A stretch of 63,056 nt of DNA, counting the filler, from Sphacelaria rigidula (Eukaryota), in NCBI GenBank assembly GCA_964200075.2. It is 6 parts of 6 records of this genome, joined end to end, with 100 filler letters (N's around TTAATTAATTAA, not from the genome) between each part and the next. Parts side by side here need not be neighbours in the genome. Positions count along the whole stretch, not along the records: positions 52,633 to 63,056 come from CAXNAA020006514.1; 5 more parts are not named here. One strand, 5' to 3'. The translations under genes and the position numbers were made by a program. Shown in pieces: positions 1-63,056 of this stretch; the first letter of the stretch is position 1, and each line of letters opens with the position of its first letter. The notes below the pieces were generated by a model that saw nothing but the letters and a program-made list of their open reading frames with translations, made no database searches and was not told the DNA's origin.

Positions 1-1329
1 CTCACCCGCAGTTCGCCCAGATGTTGCGGATTTTTTCACGATCTCACAGAGTAACATTATATGTGGAAACATACCAGACCCTGGACAAAAAGAATTAAAG
101 GACTCTACAGTCAGTACGAACACGGCGTTGATAGTGTACTGCGCACAATATTAAATATAAACTGCATCGCGAGGCACAGGCCACAAAACGGGTTTTCAAC
201 GTGCGGGCACTCGAAGTCTGATCGTGGGTTGCTCGCTACACACAGCACGTCACATGAGGTTAATATCACTCATGATTTCCCGGAGATCCGGTGTTCATCG
301 CATGCTGGATTATCGCTCTATTGTAGTGTCTTCGGGGCATGAACGCCGACTGGGGGTGGTCGTCGAAGGATGTGCTGCATGCACAGACAGTTTACCGTCA
401 GCACAATACAGATTGTTGCAGTCGCGCGTGGGTTGAGGCGCCCTTGTCTCGGTCCGAAATTGGGTATATATGGAAACGGGCCGTAGATTTGGGTCAGCTG
501 CACCATGGTTTTGTCGTTTTCCTCGCTGTTCGCTTCCAAACTTGCTTTTCATCACAGTGCAATTCTGTGATTGTTGGGATAAAGTCGCACAGGCCCAATT
601 CGAACTTGATTCGAGAAAAAACATTTTCCGACTGAAGAATTGGAGGCGCAGAATCTCAGTTTTTTTCGGGTATAAACCATCGTTTCACTGGAAAATGACC
701 ATTTTACATGATGACCAATTCAGGGCATTTTGTTTTTCAAGGCGGCCATCCAGCTTCGCGAACACCAAACAAAGTTTCAGCACTTGGACCGACGAGTCCC
801 GCCAATCCACTTGAATTTGCACCAAATTGTAGGCTAATGTTTCCCCTATCTTGTTTCGGCTGTTTGACTACATCCAAGACGTGATCAAACGTCGAAAAAT
901 TTATTCATGGCATGCACGACGATATAGAAAAACATCTTCAATGCATCCGTGATGTCTGATGTGGACGTTGGGCCCATGGTTTTTCGACGAATAGGAAAGT
1001 GTTCTTGTTTCAAACGGACGGTGGTGTTCCTGACTATCCTATACGACGTACAAATGTAAGGGTGTCCATGTTGTGATTATGCCTTCCATGCGTTCTAAAG
1101 CAACTTGTAGTCCGCCCGCTAACAATCAATACGTCTAATAACACCCCCTGCGTAAGGGTGTTCGAGGTGAGACACGCTCATCCCATCGTCGGGGAGGGTG
1201 CAAGGATGGACTCCAATCAGCCAATAGGGTCCATACCTTATAGTGACCACTCCCGTGCTCAGGGAAATCGCCGTTCGTCTTTAGCAGGCCCTGACGGTAG
1301 ATTATGATCCCAGTCCATACGTGAAGAGG

Positions 1330-2050
1330 GAATGAAGCAGTATCTTCCCCGGTGTGTGTGCAGTCTCGTTGGGAAACGCAAGAGGGAAGACTAGTCAGCG
1401 CAGGTTGTAGGCTTTCAACTGGTACCGCCCACGTGTTGATCCGTTGTTTTCCGGCCGCAGATGGTTTCCACGTCGGGTAACATTCGCTTTACAATTGAGA
1501 ATCTTTGGAGAGGGGATGCGTTGATGTCATCCCCGGGATTGGGATGGCGGGTGGAATGAGTCGTGAACCAGTAGTGTAGGCGAACACGTCCTGACCATGC
1601 CTCTGGCTTGTTCAGCGGTATCGCCATTCGTATTCATCGAGTCCTGACAAAAGATTCACCCGCCTGCGTTTCTACGGAGAGGGTGAAACAATTTATTCCC
1701 TGGGGTGTCTGCAGTCTCGCTGAGAGAAACGGAAGACACCACTAGCTAGGGTGGGCTGTAGGCTTCTACAGGTACCCATCACATGTTCAGATTCGTTTTG
1801 TCCGGCCGGAAATGGCTGAAACGTCGGACAACACCCCCTCCCACCGAAATTGTTCGGGAAGGGGATGCATTGATCTTGTCCTTGAGATTGGGGATGTGGG
1901 GAAAAGGTGATGAAGAAAAGAGTTGGATGAAAAAATAATCAATATGCCTCCCGCGTGTTCCGTGGCATCGCCGTTCGTGTGTAAGTGCATGCGTAACTGG
2001 CCAAAACGGTAGTATTACTTCCATCGGGTTCGGGGAAGGGATGGAGCGGT
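1330..2050. repeat. Degenerate tandem duplication, period about 350 bp
   Basis: The blocks 'tgcagtctcg...tgtaggctt...ggtacc...ttttccggccg...aggggatgc.ttgat...gattgggatg' at about 1347-1547 recur at about 1698-1895. Confidence 0.6.
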
Positions 2051-3799
2051 TTTATCACCGGGTGGGGAGAAACGGCGGATCGGAGAAAGCCGCGTGATTG
2101 TCTACATGTTCTATCGACGCGTTCGTGTGTTTGAGTGTATCACCGTTCGCGTGTTCACACGCTCAAACGGTAGATACCACCCGTGTGATGATGTTTCAGA
2201 GGGGATGCGTAGATAACTCTTTTTTATTATTTCGTTCTTGAATTATTGAGAAAGTACTTGTATGTAATCCAAAGGTGTCGCTATTCGCGTGTCATGAAGC
2301 CAAAACGGCGGATGCCACCCCCAAATTCCTGGTAGAAACGACCCCACGCGGACGGCTATTTTCTCGTCTCCTAAACCATGCACGTCACACCCACAATCAT
2401 ATTGGTCACTGGTACTTTTTCACTTTCAAGAGTCCTCTATCATTTTTTGGACTTCGAATAAGTGTTGTTGATCTCAAAATCGCCAGAACGTGGACCTCAA
2501 TGACAGCAAATGTTGAGAAGTATTGGGAATTGGCGGGAAAATTCTAAATAGTAGTACTCCGGAGTATTTGGGTTGAAACACCGCGCCTACATGTACTCAT
2601 GGTTGTAGAGGGCCAGCCCACGGCGATCAGCATGCAAAAGAAGAGGTAGCTATTACATGGTTTTTCGATGCTGCATGCTCTCTGAGATTCGTGAGCAGTA
2701 GCGAGCGTACATCACCTGGAGCTTATGAGGGTAATCGGTGATCGATCAAATGCTTGATTGTTGCACATCAGCTTATCCGCTACGAATCCAAGTGCGGTTG
2801 AGGAGACGTGCTCGAGGTGAATGCATCGGAGATACTCGCTGAAGGAGCCCCCGAGGATATGGGAGAGGGAGTGTATGAAGAAGATAAAAACACATTACTC
2901 TGACATGAACCCCAGGCTGGTAAAATTAGAAGTATTACTTCAACCTAGGACTTGGCTGGACAGATGAGGACATCGTGCGCGCAGGGGTATTTGGAGTTTT
3001 GCGTGCGTGGCGAACAGTTGATGATCCCGCAAGCACAAAAATATAGGTCGTGGAAAAAAAATACCCTCTGTAGTACCAAGATAACGGTAATATTTTGCCC
3101 AAGTGTGGGACTGGTAGTGTATAGCCTGTATTGCACTGCTGGCACACTGTCTGCGTCTTTAAGCTATCCCTAGGCTGCGACGATCAGTTGACGAGTACAA
3201 GTGTGCCCCAACGAAGTGGAGCGATGACCCTCAACATGATGATCGGATGAGGCCATGGTCTCGTAGTCATATACCATCAGCTTTGTGTCATGATGTGTGT
3301 GGATAGCGAAACGTGACAGTGCAATCCAGCGCTGCAAATGGTGAGAACTTCGATGGCCTTTGCTCCCGCAGACTCGCGTTACCCGAAAATAATTCGTGGT
3401 GTAGTTATCCACGGGATCATACGCATTTTCTTACCGCTGATCATTTGAGGTCATTTTTTTTCAATGAATCCGTTGTCGTCACCGTTGTCGTCAGGTACTC
3501 GGATGTCGTTTCTTTTATATACCTGAGCGTGACCCCCCTCCCCCTCCTCTAGTGTCCATGAGACTGACTGCTAACCCGCGATATTATTCCGAAAGGCAGT
3601 CGCTCGTCTGACGGGGTGAGCACGTGTGTTGAGAGCATCGATTGTCGGGAAATAGTTGCAGCTGTGTCGGTGTGTAGTGTGTGTGCTCTTGTCGATCCCG
3701 GCTCTCTGGGATGCGTTCACCATCATAATTTGGCAACAGGACAATATGGCAACGTTCTCAAACGCCGCCCCTTGAAAATGCGTTCTGGACTGTCATCGT

Positions 3800-4312
3800 C
3801 TATTCCCGTTGGCACATCGTTCCTCCTCTTGTGCTTTCACGCCCGTCACTCGGAAACCTATGGATGCAAAGCAAATAACAGTGACAGTTTGCAATGGTAG
3901 AGTTCAGACTGACGTATTTGTTCTGTGTTGATGTGGAGTGTGAAGCAAATATGGCGTGAATCCAAGAAACTGCTGCTCTATACCGTTTCCAATAGTGAAA
4001 TTTTGACGAAACGCCTGGTGTCGGGGTGCCCATAATAAGATGGGAGTATTGACTCGTCATATGACGCCGAGCTCCTTCATGCCCCCAGCACAGCCCAAGA
4101 AGCGTTTGAACATTCCACGTGCCGAATATGCGATGGTGATAGCCGCACCGTAGGCATGTCCCGTATGTTCCATGGAGCAGACTGCTGTTGCCAGCCGTCA
4201 CATCCTCTAGCTGGCGCGCCTTCTTCTTTGCTCCTGTTGATTTTTTCTCGCCTTCTTTGTTGGCGACGTGTTGAAGACTTGGCAGCTGGTGTCCATCTGT
4301 TTTTGTTACCAT
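3800..4312 (-). mobile_element. Decayed non-LTR retrotransposon fragment (start of AP-endonuclease domain, RTE-like)
   Basis: The minus-strand ORF contains RIFGTWNVQTL, matching the xIGTWNVRTL start motif of LINE APE domains. Further on an IGFRV motif (GVGFxV-like) occurs in another frame. No RT domain seen. Confidence 0.45.
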
Positions 4313-4499
4313 GACTTACTTCCTCTCCTTCCTCTCCTTCCTCTTCTTCCCCGACTTTTTTTGTGAGAAAAAATGACTGCTCCAGATCGCATCGCCAGCT
4401 GCTCACTGGTGAATCTTGTTCTATATGTATTTATTTTATTTTATTTCTCTACCCATCCATGCATGCGTGTGTTTTCTCCTGTACCTTGTTTCGGCACAG

Positions 4500-9983
<5,484 letters not shown>

Positions 9984-10354
9984 GCGAGTACTATTTTTAT
10001 TTTTTTATCCTCATCATTTCCTTCTTTCGTGTTCTTCGTCTCCATTGAGATATGACAAGGTTCGCTCCAACTGAGGACTGCTTGACTGTCGCAAGTTTTT
10101 TTTGAATTTTCGAGATTCCACCCACCGTCGGAGGCACTCGATGCGTCTACACGTGTCTTGTTTTTGCCTTGTTGAACCCATCGCTTCTACTTTCATTGAA
10201 TCTCGACTTCTTCCTGCCACAGTTGTGGCGTAAATGAGACGTAACTCGTCGTCCTGTTGCTGCTAGAGTGCACTACAGTAGTGATACCGTGGAGGCCTGT
10301 GTTCCACTCATCGGATGAACCATTCCGGAAAGTAGATTCTAGAGCGAACGACTG

Positions 10355-10429
10355 GGACTTTTTTTCCCTCTCATTTTGAACTCCTCCCCTTCCTCGGGAT
10401 GAGTCCGTGGTCTCAAGGGCTCAACCCAT
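10355..10429 (-). mobile_element. 3' end of a SINE, same family as 11265-11588, cut by the contig end
   Basis: 'ctccccttcctcggga.gagtccgtggtct.aaggg.tc.accca' is shared with 11315-11360, with a T-rich tail on the left. Confidence 0.65.
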
Positions 10430-10529
10430 NNNNNNNNNNNNNNNNNNNNNNNNNNNNNNNNNNNNNNNNNNNNTTAATTAATTAANNNNNNNNNNNNNNN
10501 NNNNNNNNNNNNNNNNNNNNNNNNNNNNN
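10430..10529. other. Artificial contig linker (N44-TTAATTAATTAA-N44)
   Basis: Identical 100-bp cassette with stops in all six frames; recurs five times. Confidence 0.98.
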
Positions 10530-10648
10530 GGTCGCTCTCCACTGTTGGGCATGGTGTAAGAGAAAATCCCAGATCGCTCCAAGAATCGAACCCCACAACT
10601 CAACCACCAAGAGGTTACGAGGTTACCAACTGAGCCACCGGGGCGACC
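10530..10648 (-). mobile_element. tRNA-derived SINE head (Pol III A and B boxes)
   Basis: The minus strand reads GCCCCGGTGGCTCAGTTGGTAA (A box) ... GGGGTTCGATTCTT (B box), with no complete cloverleaf. Confidence 0.65.
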
Positions 10649-10972
10649 GACCGGCTATCTGAGTGAATACTGTTATAAGAGTATGGTATGACGCTATTTA
10701 TAGCGATTCTGTGTGAATGTGTACAGCCTCTCCATTTGGCAAGGAAAATGCATAGGAAGCAGAGGGTTGCTCAGAATGGGCTCGGTTCACGGACTTGAAT
10801 GATGTTTGTGAAACACGATCTTTTATCGTGGCTCCAGCGTATATTGCGCGGCGAGTAAGACAAAACAACAGAACGAATACACTGGCCAATCGTTTCCAAG
10901 GTATCTAGGAACTTCGGGTCTTTGCTCAAAGTCGTTCCCACCGGTGTATCATAAGAGATACTGTCAGCCGTA

Positions 10973-11998
10973 CTATCGAAGGTCATTAGGGTAACTTCCT
11001 TTTAGTATATTTCCGGACAGATCCAGCGCTCGAAGTGCTGCCAGTAGCCCGAAGGATGGTGGTAGCACTCCTCGTAGCCCATTGCATTGTAGCCTAATCG
11101 CAGCAACCTTGCAGTGAACACGAGAGATCATGACAAACGGGCGTTCCTGGCACTTTTTCTGAGTAGCTCCTACGGAAGTTGAGAAATCCACGCTGAGCAA
11201 GCTGGTGCCTACTATCAACCAACAGCTCCTAGCTTGTATATCAAGAGGGTATCGTTTGCTTATATTTTATTTCTTTATTCATTTTTTTATTGTTAGTTTT
11301 CACACTTTAAACCCCTCCCCTTCCTCGGGACGAGTCCGTGGTCTTAAGGGATCGACCCATCTCTCCCCGATACATGCCTCGTATTTTGGTCTCGCGGATT
11401 GGGTCAGCACTCCCGTACCGCGTCAACTCTGGACGAACAAACTCAGTCCACTACTTTTTGTTTACTCACGGTTTCGCGCTTTCCTCGGAGGAATCAGATA
11501 CTTCGAAGAAAAAAATCAACGTATTTGGAATGGATCCCACGTTCTCTCCAAATTAATGGTGACAGTCGGACCGTTAGACCACCGGGGCAAGCCGGCACTA
11601 TTGAGTCGCTATTACTAAATTACTCTCGAGATGAAAATACAAACACCGTGGTACGCTTAGCTAGCCGAGCTATTATAAAACTATGGTGTCGCACTACACT
11701 CTCTTTCGATATGGTGAAAACGTACCCTCCCGTCTCTCATTACCACACCAGCTCGCCTCTGCTCCAAGTGGCACCCGCGCCCAGGGTCAGTCTGACCAAG
11801 TGTAAGAGATCGATCAATCTCGCTGTGTGTGAAAGATGACGATGATGCGGCGGCGCCATTCCTCCCGTCTCCGTTGTCAGTCCAGCCGTCATCATTAGAC
11901 CATGAGCCTTCTTGGCCTCCGCAGAACAAGAATATTTCATCGAGAATTATCTTCTCCCATGACGTTATCGCTGCTCTTGTCCTTGCCTCCAACCACAT
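10973..11998 (-). CDS. Leucine-rich-repeat protein, N-terminal exons (LRR N-cap plus first LRRs); partial or decayed
   Basis: Exon 11998-11726 (...ILDEIFLFCGG..SWSNDDGWT...GVVMRDGR, donor GTACGT) joins in frame to exon 11107-about 10976 (VAAIRLQCNGLRGVLPPSFGLLAALRALDLSGNILKGSYPNDL), a plant-type LxxLxLxxNxLxGxIP repeat. Confidence 0.7.
11265..11588 (-). mobile_element. tRNA-derived SINE (about 320 bp) in the LRR gene intron
   Basis: The minus strand starts GCCCCGGTGGTCTAACGGT (A box), has GGGATCCATTCC (degenerate B box) and ends in an A-rich tail. A second copy of the 3' end is at 10355-10429. Confidence 0.65.
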
Positions 11999-12632
11999 GT
12001 CACACTACCTGAGATGAAGTCAGAGGAAGCAAGGGTCACCTGCGCATGATGCAATTTCACTTGGGCCAAGTGTGCAGCATCTCGTTCGATACTTCATCGT
12101 CTGTGCTGTCTTGTGTGTTTTTCGTACAGCGCCACTTCAAAGCATTACATACAGTGCGATACTATCGTATTGTAGAGTTGCATCACGCTTCACGGCGACT
12201 TCGTGCCCAAGAAAATTGACATCAAGACAGGTGGCAGGATTTGACAACAAGACTGAAAGATCAGAGGATTGCCCGCCTGTTGATACTACATATCATTGTC
12301 GCTTCACACTGACAGACACACCTCCCGAATACGTCAACTGTTGGTTCGGCACTTCTTCTTATCGCTGACAGAGAGATCCATTTGCAACTGTCCGCGTGCA
12401 TGCAATGACGAGTGCTCTTTGCGGGAGAGAGCTGCCGGGTTGGGTCGAGCTGGGGTCTGATCTATTACACCGCACTTTGCGTCTATTTCGCCGCATTTTG
12501 CACACATTCCCCATTCCCACACGGTCAGCTGCACATCTTGTCAGCGATCGGGTTTCGAGATTGCTGATTAGAGTCAATCTAGCTCTTTAATCGGAGCTGT
12601 TTTTCCTCAATTGGCATAGAATGTGTAGAGGT

Positions 12633-15600
12633 ATGGGCCAGGGGATCACCAAGAGGGTATTGGCCGGCAGGCAGCCATCGATTTATAAAACTTCCGTATG
12701 GGCGAGAAGATATCGCAGGGACTTCGAGGCGTTGCAGCTCTCGGAAGAGCAGGTTAGGCTCATGTGGGAGGCTTTTTGTAAGGTGAGATAGTTCGGGAAG
12801 GTATGTCGTGGCACCTACTACTCCTTTTGTTGCGCGCTTGTTGGGAGTCCTTCTGACGCAACTCATCGGTGGCTATGTTGCTTGTTCATGGTGAGTTGTC
12901 GCTGCCAGTGTCCTGCCAAATCATTCATATCCCTCATGAGCGCCGGGCACCCCTGCCCGTACTTATTGCTGCATTGTGCTGCTGCTGTACACGCAGATCG
13001 ACGAAGATAAGTCGGGTGAGATAAGTCTCTGGGAACTTTTCGAAGCTCTAGAAATGAAGCAAAGCAAGTTTACTAAACGAATTTTCCGGTGAGTACAAGC
13101 GCGGTAAAATAGTATGATTTAGCGACGTACAACTTAAACCTTTTGACCACCACCATCGTTTCGGAACAGTATCAGCGGCTGACGGTCCAGCAGCATCCGG
13201 GAGGTTGCCAGGGGGCGAGGGCCACGGGAGAGGGGGGTTCTTTTTCGATGGGGGCGTGCGGATTCCTAGGCGGTCGGAGGAAAACTTGAAGATCAACCAT
13301 GCGTTGTTCCAGTCAATTTCTAGGTCGGGAAACAGGTCTGAGAGGAGTGGAGTGACCATTTTTTTCACTTCTGCTTGGTCAACGTGGTCATGATGTTCCA
13401 CACCCAGGATAGGTCATGAGTTAGCCCATCTATTGTTCAGGAAGCGAACAGTTTATCCATTGAACCTATGAGCGCTCACTGGTTCTCTATCGTGTATAGC
13501 TCAATCCGTGGAAAACATGTATAGCTCATGTAGCTCTTTATACCTTAAGCCGAGGAAAACATGTGTAGCAATAGCTCACGCCGAGGAAAACATGTGTAGC
13601 TCATGTAGCTCCCTATAGCTCCTTACGGGGACAGATGAGCTATTATAGCACATACATGTAGCTCCGTGGAGCTCCTCACGGGGACAAGTGAGCTAGCTCA
13701 TAATGTAGCTCCCCATAATACACCTCGAAAACGCGATCATAGCTCATGTATGTGGCTCACTGTAGTTATTTTCTGGCAAAACATTCATGTACGATGTGTA
13801 GCTGAAAATAGCCACCCTCCGGGACAGGTGCTGACGTGTAGGCTTGCTTGCACAGTTCCCCGTGCGGGTGCTGTGTGGTGTTGGTGTTGTGCTATGTGCG
13901 AGCGCTGATTGTGTTGAGCGCGTGACAGCTGCGCATTGAACAATTCAAATTCTGCCGAGTCTAACAATTATAAACATATACGTTCAGAACAGAAGCAGCT
14001 ATGATCCCATATCGTATGACATACAGCAGTGTAGTACTATGGAAATATATAGTCGTTTCAGTTGATGCCATTCGGATACATGGTGTTGAACGTACAAATA
14101 CTTGTATTTGTCACTATGTATGCCCCGGATAGACAGACCATGGGCAAGCTCGTCTATTTCGCGTAGGTCAAGCCGGGGAGAACATGCCAACTCATGTAGC
14201 TCCCTATAGCTCCTCACGGGAAACCACGTGTAGCTCACGTAGCTCACGCAGCTCACCGGTGAGTAAAACGTTTGCTCGAGCTACGGTGAACTGATCTGTC
14301 CGAAGTGTGTACTGCAATCTTCCTTGCAACTTGCTTAATATTGCACACGTTGGACAGACCATGATCCGTCTGGACATTATTTCCTCTCAGCATGTTGATC
14401 CGGATCATGATGTGGATGATTTGCACCCCCTATTTCATGTTTACTCCTTACAGCGCCGCACGCCGAGCACGCCGAGTAGCACAGAGGTTGCGCTTTCGCT
14501 CTTCTGACTCCACGGTCATATATTTGGTGTATTTGGATCAACGGATCCGAGAGTCTCCTTTGATTAGTTATTTCAGACAAATCATGATCTGTCCGGCGTG
14601 TGCAATATTGCACCCTCGGCAGTCAAGGTATTTTTGAGCATTTTGGCAACGACCACTCAACTAATGAAACACACACATAAATGAGCGTAATTTTTTTGTC
14701 TGTGCAGTCGTCGTCACCTGCCTAACACCTCTTGTGCCATCAAGGGAGCTGTGCACTCTGCTGTTGTTGCTATGGAACGATGAGCAGAGATGAGCGTAAA
14801 TAGGGCGCAGTAGACCGTGCAGTGGAGAGCGATGGCACACCGATTGTTTAGTACCGTTGTTCACCGCCACCGATGAAAAGCACGTAAGCGGTACAGCAGC
14901 AGTGCAGCAGTACAGGTGGTGAGCATAATGGAGATCATGTGACATGCGTGCAAGATCAGACCATGCTCGAGATGTGTCAGCGCCGCCCCAAAAGTAAGAC
15001 TGCGGGAGCATAGTGAAGGGGAGTTGCTCCGTCTCCCCGTTAATGTAAACAGGCGTGCTGTGTAGCATGAAAAAAGTAGGTCCGAAGCCATATTGACCCA
15101 TGGGCAATATTGCGCAATCGAGGAAGAGTCGAGGTCAGAGGGTTCAGAGGGTACGGGATCACTGCGAGAGTGAAATGAGCGAGTCGTGCATACCTGCGGA
15201 AGGCTCACTTAGTCGCTGAAGTCATAGTACTATAGTCAGCATCCATCGGGATGTCATATGGTGCCATCACTTATTCTCTGTCTCAACTTGAAAGAAAGTA
15301 ATGCTGGTACGTCCCCTCGTTTCGATCACGTATACTTCACAACACCTCACAATTGGATGGAGGCTGGAGAGCCAGCACGAAGGAGCCTTGACCTATAGGG
15401 AACAAAGGGAGTGATCGATGGTATTATTAATCATTTCCTGTGATGTTCCCGTCGCCCCGTAGCCGGGAGAAATGTCTGCTCCGACAAATTTCGAAACCCG
15501 TTTTATGTATGTTAGATCATCAACTTCTATCCAAAGCTTCTTGCTGCAGACGGCCGCGTCCCAACTTGTGCATGTACGTTTCTACGCCCGAGATGATGGG

Positions 15601-18600
15601 ATTAACCGAAGCATTTCCTAAGCGGTTTGAGCGATCGTTGATATGATTCCGAAAATTCAGACAGTATTCTGCCCTCGGTTTGAAACTGCTCCGCGAGACA
15701 GGAATGGGGCCCGGAGATTCCCAACACTAAGTTTACGCGGATACAGACTACCAAAGCTGTTAAAAATTCGAAGAAATTACCGAGTAACAACAGCAAAAGT
15801 GGGCATCTTCGCTTAGCGCGCATGGGCAATGACTATGGAAACCACCGCAAAGGACAGACGGGATTCTACACGTCGAGAATTGATTAGTTTTTAGGATCAA
15901 CCTTGGCAACCTTCACATAAATCGAAATGTTCTCGAAAACAAAATGCACTATCCGGCCTTGTTTATTCTCAAAACAAAATCCATACGTAGTTTGTAAAAT
16001 CTCTTGCTAACAGGGAATTCTGATGAATAAGTAACGTTCACTTGCACGGGAACGATCGGAGGTCGAAACTATTGGTACTCGTAGAAGCACGGGATGTTAC
16101 ACATTGAGGATGAGCAAGGCCACGTATCATGGACGCAGAGTGCATTTGCACTTATGTTATAAAATATTTCGATGTTTGCGAAGGTTTCCCAGGCTCATCC
16201 TCAAAAACGTCAATCCTCAAAGTGTAAAATCTCGTGTTAGAAGGGGAAAATTCTCACAGGTGTCCGTTGAGGGCTCAATACTTTTGGCATTATGCGACAC
16301 CAGTAATGTCAATGCATTGGGTGTAGTGTCAGCCTGGAGGTTTTTGCTCCGAACTAAAACGAAAAACTGGCCATCGTTCGTCAGAGTCAAGAAGCGGCAG
16401 AATATGTGAGATCCTTTTTTTGGGAGTATTCTTTCACTATGTTTGCACAAGAAGCAAAGCGCACGCGTAGGTAGTCGTGCCAAGAACACAACGATGCCGT
16501 CCGCCCAACCGTCAGGTAGTACAGCGAATCACGGTGGTTGCTATGCGATCTTCGGTCTTGCACTCGTGAATCAGACAGCGGGTGTTGCTTCCTGTGAGCA
16601 CGATGCCCCGTAGTCAGCGTAACAGTACACAACATCACACTATGCATACAGTACAGTAAAGACAGTAGCGTACCGATATGTCGGTCAGTTTTATGTAATT
16701 TGAGTCATGATTGCAAAATACATCTGGTCAGTAGAGTAGAAGTGAAGGTGCCTTCTATGTGTGATGATGTTTAGGTAAAGGCTCGGACGGGCCGCCACAA
16801 ATTTGAGGCATCATCATTTTTTACCCGCGACGGTTGCAGCCCTGTGGAGGTGCTTCCGGGCCTCGGCCACCGATACCCCTGTGTCACCCCTGTGCCGTTG
16901 TGCGACCGCGATTTTGAGTTACTATCTACAGGGTCAGGTGGGCGTGATGGATCGATGCCAGGGTGATAATAATTATACGTTTTGCTTGCAGTTCTCGTTT
17001 TCTTCCCTGTAATGTACGATACTGTGGCTCATTGACGGCCAAAGGTAGGGACCTGGGACCACGGGTTCCGTGAATTCGAAGCATGACGCCAAGACCAAAA
17101 AAGTCTACATTTCGTGCTTCTAGGCGGAAGACATGGTATCCACTGAGTGATGCGCGCCCCCATAATGCATTGATTTATTTTCCAGTACCCTGTGGCGCAC
17201 ATTCTGTAGAAATCACACACACCCTCCCTCCCTCCGTCCCTCCCTCCCCACTAGCAAAACGATGCGTGGTCAATGGTCAAACGACTAAGGCAAGCAACAA
17301 ATCAGTACGCCCCCCCCCCCCTCCAACCAGCAAAACTAACGATCCCCACCTCCGTGAAGCTCATGGAGAGATGAAGACACCATAGCCTGCCAGGCGCACG
17401 GTACTTTGCAAGGAGAATTACGACTCACCAGGACGTACACAATCGAGGAACCAAAGTGCTGCGCTATTTTTCAACTCTCGGGTGCCCAAAAGTTGATCGT
17501 TTCCCTCCGGGAGGGGTGGGGGGGAGCAAATTTTTCACGCGATGGAGCTCCCTACCCAGGAGCTGATCACAAATACAGAAGTAAGCGATTATTCGCCATG
17601 AACTTCCAACACCCCCCAACCACCGCATCTATATTGCTAATACGCCTCCGAGCTGACGGTGTGCAAATTTGAGCGAGGGCGGTTGTTGTCTCAGATCTCA
17701 CTTGATGTCATGATGTGGAGCATACTTCCTGGCGGGAGCTCGCCAGTATCCGTTTGAACACGCGTATTTAGCTAGGGCGTCGCGACCCCCTCCCCGCCCT
17801 CTGCAAGATATAGAGTATTGCAAGCAATCAAATGAATGGAGCTTTTGGATGCAGACACTTTTCCATGAAGACCTGTGAAATCAGATATCTGGTTTTCGAA
17901 GAATCGAAAAGCAGGGAGTAAATCATGCTGATGTTCTTATTTATTCCCTCCGTGTTTCAACATGTGTTGGCGGAAGGATATTCGATGAGGACGGGAGTGG
18001 ATCTGTAGACTTCCGAGAATTTGTTATGAGCTTATGGAACTACTGCACTTTATCCAAGGCGGCTCTGATCATGTTTGCCTTCGACCTGTACGACAACGAC
18101 AACAGCGGCGAGATCGATGTCATGGAAGTGGAGTTGCTGCTCAGGGAGGTGAACTCGTGTAGACTGCATACGTCAGCCGTACAATAATCTCTCTCTTGCG
18201 ATTGACACAGATTGTGGAGTGCTCGTAACCCATTGGTTTCAAGATGGACCGAAAACCTGCCACCTCATCTGGTGAGAGGAATCCTTGCTCGTCGCCCCTG
18301 TCCTAGCATGCCTACTCTCAAGGTGCTCAGATTCAGAGATGCAACCAGCTAGGGATGGAGCGGGAGGTACAGTAGCGGGTAGTGTCTTCCTGCCGCATGT
18401 TTGTAATTGATTGTCAGCATAATGACGCTATCTAGTTCGCACGGAAAAGGCTACGTATAACGTGCACCGTCACCGCCGTCACCTCACCATCCAGGTGTAT
18501 GGGCGAGAGTTTCAGGCGAACGCCCAGGCCCAGGCAATCATGGCCAAGATCAGAGGAGGGGATCTGGGTATGACCAGGAGCATCAGTGTGGACAACTTTA

Positions 18601-19964
18601 GGGAGTTTTGTCGAACGCACCCGGCGATTTTGTACCCTGCGTTCGTGCTGCAGACACAGATGCAAGAAAAGATACTGGGGAGCAAGTTCTGGAATGCGTG
18701 TAGCGAGAGTCGGGTCAGGTTGTCCAGCGGAGAGTATATCTCGATATCGGCGCTCCTACATGCGCATGTCTCCGAAAAGGTGCGTTTTTGCGACTTTCCC
18801 AACACCAGTGAAATCAGTGAAATCGGGCCGGAGATACATACAGCTTGCCACTCATCCAAAATATCGCAACAGCGGGGGGTGAACTTGGGAATTCCACGCT
18901 AGTGGAGGTTATTCTTGGCCTATAACAGAAAAGAAAAATGTATGGGTGGAAGGACACAGAGGTTTTGTGGCGGAAGCGTTCGTTGGAAACAGCGATTCTC
19001 CCTTGGGTATGTGGTTGAGTGACTCTGGCCATCCACCAAAGCACTGAAATTGGCGGAACGTGCTGTTATCGCGCGATGCGCACTAAGCGCTTGACCTCCT
19101 CCAAGTCTGTGAGCGCTCCACTTCTGTGTGTTTTTGCAGGCTTTTCAGGATCTTGTCGAGACGACGGACGCCGTTACCGGGAAACCGGCCATGCCTTTAG
19201 CAAATGCAGACAACGTGGCGATGCTTCAGGTATCCGGCACACTGGCGAATAGGTGGGTGCCTACTGAATTTTTTCCGGTCGGTTTGCTAGTGCAGCAGCA
19301 AAAATGCAAAACTCGCGAGGTCTTTCAGCACAGTTTTGCGTCTATTATACGCCTCCACGTACTAACTTCCGAGAGGAGGAAACCTCGTCATGCTTTCGAT
19401 GGTTGATACACACTGGTTGGTGGAAGGTTGATCTTCACATCGACCATGAATGGCTTGGGACCATCCGCAGTATCGTCGTTCATGGTCTCGTCAATGTAAT
19501 GTACTGTTGTTGAACGATTTTAGCTAATCATGCTCGTTTTCCAATCCGCAGACGAGAGTTACAAACGACGGTCAAGTCGCATATGTCTGCCATCAAGGCA
19601 ATGGCGAAGGAGAGCAAAGCGCCCGCCACTAACAACGGAAGCAGTGCACCAGCTTCTCCCAAGAAGGTCACCTTTCAGGGTACGTTACAACCCGAACCCC
19701 TCGATCTCAACAGCAGCTGGGTTTTGTGATTGTTTCTAGTCCTTTATGCTCTCCAATGTCATGTTATATTCCTATACAAGTCAACGTTAACTTCTCTCTT
19801 TTTGTAGCGGCCTGCCATGTGTATGTATATATACATGTATGTACACGCCTAGATTTATTCTTGGGAAGGGGCTTGTTTCGACTCTCCCTGCAGATAGCAA
19901 TACCGCAGAGAATGGAAATCAGCTGACTCCTGTCTGTTCTGCAAGCGTCGAATGTTCCCTCTAA
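12633..19964 (+). CDS. N-myristoylation-motif EF-hand calcium-binding protein (calcineurin-B/recoverin-like), complete, 7 exons, 336 aa
   Basis: Exons 12633-12782, 12997-13088, 17977-18148, 18495-18779, 19140-19252, 19552-19679 and 19894-19964 total 1011 nt; all introns are GT-AG with consistent phases. Starts MGQGITK. EF loops DEDKSGEISLWE, DEDGSGSVDFRE and DNDNSGEIDVME, plus a degenerate fourth (RSISVDNFREF). Confidence 0.9.
13495..14288 (-). mobile_element. DNA-transposon end with dense TAGCTC/GAGCTA subterminal repeats (CACTA/CMC-like terminus)
   Basis: Two TAGCTC clusters (13495-13805, 14140-14288) flank a spacer. The minus strand starts CACCGTAGCTCGAGC. Same family as 35709-36690. Confidence 0.6.
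15862..16231. mobile_element. Imperfect inverted-repeat (foldback) element in EF-hand intron 2
   Basis: 15862-15950 'gattctacac...tttttaggat...ggcaaccttc...atcgaaat...aaatgcact' pairs with the reverse complement of 16139-16231. Confidence 0.65.
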
Positions 19965-20439
19965 GTAGTAAGGAATCGAGGATGAAACTGATGGAGAGAG
20001 AGTGGCCCGGTTTATATCCGACTAGGGATGAATAGGGGAAGTCGTGTTAACACGGAAACTGATGTACCCCCGCCTTTTCTCATTGGTTGTGGAAATTTCT
20101 CCTCGGCCTGGGGTCTTGTGGTGTCCCCTGGTTGTGCTTTGTACATGCTCCACTGTGTCCCTGGGTATCATATTTTCCGTATTTTCTTTCTTCTGTTCTC
20201 TCTTTCTCTCTCCGCCCATCCCTTCTTCCCTTTCTTCTTCCGGGGTAGGCAATTTATAGTTTTAATTCAGTACTTTTTCATTGAAACGCTTATTTTTTTT
20301 TCTTTTTTTTCTTGTTCTTCTCCTTCTCTTTCACGATTCGGACGAATCAAAGTTCATCCGAGGTGACTCCCCATGAATGTTGAATGCGAATCATGTACCA
20401 ACGGTGCAAATTTTATATGGATCACCACTCCTGTATGAA

Positions 20440-20825
20440 TCATTGGTGGGAAACATGTACACTTGATGAATCTCGTTTTGCTCGACGGTGGGGAACATGT
20501 ACGTATGATTCATGCTGCGGGAACGGAAATTGAAAAAAATAGACGCTTGACTCGCCTCGTATGGATGGAAGACGAAAAACGTGTACTGATAATGCATCCT
20601 GCATAAACGGAAAATGGGAAACATGTACGCTTTATTCTCCTCGTATAAATCGAAGGTGAGGAATGCGTGCCTATGATTCATGCTGCAATGAATGACAAAT
20701 GGGAAACATGTACGCTTGATTCACCTCGTATGAATGGAAGATGAGAAAACATGTACCCATGATACATGCTTACAAACGCAAGGTGGAAGACATGTACATG
20801 AACCACGTGATTCATGCTGCATTGA
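20440..20825. repeat. Degenerate minisatellite, period about 84 bp (two halves of about 42 bp)
   Basis: 'gggaaacatgtac' at 20448, 20616 and 20701, with degenerate copies near 20531 and 20785; 'tgattcatgctgc' recurs between them. Confidence 0.7.
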
Positions 20826-20957
20826 ACAACCGATCCTCAAGAACGGGGTTCAGCACTAAAATGAGGCTCAAATGGCATAACTAATTTTCAGGAATGGTGC
20901 GAAACAACTATACCGACAGAAAGCATCTCCTCCCCAAAACAATATGTAGCAGTTATT

Positions 20958-21057
20958 NNNNNNNNNNNNNNNNNNNNNNNNNNNNNNNNNNNNNNNNNNN
21001 NTTAATTAATTAANNNNNNNNNNNNNNNNNNNNNNNNNNNNNNNNNNNNNNNNNNNN
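20958..21057. other. Artificial contig linker
   Basis: N44-TTAATTAATTAA-N44. Confidence 0.98.
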
Positions 21058-21079
21058 TGGGGAAAGCACTGTTTTAGGC

Positions 21080-21371
21080 TTGAACCTCATCTCGGAGTTA
21101 AACCTCAATTCGCACAATTTGTTGTTATATATGATCATCGCCTCCGTGCATCTTTTTGGCCGGTTCGGGGGGCGAGGGCTATTTCGGCAGCAGTCTGACA
21201 TACACGACGACTCCGAGTGTCAAAATCAACTGAGCAACGGGAACGTGGGCAGCAACACCGGAAGAAAGCAACATTTACCACCGTCGCAGCAACCCCCGTC
21301 GTCGCAGCAACAACCCCAACACCAGCAGCAACAACAGAAGAGGCAGCAGAAGAAGCGGCAGGAGCAACAGC

Positions 21372-21408
<37 letters not shown>

Positions 21409-22800
21409 CATTCGACGAACATCAACGCTATGCTACGGTAGGAGTGCGCCTTTGGCGCGAAATCTTGCGCAAGAACAGGGACCAGGCTATCCCCGTTTGC
21501 AAATTCAGTCGGGGTATTCCTTGCGCATTGGAGTAGTAATCCTGGCGTACTCCCACATATTCCATATCTCATGCTCATAGATACGTCAAACGACTTGAAC
21601 CACTCGCGGTGCGCTTGTATTTCGGTAAAGGCGGTGTACAGCAGAATGAACGAGCGTTTATTATCGCGAGCAAGCTCGTTCTAACAACTGTTGGCGACTT
21701 TCAACGACGATTGACCTTGAATTTCGTGGGAATAAACGGCCCAAAATCCTCCCCCCTCTTCCCCCATCGTAGCATGACTCAATTGCGCCAGGGGGGCTCA
21801 GAGGCATCGGCACTGCTCTTGTAGCGCAAACAGTTCAAGACATGACTGAAGTTTTAACAGCTTTGTCTACCACGGTGGGAGCAGACGTACGGCATAAGCG
21901 ACTCGAACATCCCATGAAACAGGTCATACGCGGTCTACAAAATATTCTCGAACCAGGTATGAATGTCTAAGGTCCGCTGTCACCTTGTGAACCCTGCAAT
22001 CAATGAGAGCGTACAGCAAAATCATACGAAGGCAGTCGATTCCACCAGTTTTTCAGAGCGACTACAACTGGTCAGCACTGACCTGGCAGGGCCCATTCCA
22101 CCTACTCAATTGGGGGGCTATCGTTTTATGGCGGACTTTTACTACACGCGATTGAGGTTGTTTACTTGATCAGAATGAAGGACGATAGCCGAACTACGCT
22201 TTGCCAGTTCATCCAAGATCTGGCTATTCCTCTAGGGCTCCCGCCTACGTCGCCTACGGTCCGACCGTTGGAGTAAATATATTGTGAACTACGTCACAAG
22301 ATACCGCTAAACAATGGCAATTCCCCAAGAATATACGGCCCATCGTATACGTCAAAAGACGGCATTTCCGAGCGCGACGGGATAACTATTCTGAACATCA
22401 CGCGCAATATATAAAATGAAGCAAACCTGCCGAAGATTCTTTCGGGCGAAAGTGCGGCAAGTAAGGTCTTCTTTATCAACCACTTACTTGCCGCATTCAA
22501 GCACGAACGACGACACGCCACTCCATCGGATGTTTCTCAAGCAACAGAAACTGTTATATTTGCCAACATTGGGTTCGTGGACGCTTGTGCACAAGGGACA
22601 TCGTCATAGTAAGTCAGAAGAAAAATCTTGGAAAGGAGTGTTAGTAGGATATGATTCCGATATCCTACCTAGAAGTATCTACGACCACTACTCGGGGAGG
22701 ATATCTAGCTATCGGGACGTTACTTTTATCGAACAAGCAGGCGGAGCTTCCTACAATGACGAGGATTCTTTAACACCGGTAATCCTGAGCATCAGTAATT
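21080..22800 (+). mobile_element. Degenerate Ty1/copia LTR retrotransposon (gag remnant, GAG-pre-integrase, integrase, SH3-like)
   Basis: In order, with stops and frameshifts: poly-Q tract, RHKRLEHP (WHxRLGH), LQLVSTDLAGP...GGYRF, RLRSDRWSKY (LRSDNGGEY), DGISERDG (NGVAER), and KSEEKSWKGVLVGYD...YDH...SYRDVTFIE. Confidence 0.85.
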
Positions 22801-23124
22801 CTGACACAAGTGTATGTGAAAAAGTGATTCCTCGACGGACAGTTGTGGGAACTTCCTACTATGCGGTGGTATCCTTGCAACCTCCCTCCCTCTGCTCCGT
22901 CTCGAAAGGGATGCGTGGCCAATGGTTAAGGGACGAAGACAAGCAACCAAATAAGTTCAACCCCCCCCCCCCCTCACCTCCGCACTCTTGAGTTGATGTC
23001 GAGTGGCAACGACGCTGTAAAACAAGCCACCAAAACCTAAATACAGGTACAGACTGTCACCGTACATACACCGGGGACCGCCACTGAAAACCAAAAGTCC
23101 TGGAACAACGGACAAAAATATTAA

Positions 23125-23318
23125 AGAGTGATGCTACGGTAGGGGTGCAGAAATACTTTCTGAGGTTAGAATTGTTAGGAACCCTTTTTCCCATGCAAAA
23201 CACGACCTATGGAAGTATGTGAAAGTACTCCAGGATTACTNNNNNNNNNNATCGTTAGGAGCCCCTGAACTAGACATAATTTCGCGAAAAACGTGCACCC
23301 CTACCGTAGCATTGCTCT
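23125..23318. mobile_element. Short MITE with 25-bp terminal inverted repeats
   Basis: agagtgatgctacggtaggggtgca (23125-23149) versus tgcacccctaccgtagcattgctct (23294-23318), 23/25 complementary. Contains a 10-N gap. Confidence 0.75.
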
Positions 23319-23366
23319 AAAATCAGTCGAACAGCCCATGGTTTACTCCGGGAGCACCTTTTTTAA

Positions 23367-26300
23367 ACCTAGCATAACACAGCCCGGACATGGACAAGGA
23401 CTAGAAAAGCTAGCCATCCGTTTTCATTAACGAACCATAACACAGCCCAGACATAAATGGAATAGAGAAGCTAACCCTCCTTTTGATTGGACCTAGTAAT
23501 AAACAGCCAGGACATTGACATGAAAAATAAAAGCTGACCCTCTTTTCTGTTTATCCTACCATAACACAGCCCCGACATAGCCACATGACATAGAGAAGCT
23601 GACCCTTCCTTTTATTTAACCTACAATAACACAGCCCGGGCATAGACATGAAATGAAGAAGCTAACCCTTCTATTCATGCAACCTACTACAACACAGCCC
23701 CGACAAAGACATGAAATAGAGAAGCTAACCCTCACTTTTCTTTAACCTACTATAACACAGCCCGGATACAGACATGAAAAAAAAAAGCTATCCCTCATTT
23801 ATAGATAATCTATCAGAACACAGTCCGGATAAAGACATGAAATGGAAAAGCTAACCCTCTGTCTTCTTTGACCAGCCATGACGAAGCGCAGACATGAACA
23901 TGGAATGAACAAGCTAACCCTCCTGTTCATTGCACCTACCATAACACAGTCCAGACATGAACAGAGAACACACGAGCTAACCCTCCTTTTCATATACCCT
24001 ACCATGACACAGCCCGGATGCAGACATGGAAGAAAGAAGCTAACTCTTCTTCCTATATCACATACCATAACACTGCCCGGACAAAGACATGACATGAAAA
24101 GCCTAACCCTCCCATCCACATAGAATACGGCAGCCAATCCTCCTCTTCATATAACCTATCATAACACAGTCCGGATGCAGACATGGAATGGAGAAGCTAA
24201 CCCTCTCTTACCCTTGATCAGCCATGACGAAGCGCAGACATGAATATGGAATGAACAAGCTGACCCTCATGTTTATTGCACCTACCATAACACAGTCCAG
24301 ACATGGAGATAGCACACAAGAGCTAACCCTCCTTTTCATATAGCGTACAATCACGAAGCCCGGATGCAGACAGGAACTAGAGCAGCTAACTCTTCTCCCT
24401 ATATCACATACCATCACACTGCCCGGACAAAAACATGAAATGAGAAACCTCATGCTCACATTCAGGAAAAATACAGCAGCCAACCCTCCCCTTCATATAA
24501 CCCATCATAACACAGTCCGGATGCAGACATGGAATGGAAAAGCTCACCTTATCTTTCCTTTAACCAGCCATGACGAAGCGCAGACATGAACATGAAATGA
24601 ACAAGCTAACCCTCCTGTTTATATAACCTACCATAACACAGTCCAGACATGGAGATAGAACACACGAGCTATCCTTCCTTGTCATTTACCCTACCATAAT
24701 ACAGCCCGGATGCAGACATGGGATAAAGAAGCTCACTCTTCTTCATATTTCACATACCATAACACTGCCCGGACAAAGACATGAAATGTAAAACCTCATC
24801 CTCACATTCCCATAGAATACGGAAGCCAACCCCCCTCTTCATATAACCTATCATAACACAGTCCGGATGCAGACATGAAATGGAAAAGCTAACCCTCTCT
24901 CTTCTTTGACCAGCCATGACGAAGCGCAGACATGAACATGGAATGAACAAGCTAACCCTCCTGTTCATTGCACCTACCATGACACAGTCCAGACGTCAAG
25001 ACAGAACACACGAGCTATCCCTCCCTTTCATATACCCTACCATCACGAAGCAGGGACACAGACATGGAAGAAAGAAGCTAACTCTTCTTCCTATATCACA
25101 TACCATAACACTGCCCAGACGGAGACATGAAATGAAAAGCCTAATCCTCACATTCACCAATATTGCGGTAGCCAACCCTCCTCTTCATATAACCTATCAT
25201 AACACAGTCCGGATGCAGACATGAAATGGAGAAGCTAACCCTCTCTTACCCTTGATCAGCCATGACGAAGCGCAGACATGAACATGGAATGAACAAGCTG
25301 ACCCTCCTGTTCATTGCACCTACCATAACACAGTCCAGACATGGAGATAGAACACAAGAGCTAACCCTCCTTTTCATATAGCGTACAATCACGAAGCCCG
25401 GATGCAGACAGGAACTAGAGCAGCTAACTCTTCTCCCTATATCACATACCATCACACTGCCCGGACAAAGACATGAAATGAGAAACCTCATGCTCACATT
25501 CAGGAAAAATACAGCAGCCAACCCTCCCCTTCATATAACCCATCATAACACAGTCCGGATGCAGACATGGAATGGAAAAGCTCACCTTATCTTTTCTTTG
25601 ACCAGCCATGACGAAGCGCAGACATGAACATGAAATGAACAAGCTAACCCTCCTGTTTATATAACCTACCATAACACAGTCCAGACATGGAGAGAGAACA
25701 CACGAGCTATCCTTCCTTGTCATTTACCCTACCATAACACAGCCCGGATGCAGACATGGGATAAAGAAGCTCACTCTTCTTCATATATCACATACCATAA
25801 CACTACCCGGACAAAGACATGAAATGGAAAACCTCATCCTCACATTCCCATAGAATACAGCACCCAACCCCCCTCTTCATATAACCTATCATAACACAGT
25901 CCGGATGCAGATATGAAATGGAAAAGCTAACCCTCTCTCTTCTTCGACTAGCCATGACGAAGCGCAGACATGTGCATGGAATGAACAAGCTAACCCTCCT
26001 GCTTCTTTCACCTACCATAACACAGTCCGGACATCAACATAGAATACACGAGCTATCCCTCCTTATCATATACCCTACTGTAACACAGCCCGGATGCAGA
26101 CATGGGATAAAGAAGCTCACTCTTCTTCATATATCACATACCATAACACTGCCCGGACAAAGACATGAAATGTAAAACCTCATCCTCACATTCCCATAGA
26201 ATACGGCAGCCAACCCCCCTCTTCATATAACCTATCATAACACAGTCCGGATGCAGACATGAAATGGAGAAGCTTACCCTCTGTCTTCTTCGACCAGCCA

Positions 26301-29300
26301 TGACGAAGCGCAGACATGAACATGGAATGAACAAGCTAACCCTCCTGTTCATTGCACCTACCATGAAAAAGCCCAGACATCGAGACAGTACACACGAGCT
26401 CACCCTCCTTTTCGTATACCCTACCATCACGAACCAGGAGCACAGACATGGAAGAAAGAAGCTAACTCTTCTCCCTATATCACATACTATAACACTGCCC
26501 AGACGGAGACATGAAATGAAAAACCTAATCCCCCCATCCACAAATAATGCGGCAGACAACCCTCCTCTTCATATAACCTATCATAACACAGTCCGGATGC
26601 AGACATGAAATGGAGAAGCTAACCCTCTGTCTTCTTTGACCAGCCATGACGAAGCGCATACATGAACATGGAATGAACACGCTAACCCTCCTGTCCATAT
26701 AACCTACCATGACACAGTCCAGACATCAAGACAGAACACACGAGCTATCCCTATTCTTCGTTTACTCTAGCATCACGAAGCAGGAGCACAGACATGGAAG
26801 AATGAAGCTAACTCTTCTTCCTATATCACATACCATCACACTGCCTAGACAAAGACATGAAATGTAAAACCTCATCCTCACATTCAGATAAAGAACAGCA
26901 GCCAACCCTCCTCTTCATATAACCTTTCATAGCACAGTCCGGATAAAGACATGAAATAGAGAAGCTCACCTTGTATTTTCTTTGACCAGCCATGACGAAG
27001 CGTAGACATGAACATGGGATGAACAAGCTAACCCTCCTGTTCAGATAACGTACCATAACACAGTCCAGACATCAAGACAGAACACACGAGCTCACCCTCC
27101 TTGTCATATACCCTACCATAACACAACCCGGATGCAGACATGGGATGAAGAAGCTCACTCTTCTTCCTATATCACATACCATAACACTACCCGGACAAAG
27201 ACATGAAATGTAAAACCTAATCCTCACATTCCCATAGAATACCGCCGTCAACCCCCCTCTTCATATAACCTATCATAGCACAGTCCGGATACAGACATGA
27301 AATAGAGAAGCTCACCTTATCTCTTCTTTGACCAGCTATGACGAAGCGCAAGAATGAACATGGAATGAACAAGCTAACCCTCCTGTTCAGATAACCTACC
27401 ATAACACAGTCCAGACATGAACAGAGAACACACGAGCTCACCCTCCTTGTCATATACCCCACCATAACACAGCCCGGATGCAGACATGGGATAAAGAAGC
27501 TCACTCTTCTTATCATATCACGTAACAAAACACTACCCGGACAAAGACATGACATGTAAAACCTCATCCTCACATTCCCATAGAATACAGCAGTCAACCC
27601 CCCTCTTCATATAACCTATCATAACACAGTCCGGATAAAGACATGAAATGGAGAAGCTAACCCTCTCTCTTTTTCGACCAGCTATGACGAAGCGCAAGAA
27701 TGAACATGGAATGAACAAGCTAACCCTCCTGTTCATATAACCTACCATAACACAGTCCAGACATGAACAGAGAACAGACGAGCTCACCCTTCTTGTCATA
27801 TACCCTACCATAACACAGCCCGGATGCAGACATGGGATGAAGAAGCTCACTCTTCTTATCATATCACGTACCAAAACACTACCCGGACAAAGACATGACA
27901 TGTAAAACCTCATCCTCACATTCCCATAGAATACAGCAGTCAACCCCCCTCTTCATATAACCTTTCATAACACAGTCCGGATAAAGACATGAAATGGAGA
28001 AGCTAACCCTCTCTCTTCTTCGACCAGCCATGACGAAGCGCAGACATGAACATGGAATGAACAAGCTAACCCTCCCGTTCCTTTTACCTACCATGACACA
28101 GTCCAAACATCAAGACAGAACACACGAGCTCACCCTCCTTGTCATATACCCTACCGTAACACAGCCCGGATGCAGACATGGAAAAGAGAAGCTAACTCTT
28201 CTTCCAATATTACACACAATAACACTACCCGGACAAAGACATGAAATGTAAAACCTAATCCTCACATAAACGTAGAATACGGCAGCCAACGCCCCTCTTC
28301 ATATAACCTATCATAACATAGTCCGGATGCAGACATGAAATGGAGAAGCTTACCCTCTCTCTTCTTTGACCAGCCATGACGAAGGGCAGACATGAACATG
28401 GAATGAACAAGCTAACCCTCCTGTTCATTACACCTACCATGACACAGTCCAGACATCAAGACAGAACACACGAGCTATCCCTCTTTTTCGTATACTCTAC
28501 CATCACGGAGCAGGAGCACAGACATGGAAGAATGAAGCTAACTCTTCTTCCTATATCACATACAATCACACTGCCCGGACAAAGACATGAAATGAGAAAC
28601 CTCATTTTCACATTCAGATAAAAAACAGCAGCCAACCCTCCTCTTCATATAACCTTTCATAGCACAGTCCGGATAAAGACATGAAATAGAGAAGCTCACC
28701 TTGTATTTTCTTTGACAAGCCATGACGGAGCGCAGACATGAACATGGGATGAACAAGCTAACCCTCCTGTTCAGGTAACCTACCATAACACAGTCCAGAC
28801 ATGAACAGAGAACACACGAGCTCACCCTCCTTGTCATATACCCTACCATAACACAGCCCGAGTGCAGACATGGGATGAAGAAGCTCACTCTTCTTCCTAT
28901 ATCACATACCATAACACTACCCGGACAAAAACATGAAATGTAAAACCTAATCCTCACATTCCCATAGAATACAGCCGTCAACCCCCCTCTTCAAATAACC
29001 TATCATAGCACAGTCCGGATAAAGACATGAAATGGAGAAGCTCACCTTATCTTTTGTTTGACCAGCTATGACGAAGCGCAGAAATGAACATGGAATGAAC
29101 AAGCTAACCCTCCTGTTCCTTTCACCTACCATAACACAGTCCAGACATGAACAGAGAACACACGAGCTCACCCTCCTTGTCATATACCCTACCATAACAC
29201 GGCCCGGATGCAGACATGGGATAAAGAAGCTCACTCTTTTTCCTATATCACATACCGTCACACTGCCCGGACAAAGACATGAAAAAAGAAACCTCATCCT

Positions 29301-31484
29301 CACATTCAGAAAAGAAACAGCAGCCAACCCTCCTCTTCATATAACCTTTCATAGCACAGTCCGGATAAAGACATGAAATAGAGAAGCTCATCTTACATTT
29401 TCTCTGACCAGCCATGACGAAGCGTAGACATGAACATGGGATGAACAAGCTAACCCTCCTGTTCATATAACCTACCATAACACAGTCCAGACATCAAGAC
29501 AGAACACACGAGCTCACCCTTCTTGTCATATACCCTACCATAACACAGCCCGGATGCAGACATGGGATAAAGAAGCTAACTCTTCTTATCATATCACAAA
29601 CCATAACAATACCAGGACAAAGACATGAAATGTAAAACCTAATCCTCACATTCCCATATAATACAGCAGTCAACCCCCCTCTTCATATGACCTATCATAA
29701 CACAGTCCGGATGCAGACATGAGATGGAAAAGCTCACCCTTTTTTCTTTTGACCAGCTATGACGAAGTGTAGACATGAACATGAAATGAACAAGCCAACC
29801 CTCCTGTTCATATAACCTACTATAACACAGTCTTCTTCCTATATCACATACGATCACACTGCCCGGACAAAGACATGAAATGTAAAACCTCATCCTCACA
29901 TTCAGATAAAAAACAGCAGCCAACCCTCCTCTTCATATAACCTTTCATAACACAGTCCGGATAAAGACGTGAAATGGAGAAGCTCACCTTGTATTTTGTT
30001 TGACCAGCTATGACGAAGCACAGAAATGAACATGGAATGAACAAGCTAACCCTCCTGTTCAGATAACCTACCATGACACAGTCCAGACATCAAGACAGAA
30101 CACACGAGCTCACCCTCCTTGTCATATACCCTACCATAACACAGCCCGGATGCAGACATGGGATGAAGAAGCTCACTCTTTCTCCTATATCACATACCAT
30201 CACACTGCCCGGACGAAGACGTGAAAAAAGAAACCTCATCCTCACATTCAGATAAAAAACAGCAGCCAACCCTCCTCTTCATATAACCTTTCATAACACA
30301 GTCCGGATGAGGACATGAAATAAAGAAGCTGACCTTACATTTTCTCTGACCAGCCATGACGAAGCGTAGACATGAACATGGGATGAACAAGCTAACCCTC
30401 CTGTTCATATAACCTACCATGACACAGTCCAGACATGAACAGAGAACACACGAGCTCACCCTTGTTGTCATATACCCTACCATAACACAGCCCAGACACA
30501 GACATGGGATAAAGAAGCTCACTCTTCTTATCATATCACATACCAAAACACTACCCGGACAAAGACATGAAATGCAAAACCTAATCCTCACATTCCCATA
30601 GAATACAGCCGTCAACCCCCCTCTTCATATAACCTACCATAATACAGTCCGGATGCAGACATGAAATGGAAAAGCTAACCCTCTCTCTTCTTTGACCAGC
30701 CATGACGAAGCGTAGAAATGAACATGGAATGAACAAGCTAACCCTCCTGTTCATATAACCTACCATAACACAGTCCAGACATGAACAGAGAACACACGAG
30801 CTCACCCTCCTTGTCATATACCCTACCATAACACAGCCCGGATGCAGACATGGGATGAAGCAGCTACCTCTTCTTTCTATATCACATTATATAACACTAC
30901 CCGGACAAAGACATGAAATGCAAAACCTAATCCTCACATTCCCATAGAATACAGCAGTCAACCCCCCTCTTCATACAACCTATCATAGCACAGTCCGGAT
31001 GCAGACATGAAATGGAGAAGCTCACCTTATCTTTTGTTTGACCAGCTATGACGAAGCGCAGAAATGAACATGGGATGAACAAGCTAACCCTCCTGTTCAT
31101 ATAACCTACCATAACACAGTCCAGACATGAACAGAGAACACACGAGCTCACCCTCCTTGTCATATACCCTACCATAACACGGCCCCGATGCAGACATGGG
31201 ATAAAGAAGCTCACTCTTCTTACCATATCACATACCATACCAATACCCAGACAAAGACATGAAATGTAGAACCTAATCCTCACATTCCCATAGAATACAG
31301 CAGTCAACCCCCCTCTACATTTAACCTATCATAACACAGTCCGGATAAAGACATGAGATGGAGAAGCTCACCTTATCTTTTGTTTGACCAGCTATGACGA
31401 AGCGCAGAAATGAACATGGGATGAACAAGCTAACCCTCCTGTTCATATAACCTACCATAACACAGTCCAGACATGAACAGAGAA
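23367..31484. repeat. Satellite array: 7 diverged 63-bp monomers, then about 22 higher-order units of 346 bp (5 x 63 + 31); runs off the contig end
   Basis: The anchor cagtccggat occurs at 23821 + 346n for n = 0-17 (to 29703), then one 250-bp deleted unit, then 29953, 30299, 30645, 30991, 31337. Monomer starts in one unit: 24846, 24909, 24972, 25035, 25098; half-monomer at 25161. Confidence 0.97.
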
Positions 31485-31584
31485 NNNNNNNNNNNNNNNN
31501 NNNNNNNNNNNNNNNNNNNNNNNNNNNNTTAATTAATTAANNNNNNNNNNNNNNNNNNNNNNNNNNNNNNNNNNNNNNNNNNNN
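31485..31584. other. Artificial contig linker
   Basis: N44-TTAATTAATTAA-N44. Confidence 0.98.
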
Positions 31585-31715
31585 GTCGGTATCGGTAGGG
31601 TATGAGATGTCCCAAATACCGGTACCGGGTACCTACCTTACCTACGGTGCCTGTGCAATCTTGTCAAAGACACACGAAAGTATACTGACAACAACTGGTA
31701 GCAATCACGGCGCTG

Positions 31716-32270
31716 CTACTTTTTCACTGTACGGGGAGTATCGAAGGCTGACGAGTCCACCGACGAGGTGACTACTCGGTACGACTCCATCATTTCCCGA
31801 CACTGGGGAACGTCTCTATGATGCTTCCAAACTCCCAGAGCTGGTAGATGACCTTTCAACAAAAGGTGGTACTGGAAATTGGTCGGTGACGCGGTGCCAA
31901 CTCCGCGCTTGTGATCGTCAATGCCTTCGACCATGTAGGGACCCAGCTTGACAGCATCGAGGAAACCTTCGAGGGCTGGGACTGGTGACGGTTGCACCTA
32001 AAACAAAATGTCGTCACAGGCTGGAAGATCGGGGACAGACAGGTTGAGGGTGGGAGATACTTTTTTGACCTTCCGACAAGAACGATGATAGGACATATAT
32101 CGCCGTTTTTACTGACGCAATAAATGACTGGACAACTGTGCACGGACCGTACATGGACCGCTCCACGGGCTGGTTAGTTTGGGATTTGGACCATCAGTCG
32201 CCGTGTAGGGACGGTAGAGCAGGACTTGCTCTCCCCTTTTGAATTGGGGCAATCGTCGATGCCAATAGAA
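31716..32270 (-). mobile_element. Ty3/gypsy pol 3' remnant: integrase GPY/F region plus chromodomain-like tail
   Basis: FKRGEQVLLYRP...PKLTSPWSGPCTV (GPY/F motif) is followed after frameshifts by YMVEGIDDHK...QYHLLLKG...GVW...QCREMMESYR. Confidence 0.75.
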
Positions 32271-32551
32271 GACACAGGCCTGTGGACAGTGAGTGTGACT
32301 CATCCTACCCGGACGGTGGATGTGTATAGGTTGTAGCTTCTCACTCGGTGAAGGGGTACAGAATGTGCAGAGCCGCGGCGTGGACTTGAACGGGAAGGAC
32401 TTTGCAAGGCAGAGCTTGGGTTGAAATTCAGAGTGCCTGAGTAGGGGGCTCCGACGGGGAGCCTCCAAGACGGGAGATGACGATCCCAGACTGGGGATTG
32501 GAGGATGACAGCATAGGTGACAGGCCCGGGAAGACTGTCTGGGTTGACTTC

Positions 32552-32585
<34 letters not shown>

Positions 32586-33109
32586 CTTCACATTAAAAAC
32601 CGTTCCGATGTCTGCGCGGTACATTCGTACTGGGCGTCTGATGCGGACGCCTTCCGTGGTAACAGGCTAGCAAAAAGCCCAAAAAACAAAATAGACCCAG
32701 ATTCAAAAACTCACAAAACGCGATACAAGCAAAACAGGAATAAATAATACTGAAGAAAGGGAGTACTTTGACTAGCGCGGGGTTATTAGTAAGCAGGTCG
32801 GGTCATAAGAGGTCATAATAACATATGCCACATTCGGGGTTCATAACAGCTCTTTTCTCGCTACACGAAACTCCTCTTTTCATGATCATGTGGATGCTGG
32901 GCATCTATACAGAAAATCGTTCAAGAGAACCCCGGACCGGTTTTGACCGTGCAGTCAAAAGCGTTCAAAGTCAGTATGTGTGCGCTACGTCTCCGCTGGA
33001 TACAACGGTAAGCAACAGTCAGCGTGCCATCGGGTATAATTCGACCCCGTAGTAAACGTTTCTAAATCTATTTTTCAAGCCCTGTACAACTATGACTGAC
33101 AACGAACTA

Positions 33110-33385
33110 AGTTGTTTATCGACCAACTGCCGGCTAGTTGTTTCCAAACAACTAGTTCCGCGCGATTATGTGCGATTAGTTATTAGGAAAAATACCCAGT
33201 TGTACACTATTCTGAAGGAGTAGTAGTTTGGAAACAACTAGTTGCGCACGATTTTGGAACAGTACCTGTGTGGAAGCAACTAGTCGCGCACGATTCTGAA
33301 CAGCTGGTCGTTTGGAAAGAACTAGTTGCAGTTGATTCTGAACAAGTAGTTGTTTGGTGACTCGGGTAGTTGTCAACATCGTGGA
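33110..33385. repeat. 42-bp minisatellite with internal palindromes
   Basis: 'caactagt.gcgcacgatt.tg' variants at 33149, 33193, 33236, 33278 and 33320; hairpin ctagttgttt-cc-aaacaactag at 33134-33155. Confidence 0.75.
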
Positions 33386-34516
33386 ACAACTACACTTGGA
33401 CTGTTGGCTAAGGTCGAGCTGACGCATGGACATGTGAGCACCCCACGCACTCACACACAAACATACAAACACACGAGAGACCAAGCGCACCGAATGGCAG
33501 CTGTGCCACCAGCCGCCCCTACCCCAGCACCAGCAGCAGATGGTGGCTAGCAAACGTGTTTGTGTTTCGATGTCGGAGGGGGACCATGGTTGATCAAGCC
33601 AGCTGGACGTGATGCATACGTGAAACAGCAGAAAAGCCTAAACCTTGAACGAGTCATGCTCGCGCCCCGAATGACGCATGCCTGTGGTTTGCATCACACC
33701 GCATACTGCTGTCTTTTTATTTATGCAGGAATAGGCCGGTCTGATTTTTCTGGTATATTCCTGTCCTGCGCAGATACGAGTTCACACCACTAAAGCCTCG
33801 AACACAACTCCGGCTATGTCACGCTCTTCGGCTGTCAATGGCGGTCAGTATGATATCATGTGTGCGACTATTGGGTAGGTATTGCGAAAGGCATTTGCTG
33901 ATGACACAATTTTGGGTGATGAGCGTGAACTAGCCTATATACCGGCTCAAGTTGGGGTATTTAAAGAGTATGTAAGAGGAATGTTATCGGTAAATGCCCT
34001 TCCGAACCATACCGGAGTGTTCAGAACAAGGCTCGATACCCTGCCGGACCATACTGTAGTGTTCGATACATATTCCTATACGGTAATCAATACTGTGACA
34101 ACCACAACTCTCCTCTTTCGCCTCCTGCATTCCCTAAAGAACACATCCTCGGAAGTTTTGATTTTCACATGACACGTTTCACCACTCTCTTGACTTGTTT
34201 CTGTACGAGCTGGGCCGGCCAACATACCTTACTTTTTTTTTTTTAAGATAGATGGCGCGGGGCTGAATTTGAGGAGTTAGGCCACTTCTTTTATGTTACA
34301 AACGAGTTTGTTGAAAATCGCCTTTTCGGCCGTTTTCCGTCATTTTTCGGCCGAAAAGAGGGTTTAGCGGATGTTGACACCCTGGAATGATTTGCTGTAC
34401 TCGTTGAGACCGTTCCATGGCACCTGTCATCACATCGGGTCTGTGCCGCCGTCCACCACATTGAGGACCTGGAAATACTATTATAGTTTCCGCTCGACAT
34501 TACAAAAAAAATCATG

Positions 34517-34870
34517 TGTACTCAATATCGAGTGGCTTACGGGCTGACCGGTCATCGGGGGTCCTGTACTTTTCAGCCAGATTCTGACTCTTTCGTTATT
34601 TCTGTAGATCGAGCCTGTACCGACTGTATTCGTGAAGAAATAATGAGGCATGTCTGTTTTTTTTTTCACCGACTTATTGCACACTAAAGCCGAATATCTG
34701 TGCTTCACGCTCAGTAACACCCTCCTGATATACGGGGTATCTACGCGTATCGCCCAATAACATCGACTGACACCAACTTGGGCACTAGGGGGGAAAAGGC
34801 GACCTGTTTATTTACCAAAATTTGTCGACGGTAGCAAATTCGAGTTCTATCGAAGAGTTTACACGAGAAC
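34517..34870 (+). repeat. Dispersed repeat (part of a non-autonomous element), homologous to 46293-46645
   Basis: Shared blocks 'cttacgggctg.cc..tcatcgg.ggtcct', 'gatcgagcctgt', 'acttgggcact' and 'ttcgagttctatcgaagagt'. Confidence 0.75.
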
Positions 34871-35708
34871 AATCCCAACTTGGGCGGTACTAAATAAAAA
34901 AAAAGGGAAGAAACGGCCAGTTTTTTATAACTGGACTGCTGTTGAAAAATGCGAGTTTGGCAAGAAAAAAAGAGTGTGACCTGCGGAAAACGTAAACGTG
35001 CCCTGAAACGGTCTCGACGAGTGTACTGCGCCATTCCAAGGTGTCAGCATCCGCCTAATTCTCTTTTCGGGCGAGGACGACGGAGAAGGACCAACAAGAT
35101 GTTTTTGACATATAAGGGGTGGCTTTAGGCCGTTCCTTATGACAGGCAAGAAAAAAAATCTGGAAAAACACCTTTATGGAGCTTATGCGCCGTTTTCACC
35201 CTAAAGAGAGCTAGACGGATTTCTACACCTGGGAATGCCTTACTTAACTCGTTTAGACGATTTCGGCACCCCTGTGCGTTTTTCCGGTGGCACAGGGCCC
35301 AGAGATCTGGCCAAAAAATATGAAATGCAACAGTTTTAGACCAATCAAGGCCGTTCAACGCGCGAAAATGCGGAGGCGGGGACGTTCCACTAATCACATG
35401 AGAGCTACGAGTATGAAATTCACATGAGCTGCAAAAATGTTTTGATTGGCCCACACGTTGCGCCGCTACGACACAGACAGTTGCGACGATCAATCGCTGA
35501 GGGTACAGCAGTCCGTGCTCGCTCAGTTTGTTTGCTCCAACCTGCAGGCACCCGCTTTGCATGTCTTCCCCGATCACAGCACCCGACTACAACTGAAGTA
35601 CCGAAGAAGGCACAATGGAAAGCTGCACGGCCATCACGTCATTTTTTCATCGTGTATAGATGGCACTTTGGTCCCACCCCAACTTTCTACACGTCGTACA
35701 GATCAGCT

Positions 35709-36690
35709 CTCTGTAGCTCGAGCTAGCTCTATTTTAGCGTGGCCCCCTAGTGAGCTATGAGAGCTGTATGAGCTACGCACGTTTGCCCTGGATGAGCTAC
35801 GTCCGATAGCTCATCCGTTCACATTCGCTTCGGGTGAGCTATCAGACGTAGCTCATCCATCCATGTTTGCCGTGGATGAGCTATGAGAGCTACATGAGCT
35901 ACGCATGATTGCCCTGGTTGAGCTAAAGAGCTGCCGGAGCTACGCCGATCTTCGAGCTGTTTCTGTTCCGATGCTCGTGCGCGTTGATATTTTACGTACG
36001 TGACGACTGTTAGATGTGCACACACCTGTGTTCCATTTCGTGTAGCGTCGGATTTGCTTTTTGTAAACATCAACATGGCTGCATCAGAAGTCATACGCAT
36101 CATAGCCACCACACACACACACACACACACATACACACACAATTCGCCCTGCATGACGACCGCGGGGGAGGCAGCAGCTCTAGTGGCGCTTCAGTCGGAA
36201 ATGAATGAGGATTTTTGTTGACTTCTTTTCTTCCTATTGCGAAGAGTGAGGCGGAACACCACAACCTGATGTGACGCCATCCGTTCGAACAAGAACATTA
36301 CATCATGAGCGACACCGGGTTGGTCAGCAGCGAGGTAGGCACATGACGTGAGTGAGCTACTGGGATTAGCTCATCCGCTCATGTTTACCCCGGGTGAGCT
36401 GTGAGAGCTGCGTGAGCTACACATGTTTGCTCTGAATGAGCTATGAGAGCTGGATGAGCTCTACACATGTTTGCCCTACGTGCGCTGCCAACCCGTAGCT
36501 CATCAGCTCATATTTGTCCTGGGTGAGCTATGAGAGCTGCATGAGCTACGCATGTTTGCCCTGGATGAGCTACCAACCCGTTGCTCATCAGCTCATATTT
36601 GTCCTGGGTGAGCTATCGGGCGTGGCTCACATGTCCATGTTTGACTACACGCGAGCTACGGCCAGCAGATGAGCTAGCGCATGAGCTGTC
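35709..36690 (+). mobile_element. DNA-transposon end with GAGCTA subterminal repeats (family of 13495-14288)
   Basis: Starts CTCTGTAGCTCGAGC. GAGCTA clusters at 35712-35945 and 36350-36690. An 85-bp direct repeat (gctcatcagctcatatttgtcctgggtgagcta) at 36498 and 36583. Confidence 0.6.
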
Positions 36691-37242
36691 CGACGTGTGC
36701 AACTTTGTACAGACTGCAACATGGTAGCAGTGCAGCGTTTCAGACTATCTCTAGCGCAGATAAAATTATGTTCATTGCGGGTTCAAATGCACCGTAGCGC
36801 AGCGATAGCTACAGTACAAGAGTGATGAGGTGTGGGCCGCGCCTTGTTCGCTTTACGGAAGACAAAACAGCCAACACACCATGACGTTTTCAAGAGACAA
36901 CGTGTATGTAGACAGCATCGTGTGCCGACCAACATTATTTTCTTCAGAGGCGAACACAACGACAGTGGAGCAGCTGAAGCAGTCTCAGCGGAGGCCAAAC
37001 AATCTCCGTAAGGTCTAAACATACAGCAATACAGTGACACCTACAGCATGAGAGACGGCGTGAATGTGTTTGTGCTACAGTACAACAGTGCAACAGGACA
37101 TGTCCCGTGTTCTGGTTTTCCCCCTCATTTTCAACGGATCCTCAATGTCACATTTTTCGCCGGGTGCTGATTATGAACGCCCGGCCATGATTGCGCTTCG
37201 CGTGATTTCACTTTGAGTTACCTCTATCTTCTTGCCCAAACT

Positions 37243-37430
37243 CGCATTTTTCTCGGAGACTGGTCATGTTACTCGGAGACCGATGAAGAGCAGGACTGTT
37301 TCCGAGATTTGTCTGAACTTGACTTGCATTTTTCTCGGAGACTGGTCATATATCTCTGAGACCGATGATGGCCAGAATTTTTTCCGAAATTTGTCTGAAC
37401 TTGACCGGTGTCCGAGAAAAATGCAAGGTT
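37243..37430. repeat. Tandem duplication of about 83 bp with an inverted end copy
   Basis: 'gcatttttctcggagactggtcat...gagaccgatga...atttgtctgaacttgac' occurs twice, then inverted 'tccgagaaaaatgc' at 37411. Confidence 0.7.
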
Positions 37431-38189
37431 GGCCAAAAAAAAGACTGCGATCACCGCAAAAATGCACAGGTGTGCTGGAACAGTCCCAACAAGTAGAGCA
37501 AGGCATTCCAAGGTGTAAAGACCCGCCAAGCGCTCTTTTAGGGCGTAAAATGACGTGGAAGCTCCAACGACGCATTTTTTCGAGATTTTTATTTTTGTCT
37601 GCCGTAAGGAGCGGCCTTAGTCGCTGAATTTTTGACAAATTTATCGTCAAGACGCGAAGTATAGTGCGGGATGTGAAGAAGAAAAGAAAATAATAAGAAG
37701 TTAGGGCGATTCGAAATTTTAGCAAAAACTAGAAAAATGCAATAACTCCGCGACAAAGCAAAAAATGACCGTATGCCGCGACTCGAATCTTCTACTTGCG
37801 CGCGAAGATCCCGGTAAATTTTTGGGCTAAGAGCTCGTAAAATTAAGCCGCGCGTGGAACTTTTGGTGTAACACCGCTGCACCTCGGTGGTCCAACCGAT
37901 AGAGGAGCCTCCAATTACACAGGTCACGAATTCTCTCCCCCACACGACCATCTTTTCCCCCGTGAGCTGGCAGATATTTTTCTTTCCAACGGTGAGAAAG
38001 GACGATCACCATCGGGGAGTGGATCGAGGAGAAGCGTTGCAGCCCAGTCCGAGTTGGATATTTGTGCTTGTGCTCGTGATATGTGATGGTCGGCTCGGAG
38101 GTCCTCTCCCATGATGGAGCTGCTGACGATCTTGATGCAATCTCGCAGCATTCCCAGTGCACTTTTGACAGTGAGTATCGAAGTTGTTA

Positions 38190-39558
38190 TACGAGCTGCA
38201 CCAACCTAGACGCGGATTTAAGCTCTCGCAGCAATATGTCATCGACACAGACGTTTTGGGCCGTGATCCGCGTATCGTATTAATCGTCTGGTCAAGGGGA
38301 AGGTGCCCATCTGCTCGAAGGTGCTATCAGCAGCGACGATTGACCGTTGTAAGTTGTGTGCACAGCGAGTCTCATCACGTGACACCGACAACTTGTGCTT
38401 GTGCGATAGCCCTCCCCCCAAAGCAGCCGAAAACTGACAACTGTCACGAAAAAAATGGTCGTGCAGCACCCGATATCTGGTTTCAGGCTGCATGAAGCGC
38501 CTCTCGTGGGCAACATTGGGCCGTTTTTTCTCGTTGATTGAAACCCATTTCCATCAGTGTTTTCTATACCGTACGGAGATAGCATGTATACCAAAGTCTA
38601 TATGAAACCCCGAACGATACATTCAGCGGATGATGATGGTTTCTGATGTGGACATTCCCTGGAGCACGGGAAGACGATCGATGCCCTCACCTTTGCCTAA
38701 TTCGTTATCTATCTCGAGATATGGCGCACGTAAGGTCCTATATTGAAATCAAAATATTTCGAGCAGAGGCACCAAATGCACTAAAAATCTGGATATCGCA
38801 TCTCGGCTTTTGAGATTTGTGCTTTGAAATTTATCAAGGAGAATCACTAGTGCATAATAAAAAAAGCAGTTTTTCATTCTCACTTTTTTGTTTTTCAGGG
38901 GAGTTTCAAGGGAAATAGGCGATGCTCTCGGACCTCATGTCAATGTTTCAGCTCAATTTTCAAGAGTGTGGGTTGAAACTGATTATGGAGAATGGCAAAG
39001 ACATGCAGAAGGAAAATCAATGGACCTCTTTTTTGTTTTTGGAAAGGTATGGGCGTTCTCGTGAAAATATGATCTTTATACTAAAACGTCCTGAACGAGG
39101 GAAAAAAAAAAAGCAATGTTTCCAACTGTTTTGGTTCATCATGGCATAGTGTGATGTCCTATACAAAATTTCAATTCACAAATACTAAACCTGGGCAAGT
39201 AAGTGGCCTGCACAATACTGTTCCGAATTTATACCTGCCAAGTTTATGAAAGGCTCATTCGCAATTTAATACTTGGAGGTGGACCCTCAAATTTGTTATG
39301 GACATTCAATAGAGCATAATTAAAAAAAAGGTATTCATGATCCCATTTTTTCATTTGAGTCATGAGTTAAAGGCCATAATCAGTTTTCAGGTTTTAGTAA
39401 AATGCCATTAAATCATGGAAAAATAAAATCTTTGGTCCATGCATACTTTTTTTCATTATGCCCTGTTGATTGTCCATACCAAATTTTAGGATCCAATTCT
39501 AAGTATTACTGCAAATGGGCCTGCAAACTCCACCGCTTTTAGGCTGGCCCAGGTCGTA
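38190..39558. mobile_element. Non-autonomous TIR element flanked by TA (Tc1/mariner-like), long copy
   Basis: TA|CGAGCTGCACCAACCTAGA ... TTTAGGCTGGCCCAGGTCG|TA. Internal blocks are homologous to 48849-49691. Confidence 0.65.
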
Positions 39559-42008
39559 CGTAATTCCGCCGCGTTTTACAAAAAAAACTCTGAAAACGCC
39601 ATCACGCCACGATATGAGACCCTACTCGGTACTCAATGCAGTACAATAACGTCATCGCCATAACTGCGCCAATTGGAGCAGCGGCAGAGCCGTACGTTAA
39701 CAGGCAGGTCTGCAGTTCACGGCGGTATACTTGAATCGGGGTGATTCGGGAAACTGAGGGAGTTGTGGTGTGTCCACGGTTTCTACGCTTCACGACCGAC
39801 CCAGCTCGTACTCCTGTGACTAAATTCGGGAAAAAAATGACTACTCCGAGTCGAACTCAGAGTCGACTACTTACGAACCTAAAGTCGAGTCCTCCGGCTG
39901 ACTTAAAAAAAGTAGCGACGATTCGGAGTTAGTTGAGTTTCACAACTAAATTCCGATAACGTCGACGACTCCGTCCTCTGATCGATTGATCGAGTGATAG
40001 ATGGATCGGTTGGTTGTCGCACATTAATTGATCCCCGAGAGATCCAGCCGTGCTCACAAGATGAGGTCATGGAAGGTGAAAAAAGCGGAAACGCTGAAGG
40101 AACCCCCAGGTATGCAACAGTCAACGAATGATGGGAGAAGATACCGTTGGAAAACTAGAGGCGAAAATACAAGAGGAAGAAAAAAGAGAAGAGGAGAAAA
40201 AAGGGATACTCGTAGTAAGAACACGAAGGACTGATCCCGATGAGAGAAAATAGTGATATTCGTACGAGCTGGGTCACGCTCATCGCCCCAATTTCATTTA
40301 CATCAGCGAATGCCTTTTGCATCTTCTACCGAAAAGTCGCATACATGGAATCATGCTGAACGCCATGGACGACTGAAAAGAGAGACATCACCGGATTTTT
40401 CGTTCAAGGCCACGGGGGGTGTCTTCCCGAGACAAAAAATAGCGAGCAAAAGAAGTATGCTAATTGGTCGGCGCGGTACTTCCCTCAAGAAGAATAGCGG
40501 CGGCGCTTTTGCCCCCCCTTTCTTTTCCGAGCTATTGACCAAGACTTGTTTGGGCTACAGTATTCGCCATGAAAGGCAACACGAACCAATGGTACAGATA
40601 TTGCACCCTTGCCGCAGTACACCTTCCACACATAGCCCGGACCTCAGGCGCAAGCTCACTGACGGATAGGCGATAAACAGCTTGAGCCGTAGGTATTGGA
40701 TCAACTGAGCACGATGGCTTTTGGCTCGAGAAAAATCGATTCAAAATTGAATGAAACCCTATGACTTCTGCTGGACGGGCGTCGTATAACGTGTATAACA
40801 TACCCACAACGACCGACTACTCCATCGTGAGCAACGCTTGTTGCACGCACACGGCTGCCCCTATTCCAATACCGCAGGAATGAACGTGAAACAATCAATT
40901 TGTAGAGATGAGTAAGAGCTAGCACTAGGTGCGATGCGCTCGTGTTTTGGATGTCTGCGTGTTTGATGGGGTTTGGTTGTGTAGGTGTAATGTGGTTCAA
41001 TCCCGTGGTTTAGTCCCGCCCGCTGAGATTTCCAAATCTGCTCCCTACTTCGTCCGGTGCCGAAATAATCATTCTTCTTCCAAGGAAGTCCGCTTTGTTT
41101 TCCCTTTTCAGGGGGCCCGAACTGGTTATTGTGGGCAGACAGGCTGCCTTGCCCCCCTTTTTTCTCTTCCTTTTTCGACTCGATGAGACATGGTCATGGG
41201 GGTGGCGGCGCTACTGGCGAAAATGTGCCTCGACCAATTAGCGGCCTCTAAGTTATTCCGAAATAAAGAGTATGAAACCCCAATACAATTTTTACTCAAT
41301 CTCCACATGCTTCAAATCGCAGTAACCGTCATCAGCTCGAGAATCTAGCGGGAAAAACGGATTTGCAAGAAAGGTTCCATGTAATCAAATTACACATCAA
41401 ACTGTGGTGTTCCGGTAATGTCCGATTTCGGTGTCGTCGGATTTCCGCTGGTGATGGGCATCAAAGACCCAAAAAGCTTCCTGGCCGTTTCCCTTATATA
41501 TTTTAAACGAGAGCTCCTATCGCCCCCAAACTTGGCAGTTCGGAAGATATCGGTGCTCCAAATGAAAGCATGTATTGTTGAAGAATATTTGAAAGTCGTG
41601 TTATTCCTTAAGGATGTTACTGGTATTCGCAGGTAGTCGTTTTCTTCCTTGGCCCAAAGAATTGTCGAGGAGAGGGGCGTGTGAGCTTGACCTCCCATCA
41701 GGCGTTTTGAAGTAGCTCGTTAAACTCTTTTTTCTCCCAACATTTGCGAAAATGGTCAAAGCGCACGAAAGACATCCGTCGTACGGAAGGTTGTTGTCGT
41801 TAGCAACAGCGTTTAACACGCACGCGGGAAATATACCAAGGTAAGACTCGTTTATGCTATCGTATCCTTGGAATACCGATAATAGAGTTTCGGAAAAAAA
41901 ACAGAACTCAGGGATAAAAGCGAGAACGACTGGATTGTTTACGTTTAAACCCCAGGTTTGTTTTTATTTATTTTCACCACGTAGGTGTGGACCGTGGCCA
42001 ACTTTTCA

Positions 42009-42108
42009 NNNNNNNNNNNNNNNNNNNNNNNNNNNNNNNNNNNNNNNNNNNNTTAATTAATTAANNNNNNNNNNNNNNNNNNNNNNNNNNNNNNNNNNNN
42101 NNNNNNNN
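42009..42108. other. Artificial contig linker
   Basis: N44-TTAATTAATTAA-N44. Confidence 0.98.
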
Positions 42109-43149
42109 AGCCCAAGAAAATCGCCAATTACGAACTAATCACAAAATGCCACAAAATGAATAGTTAGACCGCCCACTACTGTAGAGCATCAGCTCTCAAC
42201 TGATCACAAGGGTATTATTAAACATCAACAGTTACGTTTATTCTATAAATCAAATTCCACCCTCTCTTTTTTTTCATTTTTGGTCTCGATAACAAGACGG
42301 GGATTTGATACGAGCAAAGCAGTTTTTCATGCAAGCATCCTGGGATGTATGTTTCATGCTTGAATTATATGATAGTGTTGTTTTGTGCTTTCCCGCGTTG
42401 CTTCTTTTTTAGAAGCTCTGTTTGTACATCCTGGTGTTCCTCGCTGCTGGGATTATGCTTGCAACGTGGCGTGTACTTGTAAAATTAGCCGGGGCATGAT
42501 GCAAGGCCGGCCTACTTGCAGGCATGACTCAAAGCGGGAAACGCGAATGACTGAATTGGCTGCCCTCGGCTGGCCATAGCCTAAAAATGTCTGATCAGAC
42601 GAAAATGTTTTTGGGGGGAGAATAGTACGGCGGGGGTGTCATGTGCGGGGAAGAGAATGGGTGGGCGTGTCACGAGTATCTCTAGGCTTGTTTCTCAGCA
42701 GGAATGCGCGTGAGCACCTGTTTGGATTTTTCGACATTTTATATTGATCGTATTCTCGTGGCTGCCGATTCAGGTTCCCGGAAAAAGAAAATATGGGGTC
42801 ATGAAAACATTTTCACAACTTTTAAAAATACGTTTCAAGTGAAACCATCATCGAGCGCTCTCGAGGGAATTGCACACGTTGTTACACAGGCACATTCATT
42901 GCTTTTGTTGTGGCTCTCAGGTTTTCGTTGGGATCGGTTATTCGTATTCTTACGTTTGTTTTCCTTCCCGCCCCCTTTTTGTGCGGTGTGGGAGAACGTC
43001 AATTCCGTGCAAAGGGAATTGTCATCTTATGTACTGTTCAAATGGCGGGATCTCCATGAGGCAGTGTGTAAGCCATGGCTGTCTCTGGAAGTGGCGATAC
43101 CAGAATTCAAAATAAAGCAGCTCATTGTAGGCTGTCATCCAATTACAAG

Positions 43150-43362
43150 GTAATCAGTACGTTCGGGGCCGAACAATCTTAGCAGGATGCAGCTCACCCT
43201 TCATCCGACTCGCCGAACACATCACGGCGCTTCGCGCTGGGTGATCGATCGCAAGCCTGGTCCGGCGAAAACCCGGCGTCCTCCGTCCCGGCTTTGTAGG
43301 GGTGCGAGGTCAATGGTCATGTGACTATGGCATGCAAGATGATGAGTACACCCCCACTTTTT
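43150..43362 (-). repeat. Fragment homologous to the decayed ORF at 52635-52712
   Basis: 'ctccgtcccggc.ttgtaggg.tgcgaggtcaatgg...tgactatggcatgca.gat.atgagtacacc' at both 43281 and 52635. Confidence 0.75.
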
Positions 43363-44094
43363 TGCGATTGTTTTGGTTTTGTTCACCGTACAGTATTGGG
43401 CACGTCGTATTGTGACTATTAAGACGGCTCGATCCCTTGGCGACCTGTCAATGTGCAGGAACCAATCGCTCCATCAGTCAATTAACCAATCAAATGCCAC
43501 ATATATCTATAGTGTATGTTGGCTTGGGCGTTTCGCTGCGGCGGGAAGATTACACACTCTGGACAAGAGACTATATTGTCAACAAGTGGACTGCGTACAT
43601 TGTGGAATCTAGTGTCTGTTGCAATAGGCGCGACAGTCCGTACTGTACGTAAAACACTTTTTGATCATGTGTAATCTATTGTCAGTGTCCAGGGTGTGGG
43701 ATATTATCGCGCGTACGGTCTACTGCACTAGGCGCAATAGGCAATAGTGTACGCGGTACACTTTTTGACACTGTAAGTCTAGGGTGTGGAAGATTACCGC
43801 CAATTAGCGATGCAGTAGCTGTGCGCACCCCCCCCCAAGTCTAGCGCGACTAGAGCGGGCAACCGAGCATTACCCCGCACCCCGGCGCTGCAAGAGCAGT
43901 TGCTGGAGAGAAACGGGAGCAAGTCAGGCGACCGACAAAACGGCACCAAATGAGAGCCCTGGTTTCCATACTTTACCGAAGTACGCACCTAAGCGCGGGG
44001 GTGCTGAGAGTGCATCTTCGGCTATCGAGATGACTGAACCTGAATGAACAACGTCACATTGTTATTTGTTCTCCCTTGCTCGATATCCCCACAG

Positions 44095-47000
44095 CGGCTA
44101 CATCTTCCCGCGTCGGCGCGGTTACGATGACTGCCCAGCGGAGACGGAGCAACTCATCACGATCCAGTTTGAGGTGAAGTCGTTTTTGGCCGGCAGGCCT
44201 ATATTGTCATTCGCTGAGATGCAGAAATTAGACATGTATGTTTCAGTGCATCCTTGTCGCTGCGCCCCGGCGTTCTAACGATACAACTGACACCATTAGG
44301 ACGGGGAACACGCGCGCGCGGGAGTGTGTGTGTGATTACCGCCATTTGCATCTAGCTTGGTCTTCTTCCGTAGGAGTATTTTATTTATGTTGTTGAACGC
44401 GTGAGGACGCGGGCAGTAATTAGTAATTGAAGAGTCTCTGCTTGGCTGAGTTTGGTAGGCGGCAGTCCACGCAGTGCGGGAGTGTTTGATCATGATCCAG
44501 TTCGCGATACCAACATGTAAGGTGATCGGGAGAGAGTTAGGTAATTGTCATGAGACCATGGATTCGTCCCGAGGAAAGGAAGGAGTTGGAAGTGAGAGAA
44601 GCGAATAAAAATCCTGTGGTGCACATAGCGGCCCACGTCGGACGACAGAAGGGGGGCGGGGGACGACACAGAGTTCGAGACAGATTCCACCCCTTCATCT
44701 AATCGGCAGCATGAAGTTACGTTGAGTTGTTGTGGCAGTGAGCGGTCGGGACATCTTGACCGTTGTTCGTGTTGTGTGGGCACGTCGTGGCTGCGGCGTT
44801 GTGTTTTTGTCCTAGCTGCTGTAAGTATGTTCGTCCGTGCAGTCGAGCGAGAAACGGCCTGTTTTATATGCCGTGTAATGGTGCTCATGTTGTGAACGGC
44901 TGCACTCGTCTTCTTCCAACTATATTATTTGGTGCCTTGCTGTACATGTGCCCATAATGCAGTAGTAGCAACCCAGAGTAACGTTAGGTGACGATGGGTG
45001 CGGAGGAGATTGAAATGTAACTTGAATTACAATTCCTGCTTGCCGGATGCTGATAATTCACCATTATTCGCAGTGGAATGGTGAGCTGAAGAATGTCAGC
45101 TCTTCCTTCGTCGGTGTCTCCCCCGAGTTCGAGCTGTCTCTCTACACGCTACTGTTCCTTCTGGATGAGGTGAGCTCTTCGGCAAGTATGCCAGTACATG
45201 GGGCTCAACAGGCATACTGTGGACACTCCTGCACATTTTTGTGTAGTTGTGTTGTATTAACATCGCTGCATATTATTTCCAGGCTGTTTCGGCGAAATCC
45301 TTTGGATGGATCGCAGCGGCGGCTTCATGTCTCGGTATAATCCGTTTGTTTTCATCAGTCCGACGCGTTACCAGAGCACTACAATGTCATCTTTCAGCAG
45401 TCTTCGCCACCTCGCGTCGACCTACGGGTCTTTGTGCAGGAAAACGGTGAAAGTGACACGCACGGGCTCGTGTTGCCCAGTCATTTACCTCTACCCAGCT
45501 CCACCCGCTAGCGCCCACTGAAGTGATCTGCCATGCGTATCTCGCCGCTTTTTGTTTTTAATGGTGACTGCTGGACCGACCTGGGGCGATTGGTGGATCC
45601 GTGCGGAGCAGGAGAAGACGACGTGCAACATCGGGCCGTACAGGTGCGTTATCGCTATTTTGTTCTTCATATTGACTGGTTTATCGAATTTGAACGGGGG
45701 CATGTATTGGATTGAACCTTTTTAGTCACAATCCATCATCACTGCGCCATATGTCGAACTAGTTTTTGCCGTCTGCGGTCGTTTTGCCTGGAAACGCGCT
45801 GCAGACATCGACCACTCCTGCTTCTTTTTTTTCAACATTTTTATTTTCCACCGGGGTAGGTAGGTTACTGGCTCTGTGTTGTTCTCTCCCTTCCTTTGTT
45901 TTTTATCTTCTTTTTGCTCATTCCACTCCGTTCGTTGTATGATATATTTCTTTCTTAGATTTCTTCTTTTCTCAATAGTCGCCTTGAGCAAGTGTTTCTG
46001 TCTTGTTCACCTTCGGCCACGTCTATCTTGCGGATGATGACCATGGGTGAATCCCACGAGGATGAGTTGATGTGCGATAATGAATCGATCAATGGCGCTG
46101 CCATCGAAAAAAAAGTAGCGTATCAGATGTATCTTGTGCCGTGACCTACAAAGGTGGGCGGTCCAACTATTCATGTTGTGGCTTTTTCGTAATTGGCGAT
46201 TTTCTTGCGCTCTTTTTGCTTGCCACCGCTTATCACGTTGGAGATCTGGAGATAATTGTATCCGCTCCATACTCCAAAAAGGAAAAATCACCTGTACCCG
46301 ATATTGAATGACTTACGGGCTGGCCGTTCATCGGAGGTCCTCCCACGTTTCAGCCCAGATTCTTACTCTTCGGCATTTTTCGGTCGATCGAGCCTGTCCC
46401 GATCATATTTTTTGTGAACATATTTTCAGTTTTATTTCTTTGAAATTCTACCTACTCATTGCACTAGAGCCGAAAAACTGTGTTTCATGGTCAATAACAC
46501 CCGCCCGATAAACGGGGTCTTTACTCGAATCGCCCGATAATACCGACTAACACTGACTTGGGCACTGTGTGTCGAGGATGATTTTTTTTGTACCAAAATC
46601 TACCAACGCTAGCAATTTCGAGTTCTATCGAAGAGTAGGACACGAGGAAAACCCCCAAAACATCCCTGAATTGTTCAAGGGTCGGACAAATAATGATTCG
46701 CCTGGAAATTACTTGATTTTAGTATGATGAGTCGAGTCGTGACGAATCAATCCCTAGGATTTATTTCAGCGTTGGAACCCAGGTACACGCAGCCCAGACA
46801 TCTGGAATGGCGCAAAAGTTTCGTGGATACCCCTTGGACCAATGATCAACTTTTTTNNNNNNNNNNCAGGCCGAAGAAATCGTGAATGTGGTGATTTTGA
46901 GTCGTAGTGATTTGTCCTAACCGTGGAATAGTTAGACTGCCCACTGCTGTATTGTCTCCACTGTATCATCAGCAGTGATATTGTTCAGGGACAGCGCAGA

Positions 47001-47361
47001 ATTTGGCCTGACACGCGGCAACAACAACCTAAGGAGTAGCTCAGTCAAGTGGCATTGATATTTATCTTCTTGCAGAATCGCACAATGTTTGTCCCCTGCT
47101 CTACACGTGCTGAAGACGTATTTCTCGTACGGTGTATATACAGTTCCGTACTCTCACGTCCCACCTAAATTGCGACCCTCTGTGCGTTGCCCTGACTTGG
47201 CCCCACTTTCTCCTCATGCGTCAACCTCCTCCCTCGCCAAAATGCCGCTGATTGAAAACGCACAACACCTCTCCATGAGCAGCGTGGAGGTGACAACGTA
47301 CATCTTCCGTGGCGACGGAGATAAGTTCATCGGCTCCGCGTTCCCGGGAGACGCATCGTGA
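44095..47361 (+). CDS. ENDOU: EndoU/XendoU-family poly(U)-specific endoribonuclease, last four exons (5' exons off contig)
   Basis: Exons 44095-44173 (GYIFPRRRGYDDCPAETEQLITIQFE), 45074-45169 (WNGELKNVSSSFVGVSPEFELSLYTLLFLLDE), 45612-45643 (EKTTCNIGPY) and 47283-47361 (VEVTTYIFRGDGDKFIGSAFPGDAS*). All introns GT-AG and in phase. Family motifs KxVSSxxVGVSPEFExxLYT and IGSAFP are present. Confidence 0.88.
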
Positions 47362-48848
47362 CTCAACGCCTACATTGTACCACACCCATAATATGATGTG
47401 GTGGGAATCAAGATTGGTCGTCACGTCGGAACGGTGTCGGTGTCAGCCAAGCTAGCCGTGCGGGGCTAGTCAGTCGTTCCAGGCACTTGTTGATGCTCCT
47501 CGTCGAGTGTAGAAATTTGTCAGGGTTTTGGCTGCTGTACCCCCGGTTTGGAGTGCTGTAGGTGACGGTCATCCGAGTCTGAGGATTCGTCGTCTTGGAA
47601 AATGAAAACTCGGCCGATGCAAGATGGATTTGTCGTTGTTCCTACCCCGTGGGTTGTGAAGCACTAGGCGCACGCGCCAGGAAGATTCGAGGACGTAGAG
47701 CATTTGTTGAGACGTAATTAGACGTCGTGGTGCGATTTGAAAGTAGGCGGTTATCCAGGCGGTATCAACACATTGCATTGGAGGTATGGTATTCTCTGTT
47801 GTCGGGCTGTGGCCCCAGTGGGCTGGGGGCGTACGTTCGCGCAATAGAAATGCAAGTATCTACCACCACAACAACCCGAAATGTGAGTAGAGGCGGGCCC
47901 AAGTGTGTATACTGTAGTTGCAGTAATGCCAAATGACACTGTTCACTAGCGTCTGTATGGAGTCGCTGTTGCGTGCTGTACAAGTACATCGCTGGAGGGA
48001 GATCTACGCGTCGGGATTGAACCATGTATTCCGTGTTTTTGCTCATGTTGGACCAACTAGTTAAAAGGTAGAGCTGAGGACTTACACGCTACGATTGGCG
48101 TGCGCTGTGGCCTTGTGTTTCTTCGCTGCGGAAATGAATATAGTGTCTGACGAACGGGTACAAGCTGAGCAGGCGAATGTCGAGGAAAGAGTATAATCTG
48201 ATTCGGGTCCTAAGGGGGACATCTGCATGTGATGTACCACCTGTACTGCATGCCAGAATTTCACACTTGGGATCGCTTGGAAGCATACCGAACTCGCCAC
48301 GGCACCACACGGCCGGAACATGTGTCGTCTGTGGTGGGTTTTCGTATCAGTAAGAAATACTGAACGGGCTAATAGTTGTGAGTACCCGGTTTCAATTTCT
48401 CCTCCGAAAAAAATGTCTAGCGAGATACTAAAAATAACTGCGACAAACGAGTCGAAAGTGCGAAAGGAGCTGGTACATGACACTGCGTCAGCCTCAGGAG
48501 GTGTCGATGCCGTTTCAACTTCCCCCCGTATCAAAGAAGATACTCGTGGGAACAGATCTTTTTCAGTAAGTATACATGAGGCGCATCCTGGTAAAAACAT
48601 ACTTGATCTTCGTGTCGGGTCATCTGATTCAGGTCTTCGGAGGGATGACAGCTGTCTCTGGTACTGCCATGCATGGTCAGCGTGCGCAGCGCACGTTTTT
48701 GCTCAAATCGGCGCTTTCATTTGAGTATCGCCACCGCATACCTTGCCTGGGACACCATAGGCAGCCCCTTGCCCGAGGGCTCTTGGTGTGCTCCGAGTTG
48801 GGTCGGCGTCAACCATGATGACATGAAAACCTCGCGCACACCCGCATC

Positions 48849-49691
48849 TACGAGCTGGGCCAGCGTAAAAACAGATTTAAGCTCTAAAAGCAATATCTCA
48901 TCGAATCAGACGAGTTGGGCCGTGATCCGCATGTATTAATCGTCTAATCAAGGGGAAGGTGCCCATCTGCTCAAAAGTTTGGGCTCATGTTTTTCTCGTC
49001 GATTAAACCCCATGTCTAGTAATTCCTAAACCTGAGGGAGATAGCGCCACTACTAGAATCTCTATGAAACTCCCGATCGATGCATTCAGCGGATGGCGAC
49101 GAATTTTGGTGTGGAGAATCACAAAAGACTGCCGAATGAAAGAAAACAATGGGCCTTATTATTTTTTTCATAGAGGTTAGGGCGTTCTCGTGAAGAAATG
49201 GTCTTCACCATAGTAGAACGCCCAAAACCAGTGAAAAAAATTGAAGAAACGCAACCTGACCTACTTTTTTGTGTTAATTATGCCTTAGAGAGCCCACACA
49301 AAATTTCAATACACGAAAACCGAACGTGGGCCGGTGAGTGGCCTGTGAAATGCTGTTCCGAATTTCTACCGGCCCGGTTTTAGATAGGCTTATTATGCTC
49401 TTTTATACATTCAGAGTTGGACCCTAAAACTTGGTACGGACACAATTAATAGTGCATGAAGAAAAAATTACCTCGGTACCAAATATACATATTTTATGAG
49501 TTAAGGGCACTAATCAGTTTTCAGGTATGAGTAAAATGCCTTCAACTCATGAAGAAAAAAAATGGTACCGAGGTATTTTTTTTTCATGCCCTACGCAATA
49601 CCCATACCAAATTTCAGGGTCCAACTCTGAATGTATTAAAGAGCATGGGCCTGCAAACTTCAAATTCGCCTCTAGGCTGGCCCAGCTCGTA
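48849..49691. mobile_element. Non-autonomous TIR element flanked by TA (Tc1/mariner-like), internally deleted copy
   Basis: TA|CGAGCTGGGCCAGCGTA ... TAGGCTGGCCCAGCTCG|TA. Shares 'gatttaagctct...ttgggccgtgatccgc...tcaaggggaaggtgcccatctgctc' with 38200-38320. Confidence 0.75.
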
Positions 49692-51043
49692 TTTGTTTTG
49701 TGGCGTTTCAACCGCACAGTTCAGTTTAAAGAGGAGACCAGGCGGTTCAAGAAAAGGTAAGGGAGGCTCGTTTTTTCTCTCCTCCCCACTGATACTATAT
49801 GCAGGACAGTGTTCGGTGTTGGTGGGTTGGGCCGGGTATCATCTCCGAACTGAGAGTAGTTACGCAAAATAATATATCTTTGCCGTGATTCTTGCCCTCC
49901 TTCCGCCATGAAATGCATAATATGTCTGAAACACTGTAGAAGCACCACGGGTTGGGTCAGGGGTGCACGAAACATTGTTTCTACTCCTACGTACCCACTT
50001 TCCCATTTTGGACCTCTCAGGGGGGAGGGGCGGGAGGTACCATACCGCCATTCGCCCGTACAAACCCATACAAACTCCCATGTAAAAATATTCCCTTCGA
50101 TTTCATGTTAATAAGGGGGTGGTGTTGAATAGGGGGGGGACCCTCCCAATGATGAGGGGTAGCATACGATCCACGTAACCCTCTATTACGTGGGTGGAGA
50201 AAAAACAAAGTACGAAGGAAACCCTCACCCTAACCCACAAGAAAGAACGTGTTGTGCGTGATGTGTTTCGTCCGAACACTCCCTACACACTACCCCTTGT
50301 GTTGTTGTCGTAGGCTCATCTTCTTGATTCCGTTCCGTTATTATTGCCAGTTTACACAAGCTCAGATGTGAGCTGTCGTTGTTTCCCCCCATCATTTTTA
50401 CCCACAGTTTTCGGAGGGCATGGTTTTGTTCGGGGATCTTCTCTTAACCACGAGCATTGGATACAGCGAAGCCAACCAACAACAGCAATACTATTGAGGT
50501 GTGTGAAACAACAAGCAGATTTGGTTCATCACGTCGTGTCACGTGCAGTGGACACACGAATAATTGATGAGGAGAAGCCTACGAGGAAAATATGAATGCA
50601 AAAACGAGATGGAAAAGAAAAATCTCAACCTCCCCCCCCCCCCCCCCCCCCGGGGGGGGGGAGGGTGGGCGCAATTTTTCTTTTCCTCCCCCCCTCCTGT
50701 CNNNNNNNNNNGAACACAACAAAAATTAAGGAGAGGAACCCAAAAAGAAAAAAAAAAATCAAAAAAAGGGAGAAAAAAAAAAAAACCCCCCCCCCCCCCC
50801 CCCCCCCCCCCGGGTGGTAGGTAGGTCTGCTGAATACTTTTCTCATCTATCCCTGATCGAGTACTCCTTGTTGATGGAAAGTAAGAGCACTGAGCAGGAC
50901 AGCCACGGGTACTGCATACACCAGGCTATTGTGGGACATTAAAACACAAATTTATATTGCAAAACATTGTATAGCCTGTACTGAACAGCGTCGTATGTTT
51001 GCCTCAGCCTGAGCCCTGCCAGTCTAACACAGGGCTTGGGGAA

Positions 51044-51409
51044 ATGAGGTACAGGCGATTTCAAATCATAGGGAGTAGAATGTCCAGCAGGTTTTTGTTC
51101 TTGCAGTCGTGGATCGCGATTACTCAGGTGGCATGCACGCGCGTCCACACTCTTGCTTTTAATTTTCCATGTTCATCCAAGAACAACGACCAAGTTGTAG
51201 TTCAACCGGCCAAAACTAGTCTAGGACTATTGGGTAGTGATGCTGTGGCGGGCGCATCGTGGAGCTTCGGCGGGACCAGGAGTAGGGTACGGTCGGCGCT
51301 GGGTGCGACCACGCTGGAACCGAAGCAAGACGATGCGGCGGATGTGGCGCAGCTAGAGTCGAAAGAGCAGTTGAAGGAGGCCAAAAGACTTGAACGCAAG
51401 AATACACAG
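51044..51409 (+). CDS. Possible first exon of a plastid-targeted protein of unknown function
   Basis: ATG at 51044 or 51080, hydrophobic stretch, LAF motif, S/R/A-rich segment ending SRVRSALGATTLE, charged helical segment, then donor CAG|GTCGGT. Later exons not identified. Confidence 0.4.
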
Positions 51410-51874
51410 GTCGGTCGCAACACATGTTGAACGACTTGGTACGAAATTTTCATCACCGTCAGTCACGGTTGTACCAAGAGTAGTAACAAGGGATTGCCCT
51501 GCAGGGAGATTGCTGGGGCATGTGTTCGAGGCAGGCAGCTTATTTTGTGTGCTCTGTACATATCCGGGTTTTTCTCGTTTTCATTGGCATTGTTGGTATC
51601 AAAGGGGTAGATATGCTTCGATATGTTCATCAATAGATTGTAGAGACACTTTCATTACACCCGCAAAACGTAGTGTGCTGCTGACTGCTGACGTACTATA
51701 CAAATGTACCGTCGTGTTACACCCTCACACTTATCCGTGTGCTGTCATGTACGGTAGCGCGGAGTCTGCAGACTATGGCAGGCAGCTATAGGCACGGGAA
51801 TATCGCTTTTGGTCTATTACAGGGCCCATGCGTTAGGTACGATGGCCAGGGGTTGTGCTAGCCGGCTGCCCGTT

Positions 51875-52290
51875 TTCAGGAAGTGAACAGTTTACTCATT
51901 GAACCAGTGAGTGCTCACTGGTTCGATTGGTAAACTGTTCGCTTCCTGAACAAGAGATATGCTGCGTGCTTTGTCCCGCATGACACATCAGTGATCTCCG
52001 GGGCTCCTTGCCCCTCGCAATCCTCACTGTAACTGTTCACATGTCAAACTCGTTGCTTCCACAATCGATCATGCCGAGACTCGAACCGCATATAATTCAC
52101 TTGTGGTTCAACGGTCGAATGTCCGATTGTGCAACAAGATGCCGGGGGTTAGAGTCTTCAGACGATCGATTGTTGGTGGAATTTCAAATGTGAACAGTGA
52201 GGTTTGCGAGGGGCAAGGGGCCCCGGAGATCACTGATGTGTCATGCCGGGACGGACCACTCAGCATATCTCTTGTTCAGGAAGCGAACAG
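51875..52290. mobile_element. Chained palindromes: 76-bp hairpin sharing an arm with a foldback element of about 355 bp
   Basis: ttcaggaagtgaacagtttac...gaaccagtgag|tg|ctcactggttc...gtaaactgttcgcttcctgaa, then 51935-52040 pairs with 52187-52290. Confidence 0.85.
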
Positions 52291-52532
52291 CTCGGTGTAG
52301 CTGTCTTCGGTGTTGTGCTCCTCGAGAATAGTCACTGTCGACAGCGACCCCCGCGCAGGTGGACGGAGTTGGACTGTTCCACATTTGGCGTTCAGAGCAA
52401 CTTCTTTTCTCGCTACACAAAACGCCTTTTTCATGAACATGTGGATGGATGGCATTATTATTATTATTATTATTATTATTTCCGCACATTAATACGAACT
52501 CGCGAACCCGTGGTCACAGACATAGGATCTCC

Positions 52533-52632
52533 NNNNNNNNNNNNNNNNNNNNNNNNNNNNNNNNNNNNNNNNNNNNTTAATTAATTAANNNNNNNNNNNN
52601 NNNNNNNNNNNNNNNNNNNNNNNNNNNNNNNN
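52533..52632. other. Artificial contig linker
   Basis: N44-TTAATTAATTAA-N44. Confidence 0.98.
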
Positions 52633-55118
52633 TGCTCCGTCCCGGCATTGTAGGGATGCGAGGTCAATGGACTTTATGACTATGGCATGCATGATCATGA
52701 GTACACCACTCCTTGCGTTCTCCACGGTCGGAAAAAGCAAGTCCGGATCATCACTCGATACATTCAAACGGCAAAGACTGCTCAGCAATGCTAACAGTGC
52801 CGGCGGTGTATCATCCGTAAGATTGATTCATGGGTCGAATATTCCTCGATATGTCAGCTGCGTATTTCTGGTCTCTACCCCCCGATACGTTCCTCAGTTC
52901 TTGTGCCCTTTCGATGTCCATCCTGACGATGGACCCAGCCGCCATGACCATGGCCCATCTCTCCTCCACCGAACCGGCAGCTGTCACCGGCTGGAGTGCG
53001 GGTTCAACCGGCTGACCAATCTCGATCTGGGCGGTGAGGCGGGAGACGGAACGCTCCAGTTCTCGTACCCTGGCACGCATGTTGCGAAGTTCAACGTCAG
53101 CCGCCATAGCTACCTCGAACACCACCACGGGAGGAACGAATTAGATTAACTTGCGCCGTCCATCGCACGCAGTCCGCTCGACCCCGCTTATCCTCTCAAG
53201 CTTGGCGTCGACTGTGCCGGCCACCGCCACCACGTCGAAAATTTCCACCGCTTGCTCCCTGGTGCGCTTGTCTAGAACGGCCCAGGCGTTTGCTGAGGTT
53301 CTGGCTTCGGTCAGCCAGGATTGAACATCCTCCAGGCCCACGACGCGCCCCGCCTCAACGGCCGCCATTACTTTATGGTGTGCTTCTGCAGCAAGGTCCC
53401 GCTCGGCAGGGGTAAGGGGGAATTAAACCAACAATCTCGGGTGTGCAGCAAAGCGAAGGGAGAGACCTTGCCTTCCGTCCATCACTCGTAACCTTGTGTC
53501 GGTCAATGGAGCGCCGCAAACCATCATGTCGGCTGCATAAGCAACCTGAAATCGGTTGATACTTTTGCAGAAGCGTAGCTGGGCGAACACCGGCACCATC
53601 CGCACACGACGCCAGAAGTAGCCAAGCCTCTGGAAATCGCGCCGCGCCAAGATGACGCCAGACATTGCCTTCGCCGGGTCCGGGTCGATGGCAGGCGAAG
53701 CACAGTCGCGATACCGGGTCGTGTGTCCGTTCGAAAGAGGAGCACGTGTTGCATGCGTTGTCGACGACGGCGAACTGCATGTCGCACACATCGCGACTGC
53801 AAACCCGCTTACGTCCTCTAGGCTCCCTTATACCAGTGACCAGGTTAGACCCTGCCGGCGCAGAATGCTCTCTCCTGTAGCCATCACGATTCCCGGGGGG
53901 ACCTTGAAAACTACTGCGTCGCGTCGACATCCTCCCTCTTTCACTGCGCGCACGATGTTCACCTCGATCAGTGTCGGGGGGTGGTGCCTGGCGGTCGGGA
54001 TGCCTCATTACTTCGCCGACAGCCCCGTGCGTTGGCGCCGGCGCTACCTGCTCTTGTTCCGAACCTGCCAAAGATGAGCTGCTGGCACCTTTAACCCGGC
54101 CCGGGTCGACCCCAGGGGTGGCAGTTTCTGTAGTTTTTTTCTTTTTCCGCTTCGATTTTGACGCCGACGCGCCTGCAGGGGTTGGTTGCGAGGTGCATAG
54201 TGAGCCCAGTCGCTTGTTATGGTGTCCCGACGGCGCAAAACATCCTCCCGGTGACCCTCGAGGATGACCTCGTCGTGCGTTGTATGGGGAAGGGGTCGGT
54301 GCTTCCTCGGGAGGGTGTCTTACCAGCAGCTGATCTTCCTTTACCCCGTTACTGTGCTGTAGCGCAGCCCTATGTTGTTCATGCCACGCTCCCCATGCGC
54401 TGTCAACCTCCGAGTGATTCGTCACGGTACTCTTCCGTCTCAATGTACGTACGTGAGCGTGCGGGGATGTGCCCCTGCTGGCGTTGGGCGGGGTACGTCT
54501 TTTCTTCGCCTTGGCTGACGTAGTTGAATTCTGCACTTCCACGAGTCTAGTGTCGGCAGCTATCCCGCTTTTGCGGGGGGTGTTGCCCACTTCGTTGAGA
54601 GGTACTGTCGGCGGATTTCATGGCGATACCTCCCATGCCTTTTTCGACGCCGAACCAATCGAGATTTCACGAGTTGCGCCTCCCCCGCCCGATCGACATT
54701 TAAACTTGTAATCTGCGCTCGGACGGTCGTTGCATCCCTCCAACCCTTGGTTTTCTACAGATGCGCCATCAGCGGACGCGATGGACGCTTCCTAGGGACT
54801 GAACAGTACAGTCGCCTTATATTTTCCGTGCGAAAAGGGGCTCAGCGAATTTGGCGCTGCGCCCCCTTCGCCGGCGTGACCCCCGACGATATCCCTCAAA
54901 TTTTCCACCGGAGCTGTACGTTCGGAGTGCGTCACTGGAAAACTGCTTTCAACCGCGAATGTGGCATGCATCGCGGGATGGCGGCGGGAGTGGTGCAGGC
55001 GCTTCATTACCTGCTCGGAGGAGATGGGACAACGATAGATAGGCGCAACGTGTCGGTCGTGCGGCCTTTTTGATTTTTCAATTGATTTAGTCGGGGGTTC
55101 GTGTAAAAGAATCCCCAA
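52633..55118 (-). pseudogene. Decayed large ORF (low-complexity N-terminus, Cys/His zinc-finger cluster, coiled coil), probably transposon-borne
   Basis: ORFs 54792-55118 and 53373-54590 are in one frame, separated by two stops. 53141-53368 and 52811-53128 share a second frame. Motifs CSRDVC, CNTC, CFAC...FPEAW...LCSRH; heptads LRNMRARVRELERSVSRL. A related fragment lies at 43150-43362. Confidence 0.5.
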
Positions 55119-57474
55119 ATGTAGGCAATCATCGACGGGAACAAGGGGAAAGCAGTCGGGTGCGCGGGGTCTTCGGCACTTCTACTTCGCGCGGTATCTG
55201 TGCGTCACGGGTGTTGTGGTGCTCTCACCTCGAAATCGATTGCGGTTCACTATTTCACGTTTGGTCTGCTCCGGCCGGCGTCTCAGAAGTGCTCCAGACG
55301 TTGTACCCCAACTGTGAATCTAACCCTAACCCTAACCCTACGTCAATACTTTTGATCCTAGATGTCTTCAATCGTGCGGCTGTCATGCTGTGCCGTCCAA
55401 CGATAACGGAATTTTGTTTGCCGCGCCATCATATCGCATGGTTGCTGCATGCGATCGTCGTTCTGTTGTCCAACTTTACAACACGAACTTTACGTCCACA
55501 GACACTCGGATGATCTCGCTCCACGTAGAGGGTCATTGGAACCCGGGTGCAGGTTCCCAGCATGCAATCGTTGCGCAAAAAAGGGCAGTAGGTGGGAGTA
55601 ATACCTCCCTTCATGGAGTATCTCACCCACAGAATTACACATAACCCACGGCCGTATGTCGCACGTCGTGTATCTTGATGGCTTGGGTATGACCATCACA
55701 TACGCACTACAGTTGTACATGCTGTTTCTTCTTGCAGTCAGCGCTGTTCATACCCGAGCATTGACCCTTTTGGAACCCTTCCCTCCTGTTCCCTGGCCAA
55801 ACGCCTTATTATGAGAAGCCCTGACCAAGAGGAAAACATGGAAACAAAAAAGGCCGACGGCAACCATTTTTTAAATGGAAGACCGAAGAAGAATGTCCTC
55901 CCTGAAGAGGTCGGGTGAGGTCTATCCAATCATACCACGCAACGGATGAAGTGTGTCCAATTGTACCCATCGACAATAATCAGCAAAACCACCATGAAAC
56001 ATTCCATTCAAAAAACAGCAATGGGTTCCAGGGTCCGATCAGGCACATCGGTATATCAGCATTTATTTGAAGATAAGGGAAGCACCATTTTGACGGACTG
56101 CAGCATCAGGTGGCGAGTTTGTCGAGCCACACCGTACATACAGCACAGTATGGATGAACCCAGCGAAATCCCGTTACCAAATGTGGGAGGCACAGTGGGT
56201 TGTGCGAGCGGTACATGGCGGGCGTAATCGCAGGCGTCCGCACAGGCGATATGCATGCACACGGGAGGGCGCCAACGGGCTCCGCCTACCGTAATCAGGC
56301 CAGGTGAAAAACACTACCGTCAGTAAATACAGTAGGTTACAGTATTGACTTGCGGCGACACTCCGTGCAAGATAAATATGAGCATGTCGTGGAAAGTCGG
56401 CCACGAGAGTAGACGGCACAAGACAATAGCGGTAGCCCGCGTCATGAATCTCATGCAGCATGAAGTATGTCTATGCAACGGTCGGGAGCGATCAACCCGC
56501 GGTAAAGATGTGGTGGGGCAACTGTGCCTTTCGCTACTCCGTTGTGTAATATTCAATCCACAGTATGATGTTGTCGGCACGTGCTTGGCAGAGCGCAGTT
56601 CTGCGCACGCCTCGCGTTTTACAGAGATAATTTCAAAATACGATACAAACATAACACGAAGCGGTGAGGCATCACCCCTGGGGCGACGGCATTTGGCAGA
56701 CTCAGCTTACACCACAGTGACGGTGCATAGCTGCAGGACACATGGCGTCTGCGTTGCCTTTACGGATTTTTTCAAACGGCGGAATGGTGCTGTCGGAACG
56801 TGCATGAGCGCGATGTTGTGCATGACGTGAGTCGGCAGTCGAGATTACCCCCAAACTGCTGTAAATACACCCAGTACCGTACAGGGCAGTATCGCAGCAC
56901 CCTCGGCGGCACGGAAAGGTGACTACCTCGAATTGTATTACACTGCCAGTTCATAAATATGGCGAATGTGCCACCGGCGTTGCCCTTGTTGCTATGACGC
57001 TGCAAAGAGTATAAACTGCAGCGGCAAGGGCGTGCAGGTCAGGCGGGAAGCATGCTTCCCAGAGGCTTGCCGCGCACTGTGGCCGGGGAAGGGGCTCATG
57101 AGTGTAGAAAAGAAACGTCGACGGTTCCTTGACCTCGCCCCAATAAGAAAATAGAAAACCTTCTCTTGTTCCACTTGTCACTCGCACGGGTCTGAAAAAT
57201 ACGCGTCGGGCGAATATTGTTGCATCTAAGCTGTGAACCACCAACCATATCTTGCTCAAAAACCGTCAATTTCAAATGATCAATTTGCCATTGTGAGTTC
57301 CAAAAGGGTTAAACTCTTTAGACTGTACAACACTCTGTGCTGCATTGCACTTCACTACACGCAGTCGTCCTGTTCTGTGCTGCACTGAGGTTCACGGGAC
57401 AGTGCTGCACGGGCTTGTCATGTACTGGGGTGAACAGCTTATACCACAGGAAGGCTGGCTGGATTGTTGTAAAT

Positions 57475-59120
57475 CAGGGTTGCACATGGGACATCGATAA
57501 TCGATATGATTTCGATAAACATCGGCGATACGCAGTGTCGGTATCGGAGCGTAGAAAATCGATATATGCCATACGTATCAATATCGATTATGAATATCGA
57601 ATATCGATACGCTCGATACTGTCTCCCCCTCTGTCCAAAAAATACTGTCCAAAAAATACAATCCAACCATCCATCCATCCATCCATCCATCCTCAATCAA
57701 CCTTTAATTTATTTATTATTTTACAAATTATATATATGTATATATATATATTTGACCCCTTTTTCGTCAAATCAGCTCAATCTCTCGAAACCGTCGTCAC
57801 AGGAAATGTAGGGGGGATGGTATTTCCCCAACGGTAGACCCCCAGTTGATTCAGCCTCACCCCTCGCCACTCTACAAGGTCACCTGCACACACCACTTTT
57901 CCACACGAGCAGTCACCGCAGTAACCAACTTGCTTCTGTGTGCTTGGCGTCACCGCAGTGTGTATAAGTTACACTTGCGAGTATAGCTGTAGAGAGCGGT
58001 TGCACGGTGTGCAAATGGATGCAGTATCTATTCATAGGATAGGATGCGACATAGTAACCGCTGGTGCCTCGTGGGTTTGGTGATTCAGCGGGGGTGTTTA
58101 ACAGCGGCAACATACGGGTGGCGTGGCGGAGTAAATATGAGGTCACGATCACTGCAAAGCTGCAGATAACAGTAGGAAACAGTTGTCCTTCGGGGTATGA
58201 GGAGATGGTAGTGTCGCTTCGCATTTCCTTCATGTTTGACGAGTATTGTATATTTTTTCCCCTCCATTCACTACCCTGGACATTCTAATTGTTGCAAGCT
58301 TAATGGTTTTTTCTTCTTGGTTGGTGACATCCAAATATATAGATATATACATTGTTTGGCATCCAAAAATTAAAATTTGACGCATGCTGCCGACGTCTCC
58401 TGTTATTGGTATTAACAGTGAAAAACGTTGAAGAAAAAGAGCGCGCATTTGAGTTTATGCATGTCCGAGGTTTGACACGTTTTCTTCTCTGATGAATGTG
58501 CAGAGTCGAGGTATGCGCTCATTCAATCGAAACACACAGAAGTATGGCCGTAGAAATGAAAAAAGTATAACCAATACCACACCCGGCCCGCTGTGATCAA
58601 GTACCTCTTGCATGATGGCGAAACACATTCATTAGACAGCCGCATCACCGCATGACGCCGCTGCTATGATGTCAATTTGCACACTACCCGCTGCTGTACA
58701 TCATGTGTCCACTGCTGTCCACTGGAAACTACCGTAGGTTTCACAAGATACCACACCCTCAGGAGCGAATTTCAAAGCTCGAAAACTTTCTCTCGACGTG
58801 ATGGTTACAACGCCGCCCAGTTCAGCCCTGGCATCGCTTCTGGTGAGGAGTATGTGAGCTTTGAAAATCTGTCTAGGGGATGTGGTATCTTATGCGACCT
58901 ACAATAATAGTGAGAGAAGGTGTCAGTGTGACAGTGTGCTGCTCGTCTTGTACACTGCGGCCATACCAAAACAGTCGTATCCTATCGAATATCGATACAG
59001 TACTCGATAGATATCGTGTCATTTTCGGAATATCGACGAAAATATCGGTATCGGCGGTTGTGAGTCGATGTCCTAAGAATATCGTATCGAACTTTATTGT
59101 CGGTCCGATACGCAATCCTG
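57475..59120. mobile_element. Non-autonomous TIR element with ATCGATA-rich subterminal regions (hAT-like termini)
   Basis: CAGGGTTGC at 57475 and GCAATCCTG ending at 59120. Dense tatcg/cgata motifs at 57490-57620 and 58975-59110. Confidence 0.65.
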
Positions 59121-59962
59121 AATCAGATCAGATCAATCAGGAAGGGGGCTTTCTGCTGCACCCATGTGCTGGTGTGGAGCGAATTTTAAAATTTTAAAAC
59201 TTTAGCCAACTCGTTTATTCTGTGACATGGATGAATTTCAGTGGATCCTTTTGCAATAGAAATGTTGCTTTGTCTACATGGTAAAATATTCCTCTGCGTC
59301 TCTGCCGGTGGTGTAACGCGAGCGCCGTGCTCTCCTATAATACAGTGTTATTCCTTTTCAATATCATGGAGGCGGTACTTTTGGAGATTAGACGCCCCAA
59401 CACCGTACACCAGGCGTCTGATGATACTGAAACTTGACGTGTGTGTGGACTGAAGCCGCAGGTAGGTGTTGACGCAGCAGTTTCGGTGAACCAGGGTGTT
59501 TTGTGCGCTGCGTGGCTTGAANNNNNNNNNNGTGGAAAACAAGAACACTTTCTGATGACAGTTCTAGAGGGTAACGGTATGAAATCCGCGCGGAGACAGG
59601 AGTAGATCTTGCCATCCGGCTCCGCGCCCATAGGGTAACTTGTGCATTGATATGCACAACTTGATTAAAATATAGGACCCATACTTTTTTTCCACTCATC
59701 ACCTGAATAACGCCTGCCAATTCAAAGAATCATTGATGTGAATTGATGTGCATAGCCAATCAGCGCGTGTCGAGCATGAGGAGCATGGCCGAAAGCACCA
59801 CAGCGTCCTCGGGATGATGGCTAAGCCAATGCACGTAGTGAGACGAGATAGAAACAGCCTTTGTTCATCGGGTGCCGCGGCCCGCCGAAAATCTTCATGT
59901 ACCCAACATGAAATGTCCAGCTCTTGCCCTATTTTTTTTCTGCTGCTGCTTGGTCAGCAGCA

Positions 59963-62570
59963 GGTGGTGGCTCCTGGCCGCGGTCGGCCGCCCGAGAGAA
60001 GAAATCGACCGGGCTCAGCGAAACCCGGCAAAGAGAGCGCTGACGATAAACGGCGAAGGTTAGCTGAACAACAGGCCTCTCGCAGGGTCCACGCACGCTT
60101 CTGGGGCAAAACTCCTGCCACTGAAAGTTCTAACCCTGGTGCCAGTGGAGGATCATCAAGATCTACGCAGGGTAGTGGCAGCTCTGTTGCCAGCGGAGGA
60201 TCATCGGCAACTCACCAGGATGCTGAACGCTTCTGTTCCACCGCAACTCCACGGCAAGGTGATGACAGCTTTCGTGCAAGCGGAGGATCACGGGGGACTG
60301 GGCAAGATGGTGGCAGCTCTGGCGCCGGCTGAGGATCAGCAGGAACACGTGGAGGCAGTGGAAGCTCTCGTGCGAGCGGAGGGTCAGGGGGCACTCGTCA
60401 GAAGGATGGTAACTTTGGTGCGAGCGAAGGAATTTTCGAATCTCAGCAGAGTGAGTCGGCGAGCGCTGTCGATGGTCATGGCACAGGCACGGCAGATGGC
60501 GGGGACTCTCAGGTCGATCAGGTCTGGACACAGGTAGAAGTAGACCATTAATCTTCGAACTGCTTGTGCGGGTACATGGTACAGTGCAAGGCATCCCTAG
60601 TTTCGCCGAATTGTAGGCAGCCGCTGGAACGCGTTTGCCGTTCTGCTGTGGTGTACTGTACTGACTGTGGTGGGCGATACAGAAATGCACAGTGATCTGA
60701 GTTAGATTGAAGCATACAAGATCATGAGTAGACCTTTCCTCCCTTGCTGCCGGGCATCACTCGCATTTGCTGTGATGTTCTTCAGCCGCAGTTGACTCCG
60801 CAACAACGGCGTGTGAAGGAGGTCCAGAGGAAAATTGCTGAAGCCAGCAGCTACCCGTACGATGATTTTTTTGTGAGACCGCGAAACCCTGTGCTCAACG
60901 CCCGAACGCGGGCGAGCGATTTCTATCTACGCCCCGTGTTCGTGTGGCGGCCTGAGCTGCAGTGTCTGAAAGTACAAGCGCAGTTCGGCGACAAGCTGCC
61001 TTGCCCCCGAGACAAGACAGCAAAGGATGTGACCAAGAAGGGATGGATCTCACACATATCCAGAGTGGGTTTAATGAGGGATGAGTGCTGCGACATGACG
61101 ACGTACTGGTACATATGTCGCACTTGTGAAGACGAAAACAAAAAGCGGGCCAAGGTGAGTTAGTTCACCCTTTTGGAACTCGCGAAAAACAGTACAAGCT
61201 CCCATATGCGAGCTTTTGTCGCCGGGAAAGCGTCATTCCAAGGATATCGTTAACGAGCTCTGGAAGGGTCTCAACGAGTACAGCAAATCATTCCAAGGTG
61301 TCAAGCCCCGCCTAACCCTCTTTGCGGGCGAAAAACGATGGAGAAGGATTAAAAATGCACTTTTTGAAAAGGTTTATTTCTTGATACATGAGATGTAGTC
61401 TAAATCGTCACTCGTCCATCAACGGGTGCATATTTTCGCCGTTAATTTCATCCACTTTTCCCTGGCTTGCACGAGCTCGCCAAGAACATTCTTCGTGTAA
61501 TCTCGCTGCAGTACCTTGAAGTTACTTTGCTAGACGCTCCCGTCGCCTGCGAGTGACAAGCCTTGTACGCGTCTATCATGAATACTACCCTCGTGCAGGA
61601 ACAGAAGAAGGTACCCGAATCATTCAGGACGTGGGACCCCGCGGTCTTGACCCAGCTTCCCATGTACGTGCAGGAGAGTTTTCCTTTCATCCTTACGAAG
61701 AAGTCAGCGGTGCACAAGGATATCGTTAACGACTTGCGTGACGACGTCGTTAGAGGGGGGAAGAGTTATAGAGCGTGTTCAGACGGGATCGGGCAAATGC
61801 ATTTAGTGCGGTACCACGGCCAAGAGATGAAGTACTACAGCAAGCTGTTGTGGGATAGGAAAATCCCCTCGGTGGGTATACCGGTGAAGGAGGAAATATT
61901 CAGCGAGTTTGGAAACCGAAGGTATTACAATGGTTTCTCTCCGTTTGCGCACTACCTGAGGCCTTTGTGGACTGAAGTCCAGGAGAGGCGACCAGTGGCC
62001 AAGCTCGACAAATATGTCAAAGGAGGGAAGGGCGAGGTGCGTTGACAGAATAATCACGACTCTGCTTTAACATTGGGTAATCTTGGTCTCCATGTACAAG
62101 TAGAATGTTTTTGCTCGTGTTCTCAGATTGTTATTGACTACTTCGTTGCGATGTCGATTTCTTCACGTATCGATATTTCCTCCTGACCCCACGCACTTGC
62201 AGGAGGGTTGGACTCGTGAATACTTCTTGCAGCGACGCCAACAACAGATTGATGGGACTGTGCTGAGCATGGACGGCTCATACAAATTCGTCAAATTCGT
62301 TCGTGTACGGGATGGAAAAGGTGCTGACGCACGGCCTATCTACTGTGTAATGACCGTTTTCAACGAGTTCGAGCAGATGGCTCATGCTCTGCGATCAGTC
62401 AGCGCGGCGATGATAGACCGAAGGTCATTCTGAGGCTATGCCACATTGATGGAATCATGTGATCTGAACTCGTCATGCCTGCAGCGCTGTATGGTACCCC
62501 GGTATGTACATCGTTTCGATTGTGTAGTGCCCGCCTCACCTGTTTTCTCTGTTTTTTTCCAGTGAAGGGG

Positions 62571-62605
<35 letters not shown>

Positions 62606-63014
62606 TGTTTTACAGGTGGTCATGCAGAAGGGCTTGGTTGGCGCATCAGTAAGAGAGATCAAGGAAGACCTGAAGCTGCTGCTGAGGGCTCGCTACAGAG
62701 ACAGCGGATTCAAGCTCCCTCGGGTGGTGTACACGGATTTGTGTTGTGACGACCGACAGCTGCTTCGCGAGATTCTCAACGAACTTCGGGACAAAGGGTG
62801 GGAGTATCGCCTCGCAGACCCCGAGCCAACGGGACCGGAACAGCCGCTGTACAAGATTCCGGATGATGTTGACGGTGTTTGCGTTCGGGCGAGCCAGCAG
62901 AAAACTGTCTTGGAAGGTTTGTGCCAAAAACTTGATAGAGAGATCGCTGCAAACGGCCACGTCATGGGCCTGGACATCGAGTGGGGGGGCGTACTCATTT
63001 GTTGCTTGCCTTAG
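59963..63014 (+). mobile_element. Intron-containing putative DDE transposase gene (Cys cluster, DDE-like core, start of a 3'-5' exonuclease domain); disabled and truncated by the contig end
   Basis: Exons about 59963-60512 (basic plus G/S repeats, in-frame TGA at 60330), 60786-61154 (VFVWRPE...LPCP...GW...YICRTC), 61599-62036 (SFRTWDPAVLTQLP...FPFILTKKSAV), 62203-62376 (VLSMDGSYK...TVFNEFEQ) and 62616-about 62990 (RYRDSG..PRVVYTDLCCDD...VMGLDIEW). Confidence 0.7.
60141..60467 (+). repeat. 48-bp coding minisatellite (16-aa G/S-rich unit)
   Basis: 'gc.agcggagg.tca' variants start at 60141, 60189, 60276, 60324, 60372 and 60420. Confidence 0.75.
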
Positions 63015-63056
63015 TCGTTTGACCATTGACCACGCATCCCTTTCGAGACGGAGCAC

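Follow-up and report, generated by a model that had tools for sequence, protein, structure and literature searches.

A probable decayed, 3'-cut Dada-superfamily transposon copy of the exonuclease-bearing lineage in the brown alga Sphacelaria rigidula

In the 63,056-nucleotide stretch of joined Sphacelaria rigidula sequence analyzed here (the window), a spliced gene most probably belongs to a copy, decayed and cut at its 3' side, of a Dada-superfamily transposon from the exonuclease-bearing lineage, in a brown-algal genome. We put the probability of this reading at roughly 85%, with membership in Dada judged by architecture, by the spacing of motifs, by host range and by the text of PMC3706591. 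The window element is a degenerate additional member of a described superfamily whose architecture has been known since 2013. A sequence-only reading of the same DNA had proposed a novel system; since Kojima & Jurka 2013 (PMC3706591) already describe the same architecture, including the exonuclease, for the Dada elements of Ectocarpus and Laccaria, the claim of novelty was wrong, whereas the architecture had been recognized correctly.

The window gene is a fragment of a brown-algal (eukaryotic) transposase, encoded on the + strand in one spliced frame whose open segments are joined by phase-0 introns (Table 1). Every string quoted in the sequence-only reading was found on this strand. Four exons are collinear with a single 1722-aa chytrid protein, P0032 (residues 353-437, 459-577, 598-656 and 658-780), and exon 2 detects 161 library relatives at E<=1e-3; because of these relatives and the same exon order in P0032, chance can be firmly dismissed as the source of the motif and exon matches. 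The database gene model P0001 agrees with exon 2 at 100% identity and is annotated as 'unnamed protein product, partial [Sphacelaria rigidula]'. The exon 3-4 junction of that model, which joins AAMIDRR to EIKEDL, was rejected, as the relatives pass directly from NEFEQ to VV(F/M)QKGL. Since P0159 and P0032 are uninterrupted at this point (NEFEQ/NEYDQ followed by VVFQKGL/IVFQKAL), we read the segment between the two Asp-bearing exons as an intron with a mutated donor.

Table 1. Features of the transposase gene and associated repeats, in window coordinates.
Feature	Position	Strand	Basis or remark
Putative N-terminal exon	59963..60533	+	exon status inferred
Introns GT..AG	60534/60785, 61155/61598, 62037/62202	+	splice-site reading
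Cys-cluster exon (zinc-finger region)	60786..61154	+	aligned to P0032
LPCP	60996-61007	+	first knuckle, Cys-cluster exon
ICRTC	61113-61127	+	second knuckle, Cys-cluster exon
Intron 1 (GT..AG)	61155..61598	+	splice sites
Intron 1 repeat, further window copies	34333-34417, 34985-35090, 37475-37594
Exon 2, C-terminal half of DUF6729 domain	61599..62036	+	PF20499
SFRTWDPAVLTQLP	61620-61661	+	DUF6729 exon
FPFILT	61680-61697	+	DUF6729 exon
First-Asp exon, RNase-H-like core strands 1-3, ends NEFEQ	62203..62376	+
LSMDGSYK	62263-62286	+	first catalytic Asp, codon 62272-62274
Intron AT..AG	62377/62615	+	splice-site reading
Intron with mutated donor, (GT)n run inside	62377..62615	+	acceptor AG at 62614-62615
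Exon with helix 1, strand 4, second Asp, linker, ExoI	62616..62984	+
VVYTDLCC	62724-62747	+	second catalytic Asp, codon 62736-62738
VMGLDIEW	62961-62984	+	ExoI; Asp 62973-62975, Glu 62979-62981
Hyper-abundant dispersed/tandem unit, ~73 nt	62983..63056		word depth

The putative N-terminal exon is of low complexity and Gly/Ser-rich, with an AT-hook-like PGRGRPP close to its start; no relative aligns to it, and GRP-type basic motifs also open the relatives P0111, P0087, P0140, P0148 and P0032. The Cys-cluster exon aligns with P0032 residues 353-437 at 36% identity (E 2.7e-12), where P0032 reads CPNC...CHTC. The window finger reads C-P-R-D ... C-R-T-C, keeping three of the four Cys positions and a single Cys in the first knuckle. 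Intron 1 harbors a high-copy dispersed repeat (approximately 61164-61400) with word depth of up to 6.9e4, compared to about 30-60 in the exons. Further downstream, the ExoI motif is present past the second Asp, as had been noted, with the distance between the YTD Asp (62736) and the DIEW Asp (62973) measuring 79 codons, not the earlier estimate of about 75 residues.

The long relatives closest to exon 2 are chytrid proteins (P0023, 42%; P0032, 37%), and the nearest named Ectocarpus relative is 34% identical over this exon. The first-Asp exon is 78% identical to P0159 and the last exon 83% identical to P0158, which continues into a full PF01612 (DNA_pol_A_exo1) domain. By the alignment consensus (GDHSFK ... 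FxTDN ... VGFDxEW ... KxGxxxxxD ... YAAxDA ... DxFH ... RGTxSxEG), the full design of the relatives is DUF6729, two Asp, a DEDDy exonuclease, DxxH and Glu. The ExoII, ExoIII (YAAxDA), DxFH and RGTNSLEGG motifs that had been predicted to lie downstream are all seen in these proteins, with RGTNSLEGG after DxFH, ExoII in P0158 and both ExoII and ExoIII in P0032. The first Asp column is kept in 14/14 covering rows and the second in 15/15, while the ExoI D-x-E is kept in 12/15 aligned rows; DxFH/DxWH is seen in 10/15 and GTN..E in 6/15, the remaining rows for these last two motifs corresponding to truncated proteins. In the same alignment, the window retains both Asp residues and the ExoI D-x-E. 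Most relatives keep the DEDDy residues, and the mushroom members P0179 and P0181 have probably lost the acidic exonuclease residues and kept the domain. Cys/His-rich tails are found in P0032 and P0179. The hosts of exonuclease-bearing relatives comprise chytrids, Mucorales, Agaricomycetes, Plasmodiophora and several brown algae, and Amanita, Mycena and Lentinula are among the hosts of the relatives. A metagenome scan with P0159 returned 154 pattern matches, of which none was confirmed.

The resemblance of the N-terminal block to DUF6729, suggested in the sequence-only reading, is borne out by the match of exon 2 to PF20499 (28.2 bits, E 1.7e-6; cut-off 27). With 25.3 bits, P0001 falls just short of that cut-off, and the relatives reach up to 95.6 bits. 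PF20499 and PF01612 occur together in 14 of the 30 long relatives (E<=0.001), some 190 residues apart, and PF01612 occurs alone in one; P0158 and P0159 also match PF01612. Neither P0001 nor any window piece reaches PF01612, because ExoI alone of this domain is present in the window. At the thresholds used, the Transposase_mut and MULE Pfam families match neither the window pieces nor the 30 relatives, and seven opposite-strand or neighboring open reading frames (62646-63056-, 60163-60756-, 53373-54617-, 57322-57837+, 56336-56830+, 54528-55073+ and 48082-48702-) present no Pfam family at E<=0.01. No paper connecting DUF6729 with Dada was found by full-text search, in which the domain name itself had no match.

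The structural model of the 775-aa relative P0091 (mean pLDDT 88.3) agrees with the motifs of the relatives in indicating that the spliced gene encodes a DDE-type transposase with an RNase-H fold, from the C/DxxH group, as proposed in the sequence-only reading. Residues 257-463 of this model superpose on the mouse WRN exonuclease with Z 26.8 (rmsd 1.7, 185 aligned, 32% identity), and WRN ranks first and EXD2 second in both Foldseek and the profile search (profile E-values of the insert 4.7e-44 and 1e-31, respectively). The proposed WRN/EXD2-type DEDDy exonuclease after the second Asp is thus found in full in the relatives, and as ExoI alone in the window. The ISCth4 transposase of the IS256 family (6xg8_A) matches the P0091 model over the range 48-775, across the exonuclease insert, with Z 15.3 (rmsd 4.0, 264 aligned, 9% identity). 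As modeled, the core of the relatives is IS256/Mutator-like in fold only, with sequence likeness undetected.

The model of the window product P0001 (pLDDT 84.1) gave a best match of Z 7.1, with all matches under Z 8 and below the level that the tool regards as meaningful. It presents strands at 143-149, 171-176 and 182-188 and the beta1-3/alpha1/beta4/alpha2 order. Its DUF6729 part is helical, with weak helix-turn-helix/Myb-like matches over residues 21-129 (Z 5-7), and residues 132-255 match Argonaute PIWI, retroviral integrase cores and the PRP8 RNase-H-like domain at Z 5.6-6.0. ISCth4 is not among the best 50 fold matches listed for this model, and a PDB sequence search with P0001 yielded nothing meaningful (best E 0.42).

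Several properties reported for Dada bear on the assignment. The spacing between the first and second Asp is 75 aa here, measured across the homology-consistent junction, and 70 aa in P0091, compared to 68 aa in Dada-U6_DR (PMC3706591). Dada has been grouped with MuDR, hAT, P, Kolobok and IS256, and its elements are described as intron-bearing, of low copy number, and inserted into tRNA or snRNA gene targets with a 6-7 bp target duplication and without terminal inverted repeats; the target of Dada-1_ES is undefined, following the naming in Table 1 of that paper (PMC3706591). The whole window contains no Rfam match at gathering score and no tRNA (ARAGORN), and a search of 56000-61000 at E<=1 returned a single chance-level Rfam match and no small-RNA target. 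In a 2025 Ectocarpus TE survey (PMC12477816), DNA/Dada comprises 1 family with 15 copies, 1 of them intact.

We regard as highly improbable that the locus belongs to another C/DxxH superfamily with an exonuclease (KolobokD, P-type or MuDR-type) and is merely Dada-like. Exonuclease gain is recurrent; KolobokD carries a DEDDh exonuclease (PMC9587614), and the transposase that fits best in structure comes from the IS256 family, a prokaryotic relative of MuDR. The exonuclease of the present family is nevertheless DEDDy (YAAxDA) and WRN-like, neither DEDDh nor TREX-like, its position between the second Asp and DxxH is that reported for Dada (PMC3706591), and the 30 relatives present no MULE, hAT, THAP or P-type Pfam match at E<=0.001.

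As it stands, this copy cannot work, judging from its sequence, because it combines a stop in the N-terminal region, an AT splice donor and nothing after ExoI in the window; the locus is in consequence ruled out as a working example of the system. The stop is an in-frame TGA at 60330-60332, within the N-terminal exon, and the donor at 62377 is AT where GT would be expected. Relative to P0032, the C-terminal ~940 residues are missing, and the window contains no ExoII/III, DxxH or catalytic Glu. A second version is found at similar depth in the sequencing runs that contain the window, and carries a G at 60330 that abolishes the stop. This other version also has G at 62377; one contig of run X3 shows it, yielding a GT donor, and run X1 presents the window letter alone at this position (0 of 46.4 depth for G). 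Runs X6 and X7, which we guess to be RNA, contribute few collinear low-depth contigs with no splice joints and are silent on expression and splicing.

The two versions differ at 32/340 and 21/285 letters in exon stretches and at 15/219 in a mostly intronic stretch, so that exon divergence is comparable to intron divergence, which argues against purifying selection. This comparison bears on the proposal that brown algae recruited a low-copy, Dada-derived transposase-exonuclease as a domesticated host gene for a cellular job. The locus does contain several phase-0 introns, shows single-copy-like depth with one other version at least 90% alike in the sequencing runs, and lacks a small-RNA target and terminal repeats within the window, where tblastn with P0001 also finds no further copy over the 63 kb. 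Nevertheless, introns and low copy number are equally normal for Dada, the relatives in Ectocarpus occur in several copies that share >=90% identity (the brown-algal P0020 cluster groups 4 proteins of Ectocarpus siliculosus and 6 of Ectocarpus sp. 6 from different contigs), and the in-frame TGA, the AT donor, the lack of sequence past ExoI and an exon divergence no lower than that of the introns all speak against a host gene, an explanation to which we give very little credence.

The 3' end of the copy coincides with a repeat. Homology stops at 62984, and a 73-nt repeat occupies the remainder of the window; the word depth of this ~73-nt unit is about 7e6, compared to about 30-60 in the exons, with joints that 'go back 72-73' and loose ends on both sides. 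Four further copies of the unit lie within the window, one of them adjoining an N gap. The tail has no Rfam match at E<=10, and none of the three frames past 62984 resembles the EVPRVGSSQNPPAVIQ of P0158. One X1 contig is exact over 62696-62985, beyond which its further 128 letters differ from the window, so the truncation may be an assembly break instead of a real loss. That the genome itself contains the whole element, perhaps in active form, its apparent truncation reflecting a scaffold break at the hyper-abundant repeat, would fit this departing contig, the repeat copy next to the N gap and the uninterrupted exonuclease domain of the 83% identical P0158. We consider it unlikely, as the in-frame stop at 60330 and the AT at 62377, where X1 shows no G at all, would persist even with the downstream part restored.

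Going by domain order, conserved residues and folds, an intact element of this lineage encodes a single long, intron-split transposase that starts with an AT-hook-like basic part, followed by the zinc finger and helical DNA-binding module that probably corresponds to DUF6729. The core adopts an IS256/Mutator-like RNase-H fold with Asp, Asp, DxxH and Glu as its residues; the stretch from the second Asp to DxxH forms a loop that holds a DEDDy 3'-5' exonuclease of WRN type together with a small beta domain, and the protein ends in a Cys/His-rich tail. The N-terminal module may bind sub-terminal sites, the DDE core may nick the element ends and link their 3'-OH termini to a staggered target, and the built-in exonuclease may trim 3' ends or flaps that remain where the element was cut or at the donor site.

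The window copy itself adds little to biology; a fragment annotated as 'unnamed protein product' is now probably placed in a described transposon superfamily. In a broader perspective, we find it probable, taking all of its parts jointly, that DUF6729 corresponds to the Dada N-terminal zinc-finger/helical module, that the exonuclease-bearing lineage extends beyond the two hosts of 2013, that its core is IS256/Mutator-like, and that P0179 and P0181 have lost their exonuclease residues. This Pfam domain of unknown function would then mark the Dada superfamily, with the predicted structure backing a DDE fold in which a WRN-like exonuclease is looped into an IS256-family-like core. Proteins of brown algae and early-diverging fungi that combine DUF6729 with PF01612 and are named '3'-5' exonuclease' would accordingly be best annotated as Dada transposases, not as host repair enzymes.

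Among known systems, ISCth4 (PDB 6xg8) resembles the P0091 model in core fold, a likeness that by inference takes in the MuDR/Mutator transposases of eukaryotes. The TN..E pattern is found in IS256 and MuDR, and the family described here is like IS256 in its (C/D)xxH and TN..E-type third acidic motif; in contrast, the matched ISCth4 chain (401 residues) has no exonuclease insert and no detectable sequence similarity to the family. The insert is alike in fold and profile to the DEDDy domains (PF01612) of WRN, EXD2 and Nibbler (Mut-7), but forms a loop within a transposase core, whereas WRN and its kin carry it as a helicase head or a free-standing enzyme. According to Kojima & Bao 2022 (PMC9587614), KolobokD is, like this family, a C/DxxH-group DNA transposon with a DnaQ-fold exonuclease, proposed to trim 3' ends in transposition, and differs in its DEDDh, TREX/ERI1-like enzyme, in its membership of the Kolobok superfamily with TTAA duplications, and in hosts comprising molluscs, arthropods and cnidarians. 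With respect to Dada itself, the N-terminal finger is CCCC where the first knuckle of the window reads C-x-x-D, and the C-terminal CCHC zinc finger lies beyond ExoI, at which the window copy stops, with disabling changes besides (PMC3706591). In other respects, Dada-1_ES of Ectocarpus siliculosus and Dada-1_LB/Dada-2_LB of Laccaria bicolor parallel the present family: a single intron-split transposase gene, an N-terminal zinc finger, a DDE core with DxxH, a WRN-like exonuclease of the DEDDy type placed after the second Asp and before DxxH, low copy number, and hosts (a brown alga and Agaricales) matched here by brown algae, Amanita, Mycena and Lentinula (PMC3706591).

All the motifs of the sequence-only reading, which had called the locus a spliced DDE-like transposase running into a WRN/DnaQ-type exonuclease, were located on the + strand of the window, and the open frames bearing them are connected via phase-0 introns. 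The window DNA is eukaryotic and contains N runs, and its exon 2 is 100% identical to the database gene model of the locus, P0001 ('unnamed protein product, partial [Sphacelaria rigidula]', from a brown alga). The order of exons 1 to 4 is collinear with the chytrid relative P0032 (Blyttiomyces, 1722 residues; residues 353-437, 459-577, 598-656 and 658-780), indicating that the part encoded in the window corresponds approximately to the second quarter of the complete protein; compared with P0032, ~940 downstream residues are absent. The junction between exons 3 and 4 is fixed by the relatives P0159 and P0032, in which NEFEQ and NEYDQ run uninterrupted into VVFQKGL and IVFQKAL, respectively. The window copy retains both catalytic aspartates and the D-x-E of ExoI, and its first finger knuckle reads C-P-R-D, keeping three of four Cys positions. 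A Pfam scan of seven opposite-strand and neighbouring ORFs returned no family at E<=0.01.

Features of the locus and associated repeats in the window
Feature	Positions	Strand	Remarks
Likely N-terminal exon	about 59963-60533	+	then donor GT at 60534
Exon 1	60786-61154	+	then GT..AG intron
LPCP motif	60996-61007	+	sequence read
ICRTC motif	61113-61127	+	sequence read
Intron 1 high-copy dispersed repeat	61164-61400		word depth up to 6.9e4
Further copies of intron 1 repeat	34333-34417, 34985-35090, 37475-37594
Exon 2	61599-62036	+	then GT..AG intron
SFRTWDPAVLTQLP	61620-61661	+	sequence read
FPFILT motif	61680-61697	+	sequence read
Exon 3	62203-62376	+	then AT..AG intron
LSMDGSYK (first Asp motif)	62263-62286	+	sequence read
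Exon 4	62616-62984	+	homology stops at its end
VVYTDLCC (second Asp motif)	62724-62747	+	sequence read
VMGLDIEW (ExoI)	62961-62984	+	sequence read
~73-nt unit	62983-63056		fills window end in place of exonuclease continuation; word depth about 7e6
Further ~73-nt unit copies	17261-17316, 22893-22966, 43298-43355, 52652-52707 (- strand)

Exon 2 matched Pfam DUF6729 at 28.2 bits, above the cut-off of 27, bearing out the resemblance suggested for the N-terminal block, and as a query it retrieved 161 proteins at E<=1e-3 from a library of 1.8 billion. These matches, together with the collinear alignment to P0032, exceed what chance would produce. Hosts of the relatives encompass Agaricomycetes (Amanita, Mycena, Lentinula), other fungi (Mucorales, chytrids), Plasmodiophora and the brown algae Ectocarpus and Hapterophycus; the P0020 cluster comprises four Ectocarpus siliculosus and six Ectocarpus sp. 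6 proteins with at least 90% identity, on separate contigs. A Pfam scan of 30 long relatives (E<=0.001) found DUF6729 together with the 3'-5' exonuclease family PF01612 in 14, separated by about 190 residues, PF01612 alone in one, and DUF6729 alone in 15, many of these truncated. The consensus order in a 52-sequence alignment is Cys pairs, FPxxLT, GDHSFK, FxTDN, VGFDxEW, KxGxxxxxD, YAAxDA, DxFH and RGTxSxEG. In a 15-row alignment view, the first Asp is conserved in all 14 covering rows, the second in 15/15 and the ExoI D-x-E in 12/15, with DxFH/DxWH present in 10/15 and GTN..E in 6/15, the rows lacking these last two being truncated proteins.

Several relatives depart from this arrangement. 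The full-length P0179 (Mycena latifolia) and P0181 (Lentinula raphanica) keep an exonuclease-sized insert and the transposase-core D, D, DxxH and E, with the ExoI, ExoII and ExoIII acidic residues substituted; judging from these substitutions, the exonuclease seems to have become inactive in certain lineages. In the P0172 model (Apophysomyces ossiformis), about 55 residues separate the second Asp from DxFH and the exonuclease is absent, which reflects either a stretch skipped by the gene model or a naturally exonuclease-free form in an otherwise exonuclease-bearing Mucorales group. The P0007 cluster consists of short DUF6729-like proteins (161-164 aa, 40 members, up to 72 contigs) of metagenome origin, 44% identical to exon 2; the contigs that carry them reach about 10 kb.

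For the 775-aa relative P0091, an AlphaFold2 model was calculated with the 52-row alignment (mean pLDDT 88.3). Foldseek placed WRN exonuclease first (E 2e-14, TM 0.87-0.90 on target), followed by EXD2 and Nibbler, and an independent structure search aligned residues 257-463 with mouse WRN exonuclease (Z 26.8, rmsd 1.7, 185 aligned). The latter search also returned, at rank 17 amid exonucleases, the IS256-family transposase ISCth4 (6xg8_A; Z 15.3, rmsd 4.0, 264 aligned), a match that covers model range 48-775 and so extends on both sides of the exonuclease. The likeness to ISCth4 is one of fold; a family profile search by sequence matched WRN (E 4.7e-44) and EXD2 (1e-31) but no transposase. Taken together, these matches and the profile result indicate that the family core, as modelled, adopts a DDE fold of the IS256/Mutator kind, into which a DEDDy exonuclease of WRN type is looped downstream of the second Asp. 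With the motif order of the 52-sequence alignment, they uphold the earlier proposal of an exonuclease inside the transposase. In the P0001 model (pLDDT 84.1), the secondary-structure elements surrounding the two Asp follow the expected order, strand-strand-strand-helix-strand-helix. Its matches to retroviral integrase cores, Argonaute PIWI and PRP8 RNase-H-like domains (Z 5.6-6.0), and those of its DUF6729 part to helix-turn-helix domains (Z 5-7), are below the tool's meaningful level because the product is half a domain.

Contigs from four public sequencing runs were aligned to 59540-63056. Exon word depth in these runs was single-copy-like (about 30-60), and a second version of the locus, at similar depth, differed in 21/285 letters over 60235-60519, 32/340 over 60773-61112 and 15/219 over 61988-62206; the last stretch being mostly intron, the exons are conserved no better than intron. 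The window has T at 60330, creating an in-frame TGA, where the second version has G; at 62377, AT replaces the GT donor, with G in one X3 contig. Past DIEW, P0002 and P0158 (genomic contig, 83% identical to the window version) read EVPRVGSSQNPPAVIQ and the remainder of the PF01612 domain, and none of the three window frames after 62984 resembles this continuation. One X1 contig agrees with 62696-62985 at every position, and its next 128 letters do not resemble the window, so that the truncation after ExoI may be an assembly break at the ~73-nt repeat instead of a real insertion. In either case, the window shows none of the later motifs of this copy (ExoII/III, DxxH and the catalytic Glu), nor its C-terminal finger.

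The ~73-nt unit begins with a G run, is far deeper than single-copy DNA (about 7e6 vs about 30) and has no Rfam match. Dispersed as well as tandem copies occur, the joints stepping back 72-73 letters and loose ends lying on both sides. Because one copy adjoins an N gap and another terminates the window, the assembly seems to break at this unit. The intron 1 repeat and exon 2 have in common an identical 18-letter string (61239-61256 and 61715-61732), reading K-D-I-V-N in frame in both, either by chance or as a relic. Just upstream of the gene, a repeated stretch (59540-59775; word depth 1.4e4 dropping to about 700) adjoins an N run (59522-59531) and has no other copy in the window. Elsewhere, 22000-32000 shows strong strand asymmetry over roughly 8 kb (GC skew about -0.3, AT skew about +0.25), unlike the remainder of the window.

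Domain order, conserved acidic residues and folds are directly supported by the analysis. As to mechanism, what is typical of these protein families suggests that the DUF6729 module, made up of a zinc finger and helices, would bind sub-terminal sites of the element. The DDE core would cut the element ends and join their 3'-OH to a target cut in staggered fashion. The DEDDy exonuclease within it might trim 3' ends or flaps where the element was cut or at the donor site, a trimming role proposed by Kojima & Jurka (PMC3706591). The literature searched reported no experiments on any Dada transposase.

The novelty claimed for the system gives way to prior description, as the same architecture was published for the Dada superfamily in 2013; that work (Kojima & Jurka 2013, PMC3706591) already draws the inference, thirteen years before and for a brown alga. 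The transposase described there is of the DDE class, is encoded by a gene with introns, shows distant similarity to MuDR, hAT, P, Kolobok and IS256, and has DxxH downstream of the second Asp; the elements make 6-7 bp target duplications, lack terminal inverted repeats and insert into U6, U1 or tRNA genes. The window contains neither tRNA nor snRNA genes, whole or fragmentary, and has a single transposase copy whose 3' part is missing. The Dada assignment, made by comparison with the published description, rests on reported architecture, motif spacing (first to second Asp: 68 aa in Dada-U6_DR, 70 in P0091, 75 in the window copy), hosts and fold. A full-text literature search for 'DUF6729' found no paper; the DUF6729-Dada link, the extension of the exonuclease-bearing lineage to further hosts and the core's predicted structural match to an IS256-family transposase are modest additions. 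The locus is most probably a degenerate new representative of the already described Dada type. The hosts found here agree with the reported Dada host range, and a 2025 Ectocarpus survey lists one DNA/Dada family with 15 copies, one intact (PMC12477816). In contrast with the window family, whose exonuclease is DEDDy and WRN-type, the KolobokD-type lineage is reported to carry a different, DEDDh exonuclease (PMC9587614).
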